Assembly: GCF_032191835.1 (NCBI RefSeq)
Contig: NC_083233.1
Location: 24,490,001 to 24,554,000 of the forward strand
Source: Heteronotia binoei
Taxonomy: Eukaryota
Direction of reading: 5' to 3'
DNA: 64,000 bases
Part shown: piece after piece, positions 1 through 64,000 of the stretch
How positions within the stretch are numbered: the first letter of the stretch is position 1
Layout: each line of letters starts with the position of its first letter
Position numbers and translations under genes: made by a program
The notes under the pieces: generated by a model
What the model saw: the letters and a program-made list of their open reading frames with translations, nothing else
The model's database searches: none
What the model was told of the DNA's origin: nothing

Positions 1-290
1 GAGAGGCTGTGTTTTGAGGTAGAGGCACCAAATTTTCAGCATCACATCTGGTGCGTCTCCTCAAAACACCCCCCAAGTTTCAAAAAGATTGGGCCGGGGG
101 TCCAATTCTATGAGTCCCATAAGAAGGTGCCCCTTCCTTCATGGTTCCAAATGGAGAGAAAGCGTGCGGTCCCTTTAAATGTGATGGCCAGAACTCTCTT
201 TGGAGTTCAATCGTGCTTATCACACCCTTGCTGCTGGCTCCACCCCCAAAGTCCCCATATTTCTTGAGTTGGACTTGGGAACCCTACAGC
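1..290 (+). mobile_element. 3' part of hAT-type MITE (AGGGTTGCCA family)
   Basis: Homologous to the distal halves of 27889-28341 and 29975-30612; ends in a ggaaccct TIR remnant. Confidence 0.7.
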
Positions 291-373
291 CTTTTGATTT
301 GGATGTCTTAGACTCCTCTCCCCAGTCTCTTTCATAGGGATTTCTCCTTGACATGCATCATGTCCTGTTGCAG

Positions 374-11427
<11,054 letters not shown>

Positions 11428-12163
11428 ACAGCCTCTAGTGTCCACATGAGAGTGTGTTACTCTTCATTTGGGCCTGTCTGTTGAATTCCTGTACAGACAC
11501 TGGATGGATACACTGTGGGAATACATCATGTCCCCCTCCACCACAGCAGAACCTAACCCGAGCCATCAAACCATACAGATGTCATTTTCTGCCTTTGTGT
11601 AAGAATTGGGTTGTTTCTGAAGTCACCAGATGCTAGAGGACAGGACAGTTACAACAGCAGATGTTGGTTAGGAACCCACCTTGGCGGAAGCAAATTCCTT
11701 TCAGTCCAATGTTCAAATGCGTGGATCTCTCCCTATAATCTGATGGATGGAAATATCTTCTCAAGGATGCAAACTTTCTGTAATCTGCTGTACAATGTGG
11801 GAATAACAATGAAAAGAAAGTAGAAAAGAGCAAGAATCCAGTAACACCTTCAAGACTAACAAAATTTGCAGCAGGATATGAGTTTTCATGAGTCACTGCT
11901 CACAGAGAAAGGAAAGATGGCTCATAAAAAGGAACAATACCCAACTAGCTTAATTATCTTTTCTAGGCCGCTTCTGCAAGAATCCAAGGCAGCGTCCTGA
12001 CTGACAACATAGCTATGTTTCATCGGATTTATGTACCTGTTCTTATTTTTCACACAGTTGCCATTCGCTTGTACTTTATCTTGCCCAAACTGCAAGTTTC
12101 TGTTTTTAATTTGTAAATATATATAATTAGTTACTGTAACATTCATATTTCTCCTGATCTCTG

Positions 12164-12169
12164 AATAAA
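12164..12169 (+). terminator. Candidate BTK polyadenylation signal AATAAA
   Basis: AATAAA about 740 nt after the BTK stop; usage not verifiable from sequence. Confidence 0.35.
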
Positions 12170-12195
12170 TTAGATTCAGTAACCTGGGAGGTGGG

Positions 12196-12385
12196 CAATG
12201 CTCTAAGCTGAGGAGTCTTGTGAGCAAAAATTCTGCTTCATGAGGTACTGGCATTAAAGTTGTGAGCTACTGCATAAATTAGTTTGCTCTGGGGCCATTT
12301 TTCCTGAGCTAAGACAAAAATGTGTGAGCCAGAGGCTAAAAATCTGTGAGCTAGCTCACACTAACTCAGTTTAGAGGGAACAGTG
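12196..12385 (+). mobile_element. hAT-type MITE (CAGTGTTCCCTCTAA family)
   Basis: Homologous to 30060-30239 and, reversed, to about 1016-1170; ends ttagagggaacagtg. Confidence 0.75.
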
Positions 12386-13527
12386 GAGAGGGGGGAGTGT
12401 CAGAAATGGGAAACCACTGGTGGGATTATGAATCTAGGCTGCTGGTTAATAAACTGGATGTGTTTTAGTTTGCGATTTAAAAAATTACTACAAGAAATAT
12501 AGGACAGGAGGTAAGACGAGGAAGAAGAAGGGCACACAGCTTTGGTCAGACCTTAAATAGCAAAGTTTGCATCTCTTTTAGAATGGTACGAGTTTTTCTG
12601 TGAAAGAATGCAGAAGTGAAGCAATGAACAGGAAGGAAGAGTGGTGTGTCATGGAGGACGTGTTGTGAACTCGGCACTCAGCAGCAGATGCTATGAGCGA
12701 CAAGGCATGCATGCCTTAGGAGAACAGATGCTTGTTGAAAAACATCAAATGCCTGCTGGACATTAGCCATGGTTGAATTCTTTGCTGCAGGTGTGGGCTA
12801 GGCAGGTTTCTTCTCTCTCTCTTTTTAAAGCCCTCGAAATTCACTTGCCCTGCAAATGCTTCCCAAACTAAGGGCTGGCATGGGAGAAACTGTGTGTATG
12901 TAAAGCGCTGTCAGGTTGCTTCTGATTTATCACAATACAAAAATATCCAGCCAGGAATGCCGTCAGTTCAATAATTACAAAATCATCTGTACCCAAATCA
13001 CAACATATTAAACAGCATACTAAGTATACTTATAACAGTATAGTTAGTATACTAATGTTGGGAGCTGGTGGTTTACAACAACCCTGCAACATTGTCCACT
13101 GCTAATATCCCCTCGCAGCAGACTGGCAGAATTGCTAATCTCCAGGTGACACCTGGTGATCTCCCACTATTACTATTGATATCCAGACAGCCAAGATCAG
13201 TTGCCTGGGAGAAAAATGGCTGCTTTGAAGAGTGAACTGTATGGCACTGTACCCTGCTGAGGTTCCCGCATCCCAGCCCCACCCTCTCCAGGTATTTCTT
13301 AAGCCAGAGCTGGCAGCTCCACAGGCTGGAATGTCTGCAAGTGACATTGAGGAATGTAGTTTATGACGACAGCCTAATAATGCAGTCCAACGTTATTGTC
13401 CCCCACGATGCAAGGAGGGGGACTGAACTGCTGGAAAACGATTTAAGACAGCTCTTCTCCAACCCTCACAGTCACATCCCGCCAGCAGAGTTCTGTCCCC
13501 TCGCCCCAAGGGGCATAGGATATAAGC

Positions 13528-13794
13528 CAGGGGTGGCTAAACTTGCTTAAGGTAAGAGTGCCATAGAATAAACGTCAGATGTTTGATAGCTGGACGGAAG
13601 GAAGGCAAATAGATGGGGGAGGTTGGAAAGAAAAGAAAGCAACTTTAAATGCATTCTCCAAGCTGGCAGGTGGCTTGGCTTGGAGAAGTGATTTAAAGAG
13701 AATCTGGCTAACAAAGGCAGTGGGGCTTCGAGAGCAACAAAATATGTGTGACAGGGCCACATGTGGCTCCCGAGCTACAGTTTGGCCACTCCTG
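13528..13794 (-). mobile_element. hAT-type MITE (CAGGGGTGGCCAAAC family)
   Basis: TIRs present; flanks ATATAAGC / ATTTAAGT; immediately upstream of the TIMM8A promoter. Confidence 0.8.
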
Positions 13795-13859
13795 ATTTAA
13801 GTGCATCTACTATTCCCCAACTCTATGGTACGCTTGAGGAAAAAGAACTTTGAGTTCTG

Positions 13860-14260
13860 GTCATGCGTAGTGCCCCCGGAAATGAAGGCTCGGAGCATGC
13901 GCAGTGGGCCGGCTCGGCGAGGCACGTGAAGGTCGCTTTGCTGCCCGCTCCGGTGCTTCTCGGGCGGGCTCGGCATGGACTCTTCGTCCGGCGCGGGGGA
14001 CCTGGGAGCAACCGTCAACGACCCGCAGCTGCAGCACTTCATCGAGGTGGAGACGCAGAAGCAGCGCTTCCAGCAGCTCGTGCACCAGATGACGGAGCTC
14101 TGCTGGGTAGGGCGGGAAGGGGGGCAGCAAGAGTTACCTGGTGCCTTTAAATAAGTGGGCAGTAATCCGACGCGTGCGACTCTCCCTTTTCGGACGAACT
14201 GGGCGTGTTTCGTGCTTATGGTTTGCAGGCGGAGGGTTCCTTCCGAGTTCAGCTTCCCGC
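13860..14260 (+). promoter_or_regulatory. CpG-rich promoter and first exon of TIMM8A
   Basis: Locally CpG-dense. ETS/GABP-like CCGGAAAT 13876-13883, NRF1-like GCATGCGCA 13895-13903 and E-box CACGTG 13923-13928 lie upstream of the ATG at 13975. Confidence 0.7.
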
Positions 14261-16950
14261 CAGTTTAAAGACCTTTGGTGGGAAAGATTGTTGGAAGACT
14301 TTATCTGACTTACTTTAGGCAGCTTTAGGTATTCATTGAAGGTCATAGAGGGTTTGGATTCATGTTTTCAGGTAGCAAAATAGTCACACAGTAGAGGTGA
14401 CCAGCGGTCGTTTTGTAGAAAACTAGGTGGCGGAGCTCATTAGCATAAGCCCCCCCCCCGCCAAAAGCAGCCTGATGCAAGAAAGGAGAGCTCAAGCAGG
14501 CCAAGCTCCCCTGGACTCTCCTGCCCCCGCCCCAAAGGCCAGCAAGCCACCCATTGCCCAAAATCACAGAAGAAGTAGAGAAAGGGTGGCGTGGGCTTCT
14601 CCAGGGGTTAATGAGGGCTACTGGGGGTGTGGCAAAGCCCTTGGTAGCTGGCTGTCCGCTCTCCTAATCGAGGGATTATTATGCAGTTGCACCTACTATT
14701 CAGTGGACAAGGTAGGTATGTGGGGAAGAGGAGGGGGAACCCTCAGAAAGGTTCAGAAGCTGTGCTCCTGTGAGCTCCTGCTAAATTTGAGGCCTGGAGG
14801 TGACTTTAAAAGGAGGGGATTCAATAAATTCATGAAGGGATAGAGGTGGGTAGCCGTGTTGGTCTGGTGAAGTGTGCTTGCATGTGAAAGCGCACTCCTT
14901 GCATCAAACTTTGTTAGTCTTAAATGTGATACTGGACTCTTTTAACTTTTTTCATAAAGGGACATTAGCCATGATGGATTAAATGGGCCCTCCATGTTCA
15001 GGGGCAGTATATCTCTGAAAGGCAGTTACTGGGGGGGGGGGCGGTTATCAACAGAGGTCAATTTTGATCCCTGTTTGTGGGCCTTCCAGGACAGCCACTA
15101 TAGGAATCAAAATTCCAGATTACATGGACTCTTGGTCTAATCCAGCAAGAAGCTTGTTATGTTCATGCTGTGGCAATGGGCAAGTGACGTTGTTGTACCT
15201 GTTAAGTTTTAGCTGTTGTGGTTGCTTGGTTAGATTTATACTTGGTTATATTTATACTACCTACTGAAATAAGCTAGCAGTTTTCCATTGCACAAAACTG
15301 TTAAAACTATTGAATTAAAAATTTATCATAAATAGAAGGCTCTGTGCACAGTACATACCAGTTCTGGTGGATCAGACTAAAGGTGCATATAGCCTATCTT
15401 GTTTCCTATTATGGCCAGCCAGATGCCTCGATTAATGCATGAACTGCGTAAGGTCCGCTTAACTTGGCAACTCCATTTAGCAGTTATGGTTAATAGTAAT
15501 AGATCTGCCCTCCTTGAATTGATCTAACTCCACATTAAGGTCAACAAAGCCACGGGTGGTCATCACATATGGCAGCTGCAAACTCTATAAACTGATGGAA
15601 ACTCAGACAAGTGGATTCAACTGTTGCTTCGGCCACTATCAGTTAAAGGTCTTTCAGTGGCATTGGTGGAAAACATGACATGAAGATGCCTTCTTCAATG
15701 AACTAGCCTTGTGTGGTTTGTTATTTTTTTTTTAAGAAACTCACATCCTCCAACGTGCATTTTGTGGGGTGCTAGGCTTACTTCCTGAAAGGTTTGAGGT
15801 GGAGCACATAGAGAGCAGATACAATCAGGGCTTTTTTTGTAGCAGGAACTCCTTTGCATATTAGGGTGCATCCGCCTGATGTAGCCAATCCCCCAAGAGC
15901 TTATAGGGCTCTTAGTACAAGGCCTACTGTAAGCTTCAGGAGGATTGGCTACATCGGGGGTGTGTGGCCTCATATACAAAGGAGCTCCTACAAAAAAAAG
16001 CCCTGGATACAATCCTGCTGTGAAGTGAAATTCTTGGGGTGTGGGGGGGTCTATCTGGCCCACACTCGGAGTGACTGGGATGATTGGGCAGGAGTCTTTT
16101 ATTGTCTTTCTGTCTGAGATCTTTGTAGCTAGAAATGCCTTAGGGTGAACCTTGGACCTTCTGCATGCCAAGGAATCTGGGAACAGACTTGAGATAAGTT
16201 GTGAACCTGCAGTGGTAGAATATGTTGCTTTGTGTTTTATATAAAGGTAAAGGCAGTCCCCTGTGTAAGCACCAGTCATTGCCAACTCTGGGGTAATGTC
16301 GCATCACAACGTTTTCACGGCAGACTTTTTATGGGGTGGTCTGCCATTGCCTTCCCCAGTCATCTACACTTTACCCCCAGCAAGCTGGGTACCCATTTTA
16401 CTGTCCTCGGAAGGCTGGAAGGCTGAGTCAACCTTGAGCTGGCAACCTGAACCCAGCTTCCGCCAGGATCAAACTCAGGTCATGCGCAGAGCTTGGACTG
16501 CAGTACTGCAGCTTTCCGCTCTGCACCACAGGGCTGCTGTGTTTTATATAGCTCATGTTATTTCTCCTGATACAGTCATGAGCGCTGGTGGCACTAGGGA
16601 AGGGGATAGGGATGGAGAAAGAACCCGAGGGGTAGCATGTACATCTGGTTGTTTTGAACAGCAGGAAAGCTGGGTATGTCCCTGCTGTGTAGAAGGGCTA
16701 AATGCTTTGAGCAGGTTCTGCCATTCAGAATGCACTGCTGTTGCTTTTTGTGCACAGGCTGACTCTTTCCCTTCCATGTCTTGAACAGGAGAAATGCATG
16801 GACAAACCTGGGCCCAAGCTGGACAGCCGAGCAGAGACCTGCTTTGTGAACTGTGTGGAACGCTTCATAGACACAAGCCAGTTTATCCTCAACCGATTGG
16901 AGCAGACACAGAAATCTAAGCCGGCCTTCTCGGAGAACCTATCTGACTGA
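13975..16950 (+). CDS. TIMM8A: Mitochondrial import inner membrane translocase subunit Tim8 A (DDP1), 97 aa
   Basis: Exon 1 13975-14106 ([44 protein letters not shown], donor GTAGGG); exon 2 16789-16950 ([53 protein letters not shown]). Twin CX3C motifs CWEKC and CFVNC intact. Confidence 0.98.
14402..14796 (+). mobile_element. hAT-type MITE in the TIMM8A intron
   Basis: Exact 8-bp TSD GAGGTGAC (14394-14401, 14797-14804); related to 61195-61360. Confidence 0.8.
15826..16005. mobile_element. Palindromic hAT-type MITE
   Basis: TIRs cagggcttttttt / aaaaaaagccctg, internally self-complementary; exact TSD GATACAAT. Confidence 0.88.
16243..16535 (-). mobile_element. Sauria-type SINE
   Basis: Reverse complement ends in the BovB-like tail ...ggggactgcctttaccttt; homologous to 29011-29305 and 37301-37585. 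Confidence 0.85.
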
Positions 16951-18862
16951 GCCAGAGGCATTGGCGCCTCTGTTTCCTTAATTAGAGGAGAACATCCGAC
17001 CAAGATGGGAGAGGAGGAGCGAGAAGGGAGAGCAGAGGGAAAGGACCAACAGTGAAAAGAAGCTGTGCAGGAAGTTGGCCTCATTGTGACAAGTTCCAGG
17101 GCTTCCTACCAACATAGTAATTGGTCTGGTTTTCAGTACCCACCTTGTGAACAAAAATAGGCCAACAAGGCCATGCAACATCACACATTTGCTGCTCACC
17201 GTGGGCTTGTGCTGCCCTGGTTTTTTTAATAACAGAAGCTTCACACCACAGATGTGCGGCTTTGGCTGTCTTGCTTTCCCCAAAGGTTTGGCCAGGGAAG
17301 CACAATCTGTTCATACTTGAGAAAACCTCTTTCTTGAAATTAGGAAGCTCGGGTGGCTTTCAGACACTTGATGTGAATCTTGGGAAAGGCAGGTTGGAAA
17401 TGTGCCTTTTACAAACGGAACTGCGCTTTAGCACTACTCTTTTAAGCCAGGCAGCAAACTCACCTGTGACTCAGTGGACCGTTGTGTGCACCACTTTGTG
17501 TTTAACTGGGCCCTGCAGTTAAAACAAAGGGAAGGTGGGCATAGCTTGCACCCGTATGCCAGTAGAACCCTGTGATCCTTCATGAGATTCTTAACATTCT
17601 CTTTAGAATGGCTAGGAATACCACCTTCCCCCCAATATGGCTGTTGGGGCAGGGGGCACTGTCACTTGTTTGGTCATGTAACGTCACTTGAGAAATACAA
17701 GAGTTAATACTAACTTTTCCCATTCGCTGCTTTCTCCTGATCAGTGGAATAAACATCAATTGGATCCATTGAAAACTGCCTGCAGAGTTGGTGGCATTCC
17801 TTGCTTCAACTAGATTTGCTGGAATTCAGGTGTAGGAGGAACGCTTGGTGGTAAATCATGATGATATGAAAAATGGTATCCTGTATGAAAAATCTGGCAA
17901 GTGGTATTGGGCAACCCAGCTCAGTTTCCCTGAGCAGTAGTTCACAAACCTGTTAGCGCACAAAATGTGTATCAGCCTTAGTCCTGTAAATGTTTTCCAG
18001 TTATTTTACAACCAGTGTTTTTACTAGCTTGCCCCTCCCCCCCCCCCCCCCCGAGACAACTTTGGCAAAGATCAGCTGGTTGGGATCTTCACCATAAGCA
18101 ACTTAGTGAATTGTTACTTTGAGGCTGGAAAGCTTTAAAATGACTATTCCTCAGAAGAAGAATTAGCTGGTACATAGGAATAAGTACAGCTTGTAAATTG
18201 TTCAATGCGAATGATCCCACCAGTTATCATCACTGAACTAGTTATAATAGTTGTGTTAACCTTTTGCGGCATAAACAAGTCTTTATGGCAACAAATACTG
18301 ACAAATGCATTGCGGAGTTAAGCTTTTGCAGTTTGAAGCCCACTGTCAGGTACCTAAACAAGTAGGCATGTATATTTTTGAGTACTATGGAGGGAGGGGG
18401 GAAATGAGCCATTTTATTCATTTGGGTTAGGTTCAACATATTAGTTGATCTTCACAATGCCACAAGATTCTCCGGTTTTATTTCCATATAGTATCTTGGT
18501 TTTTCCACTGCATCTAGCAGCTTCTACTCTGCTGTAAGAAAGCAGGGCTAAAAATAATTGCTTTCTAAGGGTTGATTTACTGGTATGTGTTCTTTATTTT
18601 CTAGAGTTTTTCAAATTTTATTTGAAGCATGCCTCAGAATTAATCAGGAGGCTTCTATTATTTTTGGATAATCTGATTTCTTGCCACCTGTGCAAAAAAA
18701 AAACTACACAAGAATGAAAAAAGCATACTGATGCTATACTAATCTTGTTGCTTAGTTCTCTGAAAATCTGTAGCTGGGAAGCAAAGGATTACACGCGTGG
18801 GTTTCTTTTTCTCATCTAAATTGTTGCTTAAACTGGTGAAATCCAGCAGTAGGTGAAATAGA

Positions 18863-19061
18863 AGAACAAAGTAGGAGTCAAGTGCACCTTTAAGACCAAC
18901 AAAGTTTTATTCAGAACATAAGCTTTCGCGTGCTTCAAGCACGCTTCATTAGATGAGGAAAGCTTATGTTCTGAATAAAACTTTGTTGGTCTTAAAGGTG
19001 ACCTTGACTCCTACTTTGTTCTAGTGCTTCAGACCAACACGGCTGCCCACTTGGATCTATC
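18863..19061. mobile_element. PLE relic with inverted pseudo-LTR arms and 13-bp target-site duplication
   Basis: Arms 18863-18926 and 18959-19022 are reverse complements (62/64). Flanked by TAGGTGAAATAGA at 18850-18862 and 19062-19074. Hammerhead-like core on the minus strand at 18916-18955. Confidence 0.75.
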
Positions 19062-19929
19062 TAGGTGAAATAGAGTTTAATTTGCATAGGCAATCGCATT
19101 TTTATTCTTTAGGTCAGAAAGATAACACTGCAAACAAGGCCCGTGTTTTATCAGCCCTCCACATGTTCCTAAATGTGTGTGTGTGCTGCAAAACCCGTAA
19201 TTAAAAAAAAACACTTATCTGTCTAGCCATGTGGGCATATCCTCTAAGGAAATCAAATCTTTAATTTCTACATTAGGTGTGGCGTTTCAGTCTTGCTTCA
19301 AGGCCTTGGGCACTGTCCAGAGAAGAGAACAAACATAAGGGGGCATCCTCTCACCTGCTTTGCGTATTCAGTTGATGAGGATATTCAGCAACAGGAAATG
19401 CAGAATAACTGAAGTGCTCTTGGTTGCAGAGGGGAAAACAGCGAATTTAAGACTGTTCCTTGCATGTTGCTCTTTCTTGCGCTTGGAGTGTTTTTTAAAT
19501 ATTAACCTTTGGATTAGCATTTAGACAGTTTCCTTTTTTGACAGTAACCCTGGAATAGGAGTTGCTTTTTATTATTTTGTGGGTGGGACAAACGAGGCTG
19601 AGAGCAAGCCCCACAGCTGGATCCATGACTCAATAGGGACAGCCAGGAAATGAGCAGTATTCTTCCAAAGCAGCAGTGCAAGAAAGACAAATCATTTGAT
19701 AGCAACATCCTGATCTTATGCATGTTGACTTGAAAATAGTTCTCACTGAGTTGACTGAGCTTTACTCCAAAATAGGGCTACATTTAACCCTGTAGCCAGG
19801 ACATTTTCCAGCGGGGGGTGGGGGGGGTGGGCTTCAAATGGAGGGGGCATCATGCCATGTGAGTCAGTCAGCTATAGTGAACAAGGGAAGAAGACTCTTT
19901 CTACCTTGCATAGGAGCAATGGGAGGAGT

Positions 19930-20129
19930 TAGTTTTTATATCCTGTGTTTGTCTACCCCAAGGAGTCTCAAAGCATCTTACAATCACTTCCCTTCCTCTC
20001 CCCACAAGTCACTTGAGAGAACTTGTGACTGGCCCAAGGTCACCCAGCAAGCTCCATGTGGAGGAGTGGGGAATCAAACCTGGTTCTCCCAGATAAGAGT
20101 CTACGCTCTTAATCACTACACCACACTGG
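19930..20129 (-). mobile_element. tRNA-derived SINE (related subfamily)
   Basis: gggaatcaaacctggttctccc...ccactacaccacactgg head in reverse. Confidence 0.7.
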
Positions 20130-22375
20130 AAAAGGAAGAGAGGAGTGATTTCACCTCCTCCACTGCAGCCACCTGACCTGCATGGCTGTAAAATTCATGC
20201 AGATCCTTCAACTTCCCTAGGGCTGGGAATTGCTTGGGAGAGGGGAAAGATGATTTGTGGTCTTTCTGCATTTTGAGAATCCATTGTAAGAATTCTGTAC
20301 CACTCAATATCCTGCAAGGACAATGTGGTGGGCCCAAAAAGAAATCTTGGGCATTCCTTGAATTCTAAAGGGCAGCTTTGGAATACTTGCTAGGATAACA
20401 GGGAGATAGCAGAAGGGAGCCACAGGTATTATGCAGGTACTGAAGATGGAAAAGGAGCAAGTCCAGTCTCCTCGGATCTCAGAAGCTAAGCAGGGCTGAC
20501 CCTGGCAAGTACATGGATGAGGAATCTCCTTGGAATACCAGGGCCGGGACACAAAGCCACCCCTCTGAAAAACGTCCTAGCCTCACTAGGGGTTGCCAAA
20601 AGTGCCCATGACTTCCAGGCATACAAGTATATACACACACACAATTTTTAAAAGAGGTTATAGAAAATAAAGGAGGCAGCTCTTAAAAGTGCTGTTGAAG
20701 CGGTGATTGATTTCAAGAGAATCTCCCTCTGCTCTGAATGTGTCTTTGTTCCTATCATTGCACATTTATAGTGGTGTCAGGCAACATGTGGCCATCTAGG
20801 CTAGTTTTTGATATGAGGCCCCTGCATCCTCTGCCCTTTAATGTCCCCCACCCTCCAAGCATGGTGGGTCACTAGAAAGTCATACTAGGAAGGCAAGCAG
20901 CTGCAAGTGACTGGCCAAATTTCACACTGTTCTACAGACACGACGACTTTGGGGGAGGTATAGAAGAGACCAGGATTCAAAGAAGTCTCATTTTTCCACT
21001 GGGAGAAACTCCAGAGGCAAAAAGCCACAGTATGTGGAGACAGGCGATACCACAGGACAGGTCTCAGGCCTGAAGCAACAAATGATTCCTAAGCAGTGAG
21101 CCAAACTGGTACTTTACAGGCAGCAAAAGACACGAGTGACTTTGAACTAAAATGCTACATAGTCTGATTTGATTTTTTTTTTTAAAAAAGCCATATATAT
21201 TACGTTTGCAACGTGTGTTACAACTGTAGGTGCTGCACAAAAAAAGCAACACATTCATTTTAAATCTTTTGTAAACTGTTAACACTTCAAATGTTAAACG
21301 TTAATGCTTAAGGCCACCCACAATGCATTGTCTTTACATTCAGAAAGTGGTAAGACACTATTATTGGCAAGATTAGACACGTGTACCCAGAGCAACAGCT
21401 GGGCTCTCATAAGACAGTCTTGCTCGTGGGCTTAAAACATGCTTATATGAATGAAAGTCACACTGATTTTGACGAAGCAGCCTTGTGTTGTTTTTCAAAA
21501 GCACATGTACGCAAAGGGTCGGGGATCATTCCTCTGTATGAGAGTTAAGGCCCTGGCTTAGCACCTAAGTTTATCAGTGGTCCAGTATCTGGTAGGGCCA
21601 TTCCCCTGCTGTTCCTCCTCTCCCTGTGTCTTCACCTCTTTTCCCTAAAACGACCCAGAGAAGAAATGCAGAGAATCCCTCCTCTCTGGCATTTTCCTTT
21701 CAATGCCCATGTGCAAGTTCCCCTTGGTCATGTGAGATTCATTCTGTCTGTCTTAAGATGCTGAAATGGCCAGGAATCAGAACCAAGAGTGAAAGGAAGA
21801 CGAACGCATTTTTTCGTTCACTCCTGCCTCTGACTAGGAACCCTCTCAAAGATTCTTTAGGTGTGCCCAAAGGCTTGGGGGCACCTTATAAGAGTGCTGG
21901 CCTTTCTTCCCCACCTTTGGAGGAGTACACAAGTCTTACAGTGTTTTCTGAACTATATGCTGCCCTAAAAGCTGTTTTCACCATGCAGGAGGGTGGACTG
22001 CAAGAATTCCTCAAAAACCCACTCGGGTACAGAGGAAAAGTTGTGTAGTTCTTTGGCTCCTGATCTGTCTGACTTTTTCCAATTTCCTCCAAGCTAATTA
22101 AGGAAGCCCAGAGGGAAGGGAGATAACTGACAATACTGATGAGACGGCGGATGAGATGAGATCTGTCAGCCCTAGTTTCCACTAACTATCTCTTATTTGG
22201 TTCAAGTGAGTTACCGGTTAAAGAGTTTGTAAATAAGGAAAGTCTTCTCAAGTACTTCAGGGTTACCACGAATGATTCAAGTGGTCTGCTCAAAAGCAGC
22301 AGCAGCAGCAGCGTTCAAGTTCTTTGGAAGAGCACCAAGGCTGGTTTGTCATCTGAACCAACAGTCCATTCGTTT

Positions 22376-26568
<4,193 letters not shown>

Positions 26569-27354
26569 CCCAGACACCTCAAGTTTCAACAGAGAGATAA
26601 GATTTAAAATGGTCGTTCTAAATTAGAGTAGCAAGAAGGCATGGTGCGATAACATTTGCAGGCTGGTCCCAAGCCTGTGTTAGCATTTATACAGTTGTGT
26701 CCTGCACATTTATATCAGGAAGTCAGTCCCACTCATCTGTCATGCAGGTGGGATTCCCAAGGCAGAAGGGACTATTCTATCAAGTGGTCCCATGGCAGAG
26801 GGCAAGAGATCCTTGTCTACTCCTCCTCAGAGATGGGGATATTTGTCCCATCCTCCATGTCCTGTGGTGTAATGTTTTTAGCATTACATCACAGGGACGA
26901 GATTCTTCAACTGGTCTCTCATTCATTCATAAATGAGTCATGGTTCCCCATCTACCCTTTTTCAGAGTCTGTTGAGACAGATTCCAATTTACACAAGAGA
27001 CCAGCCCACATTCCAGTGAATGTACTACATCATGCACACACCTAAGGAAGAGCCAACACTGCTCTTTCATGTTTAAACTCACTGCCCTGGATCACACAGT
27101 CCTTAAATCACACATTCAGCCCTACAAGTGTAGAATGTAACAAAGGAAATGCTCAACAGGCATACAAAGAAAAACCATGCATACATGGATCATATATACA
27201 TGCGTGTAATTTATGCAGAGTACCTTGACACAAAAGTTATTGTGACGGTTTAATTAATTCAGAGAGAAAGGATGGGTATGGCTTTCTGTCGCAATGCCTG
27301 GAATTCAGTTTCTGCATCCAATTCAAGGTGTCGGTGCTAACCTTCAAATCTCTG

Positions 27355-27600
27355 TCACCAAGAGAAGGGCCTTTTCAGTTGTAGCCCCTACCCTGTGGAA
27401 TGCACTCTGGGATGACACCTATGCCCTGCTAGTCTTGTTTAATTTCCACAGGGCATACAAGGCTGAATTATTTAGGCTGGCCTTTGGGCTGTTTTAACAG
27501 TGGTACAGCCACATTTTAATATTTTTAATGTTAATATGTTATATTTGTTATTTGTTTGATGCTGTTTTTACCTTACTGTTTTTAACGTTGTAAGACAACA
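27355..27600 (+). mobile_element. L2 LINE 3' fragment
   Basis: Peptide RRAFSVVAPTLWNALW...YKAELFRLAF parallels the L2 C-terminus at 53546-53968. Confidence 0.6.
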
Positions 27601-27888
27601 CAACACCCTTTGGGTGAGTAAAATCTAATCTAATCAATAAATACCAGGCTATGAGTCCCATGTAGATCGCTGGGACTTCTTTCCAGTAAATATAGTTAGA
27701 AGGAGATGAGTGACGCCTCCCAGGCTCTATAAACAACAAGGCTGATTGAGTCATCCTGAGAAATTTGTACCGTCTCCAACTGGAACCTGAAGATCTCCTG
27801 GGATTACAAACTGATTTCCGGACGACAGAGATCAGTTTCCCGGGAGAAAATGGGGGCCTCCACAGCATCGCAGGGCACCCTGCCCAGT

Positions 27889-28341
27889 AGGGTTGCCAAT
27901 CCCCAGGTGGGGGCAGGGGATTCCCTGGTTTGGAGGCCCTCCCCCCGCTTCAGGGTCATCAGAAAGGGGGGGGAGGTATTATTCCTTATGGAGACTCATT
28001 AAGAAATAATGGAGAATTGATTCATGGGTATTTGGGAGGGGCTGTTTTTTGAGGTAGAGGCACCAGATTTGCAGCATAGCATCCAGTGCCTCTCCCCAAA
28101 ATACCCTCCAAGTTTTAAAAGGATTGGACCAGGAGGTCCAATTCTGTGAGACCCCAAAGAAGGTGCCCCTATCCTTCATTATTTCCAGTGGAGGGAAGTC
28201 ATTTAAAAGGTGTGGGGGGTGGTCCCTTTAAATGGGATGGCCAGAACTCCCTTTGGAGTTCAGTTCCGCTTGACACAGCCTGGCGCCTGGCTCCAGCCTC
28301 AAAGCCCCCAGATATTTCTTGAATTGGACTTGGCAACCCTG
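27889..28341 (+). mobile_element. hAT (Blackjack/MER53-like TIR) MITE nested in another MITE
   Basis: TIRs agggttgcca / tggcaaccct; exact 8-bp direct repeat TGCCCAGT at 27881-27888 and 28342-28349; the host MITE continues on both sides (about 27770-28400). Confidence 0.85.
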
Positions 28342-28439
28342 TGCCCAGTTGATTTCCCAAAATTTCCAGGGATTTCTCAACCTGGAGCTGGCAACTCCAC
28401 TTAGCCACTGAAGAACCCGGGAGTTTTCAGACCCTTTTC

Positions 28440-28850
28440 CTCCTCCCAGGCCTATTGAGGGTGGGAAGGCGGGAAAACGAGGCTCGGCTCAGCTCAGCTC
28501 CCTCCTCTGCCGGGAGGGTGGGCGAGGGCGAGACTCGGGGCTGGCGGAAGGGAAGGGAAGGGAAGGGGCTCCAGTACCTGTCTCTCTCGCCGCCCCTGCG
28601 CAGCCCTCGGTCTCAGCGCCTTCCTTCCCGCGTCGCCGCCCGTTCCGCTTCCGCCTGGCGTCAGGCCCGGCCGGCTCTTTCTCTCCGGCGGCCGGTGAGT
28701 CACGGGAAGGAGGGCGGAGGGGAGGTGGTGGGCCCCGCATTAGGCCTCACCCGGTCCAGGAGGGGAAGCCGGGATTCTGCCCCTCTCCACAGAGTCCTCA
28801 AAACTAGGCTGCCCAACCCCGAAACCCCCTAAGTGACTCCCCCGGGCCCC
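28440..28850. promoter_or_regulatory. CpG island; probable bidirectional promoter for NIPA2-like (-) and TAF7 (+)
   Basis: GC/CpG-rich. Minus-strand donor CAG|GTACTG at 28577; plus-strand donor CCG|GTGAGT at 28695; tandem ETS/GABP-type TTCCGCTTCCG 28643-28653; pyrimidine initiator-like CTCTTTCTCTCC 28675-28686. Neither flanking gene's ATG exon has a CpG island of its own. Confidence 0.7.
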
Positions 28851-29010
28851 ACTGTGTCTATAAGCCTGGGGGTGAGGCCCGTCCTTTCAACCCCCCCCCC
28901 CTTCCAACTGTATGGCTCTCCCTCCTTGGAGGGCCCCCAATCTGTCCCCTTTGCTCACTTCCCCTCTGAACAAGTAGTATCACCGCTGCTGGTATTTTGC
29001 ATCTTTCGCT

Positions 29011-29305
29011 CCCCGTTGCACAGAGTGGTAAAGCAGCAGTACTGTGGTCTGAACTCTCTGCTCAGCGCCTGAGTTCGATTCTGGCGGAAGCTGGGTTCAG
29101 GTAGCTGGCCCAAGGTTGACTCAGCCTTCCATCCTTCCCAGGTCGGTAAAATGAGTACCCAGCTTGCTGGGGGGAAAGTGTAAAAGACTGGGGAAAGCAA
29201 TGGCAAACCACCCCGTAAAAAGTCTGCCGGGAAAACGTTGGGAAAGCAACGTCACCCCAGAGTCGCAAACGACTGGTGCTTGCACAGGGGACCTTCCCTT
29301 CCCTT
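29011..29305 (+). mobile_element. Sauria-type SINE
   Basis: tRNA-like head cacagagtggtaaagcagcagtactg, conserved body, BovB-like 3' end. Confidence 0.85.
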
Positions 29306-29438
29306 TTTTCCCTAACACAGCTTGCAGAGCAAAAAGGGGGGGCGGGGGGAGAGTCTGGTGCTTGCACAGGGGACCTTTCCTTCCCTTTTTTCCCTAACAC
29401 AGCTTGCAGAGCAAAAAGGGGGGGGGCGGGGGGAGAGT
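29273..29438 (+). repeat. Tandem duplication of about 82-84 bp (SINE end plus flank)
   Basis: Units 29273-29354 and 29355-29438 are nearly identical. Confidence 0.9.
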
Positions 29439-29974
29439 CAAGCAGTCTCTGAGAGAGGGGCGCATAAGAAAGGGGTGGGGAGGAGCAGAGCTGCTGTGAC
29501 TACGCAGGCAAAGGGCGGGGTTAGCTTGAGGACCTCAAGGCAGTTTACAGTGCTGTGAGTCCAGGGCCATCAAACCAGGTGGCCCCCGCCCCCCAAACTA
29601 CAAATCCTGCTGTGGGCCCCACCAAATATGAAATCCTGGCCACCCCCTTCCCAAAGATGCAGGAACACGTTTCTATAACGTCCCCCCCCCAGGTCATTTT
29701 TCTGTTTCTGTCCTCAAAGCCCCACCTCCCCAGAAGTGTGGGGCCAAGCCTCCACATTTTCCGAGATGGGAGGAGGCGCCTCACTGGGTCAGACCAGTGG
29801 CCCATCCCATCCAGCATCAGTTAGTGGCCGACAAGGAGGGAGGGGGCAAAGAGGCCTTCCCTGGTATTGCCATGCCAGCCCAACACAAAAGCTTTAACCT
29901 AGAATTATACTTTATTGGTCTTAAAGGTGCCACTGGACTCGACTCACGCTTTGGCCCTGGTTAGTTGTTGGGTG

Positions 29975-30612
29975 GGAGCCCAGTTGGGGGCAGGGGATCC
30001 CCCGGTTTTGGAGGCCCTCCCCATCACTTCAGGGTCACCAGAAAGCTGGGGGGGGGGGGCAATGTTCCCTCTAACCTGCAGAGTCTTGTGAGCAAAAATT
30101 CTACTTTGTGAGCTACAGGCATTAAAGTTGTGAGCTACTGCATCAATTAGTATGCTCTGGGGTCATCCTTCCTGAGCTACAACAAAAATGTGTGAGTTGG
30201 AGGCTAAAAATCTGTGAGCTAGCTCACACAAACTCACTGGTGGGGGGGAGGGAAATGTCTGCTGGGCATTCCATTATACCCTATGGAGACTAATTTCTAT
30301 AGGGTATAATGGAGAGTTGATCAATTGGTATTTGGGGCTCTAGGGGCCTGTTTTCTGTGGTAGAGACATGCCTCTCCTCAAAACACCCTTCAAGTTTCAA
30401 AAACCAGGGGGTCCAATTCTATGAGCCCCCAAAGAATGTGCCCCTATCCTGCATTATTTCCAATGAAAGGAAGGCATTGAAAAGGAGTGTGATCCCTTTA
30501 AATGTGAGGGCCAGAACTCCCATTGGAGTACAGTTGTGCTTGTCAAATCCTTGCTTCTGGCTCCACCTCCAAAGTCCCCAGATATTTCTAGGGTTAGAGT
30601 CCTGGCAACCCT
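29975..30612 (+). mobile_element. AGGGTTGCCA-family MITE interrupted by a CAGTGTTCCCTCTAA-family MITE (30060-30239)
   Basis: Outer parts are collinear with 27889-28341; the inner part matches 12196-12385. Confidence 0.8.
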
Positions 30613-31651
30613 CTCTGTTAATCTCTTGCCTTGAAAACCCTATAGGGTTGCCATAAGTCTACTGTGAATCAAGAGTGTGCTCCACCACCAGTACCCTGAT
30701 GTTGCCTCCTAGCGCTAGGTTTCAGAGAAGCATGCTGCTGGGTGTGGAGGTGGCCTGAATCTATTCTAAAACCTTCTGTGCTAGTGGCCATCATTATATC
30801 TACTAGTGAAGATTTTAATCAGTTTCAGGGGTGGCATTGGGTGAAATTCAACAGTACAGCACATTTTGGCTTACAGGAGGCCCTGTGTTCAAACCCTGGC
30901 TTGTCCAGCTGAAAAAGAAAATAGATTGACAGTCAGGTTGGGGAAGACCTTCTGACCTTGGAGAGTCATTGGCAGCGAGAGTAGATAATGATGGGATCAG
31001 ATAGACTCATTTTGTATAACATAGCATCTCCGTCAGTGCTGATTAAGGTGCTGATTAAGGCACCCGAGTGTGATGGGTGCTCGATTTCAGCCGCATTCCA
31101 GGAGGATTCAGAACGGATGCTTGTTTCCTCCCAGATCTGAATTCCTGCCCTGACTTAATTGGCATCTTGTGTAAGAATCACCAGGCGAGTTCTTTTCTTG
31201 TAAGAGGTTCTTTAAAAAACCAAACCAAACTGGTTAGTTTTATCTCTGAGACTGAGCAATGAATTCTAAAAATCCTTGGTTCAGATCTCTGCCACAAACT
31301 GCAAGCCTCTCTCAGCCTTCCACTTCAAAAGATGGAGGCAGTACTGACTTCCCTTGCAAGACTTATTGCATGGATGAAGGAGATGCTATATGTGAAGTGC
31401 TCGGTATAATATTTCGCATTTAAATTAGTGCTTCAGAGAGTTCAAAATACTTCTGGACTGCCTCCCTCTTTGCCAGCAGTTATGCTTAGTGGATGTTTTG
31501 AATGTTTTTGAAAGACTGACATTGATGATGAGCCACCTTGGTTAGTCCTTGAGCAAATATCTTTTTAATAGGGGGATAAGTTGGGGGGGATGATAGGAAG
31601 AAATAACCTTATACTGTATATTACAAAATTTGGCATCTTATTCATAGAGAC

Positions 31652-31834
31652 CAAGGGGTTTTTTTGTAGTAGGAACTCCTTTGCACGTTAGGCCACATAC
31701 CCCTGATGGAGCCAACCCTCCTGGAGCTTACAGTAGGCCCTGTAAGAAGAGCCCTGTAAGCTCTTGGAGGATTGGCTACATCAGGGGAATGTACCCTAAT
31801 ATGCAAAGGAGTTCCTGCTACCAAAAAAGCCCTG
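31652..31834. mobile_element. Palindromic hAT-type MITE
   Basis: Same family as 15826-16005; exact TSD ATAGAGAC. Confidence 0.88.
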
Positions 31835-33366
31835 ATAGAGACAGAGGAACAGTGATTGGTGTGTTTAATCTCCTTTGAGTAATAGAATGTTTCACCTGAA
31901 GTCACTTTTCTTTTCTTTTTCTTTTTTTTTAACTGAATCTTTTTCTGCATTTATGTTTAGTTTTTTTGAATGGTACAACTTTTTATAAACGTTTGCGTGA
32001 AGCAAAGAAGAGGAAAGATGGCGTCCACAAGTAATGCATTTGTTTCTTTTACATTTCTCTGGTGCTGGGTCTGTAGCTCTCTCTAGAAGAAGGAATAGGC
32101 TGGTCTCAAACGCAAAGATTCTTGCTGCTTTTCTGAAGTAATTCAAAGGAGAATTGCAAGCTTTTGGGGCAGGGGTTGGGGTGGATGAACCGCACACCCT
32201 GCTGAGGTTCTGTGATCTGAGACAGCAGCATCTGCTTCCTGTCACAAATGTGGTATCCATGTAACAAAAGCTGTGAAATCAGTGCGTTTAGAAGGCTGTA
32301 ACTCCGCTTCGATGGAAAGCGTAACAAAAACCCTGCTGTATCAGATCAGTAGTCCATCTACTCCAGCATTCTCTTTCACGCATTACCCAACAACCGCTTG
32401 CTCAGGAGGGCCAACAGGGTATGGGGGACAAGGCCCTTCCCTGCTGTTGCCTCCTAGCATTGGGATTCAAAGGCTTACTGCCTCTGGAAGGGGAGGTTCC
32501 CTTTACTTGATGGACCACTCCTCCATAAGTCTAAGTCCCTTGTAAAGCCATTGATGCTCGTGGCCATCACGGCACCAGTAATGCCTTTTATTTATTGAGA
32601 CTAACCAAAATCACCCAACCCACTAGGTTCCCTTGTGATCCTCCCTAATGCCTATCAGGAGATGAACTGCTTATTGAAGGGTGCTTGCCTGCTAGGAGTT
32701 GGCTGCTGATCCAGGCTCCTATCCTAAGAGCATGTTCCTAGGAGTAAGCCCCATGGAACAACATGTGACTTACTTTGGAGAAGCCCTGCTTAGGATTGCT
32801 GCCCCCAATCTCCTGCTTTTTCTTGCTTAGCCGTTCAACACCTCTTGCTCCAATCACGGCAGTCTCCTTGCCCCAATGGCTGCGTTCTCCTTATGCTTCC
32901 AGTTGTGAAATTACACCGTAAGGTTGGTATAACATTTGTGATGCTGAAGTCTGTGATCGCACCTGAACATCTGATGCTGCTGATCTTGCCTTATTTGAAA
33001 GAACTGGAGATAGCCTTGACAAAAGCTGAGCAGTCTTGAAGTGAAAAGTCTTGAAGCCATGAAAGTTTTATGTTTCAAAGCACAAGAAATTGCGGAGGAA
33101 AGCCAGTGCATATGCAGGGACTGCTTCCTCTGTTGCGCTTTTATTTCAAGTGGCTCTTAGCAAGCTTTGGGTCTAGAACATGCAATTGTGGATGACTTTA
33201 GCAAATTCTCTAGTTCCCTAAAATAAGGCGTCTGTGGGCAAAGTTTGTTGGTGTGCGTGCCACCCTTCTGCGACTCCTAGCAAGGAGAATACCAGAGTCT
33301 GTATCGTTAGGCCAGTGCATAACCATGCCATTTCACTTTTTGTTTTCTGGAACCCAAGAACAAAAG

Positions 33367-36300
33367 ATGAGCAAAAACAAGGATGATGCGCCCTATGAAT
33401 TGGAGAGCCAGTTTGTACTCCGACTGCCTCCGGTAAGGGACCTTTATAATAAATGCCTTTTAAAAACCTGCTTTATTCTGGTGCCAAAGAAATGCAGCTG
33501 GGTAGCATGACCTAACATTGCCTGTCTTATACCCTTGGTCCCTTTCATCTAAGGAATATGCTTCTACTGTACGGAGGGCAGTCCAGTCCGGAAGTGTCGC
33601 CCTGAAGGACCGGCTCACCATTGAGTTGCATGGTAAGAGAATGAGAATCTTGTCTGTTTGTCCTTGTATCTCATTGCCAAAGTCTGGCGCGCAAGTGCCC
33701 AGGCTTAGGATGGCATTCCTGGGCCTCCTTGCCCTGCACTCCAGGGAGCCCAGAAGGACTGTTCTACAGGTTGCTTCACTATCACTGCAAGAAGATGATA
33801 CTGTAAAGATAATAATGTGCCCAAAGTGCTGTCAGGGTGCATACTCTTTAGGCAATACATAGGATTTTTAAGGCAAGAAACAAACAAGAGGTGGTTTGCC
33901 ATTGGCTGCCTCTGCGTAGCAACCCTGGGCTTCCTTGGTGGCCTCTCATCCCAGTACTAAATTGGATCAACCCTGCTTAGCCTCCAAGATCTGACAAGGT
34001 CGGGCTAGTCTAGACTATCCATAATAATAATGATAATAATTCAGAATGGGTAGCTGTGTTAGTCTTTGTTAGCACAATTAAAGAGGAGCCTGGTAGCATC
34101 TTAAATGCTATCAAAAGTAATCCCAGTATAAATTTTCAGGAGTTGGAGCTCACTCTATAAGATGCATAGGAGTTTCCATTTGAAGCAGTGAAATTTACAC
34201 TTAAAATTCAAGCAATAGAAAGGAGTGGGGGAGAACATGGAGAAGTTAAAAGGAGAGGCCAGTATCAAACAATAATCAAAGAGGATTCAGTCCACTGAAT
34301 ACACTCAACTGTACTGAGTGAGATAACACAAATCCTTGTTCAAGCTTGGTAGTTGCTCAGTCTTCTCCCTCTTAGGTGGAGATGGAAGGAATATAGAGTT
34401 CTGAATTGGTGGCACTGTTTGCTGTGCTGTAAAATTTCATACATACCCAACAGGTCAAGATGTCATTGTGAGTAGGTAAGTTAAAAAAGCCCAACTGCTT
34501 TTCCTGTCATTCTGCAGCGGATGGGCGCCATGGGATTGTGCGCGTTGACCGTGTCCCATTAGCTGCCAAACTGGTGGACCTACCCTGCATCATCGAGAGC
34601 TTAAAAACCATTGATAAGAAAACTTTCTATAAGACGGCAGATGTTTGTCAGGTAGGTCCTATCAGAGAGTCCAATTCTTGACCCACCCCCGCTGCATCTG
34701 TAGATGGCCTTTCATTAGATGCTTCTCTTGAATGACCTGTCCCCTATCTCATGTCCATGATGCAACTTCTTACGGATTTGATAAAGTTTCTCATCAAAGG
34801 CTCCATTGTAAGCTCTAGAGTCATGGAGTAAAAGAACAGGTCCTCTTGTGGATCAAAAACTGGCTAATTAATAGGAAACAGAGAGTGAGTATAAATGGGC
34901 AATCTTCACAGTGCAGGGAGGTAAGCAGTGGGGTGCCGCAGGGCTCAGTACTGGGTCCCATGCTCTTTAACTTGTTCATTAATGATTTGGAGTTGAGAGT
35001 AAGCAGTGAAGTGGCCAAGTTTGCGGATGACACTAAATTGTTCAGGGTGGTAAGAACCAGAGAGGATTGTGAGGAACTCCAAAGGGATCTGTTGAGGCTG
35101 GGTGAGTGGGCGTCAACGTGGCAGATGAGGTTCAATGTGGCCAAGTGCAAAGTAATGCACATTGGGGCAAAAAATCCCAGCTACAAATGCAAGTTGATGG
35201 GGTGTGAACTGGCAGAGACTGACCAAGAGAGAGATCTTGGGGTCGTTGTAGATAACTCACTGAAAATGTCAAGACACTGTGCGATTGCAATAAAAAAGGC
35301 CAACGCCATGCTGGGATTTATTAGGAAGGGAATTGAAAACAAATCAGCTAGTATAATGCCCCTGTTTAAATCGAGGGTGCGGTTTCATTTGGAATACTGT
35401 ATACAATTCTGGTCACCACACTCAAAAAGGATATGATAGCATTGGAAAAAGTCCAGAAAAGGGCAACTAGAATGATTAAAGATTTGGAACACTTTTCCTA
35501 TGAAGAAAGGTTAAAACGCTTGGGGCTCTTTAGCTTGGAGAAACGTTGACTGCGGGGTGACATGACAGAGATTTACAAGGTTATGCATGGGATGGAGAAA
35601 GTAGAGAAAGAAGTACTTTTCTCCCTTTCTCACAATACAAGAACTCGTGGGCATTCAATGAAATCGCTGAGCAGTCGGGTTAGAATGGATAAAAGGAAGT
35701 ACTTCTTCACCCAAAGGGTGATTAACATGTGGAATTCACTGCCACAGGAGGTGGTGGCAGCTACAAGCATAGCCAGCTTCAAGAGGGGCTTGGATAAAAA
35801 TATGGAGCAGAGGTCCATCAGTGGCTATTAGCCAGAGCATATTATTGGAACTGTCTGGGGCAGTGATGCTCTGTATTCTTGGTGCTTGGGGGGGCACAGT
35901 GGGAGGGCTTCTAGACCCACTTGTGAACCTCCTTTTGTTTTGGCCACTCTGTGACACAGAGTGTTGGACTGGATGGGCCATTGGCCTGATCCAACATGGC
36001 TTCTCTTATGTTCTTATTAGCTCTGTTATAAAACATTTTATCCTACCTTGAAGCGTAGAAAACTATATTTCTTGAAACTTAATTGATCTTTGAGAGGCAA
36101 GACTGTGGCTGAATGGTAGAGCACTTGTTTTGCATGCAGAAGATTCCAGGTTCAATGTCCTGGAATCTCCACTGAAAAGAATCAGATAGTGGGTGATACT
36201 GAAGTCCCCAGAGAACCACTGCAACTCAGAATCAACAAAGCTAACATTGCTCAATGAATGTTTTGGCTCAGTATAAGGCAGGTTTGTGTTTTCTTTGGGG

Positions 36301-39300
36301 TGCATGACTGCTGATACAATTTTTGATGAAGCATTTGGTGTGCCTGTAAGCCTTCCTATATTTGCAGTTATCTCTTTTGTATTTGTGGGGGGGTTCAGAT
36401 GCTTGTGTGCACGGTAGATGGTGAACTGTACCCCCCTTTGGAAGAGCCAGCTACAAGTACAGACCCCAGAGCCAACAAGAAGAAGGACAAGGATCGGGAG
36501 AAGAAGTTCATTTGGAACCATGGCAGTGAGTAGGGGGACTATCGCCCTCTTCCTCTTTTCCCATTCAGTCCTTTCCACTGATCCTGAAAAGACTTGGGGA
36601 ATGTTTAGCAAGGCTGCCTGCCCATGGAACCACCCACTCACCTCCATTCATTTCTGTGGCGAAGAACACTGGCCTTGTTCCACCTCTTCAGAGGGGGCCC
36701 ATGCCTGTTCTCGTCTGCCTTGCCCGGCTAGTGGGGCAGGAGAAGCAGGACAGTCTGTTTAGTTAGTCATGTGTCCTTCTCATCTCCCACTCTCCTTTTT
36801 GTTAACCACTTTGCTGCTGTGTTCCAGTCACTCTTCCATTGAAGAATGTGAGGAAGAGGCGATTCAGAAAGACAGCCAAGAAGAAGGTGAGTTGCATCGT
36901 TCCCCTACGTAGCGGGAGCTTTGTTGTCAAGATCAAAGGATCAGCATTGAGCTACAATCACACAAAACCTTGCCCCAGGGGAAAGAACAGGACAGTTCTC
37001 ACAGAATCTGTTTGTGCACAACAAACCTTAGAAACTCATTTGTTAAAGTGATGTTTGTTGCTCAGACATGCCAGAACTAAAACTGCCATTTGTTCAGAGA
37101 CCAGGGCGAAGGAGGAAAGACATTTTAAAAACCAGCCATAAATTCAACCCTGAACATTGTTCAGCTTTAGATGCGTCTCATACAGTGCAGTCCTATGCAG
37201 AGTTTGCTCTTCTAGGTGCATGGAAATCATTGAACTTAGACTGGGTTGACTTGGCATAGGATAGTTTCAGGTGGGTGGCCATGTTGGTCTGTTAACACTA
37301 AAAGGTAAATGTCATCCCCTGTGCAAGCACCAGTCGTTTCCGACTCTAGGGTGATGTCGTATCATGGCAGACTTTTTATAGGGTGGTTTGCCATTGCCTT
37401 CCCCAGTCATCTACACTTTCCCCGCCCCCAGCAAGCTGGGTACTCATTTTACCGACCTTGGAAGGATGGAAGGCTGAGTCAAGCTTGAGCCGGCTACCTG
37501 AACCCAGCTTCTGCCAGGATCAAACTCGGGTCATGAGCAGAGAACTTGGACTACAGTACTGCACTTTACCACTTAACACTAGGGGTGTGCAAAAATATTT
37601 AACTAGTATTTTTGTTTGGGTCTATTAGACACCCTCCCCCCCAAAATTGGGGGATTTTAGAAAAATTACAGATCTCAATATGGTATGGCATTTGGATCTG
37701 GGATTTTTTGGAAATCCCAAATTTTTTTCAGGTCCAATAGACCCAAGAAGAAAAATACTGGTTAAAAAAAAAAGTCAGCTGAGCTGGTGGGGAACAAGAG
37801 CCAGTTTGGTGTAGTGGTTAAGTGTGCGGACTCTTATCTGGGAGAACCGGGTTTGATTCCCCACTCCTCCACTTGCACCTGCTGGAATGGCCTTGGGTCA
37901 GCCATAGCTCTGCCAGAGGTTGTCCTTAAAAGGGCAGCTTCTGTGAGAGCCCTCTCCAGCCCCACCCACCTCACAGGGTGTCTGTTGTGGGGGAGGAAAG
38001 TAAAGGAGATTGTGAACCACTCTGAGTGGAGGGAGGGATATAAATCCAATATCTTCTTCTATGGGCACAGCTGATCCTGGCTGGGCTCGTTTCTCCTTCA
38101 GTCTGGTTTATACAAGGCTGCAGGAGAAGGGAGCCCCTGGAGCACATTGCTCCACGTGGCACAGAAGATCCTGGCTGGGCTTATAGGAGAAGCCAGCACA
38201 AAGCCCAGTCTGTGGGGAGGAACCTGTTTCTGTTGGCAGAGGACTGGCTTCTTCTGCACACTGGTGTAAACCAGGCTGCATGAGAAGACAGCCCCAAGCT
38301 GAGCTGTCAGGAACAGTCTGCTCCCCACTGGCACAGCTGATCCTCAGGCTGTCTTTTGCAGTCCCTTTAAACTTTAAAGGGACTGCAGTAGAAGCCTGAA
38401 AAACATCTGTTTTCTCTTACCTCTCTGTTGTTTTTGGATCTGCCTGGTAATCCCCAAATATATCCAGGGTTTTTTGAGGGGATTTCCCCCCTCCAAGAAA
38501 TCCCAAATTAATTTGAGATGCCGAAATATACCCAAATAATATAGGCAAGGTGTTTTTTAGTTAAATTTTCAGCTCAGGTAGAACTGCACACCCCTAATTA
38601 ACACCCTGAAGACCAACTAGATGTCCAGGTTGTAAACTTTTGAGAGTTGAAGCTCCCTTCCTCAGGTCAAGGTATTTAGTAGGGCTTTGGGGAGGAAGTT
38701 GAGACCTGTTTAGAATACTCAAGAGATCAAGGGGGCGGTAGTGAGTTTTATGAGAGCGCAACAACAATGTCTTTGGAAGCAAAGAGGTTGAAATGTTGCC
38801 AATGGTTTTTTTTTTGGTGGGGGGATGGTATAAAACATTTTTATACCACTTTTCCACCCAACTCAGGGTCCCCAAGGCAGCAAAGTATGTTTGAGGCATA
38901 GCCGGCAGCTAGTAGGGCTGTCTTTTTTTTTTGCTGAGTGTTAAATACCTGCCTTTTCTCTCTTTCCCCCTCTCTCTGGCCCAGTACATTGAGTCTCCTG
39001 ATGTGGAGAAGGAAGTGAAGCGCCTGCTGAGCACAGATGCTGAAGCTGTCAGTGTCCGTATCCTTTCATAACACCTAAAATGGGATTTGCCTTACATAGA
39101 CTGTTTTTACATTTCCTGAATGGTAAAACACACCACCTCCCTGCATGCACAGTCTGCAAACTGAACCACCCCGTTCTGCTTTGGGATTAAATAATAGAAA
39201 ACCCTCATATACACATAAAATACTCCCAGCAGTTTGTCATAAAACAGTTGCCTACCTTTCCACTGTCAAGGCAGTTTTTTAAATTCAGTGCTGGTGCAAA

Positions 39301-42300
39301 AATACTTACAAGGTTTAATACATTAAGACAATATATTCTGGTAATCATCAGTTTTGGCTGTGATTGGTAGGTAGAGAGGAAATGGGCAAGAGCATATTGG
39401 AACCCAGGTATTTAGGCATAGAGAAGAGAAATATTCCAGATGGAGCAAAAGATGTTATAGTTCCCACACCAAAACTCTTGACTTCTGAGCTTTCACTGGG
39501 CAGTTCTGCCATGCCTGTCATGGCAGAAGGAAGCCTAAATATCTCAAGAGTCCAGGTTCAGTTGAAGGAGGGTTTTTTTTTTTCATTCAGAGGCACAATG
39601 GTGGCCATGTTGATTTTTTTTCAAAGCATTCTGTTGGTAGGCTTGTGCTAGAAAGAGATTTGACAATGGGTCTGCTTAGCTTAGCACCTGAGTATCAGAT
39701 TCATTTATTGCGAGGGCCGAATCAGACATAGATGTCAATTTGCTGGGCCTAGCCATGTGTGCCATAAAACAATGCCAGGTGCTGGAGAAATGAACTTTAT
39801 ACAGGACACAGGCAAACCCCATTAACAATGCTATTTTTTACTCAAAATACCAACATGCTTATAACATTAACCCTTTTACAGTGCTTCTTTACAGTATCTC
39901 CTACTTCCACTGCCCATTATGCATTAGAACTGGGACAGTGTGCAATGACTTAATGCACAACCTCTGTTGAGAGCCAGTTTGGTGTAGCGGTTAAGTGTGT
40001 GGACTCTTATCTGGGAGAACCGGGTTTGATTCCCCACTCCACCACTTGCACCTGCTGGGATGGCCTTGAGTTAGTCATAGCTCTCGCAGACTTGTCCTTG
40101 AAAGGGCAGCTGCTGTGAGAGTCCTCTCAGCCCCACCCACCTCACAGGGTGTCATTGTGGGGGAGGAAGGTAAAGGAGATTGTGAGCCGCTCTGAGTCTC
40201 TAATTCAGAGAGAAGGGCGGGGTATAAATTTACAGTTTTCTTCTTCTAAAGGTAATGAATGACCGGTTGCTCACAGGCTGGGTAAGAGCCCTGGATGGGC
40301 CAGTTTCATCCCGTGGGCCTGGCTTAGCACAAGGGAGTATGAGAGAGGGTTTGATTGGGCCCCAGAAATACATTGAGAAGATTAGCACTGTAAAGTTGGT
40401 ACTAGGTAAGTACAGTTTCAGGTAAAAGGTACAGGAGCACGTAAGACTGTATTTGTCAGATATGGGCAGCAAAGTAAGAGTTAACTAGGCCAAAAAGAAA
40501 AGCTATGGCTGGAAGACGAGAACAGGTATAGACATTGATTTATGTGAGCAATTGGATTGTGGTTTCTCACTCGCCCAAGAATGTCACCCTAGAAACGTGA
40601 GTTCCCTTCTGGCTGATCTGGTTTTCCTTTGACTCTTCTGTGCCTGCTGTCAGGCTGGGAAATCATTGCAGAAGACGAAACAAAAGAAGCGGACCACCAT
40701 GGTTCACTCACAGGCTTGGATATTTCTTCCCCGGGGATGTCCAGCCACAAGCAGGGCCACGGCTCATCAGGTATGACAGCTTTCTTCCATCTAGTTGCCA
40801 AAGGCTGCAGTCCCTTGAAAGGTCACGTGCTACTTCTAGATGCTTTTGTAGAGATGGCTGAACTCAAACCATGTGCTCTGGGTGAAAATGCTGTCCATCT
40901 CTGCCATAGTTTGCCCTTAAGCCTATCTCTGATTTTATCCTAGCCATTCCCAAAGGGGTGTTGGGTGGCATAGCAAAGGTTTCCTCCCTTTTTTATCCTG
41001 TGAGATGGGTGGAGTCTGGTTGACATGAGAAAGCACAACTGTCCATTGCTCACCCAGCAAGCTTCGTAGGTGAGTGGGGATTTGAACCCTGGTCTCCCCA
41101 GCTCTACTCCAACTCGCCAGCCAACTTCTCTTAATACATCTGTAGTTCCTTTTGCCAAACTGACTCCTAAGTACAGGTTGGTTTACTCTTAGATCCCTGA
41201 AGCTGGACTGAAATTTCTGTAAGACCTTTTTAAGGAAGATGAGGCATCTAAAATGTGCAAGCAGAGGAGATGAAACTGCAGTGTTAGCAGCATTTCTCAG
41301 GCTGAAATTTATAGCTGCGTTAAAGATCTGTTAGCTGTCTCCGCCCACACCCTTTTTTCCCTTTGCTGCTTTAACCAAGTAGAACACGATGAACTCAGAG
41401 AGATATTTAATGACATCAGTAGCAGTAGTGAAGATGAAGATGAGAGGGATCACCATGACGATGAAGACCTAAACATCATGGATACGGAAGAAGACCTGGA
41501 GAGAAGGCTGCAAGGCAAGCTGAACGAATCAGATGGGCAGCAGCAAGAAAACGAAGGGGCCAACCAGATAGGTGAGCAGCCCGGGGTGGGGGCATTATGC
41601 TGGTGGATGATCTGAATCAGTGGCTTCTGCAAGGAAATGTAATGGAGTACATGGTCTGTTTCACTGGGGAATGCCAGCTTCTGTGTTCTGTCTTCCAGCC
41701 CTGGGGATCCAGAAGCAGATCGACAATCTGAAAGACAAGCTTCAAGAGACCCAGGAGCGCAGGAAGCGCCAAGAAGATCTCATTATGAGGGTAGAGAACC
41801 TGGCTCTCAAGGTGAGTCCAGTATCAGGATCCTTGTCCTTTATTCCGTTCATCTAAGACTGGGGAAGATTTATAACCTGGAGCATCCTAGTTAAGCAAGC
41901 ATATAGAGGTCCCATATAGCCAAAAAGCCCTACTTGAGCTGGGACTTTATAAAAAGGAGACATCTGATTCAGCAGGGGAAAAAAGATGTCCCAGATAGCC
42001 AGGAAGTCCTAAATGACTTGGGTTCACATCTTGTTTGTCATCAGGGAAATTCTGAAAGTGACTAAGCAATCAGTTTGTAAGGGGGACAAGGCAACACTTT
42101 GCTGTTTCACCTTACTCTCTGGCATGTTAGGAGTGTGGAAATCTGACGCCAGTATTACAGATCCAGTTATGCAAACTGCACGGCCTGTACTTCCTTCTCT
42201 CTCTGCTATTCAGTATTTCTAGATTAAAATGTTTCAGTTCCTAGCTTCATGAGTCACCCTGAGCACTGTGTTTATGGAAGGGTGGGATAGACACTTTCTG

Positions 42301-44023
42301 AATAAACAAACTGCCCTCTTTTGTGGTCTCTTGGAGTAGGGGTCAGCCCAAGCAGGAGACCCCGCTGTGCATTTTGTTCTCATTATCATCATCGTAGTGT
42401 TTTCAGATAGAGAATAGCAGCAACAATGGTCATGTTTTCTTATTTTTGCCAGACCCGTCTGCAAGCTGTGCTGGATGAGTTCAAACAGCAAGAAGAGCGT
42501 GAGAAGCAAGAGGTAAGCCATTCACATCTGCCGTGCTGTCGAGCAGAACAGGGGATGGACCAGTTTGGCAAACCAGCAGATAGCAACTTGCAAACTTGTC
42601 AGTGGTGTATCAAAATGTCCCAGCATATTTTGAGTATGAAAAGTTTGTCAGGGAAAGAATTTGCTGTGCTTGGTAATCTAGAGGACTAAGCATGGTCTTA
42701 ACAGCTGAGTTACCAGGAAATGCTATATACTGTAGCCTATAATCTCTTAAAGAGAACCAGCGTGGTTAAGAGCAGCAGACTCTAATCGGGTTTGATTCAC
42801 TCCTCCACATGCAGCCAGCTGGGTGATCTTGGGTCAGTCACAGTTCTCTCGGAGCTCTCTTAGCCTCACCTACCACACAGGGTGTCTGTTGTGGGGAGAT
42901 GAAGGGAAGGCGACTGTAAGCTACTCCAAGACTCCTTCAGGTAGTGAAAGGCAGGGTATAAAACCAACTCTTCTTCTTAAATGGAGATATTCTTGGATTC
43001 TCTTGTGGAGAACAGCATTTATTTCCTTTTGCATCTCTGATGTCTCCTTTTTTAGTCTCGCGGCATTCAATTATGGGAACTAGACATGGGCTCACACGAT
43101 CCCACCCTGCCTTCTCCTGCATTCCACTGCAGCTGTACTTTCTGATGTGCAGCAAAACATAGTCCGTCAGTGTCCAAACCACAAAGGAAAGGGGTTTTTT
43201 TCTTGCTTCCTGAGCTGGATTGCAGCTTGTTTTGGACCAGAAAGTCTTCTATAGCGAATGGCACATGGGAGTACGCAAACCCAAGGCCTTTCTGAAGTTC
43301 TTATAATGACTAACCCCAGCTTGTCATGATGTCTGAATGTGGCTTGTGTGTGAACCTTAAACTTCATTGGTTTCACTGCTCTACAGTGGAGCCTTTTGCC
43401 ATCCCTTTCATTCCATCTTGGCTTTCCCAGGCTTGGACAGTTTATGCCCTAAATGTAGGGTTTCCCCAGGGCACCCCTCTCTGTGTCCAACAGAGTGCTT
43501 CAGATTGGTTCTGACCCTTTACAGTACAGCCACAAGCAGTATTACCCCTTTCTGAGTCTGTTGACTTGGGGTGTCACTCTGCTTCAGACTGTCGGATTAA
43601 ATACCCCCTACGGCCCCGAAGGCGTACTGGTAATTGGGTTGTTTGACCTGTTAGATGACAGCTAGGACTGAAAGTCTACTCTTTTGTCTTTTGAGGGGCA
43701 AGACTGTGCTGGCAGTGGGAGGCTGAATATGGGGAGAAAGGAAGGGAAAGGAATGGGGGAATTTGGGGGAATTGCCACAGCTTCTCAGTGAATGAGGAGG
43801 AGGAGCAGTGAGAGGAGGTGGGGGGGATGCATGTCTCCCTTGGACTGAACAGTGATGGTGCTAAGGAGGGGCAGGTCTGTTTTGCGTGCAGCCAGAACAG
43901 CTTCTGGATCTTGAATATTAAGCACTGACAATACCATCCTTACCTCTCCCCCCCCCCATTTATTCTTTTTCTCTGCAGTTGGCCTCTCTTCAGGAGCAGC
44001 TGGAAGCCCTTATGGAGAAGTAA
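33367..44023 (+). CDS. TAF7: Transcription initiation factor TFIID subunit 7 (intron-containing TAF7/TAF7L-locus gene), 353 aa
   Basis: Exons 33367-33432, 33554-33632, 34518-34651, 36399-36525, 36828-36886, 38985-39057, 40654-40770, 41383-41571, 41699-41811, 42453-42512, 43979-44023(TAA); 1062 nt in frame. [35 protein letters not shown]...[44 protein letters not shown]...[11 protein letters not shown]. Position after TIMM8A matches human TAF7L. Confidence 0.96.
34760..36016 (+). mobile_element. 5'-truncated, frameshifted CR1 LINE (RT C-terminal half + 3' UTR)
   Basis: ORFs 34846-35436 ([32 protein letters not shown]) and 35562-35831; CR1 tail at 36001-36016. Confidence 0.95.
37301..37585 (-). 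mobile_element. Sauria-type SINE
   Basis: Homologous to 16243-16535. Confidence 0.85.
37798..38060 (+). mobile_element. tRNA-derived SINE
   Basis: gagccagtttggtgtagtggttaagtgtgcggactcttatctgggagaaccgggtttgattcccc... Confidence 0.9.
39058..40653 (+). other. U12-type (minor spliceosome) GT-AG intron of TAF7
   Basis: 5' splice site GTATCCTTT (39058-39066) is the U12 consensus. Branch-like TTTTCCTTTGAC at 40622-40633, about 20 nt before the AG at 40652-40653. Confidence 0.8.
39969..40247 (+). mobile_element. tRNA-derived SINE (inside the U12 intron)
   Basis: Full-length copy with a ttcttc tail. Confidence 0.9.
42752..42980 (+). mobile_element. tRNA-derived SINE (related subfamily)
   Basis: gggtttgattc B-box and shared cctcacagggtgtctgttgtgggg core. 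Confidence 0.75.
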
Positions 44024-44411
44024 GGCTGAGCCCGAACCCCATCCCCCAGGCAGCACCAGAGGCTGTGTCATCTAGGATGTTCTGGAACTTTCCTTTGAAC
44101 TGCAAATAGCCAATGGGACAGTGTTCCATGAATGACCAATAGGCTGCTGCTAGTGGTCTTGCCTTCTTTCAGAAGCCAGCTGATGTCTTTATGGCCACTG
44201 ATCAGAAATGCAGATGCCAGTGAAAATGGGACTCCCCTTGAGAGAGAGTCATGTGGTTTGTGTACACTACTGAAATATCTCTGCAACACCTACTTTTCCC
44301 ACTTACATTTATTGTTTTCAACCAGCTGCCCCTTTTGGAGCAACATGAATTGAACTGTTATCTGCAGGTGTGGCTCTAGGGGGTGCCCAAGGGGCACACT
44401 TTTCCCTTACT

Positions 44412-44508
44412 AATAAATACACTTTTGCAAAAGAAGATGTGTGGCTTCACTCTAACTAACCTTATACAAGGGTATAATTTCATATTCATCTGTATGAAAA
44501 TGAATAAA
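44412..44508 (+). terminator. Candidate TAF7 polyadenylation signals
   Basis: AATAAA at 44412-44417 and 44503-44508; the second is followed by a GT/T-rich tract. Confidence 0.5.
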
Positions 44509-45540
44509 GTTGTGTGTATGTTTGAGGTACAGTGTGTATTTTTAAACACCTTTCCATTAGTGCAGAGCAGTGGGAGAAATGTAGCTTTTCACAAACAGCT
44601 TATATTCAAGCACATACCCCCCAAAAATCGTGTTGGTCTGTAAGATGCTACTGGACTCGAATTGAGCTGTTCTGCTGCAGACCAACACGGCTATCTTTAG
44701 CTCTTTAAATATGCTTTCTTGCCCTCATAGGACAGCAGTATGTTCTTTTTTTTTTTTCCCACATAATACTTTTTATTAGGGCCAATCAAATTACATAGCA
44801 GGAAAACGAAGACACTTCAGGTGTAAACATTCTGGTGTAGTTTGCATTGTGCTATAGATTTAAGACACAGAGCTGAGACTGACACTAGTATTCAGCGACA
44901 TTGACACTAGTTTTTTTTTTTCCAGTGAACAAAGGTCACAACATGGTTACATTTTACAAACACGCACACAAAAATAACATGTCTCCCTGCCATATCATGG
45001 TGACTTTCTCAGCGTCTGATGCCGCCAGGTTTTAAAATTTGTTTTTTTTTTTACAATTTAAATTTTTTTTGAATATTTTTATCTTTAAACAGTATACAAC
45101 AAGTACTTTTACAATATGTATATATATATTTGCCTATATATATAAAATCATTTTCTCTTTACATAAACAAAAAACAAAAATCACCCTGAATAAACCTTAA
45201 ACTTAACAAAAGTCAGTGACCTATAAAATATATGTCACTGTTAACCTATTATCTCATACCACGTATCAAATAGGCTGAGCAGTATGTTCTTAAGGCCCCA
45301 TGACTGAGGGGTGAAATGCCTTCTTTCATAACCTCCTCTTTCTCTCCCCTTCTTACTGTATTCTTTAACCATTAACCAAGGGACCTTATAAGACAGACGC
45401 TGAATGGTTTTTGTGGCCACAGTCGTAATTATCGGGTAAAATAATGTGTGTATGACTAAAGTCTTCCCTCTGTTCCTAAAACTGTTAGGTTGTGTGCTCT
45501 CTTAAAAACTTTTTAAAAAGATACATTTCATCCTCTAAAC

Positions 45541-45846
45541 TAGAGGTGGTCAAACTTGCTTAATGTAAGAGCCACATAGAATAAACGTCAGATGCCTGAG
45601 AGCTGCAAGACAGGGAGGGAGGGAGATGGAAGGAAAGCTGATAGATGGGCAGGGTAAAGTGGAAAGAGAGCAACTTTAATTTGAAATGCATTTTCCAAGC
45701 TGTCTGCTGGCTTGGTTTGGAGAAGTGATATAAAGAGAAAAATGCCTCCTCCAAGCCAGTTGGACTGGCAGTGGAGGTTTTGAGAGCCACACAATAGTGG
45801 TGAAAGAGCCATGTGTAGCTCCCGAGCCACAGTTTGGCCACCCCTG
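45541..45846 (-). mobile_element. hAT-type MITE (CAGGGGTGGCCAAAC family)
   Basis: Homologous to 2046-2344; flanks CTCTAAAC / TTTTAAAC. Confidence 0.8.
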
Positions 45847-46802
45847 TTTTAAACATACCAGATATATCGCCATCCAACACCAAATTTATGGGAATAAACT
45901 TCCAGTCATGCAGGCTAGTGGGGGGTGGGGATTGTTAATGGTGAAGGAAGATAATATTTTAACTCATTCTGTATGATATCTGTGTAATTCTTGTAATGCC
46001 TGTTTTGGACATTTCAGATTTCTCTGTGACATTAAAACTGGATTTGCAAATCAATCAGTATTCAATAGTGTGTGGAATTTAGGTGCTCCATCTCTGTCTT
46101 GGGACTCTGAACAGTGGTTCCTGCCGTTTATGGTATGGTAAGGAACAATATATATGTAATTCATGTGTTTGTTGATCCACACAATTGCTAAGGGAATCAA
46201 AAAGATTCTGCAGTTCTCCCTGCATCCCCAAAAGATGCAAGCTGTTTCACATACTAATGTCCCTTCCCTTCCTTTGTTAATAGATATACTGAAAGAGAAC
46301 CTGAAAATAGATGGTTGGATCACTACAATTATATGGGCAGCTTTCGTCTAAAAATAGATGACATTGCTAATTTCTACTGATTGTAGTTGTGAGGTTTTTC
46401 CTGACAAGATGGTTAGCAATATTTCCATATACATATTCTGTGTGATTTTAAAAGATGGTATTGTTCAGCTTCAGATATATGATACTGTGCTGCTGCTTCC
46501 TTATTTCATAGGGCTAGGATCATGTGGGGTGTCCCTTGAAATGCTGCCTGCTGAAATGGTATTTTAAGGATTTAGGACTGTTAGAAGGTCATATACACAC
46601 ACTCTTCGCACACTTGCTTGCTTCTCATCCTGCTGGTGGGGAGGGGGCTGCCTCTTTGTTTTTTGGGATGCCCACATGTAATGGTTGCTTGATGATAAAG
46701 CCAGCATTTTGGCACGCGGAAGATTTCAGGCTCAATCCCTGGCCTCGCCAGTTCAGTGGCTCTTGTATAGAGAACCTGTATAGTATTGAGAGCCACTGCT
46801 TA

Positions 46803-47010
46803 TGTAGCGGTTAGTGCTGGACACTAGTACCTGGGAGATCCGGGTTCAGTTCCTCATTTTGACACGGAAGCTCACTGGTTGACCTTTGGCCAGTTGCACT
46901 CTCAGCGTCTAACCTACCTCACAGGCTTGTGGTGAGAATAAAATGGAGGGGAGGAGAATGATGTAAATGGCTCTGGTCCCCATTGGGGAGAAAGGTGGGA
47001 TATACGTGAA
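46803..47010 (+). mobile_element. Older MIR-like SINE
   Basis: gtagcggttag...ctgggagatccgggttcagttcc head and ctcacaggcttgtggtgagaataaaatgg core. Confidence 0.6.
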
Positions 47011-47463
47011 GGAGATAAATGCGATAGGCTGAGCCATGGCAAACGCTGTTGAGAGCTACTGCCAATCAAAGTAAGCAGTGCTGGTTTAACTTGATGTATC
47101 TAGGAAGTGTTTTCAGGGCCTGGAGCATCAGGACAAGAAAATCACTGCCTAAGGAAGGACAATGTCAAAAAATTGCCCTGGTAGCTGGAACACAGCCTAA
47201 AATTGATTAATGTTCAAGAGATTTTTTTTCCAGTGTGTGATTGGTAGCTGGTTTTATGGCAGATTTTCTGCCAGAAATATGGCTGCACAGTTCTTTTAAA
47301 AGGAAGCCCTTTAACCGAGCACGATGGGAGATAGTTCCTACTGAGGTAGTAAACCAGTGCCTAGGTTGCCCCACTTCACATTGTGTTCAGATTGCATCTC
47401 AGCACAAAAAACAGTCCTGCATATGGGAAATTAGCAGGGACAAGGGTAGGCTGCAACCAGGAG

Positions 47464-47500
47464 TCATTCATTCATTCATTCATTCATTCATTCATTCATT
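47464..47500 (+). repeat. (TCAT)n microsatellite at an L2-type 3' tail on the minus strand
   Basis: About 9 TCAT units followed by tttatatcccgccc...ctcagggcggctcac; the same tail type occurs near 50850-50910 and 51195-51250. Confidence 0.85.
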
Positions 47501-47734
47501 TATTTATATCCCGCCCTTCCCACGAAGGTGGCTCAGGGCGGCTCACAACAGATAGTCAAACATAAAATTAAATTGGCATTTAAATATATAAACATTCAAA
47601 GCATTTAAAAACTTAAAAACATTAAGCATTACAATGGTATGTATAGCAAGAATCTGGTAGAGCTACATTTAATTTCCTATGTCAGTTAGGTGTAAGCTAG
47701 CCGGAAGAGGGTTGTCTTACAGGCCCTGCGGAAC

Positions 47735-48085
47735 TGAATTTCATAGATAAAGAGCGGCCGGAGCTCATTAGCACAACTCATTTGCATATGCTGCATACCC
47801 CTGACATCGCCAGAAAGTGTACTAAATTACATCAGCTCAGCATCTACCTTAAAATGCTTCTTGAATTAGCATTGTCGTCATAAAATCTGACTCCCATCAT
47901 ACTTTTAAAATTACTTTCTCCTATGCGGCCGCAGTGGAACGACGAAAATTTCCAACTGTCTGCTTTATATGTTTTGGTTATTTCCCCATTTTTTGTGGGC
48001 GGGAATATTAGAAAGTTTGTCAAATCTTAGAGTTCTGCAAAATTCTCACAGGGGGTTTGAACAACAGAGCCCAGAAGCAAGTATT
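47735..48085 (+). mobile_element. MITE family copy matching 4620-4965
   Basis: Long collinear match; ATTTGCAT octamer at 47780-47787. Confidence 0.75.
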
Positions 48086-48483
48086 GGGGTGGGTGAGCAA
48101 GTCAGCTCCAAGCTGGGACATTCCTGGAGATTTAGAGAGAAGGGACCTCATTGGGATATGATGCCATAAAGTCTACTTTCCAAAACAGCCATTTCCTCCA
48201 GGGGAACTGACCTCTGTAGCCTGGAGATCAGCTGTGATTCCAGCAGATGTCCAGGCCCCACTTGGAGGCTGGCAAGCCTAGCTACAACTCTTTTCCTTTG
48301 CAGCTCGTGCTGGGAATTTGTGCATAAAGGAATCTAGCAGAGTTCTCTTCTGAGCTCCAGCTGTGGCCTTCAGTCGGTACAGTCTGGGTAGGTCTGGCAT
48401 TTCCTCTATCAAAATCTAGGACGGGGATGTTTGCTGGCAACATCCAGAACGATGTTAGGATGGCACTCGTTTATTAGGTAGCT

Positions 48484-48523
48484 TAATCTACTTTCGGACA
48501 CTAAGCAGGAAAATCCTGGATTA
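48484..48523. promoter_or_regulatory. Cluster of CRX/OTX (K50 homeodomain)-type motifs upstream of the AIPL-like gene
   Basis: TAATCT 48484-48489, CTAAGC 48501-48506, GGATTA (=TAATCC) 48518-48523; 315-350 nt upstream of the ATG. Short motifs, chance occurrence possible. Confidence 0.4.
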
Positions 48524-48836
48524 ACCTGGTAGGGCAGGGAGAGGATCAGAAAGGCAGAGTAGAAACCATCAGAGAAGGTGTTGAGAGAGACACAGAGGTC
48601 ATCCTTTGCTTCAGGAAGAGGTTCCCGTAGAGTAGGGCTTGCTTCTACCTACGTAGTTGTGACCAACGAGAGCACATACGGCTGCATTTTGGGCTTGGAG
48701 CACCCAAAGTGGAATCCAGTCCTATCAAAACAGAGTGGGAGTGGTGGTGGGAGTTTTACCCTGAATACATTTGAAGGAGTAGGGAACCAACCATCTGTTA
48801 CTTGGAGAAGAAGGAGGATCTGCCGGCAATTCAGCC

Positions 48837-51800
48837 ATGGAGGAAACATACCTGCTTAATGTGGAAGGAGTCAAGAAAAAGATTTTACATGGAGGCTACG
48901 GGGAGCTGCCGGATTTCAAAGAGGGGAGCAAGGTAAACTTGCTAGCACTGAAGCAGTACACAGAATGTAGCATAGATCTACTGTGATGCATCTGTGTTAA
49001 GTAACAGTGGTCCCAGGTAATTCTTTCCTAGCATCCCCACTGAACACCAACCCAGGGTGCTGACTTTGTTTCCTTTTATCCTGTCTGCAGTCCCAGTGTT
49101 GTGTGACAGTTTTTTGGCTTTCCAAACTAAGCAAGCTCACTTTGGAAAAGCTAGCTGCCATCTTATTTCACCCGGGTTTTTATTTTTATTTCTAGCCTTT
49201 CTGTCAACATGGGCCTTGAAGGCAGTTTATAGTATTTTAAAAAGATTCAGGAAAATTCAATAACACCAACACAATACCTCAAATCCAGAAATGAACAGCA
49301 GTGTATATGCTGGTTTGCTTTATTTGCTACCAAAAGCTCTTGATAATGCCAGATGGTAACGTTGGCACCAGATGGATGTGTTTGGGGTAGTAGTTCCAAA
49401 GTTAGGGTGCCACCACAGAGAAGGTTCTGTCTCTGGTAGTCACCTACCTAACATCTGATGATACAGAACGAATAGACAGCTGGCTTGTTAGATTACATGG
49501 TCTAGATATCAGAGCAGTAGAGATTTATTCTTTGAGCTCCTGTCCCATCTGTCAGTGGCCCAGTGGTCCTGGACCTTGCCATTGGAAGAAAGAATAATTT
49601 CAAATAAACTTCCAATTATGAACTGCGAGCCAACTCTTTCCTGGGTACTAGACATGAAGGTTGGATGTTAAGCACAGTGAAAAGCCAGGACTTCCAGTTA
49701 TCAAGATCTGGACTACCTGGAGTCTAACACTTGTTAATTTTTGTCCATTTTGGATGCAGATCACTTTCCACTTCCAAACACTGAAGGACGACTTTGAGCG
49801 AACAGTCATAGACGACAGCCGCGAGTCTGGCCTGCCCATGGAGATCATTGTAGGAAAGATGTTCAAAATCGAGGTGTGGGAGATCCTGTTGACGTCCATG
49901 AGGATCGGCGAGGTGGCGGAGTTCTGGTGCGACCCAATTGTGAGTATGCTGCTATGCTAGAGCTGCCCTGCATCCTTTAGGTACAGGATAAGATTTCGAG
50001 AAGCTCAGCACTCTAACGGTGGTTGCAGCAAGGGGACTTAGGAAAAAAGGCTTGAACTTGAAGGGTCTGGGTCCAGATGTCTGCTTAGCATGCTGACCTG
50101 GATAGCCTAGGCAAGCCTGATCTTGGGAGCTAAACAGGGCCAGCCCAGCCTAGTTTTTGGATGGGAGATATCCAAGGAATACCAGGGATGTGACACAATG
50201 GCAGGCAATGGCAAGCCTCCTCTGATCATCCGTTTCCTTCAAGGCCCATTAGGGGTCACCAGAAATCAGCTTGACTTGATGGCAAAACTCCCCCACAAGT
50301 GTCTGCTTGGCCAGTTTGGTGTAGTGGTTAAGTGCATGTACTCTGATCTGGGAGAACCGAGTTCGATTCCCCACTCTACCACTTGCAGCTGCTGGAATGG
50401 CCTTGGGTCAGCAATCGCTCTCACTGAAAGGGAAGCTTCTGTGAGCGCTCTCTCAGCCCCACCTACCTCACAGGGTGTCTTTTGTGGGGTGGGGGAGATA
50501 AAGGAGATTGTAAGCTGCTCTGAGACGCCGAGATTCAGAGTGTAGGGCGGGGTATATATCCAATATCATCATCATCTTCTTCATAAAGTCTTGCTATAGG
50601 GCATTGAACAAATGGCCCACTCATAGCCTCAGGTTTTTTTGTTTGATATTGTGGCTGTATGGAAGAGAAAGGAAGGCTGTTGTTTACCTGGAGCCTGAGG
50701 AATGGAATTGGGCAGGCCGCACAAATTTGGCAGCTAGGTAACTCCAATCCTAAGAGTTCTTTCTTATGAGTAAGCCCCACAGAATTTACTTCTGAGCAGC
50801 CCTGCTCAGGATTCCTTCCTAAAAATGATACGCCATTTGTATGAATTTATTTATTACTTTAAATTTCTATCCCGCCCTCTCCGCAAGCAGACTCAGGGCG
50901 GCTAACAATCAGTTCTATAAAACAATTTAAAACATTTTGTGGTACTATACAATTTCAGTATGGCGGGATCTTTCGTTTTCTGTTTCTGTTCGCGATCCTA
51001 TAACTGAGCAATGCAGATAAACTACATTTGTTTATGCTTGGATAATACTCCCTCCTCTGCCAGTCATGTGATAGGGGGATAAAAAGTCCTTTATGGCACT
51101 GATGCTTTTGATTGTTAGAAATCCTCCTTCTCCCCAGCTTCTGAAATTTCAGCAGTTGTTTCCCACACCATTTTTTTCTACCTTCAGTCAGTCACATTTT
51201 ATTTGTATCCCGCCCTCCCCACCAAAGCGGCTCAGGGCGGCTAACGACAAGAACTTAATGCATACATTGCATAGCCTTAAGGGCTAGATACTTGGTTTAT
51301 TAAAACAAAATAAATCAAAGGTAAGGCTGAGATTCTTTGTATGCCAGTTTCTGCACCTAGGACTGTGCTATGGACTTATCTGAAATATTTCTGTCCTGCA
51401 CCCTCGGTTTATTGCTCCTGAGGCAGCTTTCAATCTCAGTTATTAAAGCAGATGCAATGGGACTATAGACTACAATAGCCCCACTTACAGAAAGAAAATA
51501 TGCTAATTTCCAAAGCAGGCTTTGATGACTTCTATGCTGCCATGTGGTTGCCACATTAAGTGGTTGTATAACAGTTACTTAATGCAAAATACCACTTGCT
51601 CAGGCCCCTACCCACCTACCTACCTGCTGCTTCTCTGCCTTATTCTCTTGGTATGTGTATGGCTATATTTGGATATCTGGATATTTGGGTTAATCTGGAT
51701 AAAGTGTTCTCTGTTTCCAAAGGCTTCTACTGGACATCAGAGGTAGGCAGGGCAGGATTAACATAAAATCCAGTTGAGGAAAGAAAGGCAGACAGTTAAG

Positions 51801-54800
51801 CTGCAGCCAACATAGCAGAGATTTACTAGACTGTGGGCAAAATGGACAGGATTTATGCATTTATTTATGTATTTAGATAGTTCGTAATAAACCAATATAC
51901 AGGATATGGAATATTAAGATCTATACCATGACGGATCCCTAAAACAAAGCATGACATGCGTGCACACACACAAATCTTTTATGTAGTCTTTTGCAAAAGC
52001 ATGTTCAACTTGTTTTTTGGTTAAATTTCTAGATAGATAGATAGAATTCTTGGCTACATCTTCAAAAATGCAAGATCTGAAATGAAATTGAATAGATAAT
52101 GTTTGCTATTGGTGTGGTGACCATGCCACAGTGCCTGCAACACGGTGTAGAGTTATTTTACATACTTTCAATGTACTTTCAGTGTACTCCGCAACTGGAT
52201 TTTACTATGCAAAATGACAAAATCCACTTGCAAATAGTTGCTGGAGTGGCTTGAAACTGCATTATTTAGCATTCGTGAAAGCATATCTTAATAAAACAGT
52301 GGGGTGAATTCTTGGCTATATCTTCTCCAAAAATGCAACATCTGAAATGAAATTGAATGCCTGGGTCACCACCATCTAAAACAGCAGAGGGCATCGGTTG
52401 TTGACAGGATTGGGACCATGCTGATAGGAAATTTTGTAAGAACTATTACATAGGGATGCCATGAATTTTGTAGCAAATGTGTTTGACAGTCGGATTTCCT
52501 GTGTTCCACTGTGGTGATCCTATGTTAGCCAGTTCTTGCCACTGAATGACTTGAAATTTTCCCAAACCGGTTTGTATGTTTTTCTTCTCAAAGCTTCACA
52601 TGTGCGAAAGATGCTGTCCATCAAAGAGATGAGCAGCCATTAACATAGCTAAGGACTGACTGATTTATCTGTGTCTATTTCAGCAATGGTTGGCTGAACG
52701 GAGCAGCAGTGTAGTAAGGGCACGCAAGCGTGCCTGAAAAGCTGATCAAGAACTTTCATGCTGTTAGAAAGGAAGAGAGTGAAGTCACCTGGCAAACAGC
52801 CACAAACAGGCTGACAAATGAACAGTCCACTGAGAAACAAACTGTAAGATTTTGCAGTTACTCAGAAATACACAGAAAATCTCTTTGGGGTCTAGCAGCA
52901 ATTTTTCTCCAGGGCAGTTTGCCAGGGATCCTGGAGAGGGGTTTTTTTTGCCATCTTTTTGCCATTTGTGTGTGTGTGTGTGTGTGGAGAGGTATTTGTG
53001 AATTTCCTACATTGTGCAGGGGGTTGGACTAGATGACCCTTGAGATCCCCTCCAACTGTAGGATTCTCCTTTAGTTAACAGAGTAACTTGACTCAGCCCT
53101 GATCTGGATAGCCCAGGCTAGCCCAGTCTCATCAGACCTCAGAATCTAAGCAGGATTGGCCCTAGTTAATATTTATATAGGAAGGAAGTAGAAGTAAGTA
53201 GTTTACTTAGCCATGAATAAAAAGCAAGTACTTCTTCACCCAAAGAATGATTAACACTTGGAATTCACTGCCACAGGAGGTGGCGGCAGCTGCAAGTATA
53301 GACAGCTTCAAGAGGGGAATGGGTAAACATATGGAGCACAGGTCCATCAGTAGCTATTGGCCACAGCGTATTGTTGGAACTCTCTGTCTGGGACAGTGAT
53401 GTTCTGTATTCTTGGTGCTTGCGGAGGGGGGGCACAGTGTGAGGGCTTCTAGTGTCCTGGTCCCACTAATGGACCTCCTGATAGCAGCTGGGGGTTTTTG
53501 GCCACTGTGTGACACAGATTGTTGGACTGGATGTGCCATTGGCTGCCCCTGTACCGAACTCGGAAACTGCAGCTAGTGCAGAATGCAGCAGCCAGACTGT
53601 TAATGGGACTACCTCGGTGGGAACATGTACGGCCTAGGCTGCGAGAACTGCACTGGCTGCCAATTGTGTACCGAGTCCATTACAAGGTGCTGGTTATTAC
53701 CTTTAAAGCCCTATATGGCCGAGGACCTGTTTACCTTAGGGACTGTCTCTCTCCATATGTTCCCCAGAGAGCACTGAGATCTAGTTCACAAAATCTTCTG
53801 AAAATCCCTGGGCCAAAGGAGGCTAAGTTAAAAACAACTAGGGAGCAGGCCTTCTCAATAATGGCACCCCAATGGTGGAACCAGCTGCCAGAAGAGGTGT
53901 GGGCCCTGTGGGACTTTAACCAGTTCTGTAGGGCTTGTAAAACTGCCCTCTTTCAACTAGCCTTTTAAGTTGAATTTAGCAGTAACATCAAGCCATCTTT
54001 ATATATACTGAGTCCATAGCACCGTTACGTTTTACTGGATTTTAGACTATTTATGTAATTTAATTAATATATGAACAGTTTTATATTGTTACTGTTTTGA
54101 TTTTATTGTTGTTGTATCATGGTATGTGCCATGTCCTGTAAGCTGCCCTGAGCCTGCCTTGGCGGGGAGGGCGGGGTATAAATAAAAATTTGTTATTATT
54201 ATTATTATTATTATCCAACATGGCTTCTCTTATGTTCTTATATTCTAGTGGACTGGAACTACTCCAGGTTCTAGTTATCCTGGAAACTAATATAAACATG
54301 AAACAGACTGCTGAACATCACACAGGCTGTCTTTTTCGACAAACAAGCTATCAGCCAACATGACAGATGTTCAAGCGCCCTCCTATTAAATAGCACCCAA
54401 TAGACTTTATTAAATGTAATCATGCAATGTGAAGGGGTTGATTTAATCAGTCTGAATCAGGGCATCTTTTAGTCTGGTTTTGACTGTCTTTTGTCTTTCA
54501 AAATAATAGACTTCAGTCTTAAAAAGCCAGGAGACTCTCCTTGATAGATCAGGGATCGGTAAGCAGTCATGACTGAGTCTTAACAGTTGTTTCCTTTTCC
54601 CTCCAGCACACCGGCATGTACGCCTTGATTTCCAAAAGCATGAGGAAAATTGTTGAAGGCAAGGACCCTCTGGAGGGGCAGAAGCATCGCTGTGGGATGG
54701 GCAACATGTTTGATTATCACAGCACAGGCTACACAGATCTGGATGAGTTGCAGAGGACGCCCCAGCCCCTCATCTTCATCATGGAGCTTTTCAAAGTGAG

Positions 54801-57800
54801 CAATAGATTCAGAGAGAAGACAAAGGCTGTTGCAGTCTACCATCTTTCCATGGGATTTTACACAATCTATTCCCAGTGTGATAGATCACGGGTGGCCAAA
54901 CTTGCTTAATGTAAGAGCCACATAGAATAAATGTCAGATGAGCCACAAGACATGAATGTCAGATGTTTGAGAGCCACAGGGGAAGGAAGGAAGGAAAATA
55001 GATGGGGAGGGAGAGGTGGAAAGAAAGCAACTTTAACTTTAAATGCATTCTCCAAGTTGCAGGCTGGCTTGGCTTGGATATAGATCTAAAGAGAAAAATG
55101 GCTTCTCCAAGATGGCCAAGAGGCCAGTGGAAGCTTTGAGAGCCACACAATATGTGTGAAAGAGCCACATGTAGCTTCCGAGACACAGTTTAGCCACCCC
55201 TGTGATAGATCAAGTTGGGTAGCTGTGTTAGTCTGTCTGTAGCAGCAGAAAACAGCAGGAGTCCAGGAGCACTTTAAAGCCTAACAAAATCTGTGGCAGG
55301 CTATGAGCTTTTGTGAGTCACTGCTCACTTCTTCGTATACAGCTAGAATTCATGGTCTGCACTTTGGGTAGGAAGGGACATAATCTGAATACCAGGAATG
55401 GCTCAAGTTTTGGGTTGCTCTGGAGAGTATGTCCTTCAGTGTCCCGCCCCTGCCCATGCTAGTGTCTTGGTGCTCATGAACAGATAAACCCATCTTGGAG
55501 GAGACACAATTCTTTCATACTTCTACAGATCTTGTTAATAACAACAAAGCTAAAAGAAAGGCATATTTTCTACACACAGGATGATCTGGGGCGTGGGGTG
55601 ACCGCAGAGATGATGAATTACCATTTCCTGTCCTATTCAGGTAGAAGACCCTTCTGCTTACAAACGGGACACGTGGGCCATGAACACAGAAGAGAAGCTG
55701 GTGGCTGTACCGAAGTTACACACCGAGGGAAACCGGTTGGTCCTGTCCCGGAAGTTCAAGGAGGCAGCAGAGAAGTACCAGGAAGCTGTCATCTGCTTGC
55801 GCAACATTCAGGCTAAGGTGAGAATTAATTGGCGATTCTGAGTTTTTGAATTGATGCTCTGGGATCTTCTTAATGGCGGCCACATTGAAGAATAGCAGAG
55901 CCATTGTTTCAGGCCACTTCTCTTGAATCCAGCTCTCCATTGAATCCAGGTGTCCCATATCCATATCCATATGATACAGTTCCACCTCCCAGGGCGATAT
56001 GGATTTTCCCTGTGAATGGACAAGCTACCATCTAGGAACCTATGTGAAGCTGTTTTGAGTTCTTCCCATGAAAGGTTAGTTATAAATAAATTATGAGTGG
56101 GCCAAAGGTAGATAGAGATCCACCAATAGATCATTGGCCAGTTTTTGGTGAATCACTTGGTTGCTAGGCGCCAGAACCCCATGCACTAGGCCTGGTCATA
56201 ATGCTATATCATCTTAATCTAGTATTCCATCTCTGAGCCTATTGCTGTACTGATATATAGAATGCGCCCAATGGAAACCGTCACCTGTGATATAGATGCT
56301 ATTTGTTTTATTGTATTTTATGGTTTTAGCTTGTAGTTTTAAATATTTTAACTTTTGTTGTTCTCTGCCATGAGCCCACTTGCAGGAAAGTGCGGAATAC
56401 AAATTAAAACACATAAATAAGAGTGCATGCATGGAATTGCAGCCTAGATTAGTTATGCCTTAGCTGTCAAGTTGGCTTACAATTTTATGAATCTTTTTAT
56501 GAATCTTTAGCTGGGAGTAAGCCCTACTAAGCACAGTGTAATATGCTTCCATCTGACTAAATACAAAACCCATTAGTGGGTGATGGGGAGTCTACTCAAA
56601 ACAAAAATACACCATGATATAAGACTGACATCAGTCAACCTAATCAGTCAGGTTTTCTTATCTACCATCCCTAATCTTTCCCAGGGCTTTTTTTTTTTGG
56701 GGGGGGGGGGGTTAGAAAAAGCCCAGCAGGGACTCATGTGCATATCAGGCCACATCCCCTGATGCCGAGCCAGCCGGAACTGTGTTCCTGTGCGTTCCTG
56801 CTCAGAAAAAGCCCTGATATTTCCAACTCCAAGTCTCCAACCCAGGCCATTCTATCACTCTAAAATCTTCTTCAGCGCAGGGAATCTATAGTTTTTCACA
56901 TTAACTGGACAAGCTGCCTCTTCAGCCCAGCTATAACAAACTGTCTTACTGTCTTGGGCTAAGGAACAGATTTCATTAGCTGAGCTTTTCAAGAGGAAGA
57001 CGGAAGTATAAATGTAGTGAATATAATGGAAGTAGGATGATAAAGAGTAGGTTTCTTCTTTGCTGCTGGTCGTCCCATAGCCATTTTGCTTTTTTTGGTG
57101 ACCCAGCCTCCCGTTAACCATTAATCCAGGCCATCTTTCCTTGGTCTCTTGACAGGAGAAGCCATGGGAAGAAGAATGGCTACACCTGGAGGAACTCATC
57201 ACCCCTCTTGTGCTGAACTATTGCCAATGCCAACTGGAGCTGGGAGAATATTATGAGGTTTTGGAGCACACTACTGATCTTCTCCAGAAGGACAACGGTA
57301 AGCTGCCTCTCCTGACAGCTGCTTACAGGTCACCCCAAAACTAGACCCAGACTTCTCCCCCCCCCCTTCAACGTTCATAGTCTTTTGAATGGCTAGCAAG
57401 TCATCCCCTCCGAAAATTGTTGAGAATTGGTACTTCTGATTATTTATGTATTATTTATTACGTTAGATGTATATCCGGCCCATTCTACGAAGACTCAAGG
57501 CAACTAACAACATTACAGTGATTGGATCTATTTTTATGGTTTTATCTAATGTGATTCCGGAAGGGAGTCAGGAATTTGAGGTGAAAGAACTGATGTGCTG
57601 AATAGCAGCAGTTCTCTCCCGAACGGGGACACAGAGTCATCAGCATTGCTACTGCAAATGCCAGGAGATTCTGAAGGCAGTGCCTGGGGAGGATGGCGCT
57701 GGGGGGGTGATGTCACTTCAGAGTTTTGCCCAAAAACTAGAACGTCAGTGGTGTGATGATATCACTTTGGATGTCAGCTCCTGGGAAGGTCTGAAGATCC

Positions 57801-60489
57801 CCCTACTGGGAAGCAGGCAGGACCTAGCAACCCTAAATCTGTTGAAGCTCCTGCATTCCTCAACATTTCTCCTTAGGCAGCTACCCATCAGGAATAATTT
57901 TTTGTAAAAACCCTGGAAAACCATCAGAAGCAAAAGCTTCAAACCAAAACCAATAATTTGGGCAATTTAAAAACCAGCAGCAGTCTATTGAAAAGTGCAA
58001 TGCAAAACAGAGCAGAGAGTATTCAAATGATGATAACCAAAAGGCTGCCAAATAAAATAAGACCTTCTCCTGGCAACTGAAGGTCAACAAGTGTGGTGCC
58101 AAGAGGAATGGCTGGGGAGTTTTGCAGTCAAGGGGCCACCAAAGAAAGGACCCCGGTTCCAAAACTTGCCTGCTTTACTTTGGAACATGAGACTAAATGG
58201 ACCTGATATTAATGAAGCTGATCTTAACCGACAGGCAGGCTCAGAAGGGAATAAGTCATCATTCAAATGACGTGGTCCCACATTATTCAGTTGCAAATAG
58301 CACAAACTTTACAAAGGCACTGTAAGTCTCTAGTATTCTCTAATGCGTATTACTGAATCTGACAGTGCCACAACTAGAATTTCTAACTGCTCAGGGTGAT
58401 GGATATAACAAATCTACGAGTTCAGTCTTAATAAATAGTTTTTAACGTGTGAGCAATAGACCAATGCCAAATTAGTAGCATTGTGCCTGTTAGACCAAAG
58501 AAATGATTTTGTATCCTTAGACCCCGAGATTTGGCTTAAAATTCAGGCTACAAATCCTAACTGAGCTATGAATGCCATCAGCTTTGTTGAGGCCAGCTAA
58601 AAGTTTGAACTCTCAGATCCCCTTATCTGAAAAAGTAAAAAGGTCCTCTGACAAGAGAGCGTGTGAGAAAATGATTTGTCTTTATTCTCATTTTAGAAAA
58701 CGTCAAGGCGTATTTCAAACGGGCAAAGGCCCATGCTGCTGTCTGGAATGAAAAGGAGGCACGAACTGACTTCATGAGGGTGACCCAGCTTGACCCCTCA
58801 TTGGCTGCCGCCGTGAGGAAAGAGATGAAGCTCTTGGGGGAGAGGATGAGGAAGAAATATGTGGAAGAGCGCAAGAAATACCAGGGCATCTTCGACCACC
58901 ATCTAGCAAAAGATGGGACTGAAGAGCGAGCTGGGGAGGGGACAAAAGGGCTTGCTAAGGGACAAGAGGAGGTGCAGCACAATAGGCTCAAGGCACAGAT
59001 GGAAGAAAATGGGCCAGAAGCCCTGGAAGAAAGTAGAGCAGAAGCCCTGTGGTCTGAGAGAGAGGCAAAATGGCCAGGAGTGGGTGAGAAGGATGGAGAA
59101 ATAGAGCAAGGAAATTGGGACAAGGAAGACCAAGGAGGACTCCTAAGAAAGGAGAGGGCAATGGACAAGAAGCAGGAAGAGATGATGGTGGCTGAAACTG
59201 GAGATGAAATGCAAGAAAGCCAAGCTCAACAAAAGGACCGCAGCTTTTTCTGGGAAGAGAGGGCAAGTTGGGAAACCTCTATGTCCAACCAACAGTTGGG
59301 GTTTGGGGAATGGAAACCAAAGGAAGAGCAAGAAAAGGCAGAAGAGACAATGACTTTGGGGACACCAGAACAAAATGGAGCACTAGGCTTTGCAACAGTA
59401 AAAGGAGAGCGAAGAAAACTCATTCGGAGATATTCTGGGGAGGACGTGGAGGAAGCTGCGGGAGATTTCTGGTCCATCACAGAGGACATGTTTAACCAAG
59501 AGTGCTGCGAGGCAGAGAGGAGCTTCCTGGGAGCAGAGAGGGAAGAAGATGAAGCAAGGAATGGAGAAACCCAAGCTAGAGATTCTTCTCGACCTCAGGA
59601 AGAGACAGGCTGGGCAGAGGACTTCACGGAATGGGCAAGAGAGGAGAGTTCTGAGGAACTCTTCGAAGAGGATTTCTTCCAGGCCCCTCAAGGAGAGCCA
59701 GAGAGAGGAGAAAGGATGACGACAGAACTGAGTCCAAGGGAAGAGTCCTCCCCAGAATGGTGGGATTGTGCGGGGCTAAGGGAGGAGACTTCCACCGCTG
59801 AGAAGGAAGAACGCAAAGCAGAAATGGAATGGCAAGGAAAAGAAATACAAACTGCTGTTTGTTCCAGGCCAGTGCAGGAGTCACATGGATACGCAAACAG
59901 CTGCTGCAAGGAGTACCACGAAGCAGAGACAGACCTCAAAGAGATAGTTACAGGAGCCGAAAACTGTAGGGAAGGAATACAAGACGAGAGCTCCAACAGA
60001 GAGATAATCTTTGAAGGAAAGTTTTCATGGGAACAGAGAGATGAGCGCATAGAAGAAATTACTAGCTGTGTGCAGGAAAAGACCAAAGTTGAGTCGAGCT
60101 CTAGGGCTCAGGAAGAGAGCTGGGAGTATGAAGTAGGCCTAGAATGTCTGGAGGATGAGCTGTGCTTTAGGATTGAGAAATTCAAGGTAGGAATGGGTGA
60201 AGGGAATTCTGACAGAGATCAAGGCAAGGAGGATTTCCTCTGGGAATGGCCAGAGAACACAGGAGAGATGACTCACCTGAGCATGAAGGAAGAACCTCTC
60301 TCTCCCTGGAGTGGTGGAGATACACCAAAAGTCGAAGGTGGAGGCCCACACGTTACAAGAGGTAAAGACACAAGCCAAGCTTGCTGCACAGTGCAGATGG
60401 CTGAGCCTGGAGTGAAAAGCGTGCCCAACGTTTGGGGTACAAAACAGCCCAGCCCAGTAGAGGAGGAAGCCCAGGGAAACAGGAAGTGA
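48837..60489 (+). CDS. AIPL1-like (AIP-family FKBP-like + TPR co-chaperone) with long acidic C-terminal extension, 858 aa
   Basis: Exons 48837-48932, 49760-49939, 54607-54795, 55641-55817, 57156-57297, 58697-60489(TGA): 96/180/189/177/142/1793 nt, 2577 nt in frame. The first five sizes equal the human AIPL1 boundaries (c.96/276/465/642/784). Peptides [63 protein letters not shown] keep W72, C89, C239 and W278 equivalents in register. Confidence 0.93.
50310..50583 (+). mobile_element. tRNA-derived SINE
   Basis: Same family as 37798. Confidence 0.85.
53215..54240 (+). mobile_element. CR1 3' fragment split by an inserted L2 3' fragment (about 53546-54212)
   Basis: CR1 UTR runs to ...ccattggc at 53546. 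Then L2 peptide [20 protein letters not shown]...LHWLP...KTALFQLAF and a (TTA)n tail. CR1 resumes as tccaacatggcttctcttatgttctta at 54214-54240. Confidence 0.88.
54887..55202 (-). mobile_element. hAT-type MITE (CAGGGGTGGCCAAAC family)
   Basis: Exact TSD TGATAGAT (54879-54886, 55203-55210). Confidence 0.88.
56682..56816 (-). mobile_element. hAT-type MITE (CAGGGCTTTTT family)
   Basis: TIRs present; flanks ATCTTTCC / ATATTTCC. Confidence 0.8.
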
Positions 60490-62173
60490 AGTATGAAACG
60501 TATGGGGATGTATGTTGGTTGCTATGGCCTGCTGTGACTTTCAGGGCTGGACTGAAGTCACGCTAGCTAGCAATCTGTGCTGAAGCCAGCTCGCCTCCAG
60601 GCATCCAGGTTCTAAGATCTGCGCTTGTTAATCACAAAGGGAGATGGGACAGCAATTTCATCTAGGAAAGAATGGCCACAGTCGCCAATCAGATTACACT
60701 GCAGCTCAGCCAGGTAGCCCAAACATGCTCTTGTCCTCCTTTCTTGGTCTGTCTGTATCCCTTCCTCCCCCACCTCCTGTTGGGTTTCCAGCAGCAAAAC
60801 CGCCCTCTATGGTGTCATCTGGCATCTTTAGCAGCTGTGCAACCTGAGTTGTGAAAAGGTCAGTACTTTGTTCAGTGTTTTAGATGGCCTGAAAGAGGAA
60901 CTGCTGCTCATGATGCATACACACATCCCACTGCTGCTTTTGGGCAAACTGGTCTTGTATGACACAGAGGTGGCAAAAAGATCATGGTTTGGAATGATGT
61001 CTTCTCTAGATGCTCTGTGTTCTTGCTGTATAATATGTTGGCTGGGTAGCAAGCAGAGTTTGTGCTTCAAGTTTGCAAAAGCAAGCTGCTTTGCCCCACA
61101 GGTTGTACTGCCAGTTTAGTGTTTAAATTAAAATAATTACCTGGAAGCATCTCGGGCATTTGAAGACATGCACATTTTTATTCCTTTACACAGGGATCAT
61201 TTTGTAGAAAAATACGTGGTGGAGCTCATCCAGGGATTGTTATGCAGCTGCACATACTATTCAATGGACAAGGAGGTGGAACACTCAGAAGGAGAAAGTG
61301 GAACTCTCAGAAAGGTTCAGGAGCTGTGCTCTTGTGAGCTTCCACTGAATCCAAGATCTGCCTTTACACATGGTAAAATGCACATCCCTTCAGTTCTAAA
61401 CAATGCAATCTATCCAATTACATGCTGTTAGTGTTGATTCCCCCTTTTCCCCTGCAGATCCCTATTACCACTGGAACTAAATTTCAGGAGGCTCAGGGGG
61501 ATGCAGTAAGACTTTAATGTATAAAGCAAACAAGCACCCCCTACTTTGGGGGCAACTCCTCTTGACTCAGCTGAAATGTAACTAGGGTTGCCATCTTCAG
61601 CTTAGGGAAGTCTTAGGAATGTGAGAGAGTTCAGGAGAAATGTGATGTCACATCCAGGTCAAAGTTGAATTCTTCTCCTGCCTGTGGGGTCACCTACGCC
61701 CCCCCCCACCAAAACCCAGAGTTTAAATTTCCCACCTTGTACCACATCTCCCAGCCCTTTTCTGTGACCTTACATCATTTGTAGTCTACTGTATTCATGG
61801 TTCTGTAGATCATACTCACCCTTTGATATGTGTGTATCTAGCTGCTGTCCACTTATGTCCACTTAGCCTCAAGAACTTCCAAAATGCTCTTCAGATTTTT
61901 CTCAGTGTTAAGGAGAAAAATTCATTCCGAAGGTCCACAAGAGGATGCCAAACAGAAGTCTCATGTCTCAGTCCCCAGCTAGCTTCTGGTATATTAACAA
62001 ATGACAGTAAGTTTCTCCTAGTCTCTCTGGTACACCATAGGGGCACAACACTGTTTTACCTGGCTATTTCCCCCCAGGCAGTGTGGGCAGAAGCCAGGAG
62101 TGGGAAGAGGTCTCCCTACTTCCAGGTGTGACTTCTCACAGAAGTTTATTGTGACCACGAACCTCTTATATGC

Positions 62174-62638
62174 CAGGGCCAGCTCTTCTACTAGGCAAAC
62201 TAGGCATTTGCCTAGGATGCCGGCCCTGGAGGGGTGCCAAATTAGGCACCCCCCTTTGTTTCTAAAAAATCCTTCCCCTCCCTCCCCGAATCGCTAGTCT
62301 TCCTCTTTCCCGCCGCTTTCCCCTGCGCCCCGAATCGCTAGTTTTTCCCCTTGCCGTCGCTTTTCCCCACCTCCTCCTCCTCCCTCCCTGAATCGCTAAT
62401 CTTCCCCTTTGCTGCTGCTTTTCCCTGCCTCCTTTCCCTCCCTCCCCGAATCGCTAGTCTTCCCCTTTTCCCCACCTCCTTCCCCTTCTTCCCCAAATCG
62501 CTAGTCTTCCCCTTTGCTGCCGCTTCTTCCTGCCTCCTTCCCCTATAGATAGGGGTATGAAGGGGCAGCAGGGAGAGTGGAGGGCACGGTGGGGGGGTGG
62601 GATGCACAGCAAGGCTGCCTGGGGTGCTGCTGGCCCTG
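62174..62638 (+). mobile_element. Probable hAT-type MITE containing a pyrimidine-rich minisatellite
   Basis: TIRs cagggccagc / gctggccctg; five copies of (c)cgaatcgctagtcttcc between 62286 and about 62515; TSD poorly conserved. Confidence 0.6.
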
Positions 62639-64000
62639 GTTACTGCAGGCTCTTAGAGGAATGGCACTGCACCAGTACAATAGCTTCCTTTCATGTAACT
62701 TTATAAACTAGAGTGAGAACAACAAACAGTGAGAAACAGGCATACGGATTCATCCCAAAGAGGGCAGTGTTCCCACAGAATCAAGAATGAAACCAAACAG
62801 TGCGATATAAAAACAAATTTATTATTTTTTTCCAGAGCAGAAATGGAAAGATTTGAGCGAGGACACCCACATGATAGCCAGTTATAATGCATTTTCTTCC
62901 CAGTCTTTGAACAAAGAAACTCATCACTCATTCATACCTCAAGCAATCCCTTTGAAAGTGTAGAAGCAATCACAGGTTTTTACCCAACCAAGTTCAGCCC
63001 TAGTTCTTGGCTGTAGAAGTCTCGGAGGAGTTGCAAAGGAAAGAAGGTAGATCATTTGGCATCTGAAGGTTTAGCTCAAGAGAATTTGGGGGGTTCCAAA
63101 GCCTCATAGTTGGTTGGATCCTGTGATAATCTTTGCTGACGGCAGAGATTTTTGTCAACAGAATGGGATTTTCTTGCCTCCCTCCTTCCCACTGCAGCAT
63201 GAAATGGTGCTTTTGGGACAGAAGACCTTACACAAAGGAATAATGGGTCCTTTGGGGGTCTGCAGTGGAAGGGGGTAATCATCAAAAAATGTCCCTCCTT
63301 CCATTAGTGAAAATTTGCCACTTGATCCAATCCCATGTGACTGTGAGGCTGGGGAAACCAGCAAACTCTGACACTCCTTTTAAAAATCGTTGCCTTGTAC
63401 CACAATAGTTCCATTGTCCACTGACATGAAAACAGACTTGTACATATTTTAAAGAGCAACACTCACAGCTCAACAGCCCATTGTACTTTCTCTATCGTCT
63501 GGAAAGGGCAGGATGCAAAAGACTTGCGATTGCCTTCATTGGTTTTATTACAACGTTGGTGTATTTGCTGGATGCTGACCTTTGGAAGCTGTTCAGTAGA
63601 AATGCCTGTTTTAAATTTTCACCTGACAATTAGTAACCATGATTAAAAGACAGCCCTGCTCTTCGCAACACAAAAGAAAGAGATCACAATGAAACCACGT
63701 TGCTTCCTGACATGTTCTGTGGCAATGCTGTCCATTTGCAGCCGGTGAAGGAAGCCCCGCTGCTCCCCTGTGCAGACATTCAAGAGGGGTTCTCATCATC
63801 TGGGTAAAGCAAATCTCTGTGGTCTTTGGCAAGGGGACAAGCTATTGCAGCAAAAAGGGAAGACTGAGGCCCAGTTGCCAGGTACATCTACACCACAAAA
63901 TTAAACCATTAGCAAATCTACTTAACTGTCATGGCTTGCACCCGTGGTGTGTGGGAACTCTGCAAAAGAAGTTAGGAGCAGCAAGAAGGAATCCTTATTG

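What the first reader, a model, noticed from the sequence alone, without database searches (positions are those of the whole stretch)
48837..58902. A third AIP/AIPL1 paralogue in the Xq22-homologous block, absent from the human locus
Seen: exon sizes are identical to human AIPL1 and the W72/C89/C239/W278 equivalents are kept, but the neighbours are TAF7, TIMM8A and BTK. Established: human AIPL1 is at 17p13 and AIP at 11q13; human Xq22.1 has no such gene between TAF7L and DRP2; an 11q13/17p13/Xq paralogon is known (ARRB1/ARRB2/ARR3). Inference: this is a genome-duplication ohnologue lost in mammals. It may be orthologous to the cone-expressed zebrafish aipl1b/aipl2 (recalled, not verified). A cone-type PDE6C chaperone would matter in geckos, whose photoreceptors are cone-derived.
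Basis: partly seen in the sequence, partly recalled or inferred. Interest (0 to 1): 0.7.

Follow-up and report, generated by a model that had tools for sequence, protein, structure and literature searches.

The report
Gecko AIPL2, a known lost-in-therians chaperone gene
This is an intact gecko copy of AIPL2 (zebrafish aipl1b), the sister gene of the blindness gene AIPL1; placental and marsupial mammals have lost it, and the gene, its position and its loss were already published in 2022-2023.

Summary
A six-exon gene on the + strand (48837-60489) encodes an FKBP-TPR co-chaperone that aligns without gaps to AIPL1 and AIP. Its exon junctions match human AIPL1. It lies downstream of BTK, TIMM8A, a NIPA-like gene and TAF7. 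The window is Heteronotia binoei, where NCBI calls the gene "AIPL1, partial".

- **Tree.** A maximum-likelihood tree gives three clades at 100% bootstrap: AIP, AIPL-1 and AIPL-2. The gecko gene is in AIPL-2.
- **Translocation rejected.** The AU test gives p = 0.00025.
- **Both genes in one species.** Platypus, paddlefish, bichir/reedfish, eel and tarpon each carry both genes.
- **Conserved neighbours.** TAF7-AIPL2-DRP2 recurs in platypus, turkey, another gecko and paddlefish.
- **Zebrafish link.** The Danio protein beside taf7 is AIPL-2, matching cone and pineal aipl1b.

It is not new. Bhalla & van Noort (bioRxiv 2022; J Mol Evol 2023) described AIPL-2 as an ohnologue "gone missing" between BTK and DRP2.

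Corrections:
- 58902 is not a stop. The frame runs on through a 530-residue Glu-rich tail.
- No sauropsid AIPL-1 was found, so this is probably the gecko's only AIPL gene.
- Platypus keeps both genes, and a salamander keeps AIPL-2.
- The four cited residues are also kept in AIP.

Expression could not be tested. The scan has not reported this gene on other DNA.

The parts
48483..48524 (+). Pair of CRX/OTX-like YTAATCY motifs 354 and 319 bases upstream of the ATG; putative photoreceptor/pineal promoter element (inferred)
   Evidence: One search gives both sites; the window background is 1 site per 2 kb. One search finds comparable pairs within 350 bases of the ATG in Paroedura, turkey, Danio aesculapii and paddlefish, and one site in platypus. 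The region from -695 to +96 is 80% identical to Paroedura.
48837..48932 (+). AIPL2 exon 1 (96 nt, start codon, residues 1-32)
   Evidence: GT donor; identical to P0003.
49760..49939 (+). AIPL2 exon 2 (180 nt, FKBP-type domain)
   Evidence: PF23322 PPIase_AIP E 3.9e-11 and FKBP_C E 1e-5. AG/GT splice sites.
54607..54795 (+). AIPL2 exon 3 (189 nt, FKBP insert region)
   Evidence: (PPIase_AIP E 9e-5).
55641..55817 (+). AIPL2 exon 4 (177 nt, linker and TPR1)
57156..57297 (+). AIPL2 exon 5 (142 nt, TPR2)
58697..58902 (+). AIPL2 exon 6, conserved part (TPR3 and the C-terminal helix, up to about residue 330)
   Evidence: gapless alignment to AIPL1 8EOA and AIP 7ZUB; dN/dS 0.11 against Paroedura.
58903..60489 (+). 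AIPL2 exon 6, continuation: Glu-rich acidic tail of about 530 residues and the stop codon (60487-60489)
   Evidence: single open frame, 20% Glu, net charge -65; aligns along its whole length to Paroedura P0006; dN/dS 0.39 (0.29-0.53).
33370..44023 (+). TAF7 (multi-exon), upstream neighbour
   Evidence: co-linear tblastx matches to the paddlefish TAFII55_N gene.
22376..26556 (-). NIPA-like Mg transporter gene (3' exons)
   Evidence: PF05653 E 1.8e-60; exon match to the paddlefish NIPA gene, which sits in the same place.
16711..16947 (+). Open stretch holding the last TIMM8A coding exon
   Evidence: zf-Tim10_DDP E 2.2e-13.
5233..5427 (+). BTK kinase-domain exon (a further one lies near 9044-9163)
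   Evidence: PK_Tyr; best PDB matches are all BTK.

Best explanation
The locus is the intact Heteronotia binoei orthologue of AIPL2. Other names for this gene are zebrafish aipl1b, UniProt 'AIP like 2', and the gene NCBI calls 'AIPL1' in birds and reptiles.

AIPL2 is the sister of AIPL1. The two arose by duplication before the crown of jawed vertebrates, and AIPL2 has stayed in the NIPA-TAF7-AIPL2-DRP2 block that corresponds to human Xq22. Therian mammals and frogs lack it. Birds and reptiles appear to lack AIPL1 instead, so AIPL2 is probably the gecko's only AIPL gene.

**Shown:** gene structure, orthology, synteny, an intact frame, and purifying selection on both core and tail.

**Inferred mechanism:** like AIPL1 and zebrafish Aipl1b, the protein works in photoreceptors and pineal cells as an HSP90 co-chaperone.
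- Its TPR domain would dock on the HSP90 C-terminal MEEVD. The equivalents of K265, R270, C239 and W278 are kept.
- Its FKBP-type domain keeps a hydrophobic prenyl pocket.
- Together these would mature and stabilise PDE6 catalytic subunits. In geckos that would be the cone-type PDE6C. A retinal guanylate cyclase may also be a client, as reported in zebrafish.

The 530-residue Glu-rich tail is translated and under constraint. Its role is unknown.
For: **Identity and model.**

**Domains.** Gapless alignment to AIPL1 (8EOA, 457 bits) and to AIP (7ZUB, 410 bits).

**Tree.** AIPL-2 clade at 100/99 support, with the window nested among geckos inside squamates. The PMSF quick tree gives the same three clades. 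The AU test rejects a translocated AIPL1.

**Synteny.**
- Platypus: TAF7|AIPL2|DRP2.
- Paroedura and turkey: the same order.
- Paddlefish: NIPA|TAF7|AIPL2|DRP2.
- Danio aesculapii: TAF7|AIPL2.
- Window: TAF7 and NIPA.

**Residues.** Pocket and HSP90-contact residues are kept or replaced conservatively (residue list from PMC12733016).

**Selection.** dN/dS is 0.11 in the core part of exon 6 and 0.39 in the tail.

**Function of the orthologue.** Zebrafish aipl1b is expressed in retina and pineal, and it is needed for Pde6c and Gc3 stability (PMC5381001).

**Promoter.** Paired CRX/OTX-like motifs recur upstream in the orthologues.

**Literature.** The same evolutionary reading is published in 10.1101/2022.07.13.499904 and PMC12733016.
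Against: - No RNA run was listed for this species, so expression in retina or pineal, splicing, and use of the long tail are untested here.
- The absence of AIPL-1 from this gecko is inferred from annotated protein sets of other sauropsids. The H. binoei assembly itself was not scanned.
- No + strand AATAAA lies within 3.5 kb after the stop, so the 3' end of the transcript is undefined.
- The conserved residues are family-wide, so they do not prove PDE6 specificity.
- The promoter motif evidence is suggestive only.
Confidence: 0.85

Rival explanations
1. Simple translocation: the gene is the true orthologue of mammalian AIPL1, moved from the PITPNM3/PIMREG neighbourhood to the BTK-DRP2 block in the sauropsid lineage.
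For: NCBI names the bird and reptile genes 'AIPL1'. No other AIPL1-like protein is seen in sauropsids. The exon structure equals that of human AIPL1.
Against: - Separate AIPL-1 and AIPL-2 clades at 100% bootstrap; AU p = 0.00025.
- Platypus, paddlefish, bichir/reedfish, eel and tarpon have both genes.
- Platypus AIPL-1 lies beside RCS1/PIMREG, while its AIPL-2 lies between TAF7 and DRP2.
- The TAF7-AIPL2-DRP2 order is shared with paddlefish.
Confidence: 0.02
2. The gene is AIPL2, but in geckos it is a decaying or silent relic, or the long tail is untranslated sequence that happens to stay open.
For: No expression data. NCBI annotates the H. binoei protein as partial, 433 aa. The tail DNA is purine-rich, which lowers the stop-codon frequency.
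Against: - All six exons are intact with GT-AG introns.
- The core is 94% identical to Paroedura, with dN/dS 0.11.
- The tail has dN/dS 0.39 with upper bound 0.53, and it aligns end to end with the 855-aa Paroedura protein, including the last residues before the stop.
- The other + frames in the tail stretch hold only short ORFs.
- It is probably the only AIPL gene in an animal with working eyes.
Confidence: 0.03
3. The gene is an expressed AIPL2 whose main client or role differs from PDE6 maturation. For example, it could chaperone retinal guanylate cyclase or other prenylated proteins, or the tail could drive a scaffolding role.
For: - The C-terminal helix region resembles AIP as much as AIPL1.
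- Zebrafish aipl1b loss also lowers Gc3.
- The long acidic tail is absent from AIPL1.
- Fish AIPL-2 carries a second TPR domain, which shows that the C-terminal architecture has changed.
Against: Zebrafish Aipl1b loss removes Pde6c protein. With AIPL-1 apparently missing from sauropsids, some AIPL must serve PDE6, and this is the only candidate. Pocket and HSP90-contact residues are kept.
Confidence: 0.1

Closest known systems
Zebrafish Aipl1b (gold rush/gosh gene; AIPL-2 clade; UniProt 'AIP like 2')
   Same: Same orthology group: the Danio aesculapii protein P0411 falls in the AIPL-2 clade and lies beside taf7. Same FKBP-TPR core. Both have a C-terminal extension unrelated to the primate proline-rich domain.
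   Different: The fish extension holds a second TPR domain, partial in Danio and complete in paddlefish, sturgeon, bichir, eel and medaka. The gecko tail has no trace of it and is a 530-residue Glu-rich stretch. The cores are 64% identical. In zebrafish the gene shares the work with rod aipl1a. In the gecko it is probably alone.
Mammalian AIPL1 (LCA4 gene; PDB 8EOA, 5U9A, 6PX0)
   Same: Same domain order and length with co-linear numbering. Identical exon junctions for exons 1-5. Prenyl-pocket and HSP90-contact residues are kept.
   Different: A different clade, AIPL-1. A different locus, PIMREG-linked in platypus. Only 59% identity to mouse. No Glu-rich tail; primates have a short proline-rich one.
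AIP (AH receptor-interacting protein; PDB 7ZUB, 8H77)
   Same: The same family, with a gapless alignment offset by one residue. The last TPR and the C-terminal helix region are very similar.
   Different: It is the outgroup to both AIPL clades, at 52-54% identity. It is ubiquitous and serves AHR and other clients (literature). It has no tail.

Membership tests
AIP/AIPL FKBP-TPR co-chaperone family | N-terminal FKBP-type domain of the AIP kind, with the insert region (Pfam PF23322) | tested here: met
   exon 2 E 3.9e-11, exon 3 E 9e-5. PF23322 is precomputed on P0003.
AIP/AIPL FKBP-TPR co-chaperone family | C-terminal three-TPR domain plus terminal helix, co-linear with solved AIPL1 and AIP | tested here: met
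   gapless over residues 2-324 to 8EOA_C and 7-329 to 7ZUB_C.
AIP/AIPL FKBP-TPR co-chaperone family | Residues whose mutation impairs HSP90 binding in AIPL1 (A197, W222, C239, E245, K265, R270, W278, L293) | tested here: met
   all are identical in the gecko protein. Positions come from PMC12733016. This is a sequence-level test only; no binding was tested.
AIPL-2 orthology group (aipl1b/aipl2) | Falls in the AIPL-2 clade, separate from AIPL-1 and AIP | tested here: met
   clade support 100/99. SH-aLRT 98 under PMSF. AU test rejects union with mammalian AIPL-1.
AIPL-2 orthology group (aipl1b/aipl2) | Position between TAF7 and DRP2 in the BTK block | tested here: met
   TAF7 lies directly upstream in the window, and BTK, TIMM8A and NIPA lie further upstream. 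DRP2 lies beyond the window's end, but it follows the gene in Paroedura, turkey, platypus and paddlefish.
AIPL-2 orthology group (aipl1b/aipl2) | Acidic C-terminal extension beyond residue ~330 | tested here: met
   530 residues, 20% Glu. Tetrapod orthologues have tails of 147-589 residues with 17-24% Glu.
AIPL-2 orthology group (aipl1b/aipl2) | Expression in cones and pineal; needed for PDE6C stability | not testable with these tools
   No RNA run was listed. There is only indirect support from paired CRX/OTX-like motifs and the zebrafish data.
AIPL1 proper (AIPL-1 clade) | Groups with mammalian, amphibian and fish AIPL1 | tested here: not met
AIPL1 proper (AIPL-1 clade) | Linkage to PIMREG/PITPNM3/WSCD1 | tested here: not met
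   The window neighbours are BTK, TIMM8A, NIPA and TAF7. Platypus AIPL-1 lies beside an RCS1/PIMREG gene on another chromosome.

The most novel reading that the evidence does not exclude
In birds and reptiles AIPL2 is the only AIPL gene and serves every photoreceptor type. Its long Glu-rich tail is kept compositionally from salamander to birds and is under purifying selection in geckos. On this reading the tail is a required functional module, for example an internal competitor or tether for the HSP90 acidic C-terminus or for the PDE6 gamma subunit. It would have replaced the second TPR domain that ray-finned fish AIPL2 carries at the same place. Neither module has been described or tested.
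Probability: 0.2. Interest if true: 0.5.

Novelty: already known. Interest (0 to 1): 0.22.

Why it matters
AIPL1 is a human blindness gene and a gene-therapy target. Knowing that vertebrates began with a rod-leaning and a cone-leaning AIPL helps explain why human cones depend on AIPL1, and which animal models are apt. That point is already in the literature.

What this window adds is modest:
- A clean, complete gecko gene model. The public H. binoei annotation is partial.
- Evidence that platypus keeps both genes and that a salamander keeps AIPL2. These refine where the published paper placed the losses.
- Support for the claim that sauropsids lack AIPL1.
- Two undescribed C-terminal architectures: a tandem TPR domain in ray-finned fishes and a constrained acidic tail in tetrapods.

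Tried and rejected
- **RNA evidence.** The look-up of sequencing runs for 54550-60500 listed no run. Expression, splicing and the transcript's 3' end stay untested.
- **TAF7 by Pfam.** Single TAF7 exon ORFs gave no Pfam hit. TAF7 was confirmed instead by tblastx against the paddlefish gene.
- **Scan notebook.** Word searches for AIPL1, PITPNM3, WSCD1 and PIMREG found nothing in this genome. A second AIPL gene in H. binoei could not be checked directly.
- **Synteny look-ups that failed or said little.** Polypterus P0004 and Pleurodeles P0489 were not on record. Zebrafish P0401 (AIPL-1) showed only an uninformative CD225 neighbour.
- **DRP2 in the window.** tblastx found none. The window ends 3.5 kb after the stop.
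- **Relic of the fish second TPR domain.** A profile search found none in any tetrapod tail.
- **Poly(A) signal.** No + strand AATAAA follows the stop.
- **Literature on gecko or chicken AIPL expression.** Nothing useful.
- **A eutherian AIPL2.** The 'panda' protein P0030 nests inside squamates beside a rattlesnake. It is better read as contamination or mislabelling.
- **Joined spliced model.** Public searches used exon references or database protein P0003, which is identical to the first 433 residues. The joined translation was built only inside local scripts, from window.fa.


Full report
**1. What is in the sequence**

The + strand between 48837 and 60489 carries a six-exon gene.
- The exons are 48837-48932, 49760-49939, 54607-54795, 55641-55817, 57156-57297 and 58697-60489.
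- Their lengths are 96, 180, 189, 177, 142 and 1793 nt.
- Every intron is GT-AG. The joined frame has a single stop at its end and gives 858 residues.

The first 433 residues are identical to database protein P0003, [quoted passage not shown]. The window is therefore from Bynoe's gecko, and the public annotation of this gene is incomplete.

Pfam finds the AIP-type FKBP domain in exons 2 and 3, and weak TPR matches in exons 4 and 6. Residues 2-324 align without a gap to AIPL1 in PDB 8EOA (457 bits). Residues 7-329 align without a gap to AIP in 7ZUB (410 bits).

**2.

- **Exon sizes.** Human variant names in review PMC12733016 (c.276+1, c.277-2, c.465+1, c.466-1, c.642, c.643-2, c.784, c.785-10, and "in-frame exon 2 skipping") fix the human junctions at the same codon positions as the gecko. 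The claim holds for exons 1-5.
- **Residues.** W72, C89, C239 and W278 are present. They are also present in AIP of a wallaby and an eel, and in a mollusc AIP. They show membership of the family, not of AIPL1.
- **Neighbours.** These are confirmed:
  - a BTK kinase exon at 5233-5427;
  - the TIMM8A zinc-finger exon in 16711-16947;
  - TAF7 exons co-linear with the paddlefish gene over 33370-44023.
- **An extra neighbour.** A NIPA-like gene lies on the - strand at 22376-26556.
- **End coordinate.** 58902 is not a stop. The codons there read His-His-Leu-Ala, and the frame runs on for about 530 more codons. The scan noted that tail as a separate finding (s1-322585).

**3. Which gene it is**

A word search with the conserved start of exon 6 found tail-bearing relatives:
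- in squamates, turtles, crocodilians and birds, where NCBI mostly names them AIPL1;
- in platypus;
- in ray-finned fishes.

An exhaustive search with P0003:1-330 gave representatives of the whole family. Cluster look-ups supplied names. A search with tenrec AIPL1 supplied AIPL1 proper from sharks to mammals.

A careful maximum-likelihood tree of 49 proteins, rooted on invertebrate AIP, gives three vertebrate clades. AIP, AIPL-1 and AIPL-2 each have 100% bootstrap. The window nests among geckos inside squamates in AIPL-2. A site-heterogeneous quick tree of a different sample gives the same clades.

The AU test rejects it at p = 0.00025.

Five lineages carry both genes: platypus, paddlefish, bichir/reedfish, eel and tarpon. 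Shark, ray and chimaera sequences lie inside AIPL-1. The split therefore predates crown jawed vertebrates, as expected for a 2R ohnologue pair.

**4. Synteny**

| Species | Order found |
|---|---|
| Platypus (AIPL-2, P0118) | TAF7 gene, AIPL2, DRP2-type gene |
| Platypus (AIPL-1, P0304) | other chromosome, beside an RCS1/PIMREG gene |
| Paroedura | TAF7-AIPL2-DRP2 |
| Turkey | TAF7-AIPL2-DRP2 |
| Paddlefish | NIPA(-)-TAF7-AIPL2-DRP2(-) |
| Danio aesculapii (P0411, 497 aa) | directly after taf7, near 43 Mb of a 57-Mb chromosome |

The paddlefish order matches the window gene for gene. P0411 falls in AIPL-2. Iribarne et al. mapped the cone and pineal gene aipl1b to 41.7-42.9 Mb of zebrafish chromosome 14, and rod-leaning aipl1a to chromosome 15 (PMC5381001). 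UniProt already names many fish members "AIP like 2".

**5. It is already published**

Bhalla & van Noort (bioRxiv 10.1101/2022.07.13.499904; cited as J Mol Evol 2023, 91:628) describe the following:
- AIP, AIPL-1 and AIPL-2 as 2R ohnologues;
- AIPL-2 placed on the paralogon homologous to human X;
- birds and reptiles said to have only AIPL-2.

A 2025 review repeats this and equates aipl1b with AIPL-2 (PMC12733016).

**6. Where my results differ from, or add to, the paper**

- **(a) Platypus.** The paper places platypus only in AIPL-2. I find both genes, at the two expected loci. The AIPL-2 loss is therefore therian.
- **(b) Salamander.** The Pleurodeles waltl protein P0489 falls in AIPL-2 as sister to amniote AIPL-2. 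The amphibian loss is not general. Its locus could not be read.
- **(c) Sauropsids.** Among the 120 best relatives of tenrec AIPL1, spanning 88% to 61% identity, there are mammals, frogs, a caecilian, coelacanth, lungfish, sharks and many ray-finned fishes, but no bird, turtle, crocodilian or squamate. This supports loss of AIPL-1 in sauropsids. I could not scan the H. binoei assembly itself.
- **(d) The 'panda' protein.** P0030 (UniRef A0A7N5JWL6) nests inside squamates beside a rattlesnake. It is no evidence for a eutherian AIPL2.

**7. The C-terminal extension**

The gecko tail has these properties:
- It has 20% Glu and a net charge of -65.
- It aligns end to end with the 855-residue Paroedura protein.
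- Its dN/dS is 0.39 (bootstrap 0.29-0.53), against 0.11 for the conserved part of the same exon. It is translated and constrained, though loosely.
- Its sequence similarity fades outside squamates.

All tetrapod tails examined (147-589 residues) have 17-24% Glu.

Ray-finned fish AIPL-2 instead carries a second TPR domain after the first. In paddlefish it is 53% identical to the gecko TPR, and in Danio it is partial. A profile of that domain finds nothing in any tetrapod tail. The zebrafish gosh stop at Gln413 lies about where that second domain starts in the Danio aesculapii protein. I did not find either architecture described in the papers read.

**8. How it most likely works**

*Shown here:*
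- an intact gene under purifying selection;
- the residues lining the AIPL1 prenyl pocket are kept or conservatively changed;
- the residues whose mutation impairs HSP90 binding are kept (residue list).

*Inferred:*
- The protein acts as an HSP90 co-chaperone in photoreceptors and pineal cells.
- It matures PDE6 catalytic subunits and perhaps a retinal guanylate cyclase, as zebrafish Aipl1b does for Pde6c and Gc3.

*Indirect support for photoreceptor expression:*
- A pair of CRX/OTX-like YTAATCY motifs lies at -354 and -319 (48483-48524).
- Similar pairs lie within 350 bases of the ATG in Paroedura, turkey, Danio aesculapii and paddlefish, and one site lies there in platypus.
- The window background is one site per 2 kb.

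No RNA run was listed, so expression is untested.

**9. Procedure notes**

- The joined spliced model was sent to no search tool. Searches used exon references or the database protein P0003. The joined translation was used only in local scripts.
- No reads were laid, no human contig was fetched, and the window contains no N.

**10. Verdict**

The finding is already known. Interest is low to modest. The residual value lies in the complete gene model, the refinements for platypus, salamander and sauropsids, and the undescribed C-terminal modules.

Noticed in passing
P0001, P0002, P0004, P0005, P0007, P0417 (residues ~380-590); P0411 residues 413-491: Ray-finned fish AIPL-2 proteins carry a second TPR domain after the first: 38-55% identical to the gecko TPR where the copy is complete, and 44% over the partial Danio copy. 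Tetrapod tails show no trace of it. The zebrafish gosh stop at Gln413 would fall about where the second domain starts.
   Followed up: partly
window 58903-60486: The Glu-rich tail is under purifying selection between two geckos (dN/dS 0.39). Its composition (17-24% Glu), but not its sequence, is shared by salamander, platypus, turtle, crocodilian and bird orthologues. The scan noted it separately (s1-322585).
   Followed up: partly
P0030 (UniRef100_A0A7N5JWL6, labelled Ailuropoda melanoleuca): A 'giant panda' AIPL2-like protein nests inside squamates beside Crotalus (88% identity). It is probably contamination or mislabelling in that proteome, not a eutherian AIPL2.
   Followed up: partly
L003 (platypus CM014216.1) and L001 (platypus CM014205.1): Platypus keeps both AIPL-1 (beside RCS1/PIMREG) and AIPL-2 (between TAF7 and DRP2). 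The published phylogeny places platypus only in AIPL-2.
   Followed up: yes
P0489 (Pleurodeles waltl): A salamander protein falls in the AIPL-2 clade as sister to amniote AIPL-2. The reported loss 'in amphibians' therefore seems limited to frogs; caecilians are open. Its locus could not be fetched.
   Followed up: partly
window 22376-26556 (-): A NIPA-family Mg transporter gene lies between TIMM8A and TAF7, and the same gene sits in the same place in paddlefish (L005:1-646). From memory, unchecked: the human Xq22 block has no such gene. The scan noted it separately (s1-322659).
   Followed up: partly
window 33370-44023 (+): TAF7 at this X-homologous locus is multi-exon, as it is in platypus, turkey, Paroedura, paddlefish and Danio. 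From memory, unchecked: human X-linked TAF7L is multi-exon and autosomal TAF7 is intronless. If so, the X-linked gene would occupy the ancestral locus.
   Followed up: no
window 6846-7184, 25874-26203, 50123-50545 (+): Three copies of an interspersed repeat give near-identical ORF translations, one of them in AIPL2 intron 2. LINE-like fragments lie at 34846-35436 (reverse-transcriptase motif, in a TAF7 intron) and at 53519-53968 (in AIPL2 intron 2).
   Followed up: no
window 60490-64000 (+): No AATAAA on the + strand within 3.5 kb after the AIPL2 stop, so the transcript's 3' end is undefined. AATAAA is about twice as frequent in the whole window as in shuffles (89 against 43).
   Followed up: no

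What the first reader, a model, noticed from the sequence alone, without database searches (positions are those of the whole stretch)
58903..60489. AIPL-family co-chaperone with a 528-aa Glu-rich tail encoded in one giant terminal exon
Seen: the FKBP-TPR core ends at ...[13 protein letters not shown] (residue 330). Established: human AIP ends at the equivalent point (...RFRGIFSH), and primate AIPL1 adds only a short proline-rich tail. Here the frame stays open for 528 more codons on a purine-rich strand, while the other + frames close quickly. The tail is very Glu-rich and probably disordered, yet holds 18 Trp (many in acidic contexts: SWE three times, DFW, EWWD, LWEW), 12 Cys including three CC pairs, and an RRYS basic-kinase-like site. 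Inference: it parallels other Glu-rich photoreceptor modules encoded by large purine-rich exons (RPGR-ORF15, CNGB1 GARP, RP1L1). It could be an undescribed scaffold, glutamylation target or trafficking arm on an HSP90/PDE6 chaperone. G-rich composition alone could inflate the Trp count.
Basis: partly seen in the sequence, partly recalled or inferred. Interest (0 to 1): 0.8.

Follow-up and report, generated by a model that had tools for sequence, protein, structure and literature searches.

The report
Gecko AIPL co-chaperone's long acidic tail
The last exon of this gecko's photoreceptor co-chaperone gene (annotated AIPL1) does encode a 528-residue glutamate-rich, probably unfolded tail kept in frame by selection, but similar predicted tails occur on the same gene across reptiles, birds and other non-placental vertebrates, and their function has never been studied.

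Summary
Exon 6 (58697-60489, + strand) of a six-exon AIPL gene runs from the third TPR repeat into 528 more codons, giving an 858-aa protein. The tail has 20% Glu, net charge -65, 18 Trp and 12 Cys.

The open frame is not chance. The probability from base composition is 4e-13, and the other two frames hold 21 and 27 stops. Four gecko genera keep the same single exon and the same TGA stop. All 37 pairwise gaps are multiples of three, against about 20-25% in flanking non-coding DNA. Codon-model omega is 0.70 for the whole tail and 0.45 for the last 119 codons; both wrong frames give about 1.

Tail homology is detectable in all squamate AIPL proteins and nowhere else among 1.84 billion representative proteins. 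Acidic tails that read on from the same exon also occur in a stork, a turtle and an echidna. The gene appears to belong to the AIPL-2 (cone-type, zebrafish aipl1b) clade.

So the tail is real and conserved but not unique to this gecko. The GenBank model for this species is cut short at 433 aa. The resemblance to RPGR-ORF15 and GARP is compositional only. Function is unknown. I could get no decisive RNA evidence.

The parts
48837..48932 (+). AIPL exon 1 (start codon ATG at 48837)
   Evidence: tblastn of P0004/P0002. The exact GT-AG model translates to P0004 with 0 mismatches.
49760..49939 (+). AIPL exon 2 (FKBP-type domain)
54607..54795 (+). AIPL exon 3 (FKBP-type domain)
55641..55817 (+). AIPL exon 4 (linker / TPR1)
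57156..57297 (+). AIPL exon 5 (TPR2)
58697..60489 (+). Terminal coding exon 6: TPR3 and C-terminal helix (58697-58902), the 528-codon tail, then the TGA stop
   Evidence: Acceptor AG at 58695-58696; open frame; TPR_2 match at the start of the exon
58903..60486 (+). The 528-aa acidic, probably disordered tail (the finding)
   Evidence: Composition. In-frame conservation in four geckos. Omega 0.70, p=2e-4 against 1. Squamate-wide homology. AF2 pLDDT 28-42 with no secondary structure in the orthologue's tail.
59749..59769 (+). SPEWWDC motif, identical in three geckos and SPDWWDC in the fourth; not conserved in other squamates
60130..60486 (+). C-terminal 119-aa block, the most constrained part of the tail
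   Evidence: Omega 0.45 (ML, p=1.5e-4) and 0.24-0.35 (NG86); alignment
60241..60258 (+). WEWPEN motif. The core W-E-x-P-E is conserved across most squamate tails (TWEGPEK / TWEDPEK).
60373..60387 (+). SQACC: the only Cys-Cys pair invariant in all four geckos
61127..61132 (+). First + strand ATTAAA after the exon 6 acceptor, a candidate polyadenylation signal about 640 nt after the stop. There is none inside the tail.
   Evidence: Gecko 3' flank similarity runs to about 61120-61190.

Best explanation
SHOWN. Positions 58903-60486 are the coding continuation of the last exon of the gecko's AIPL gene. The gene is annotated AIPL1 and most likely belongs to the AIPL-2 clade, the orthologue of zebrafish cone aipl1b. 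The product is an 858-aa FKBP-TPR co-chaperone with a 528-aa polyacidic C-terminal extension (net charge -65). The extension has no detectable domain and no confidently predicted structure. Selection keeps it in frame. Most of its residues are only weakly constrained, but the last ~120 residues are clearly constrained. That block holds a cluster of conserved aromatic and Cys motifs (WEWPE, LSPWS, SQACC, VPNVW). The architecture, in which the TPR3 exon reads on into a long acidic tail, is shared with birds, turtles and monotremes. The tail therefore looks ancestral to amniote AIPL-2 and turns over fast in sequence, partly through in-frame repeat expansions.

INFERRED. The FKBP-TPR core should act as in AIPL1, binding the prenyl groups of PDE6 and docking on the HSP90 EEVD tail to mature cone-type PDE6. 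I propose that the tail is a long flexible acidic tether. It would present the conserved C-terminal motif cluster to a partner or a membrane (the CC pair is a candidate palmitoylation site) and keep the chaperone and its client soluble. The tail is not a catalytic or folded module.
For: - Open frame far beyond chance.
- One exon, the same stop, and 37 of 37 pairwise gaps in frame in four gecko genera, against about 20-25% in the 3' flank and intron 5.
- GY94+F3X4 omega: tail 0.70 (p=2e-4), last 119 codons 0.45 (p=1.5e-4), core 0.17. Wrong-frame controls give 0.94 and 1.12, not significant. NG86 gives 0.39-0.50 for the tail.
- Jackhmmer from the gecko tail converges on all 24 squamate tails.
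- The squamate tail profile finds only squamate AIPL proteins among 1.84e9 representatives.
- Acidic tails are present in every AIPL-2-like group and absent from AIP.
- The same exon architecture occurs in stork, softshell turtle and echidna.
- The core is AIPL-like: PF23322 plus TPR, 456 bits to AIPL1 chain 8EOA_C and 409 bits to AIP.
- AF2 gives the TPR domain pLDDT 79-95 and the tail 28-42 with no secondary structure.
- There is no + strand AATAAA/ATTAAA inside the tail.
Against: - There is no direct transcript or protein evidence. Only two tiny low-depth contigs from metatranscriptome libraries touch the exon (58697-58883 and 60127-60292), and such libraries can carry DNA.
- With a composition-aware codon model, the N-terminal three quarters of the tail is close to neutral (omega 0.78, p=0.03).
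- Low pLDDT is weak evidence of disorder here. The known-folded FKBP domain also scored low with this shallow alignment.
- Conservation of Trp is not significantly above the tail average (11/18 vs 43%, p=0.09).
- The tether and motif-presentation mechanism is inference only.
- A test of the C-terminal block docking on the core gave no verdict.
Confidence: 0.7

Rival explanations
1. The tail is translated but has no positive function. The frame is kept only because frameshifted versions, the basic or hydrophobic peptides of the other two frames, would be harmful. The C-terminal conservation would then be incidental.
For: Omega is 0.78 over the first ~390 aligned codons. Sequence turnover is fast enough that tails of squamates, turtles, birds and monotremes are not alignable with one another. 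Lineage-specific repeat expansions are tolerated.
Against: The last 119 codons have omega 0.45 (p=1.5e-4). The W-E-x-P-E motif is kept across most squamates. Acidic composition and great length persist in every non-therian lineage examined. A harmless tail could also be lost by a simple early stop, and none of the four gecko genomes examined shows one.
Confidence: 0.15
2. The acidic tail is an intramolecular regulator of the chaperone. It folds back on the basic TPR carboxylate clamp or the FKBP prenyl pocket and competes with HSP90 EEVD or the client. The primate proline-rich domain is reported to modulate AIPL1 chaperone activity in a comparable way.
For: The tail is attached directly to the TPR C-terminal helix and carries net charge -65. 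[quoted passage not shown] 2013).
Against: The EEE stretch near the C-terminus is not conserved among geckos (VEEEA, VDKEA, VKEEA) and is not at the C-terminus. No structural support was obtained.
Confidence: 0.1
3. The tail is a polyglutamylation or cation-binding platform analogous to RPGR-ORF15 or the CNGB1 GARP region.
For: A Glu-rich stretch encoded by a large purine-rich exon in a photoreceptor gene.
Against: There is no tandem Glu-Gly repeat array in this species; TRF finds only a 24-nt unit in 2.1 copies. No homology to any non-AIPL protein was found.
Confidence: 0.05
4. The tail is mostly absent from the mature protein because an alternative splice (exitron) or early polyadenylation gives a short AIPL ending near residue 330. 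The long ORF would then be a minor isoform.
For: Multiple isoforms of different length are annotated for turtle orthologues. The GenBank model for this species stops, as 'partial', at residue 433.
Against: Frame, stop codon and in-frame indels are conserved in all four geckos, which requires translation. There is no poly(A) signal on the + strand between 58436 and 61126. The end of the 433-aa model has neither a stop nor a GT donor, so it is a truncated annotation and not an isoform.
Confidence: 0.05

Closest known systems
Predicted gecko orthologues: Paroedura picta LOC143822945 (855 aa), Sphaerodactylus townsendi LOC125442604 (931 aa), Gekko kuhli K2H54_042893 (1014 aa)
   Same: Same six-exon gene, with the tail in the same single terminal exon and the same TGA. 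Tail identity is 56-70%. The C-terminal block and about 11 Trp are identical.
   Different: Gekko has about nine extra copies of a ~21-aa unit and Sphaerodactylus two extra ~29-aa units. Six or seven Trp and the RRYS site are specific to Heteronotia (RRYS is HRYS in Sphaerodactylus).
Zebrafish Aipl1b, the cone-specific PDE6c co-chaperone (gold rush mutant; Iribarne et al. 2017, PMC5381001), i.e. the AIPL-2 clade of Bhalla & van Noort
   Same: The FKBP-TPR core is about 62% identical to a close zebrafish relative, Danionella. There is a long C-terminal region not homologous to the primate proline-rich domain. The literature assigns reptile genes to this clade.
   Different: The ray-finned fish proteins carry a second, duplicated TPR domain after the core and then a shorter charged tail. 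The gecko tail has no TPR and no detectable similarity to the fish C-terminal region.
Human/primate AIPL1 with its C-terminal proline-rich domain (PRD)
   Same: The same FKBP-TPR co-chaperone fold (456 bits to PDB 8EOA chain C). A disordered extension is appended to the TPR C-terminal helix in the last exon.
   Different: The review describes the PRD as a primate-specific, Pro-rich XXPP-repeat region. The gecko tail is 528 aa with 20% Glu and 3.6% Pro, and is unrelated in sequence. The genes are probably paralogues (AIPL-1 vs AIPL-2).
RPGR exon ORF15 / CNGB1 GARP (Glu-rich photoreceptor modules)
   Same: Glu-rich and acidic, encoded by a large purine-rich exon, and probably disordered.
   Different: No sequence homology. 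It is not a tandem Glu-Gly repeat array. It is attached to a chaperone, not to a ciliary GEF or a channel subunit. Glutamylation is untested.

Membership tests
AIP/AIPL FKBP-TPR co-chaperones | N-terminal AIP-type FKBP (PPIase_AIP, PF23322) domain | tested here: met
   PF23322 at E=1.7e-22 in the 94%-identical Paroedura orthologue; it is also precomputed for the window's own protein P0004. Exons 1-3 are in the window.
AIP/AIPL FKBP-TPR co-chaperones | Three TPR repeats plus a C-terminal helix, ending ...GIF-x-x | tested here: met
   TPR_2 hit at the start of exon 6. Residues 2-324 align end to end with the AIPL1 chain 8EOA_C, and 7-329 with AIP. AF2 helices span 171-324 at pLDDT 79-95.
AIPL (as opposed to AIP) | Closer to AIPL1 than to AIP | tested here: met
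   456 bits to AIPL1 against 409 bits to AIP in the PDB. In the tree, the AIP clade separates with 100/100 support.
AIPL-2 clade (zebrafish aipl1b type; lost in therians) | Groups with bird, reptile and platypus genes and fish 'AIP like 2', apart from therian AIPL1 | tested here: inconclusive
   The literature places reptiles in AIPL-2. Here the gecko core scores 573-579 bits to echidna and coelacanth and 529-535 to paddlefish and bichir, but only 456 to the solved AIPL1. No therian AIPL1 appears among the best 120 hits of a salamander member. That fits paralogy, but no tree including bona fide AIPL-1 sequences could be built.
AIPL-2 clade (zebrafish aipl1b type; lost in therians) | Cone or pineal photoreceptor expression and a requirement for cone PDE6 | not testable with these tools
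   No retina RNA run for this species was found.
Primate AIPL1 proline-rich domain | Pro-rich XXPP repeats after the TPR helix | tested here: not met
   The tail has 3.6% Pro and 20.3% Glu. No therian AIPL1 appeared among the hits to the terminal exon; the single 'Ailuropoda' entry (P0030) groups with Python and looks mislabelled.
RPGR-ORF15-type Glu-rich repeat domain | Tandem array of Glu-Gly-rich repeats in a purine-rich exon | tested here: not met
   The exon is purine-rich, but TRF finds no array in the tail and the profile search finds no RPGR-like protein.
RPGR-ORF15-type Glu-rich repeat domain | Polyglutamylation of the Glu-rich region (by TTLL5 in RPGR, from established knowledge) | not testable with these tools
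   Needs protein chemistry.

The most novel reading that the evidence does not exclude
The long acidic tail with its conserved C-terminal aromatic/Cys motif cluster is a functional module ancestral to amniote (perhaps sarcopterygian) AIPL-2. It would tether the HSP90-PDE6 maturation machinery to a specific partner or membrane in cone-type photoreceptors. Therian mammals would have lost this layer of PDE6 chaperone biology together with AIPL-2. The gecko-specific Trp-rich elaboration would reflect re-tuning of this module in a lineage whose 'rods' are transmuted cones.
Probability: 0.2. Interest if true: 0.65.

Novelty: new variant of a known kind. Interest (0 to 1): 0.42.

Why it matters
AIPL1 is a blindness gene (LCA4) and a gene-therapy target. 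Its biology has been worked out almost entirely on the short therian protein, and reviews describe the primate proline-rich domain as the only C-terminal addition. This locus, with its relatives, shows something different. The sister gene used by reptiles, birds, monotremes, salamanders and coelacanth carries a 150-690-residue acidic tail that is kept in frame.

In squamates the tail is recognisably homologous throughout the order and ends in a constrained motif cluster. If that tail has a partner, it would point to an unstudied step in cone PDE6 maturation or localisation.

There is also a practical point. The public protein model for this species is truncated at 433 aa and should be 858 aa. 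Several orthologues are labelled 'uncharacterized protein' or misnamed ('neurofilament medium polypeptide-like', 'myb-like protein X', 'golgin...') because of the tail.

Tried and rejected
- RNA evidence. Only two metatranscriptome runs held small parts of the stretch. One 187-nt contig starts exactly at the exon 6 acceptor (58697-58883). One 166-nt contig lies at 60127-60292. Both have depth about 2, and part of intron 5 is also covered, so this shows neither transcription nor splicing.\n- Logan contigs carrying lizard tails (L004, L005) proved to be genomic, with the intron present, and are not mRNA.\n- complex prediction of the core (1-330) against the C-terminal 156 aa of the Paroedura orthologue gave no verdict (0.24, under the mark of 0.34). 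This counts neither for nor against binding.\n- AF2 of the full-length orthologue with a 23-sequence alignment showed no structure in the tail. The FKBP domain was also poorly modelled, so the disorder call rests mainly on composition. The charge-hydropathy plot did not discriminate: it also called the helical core 'disordered'.\n- Deep homology of the tail. Jackhmmer from turtle, bird, echidna, axolotl, coelacanth and fish tails never crossed between groups, and the 1.84-billion-protein profile search found nothing beyond squamates.\n- Pfam found no domain in the tail, and Rfam found nothing in 56-64 kb.\n- A tree to separate AIPL-1 from AIPL-2 failed for lack of genuine AIPL-1 sequences. The one 'Ailuropoda' entry groups with Python and is probably mislabelled.\n- Enrichment of Trp conservation was not significant (p=0.09).\n- The minus-strand ORFs over the tail (up to 181 aa) are Ser/Pro/Leu-rich antisense products of a purine-rich strand, and I found no support for them as genes.\n- Earlier-findings look-ups returned nothing.
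Full report

Yes. On the + strand the frame that starts at 58675 stays open to TGA at 60487-60489. The other two + frames are full of stops. A polypyrimidine tract and an AG at 58695-58696 put the exon start at 58697.

tblastn with gecko AIPL proteins locates five upstream exons. An exact GT-AG model has exons 48837-48932, 49760-49939, 54607-54795, 55641-55817, 57156-57297 and 58697-60489. It gives a 2577-nt CDS, that is 858 aa plus the stop. [quoted passage not shown] The window therefore comes from the gecko Heteronotia binoei.

GIFDHH ends at residue 330, and 528 codons follow (58903-60486).
- E 107 (20.3%), W 18, C 12.
- CC pairs at tail positions 201, 334 and 494; RRYS at 175.
- The quoted Trp contexts (SWE three times, DFW, EWWD, LWEW).
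- Net charge is -65.

The strand is strongly purine-rich. From base composition, the chance of 528 stop-free codons is 4e-13. In 2000 shuffles the fewest stops seen was 13, and the other two frames of the tail hold 21 and 27. Trp is twice, and Phe four times, the compositional expectation.

**2. Is it coding?**

The last exon was used to search 5.8 billion proteins. It returned only AIP/AIPL proteins. These included long-tailed orthologues in three other gecko genera:

| Species | Length | Identity to the query exon |
|---|---|---|
| Paroedura picta | 855 aa | 70% |
| Gekko kuhli | 1014 aa | 68% |
| Sphaerodactylus townsendi | 931 aa | 56% |

I fetched their genomic loci. In all three the tail lies in one exon continuous with TPR3 and ends at the same TGA.

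A nucleotide alignment made without reference to the protein has 5-7 gaps per species pair in the tail. All 37 are multiples of three. In 1 kb of 3' flank and in intron 5 there are 8-20 gaps per pair, and only about 20-25% are multiples of three.

Selection estimates:

| Region | NG86 dN/dS | GY94+F3X4 omega | LRT vs omega = 1 |
|---|---|---|---|
| Core part of exon 6 | 0.04-0.26 | 0.17 | p=3e-8 |
| Whole tail | 0.39-0.50 | 0.70 | p=2e-4 |
| First ~390 aligned tail codons | 0.43-0.57 | 0.78 | p=0.03 |
| Last 119 codons | 0.24-0.35 | 0.45 | p=1.5e-4 |
| Tail, +1 frame (control) | - | 0.94 | not significant |
| Tail, +2 frame (control) | - | 1.12 | not significant |

The F3X4 model allows for the skewed codon composition, so I trust it more than NG86.

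The reading frame is therefore under clear selection. Most of the tail tolerates replacement, and the C-terminal fifth is constrained. There is no AATAAA or ATTAAA on the + strand between 58436 and 61126. The first is ATTAAA at 61127, about 640 nt after the stop. The GenBank model's end at residue 433 (window 59211) has neither a stop nor a splice donor, so it is a truncated annotation.

**3. What I could not show**

I obtained no decisive RNA evidence. The only RNA libraries holding any of the stretch are two metatranscriptomes with low-depth contigs at 58697-58883 and 60127-60292. The first begins exactly at the acceptor. That is what an assembly graph produces when a sequence has two alternative left contexts, such as spliced and unspliced forms. 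However, depth is about 2 and such libraries can contain DNA. Logan contigs from other lizards are genomic.

**4. How old is the tail, and how widespread?**

A profile and a jackhmmer search from the gecko tail converge on the tails of all 24 squamate AIPL proteins in hand and on nothing else. These cover iguanians, an agamid, a varanid, a cordylid, an amphisbaenian, boids, pythons, vipers and elapids.

A profile of 20 squamate tails, searched against 1.84 billion representative proteins, found eight hits, all squamate AIPL. The tail is therefore homologous across Squamata and is not borrowed from any other gene.

Across squamates only scattered positions are conserved. The clearest is a W-E-x-P-E motif: WEWPEN in geckos, TWEGPEK or TWEDPEK in iguanians and snakes. 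Two unidentified Logan squamate sequences (lgn9, lgn20) also share the gecko C-terminal end.

Trp-richness is a gecko trait: about 3.2% in geckos against about 1% or less elsewhere. Eleven of the 18 Trp are invariant in the four geckos, which is not significantly more than the 43% overall (p=0.09). RRYS is present only here, with HRYS in Sphaerodactylus. Only the last CC pair (SQACC) is invariant.

The tail evolves partly by in-frame tandem expansion. Gekko has about nine extra copies of a ~21-aa unit and Sphaerodactylus two extra copies of a ~29-aa unit. In Heteronotia the tail is not a repeat array.

Outside squamates, tails cannot be aligned between orders, but they exist everywhere in this gene lineage with the same character (median Glu 13-22%):

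| Group | Tail length |
|---|---|
| Turtles | 171-331 aa |
| Birds | 156-385 aa |
| Echidna | 337 aa |
| Salamanders | about 150 aa |
| Coelacanth | 328 aa |
| Fish AIP (comparison) | 1-18 residues after the core |

In a stork, the exon homologous to exon 6 runs from residue 262 to the end of the protein (656). In a softshell turtle it runs from 262 to 615, with a 96-nt tandem array. In echidna it runs from 262 to 428. The architecture of a TPR3 exon reading on into an acidic tail is thus shared across amniotes. The simplest reading is an ancestral tail with rapid sequence turnover.

**5. Which gene is it?**

The core has the AIP-type FKBP domain and TPRs. It aligns end to end with solved AIPL1 (456 bits) and AIP (409 bits). 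In a tree it sits with geckos inside squamates, well apart from AIP.

Bhalla & van Noort place bird, reptile and platypus genes in a separate AIPL-2 clade, lost in therians, to which the review assigns zebrafish cone-specific aipl1b. They do not mention any C-terminal region.

My data agree indirectly. The gecko core scores 573-579 bits against echidna and coelacanth and 529-535 against bichir and paddlefish, but only 456 against the solved AIPL1. No therian AIPL1 appears among the 120 best relatives of a salamander member, while fish proteins named 'AIP like 2' do. I could not build a tree with genuine AIPL-1 sequences, so I rate this membership as likely, not proven.

Iribarne et al. (PMC5381001) drew the zebrafish Aipl1b C-terminal region as 'not homologous to the PRD'. 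That figure legend is the only published notice of such a region I found. Searches for AIPL1 with 'glutamic acid-rich', and a 2025 review, yielded nothing on non-mammalian tails.

**6. Structure and mechanism**

Pfam finds nothing in the tail. AlphaFold2 on the Paroedura orthologue with a 23-sequence alignment models the TPR domain well (pLDDT 79-95). It gives the whole tail pLDDT 28-42 with no secondary structure. The FKBP domain is also poor, so this is weak evidence.

The composition is that of a strong polyampholyte/polyanion disordered region: 20% Glu, 9% Gly, 7% Ser, about 40% charged residues.

My best reading is as follows. The core works as in AIPL1, with prenyl binding by the FKBP domain and HSP90 EEVD docking by the TPR domain. 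That much follows from established knowledge summarised in PMC12733016. The tail would be a long flexible acidic tether whose constrained C-terminal cluster (60130-60486: WEWPEN, LSPWS, SQACC, VPNVW) is the business end, binding a partner or a membrane. All of this is inference.

A fold-back test of that cluster on the core gave no verdict. The rival readings are an inert tail kept in frame only to avoid toxic frameshift products, an intramolecular regulator, a glutamylation platform, and an isoform that is rarely made. They are listed with odds in the rivals section.

**7. Verdict**

It is not a one-off: it is the local version of a tail that the whole squamate order shares. Its counterparts occur on this gene in most non-therian vertebrates, and annotation pipelines already predict them. 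What is new is the recognition and the evidence of constraint, and no function is yet known. The analogy with RPGR-ORF15, GARP and RP1L1 is compositional only. Interest is moderate.

Noticed in passing
window 58697-59211 vs 58697-60489: The public protein model for this species (P0004, 'AIPL1, partial', 433 aa) stops at window 59211 in mid-exon, with no stop codon or splice donor. The full CDS is 858 aa.
   Followed up: yes
P0151 (Danionella) residues 373-517; also P0165, P0019, P0012: Ray-finned fish AIPL2-type proteins carry a second, duplicated TPR domain after the first FKBP-TPR core (40-53% identical to gecko residues ~170-325), followed by a charged tail. The zebrafish gosh nonsense codon (Gln413) would probably fall in this second TPR domain, going by the Danionella relative. 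I found no description of the duplication in the papers I read.
   Followed up: partly
L003 (Gekko kuhli) last exon 14951-17212; L002 (Sphaerodactylus) 11844-13814; L006 (Pelodiscus) 5439-7424: Lineage-specific in-frame tandem expansions occur inside the tail: about nine extra ~21-aa units in Gekko, two extra ~29-aa units in Sphaerodactylus, and a 96-nt (32-aa) array in the softshell turtle that is longer in the genome than in its gene model.
   Followed up: partly
P0030 (UniRef entry labelled Ailuropoda melanoleuca, 394 aa): This 'giant panda' AIP/AIPL protein groups with Python inside the snakes with 98/91 support. It is probably a contaminant or mislabelled sequence, not a mammalian AIPL1.
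   Followed up: no
P0083, P0093, P0121 (salamanders): Salamander 'AIPL1' proteins have ~150-aa acidic tails. Their nearest relatives are sauropsid and 'AIP like 2' fish proteins, not therian AIPL1. This sits oddly with the published statement that amphibians lost AIPL-2.
   Followed up: partly
window 61191-61378: A high-copy interspersed repeat lies just after the probable 3' end of the gene. Hundreds of contigs, at summed depths in the thousands, from two RNA libraries pile up here at 90-95% identity.
   Followed up: no
window 62284-62544: A C/T-rich minisatellite (period about 44-58 nt, ~4 copies; GC 0.57-0.60, strongly negative GC and AT skew) lies downstream of the gene.
   Followed up: partly
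window ~43060-44023 (+): The upstream neighbour is a TAF7-like (TAFII55_N) gene, as in Paroedura and Sphaerodactylus. Its last coding exon ends near 44020. If it is the TAF7L type, this would fit the published synteny of AIPL-2 with the human X chromosome (from memory, untested).
   Followed up: partly
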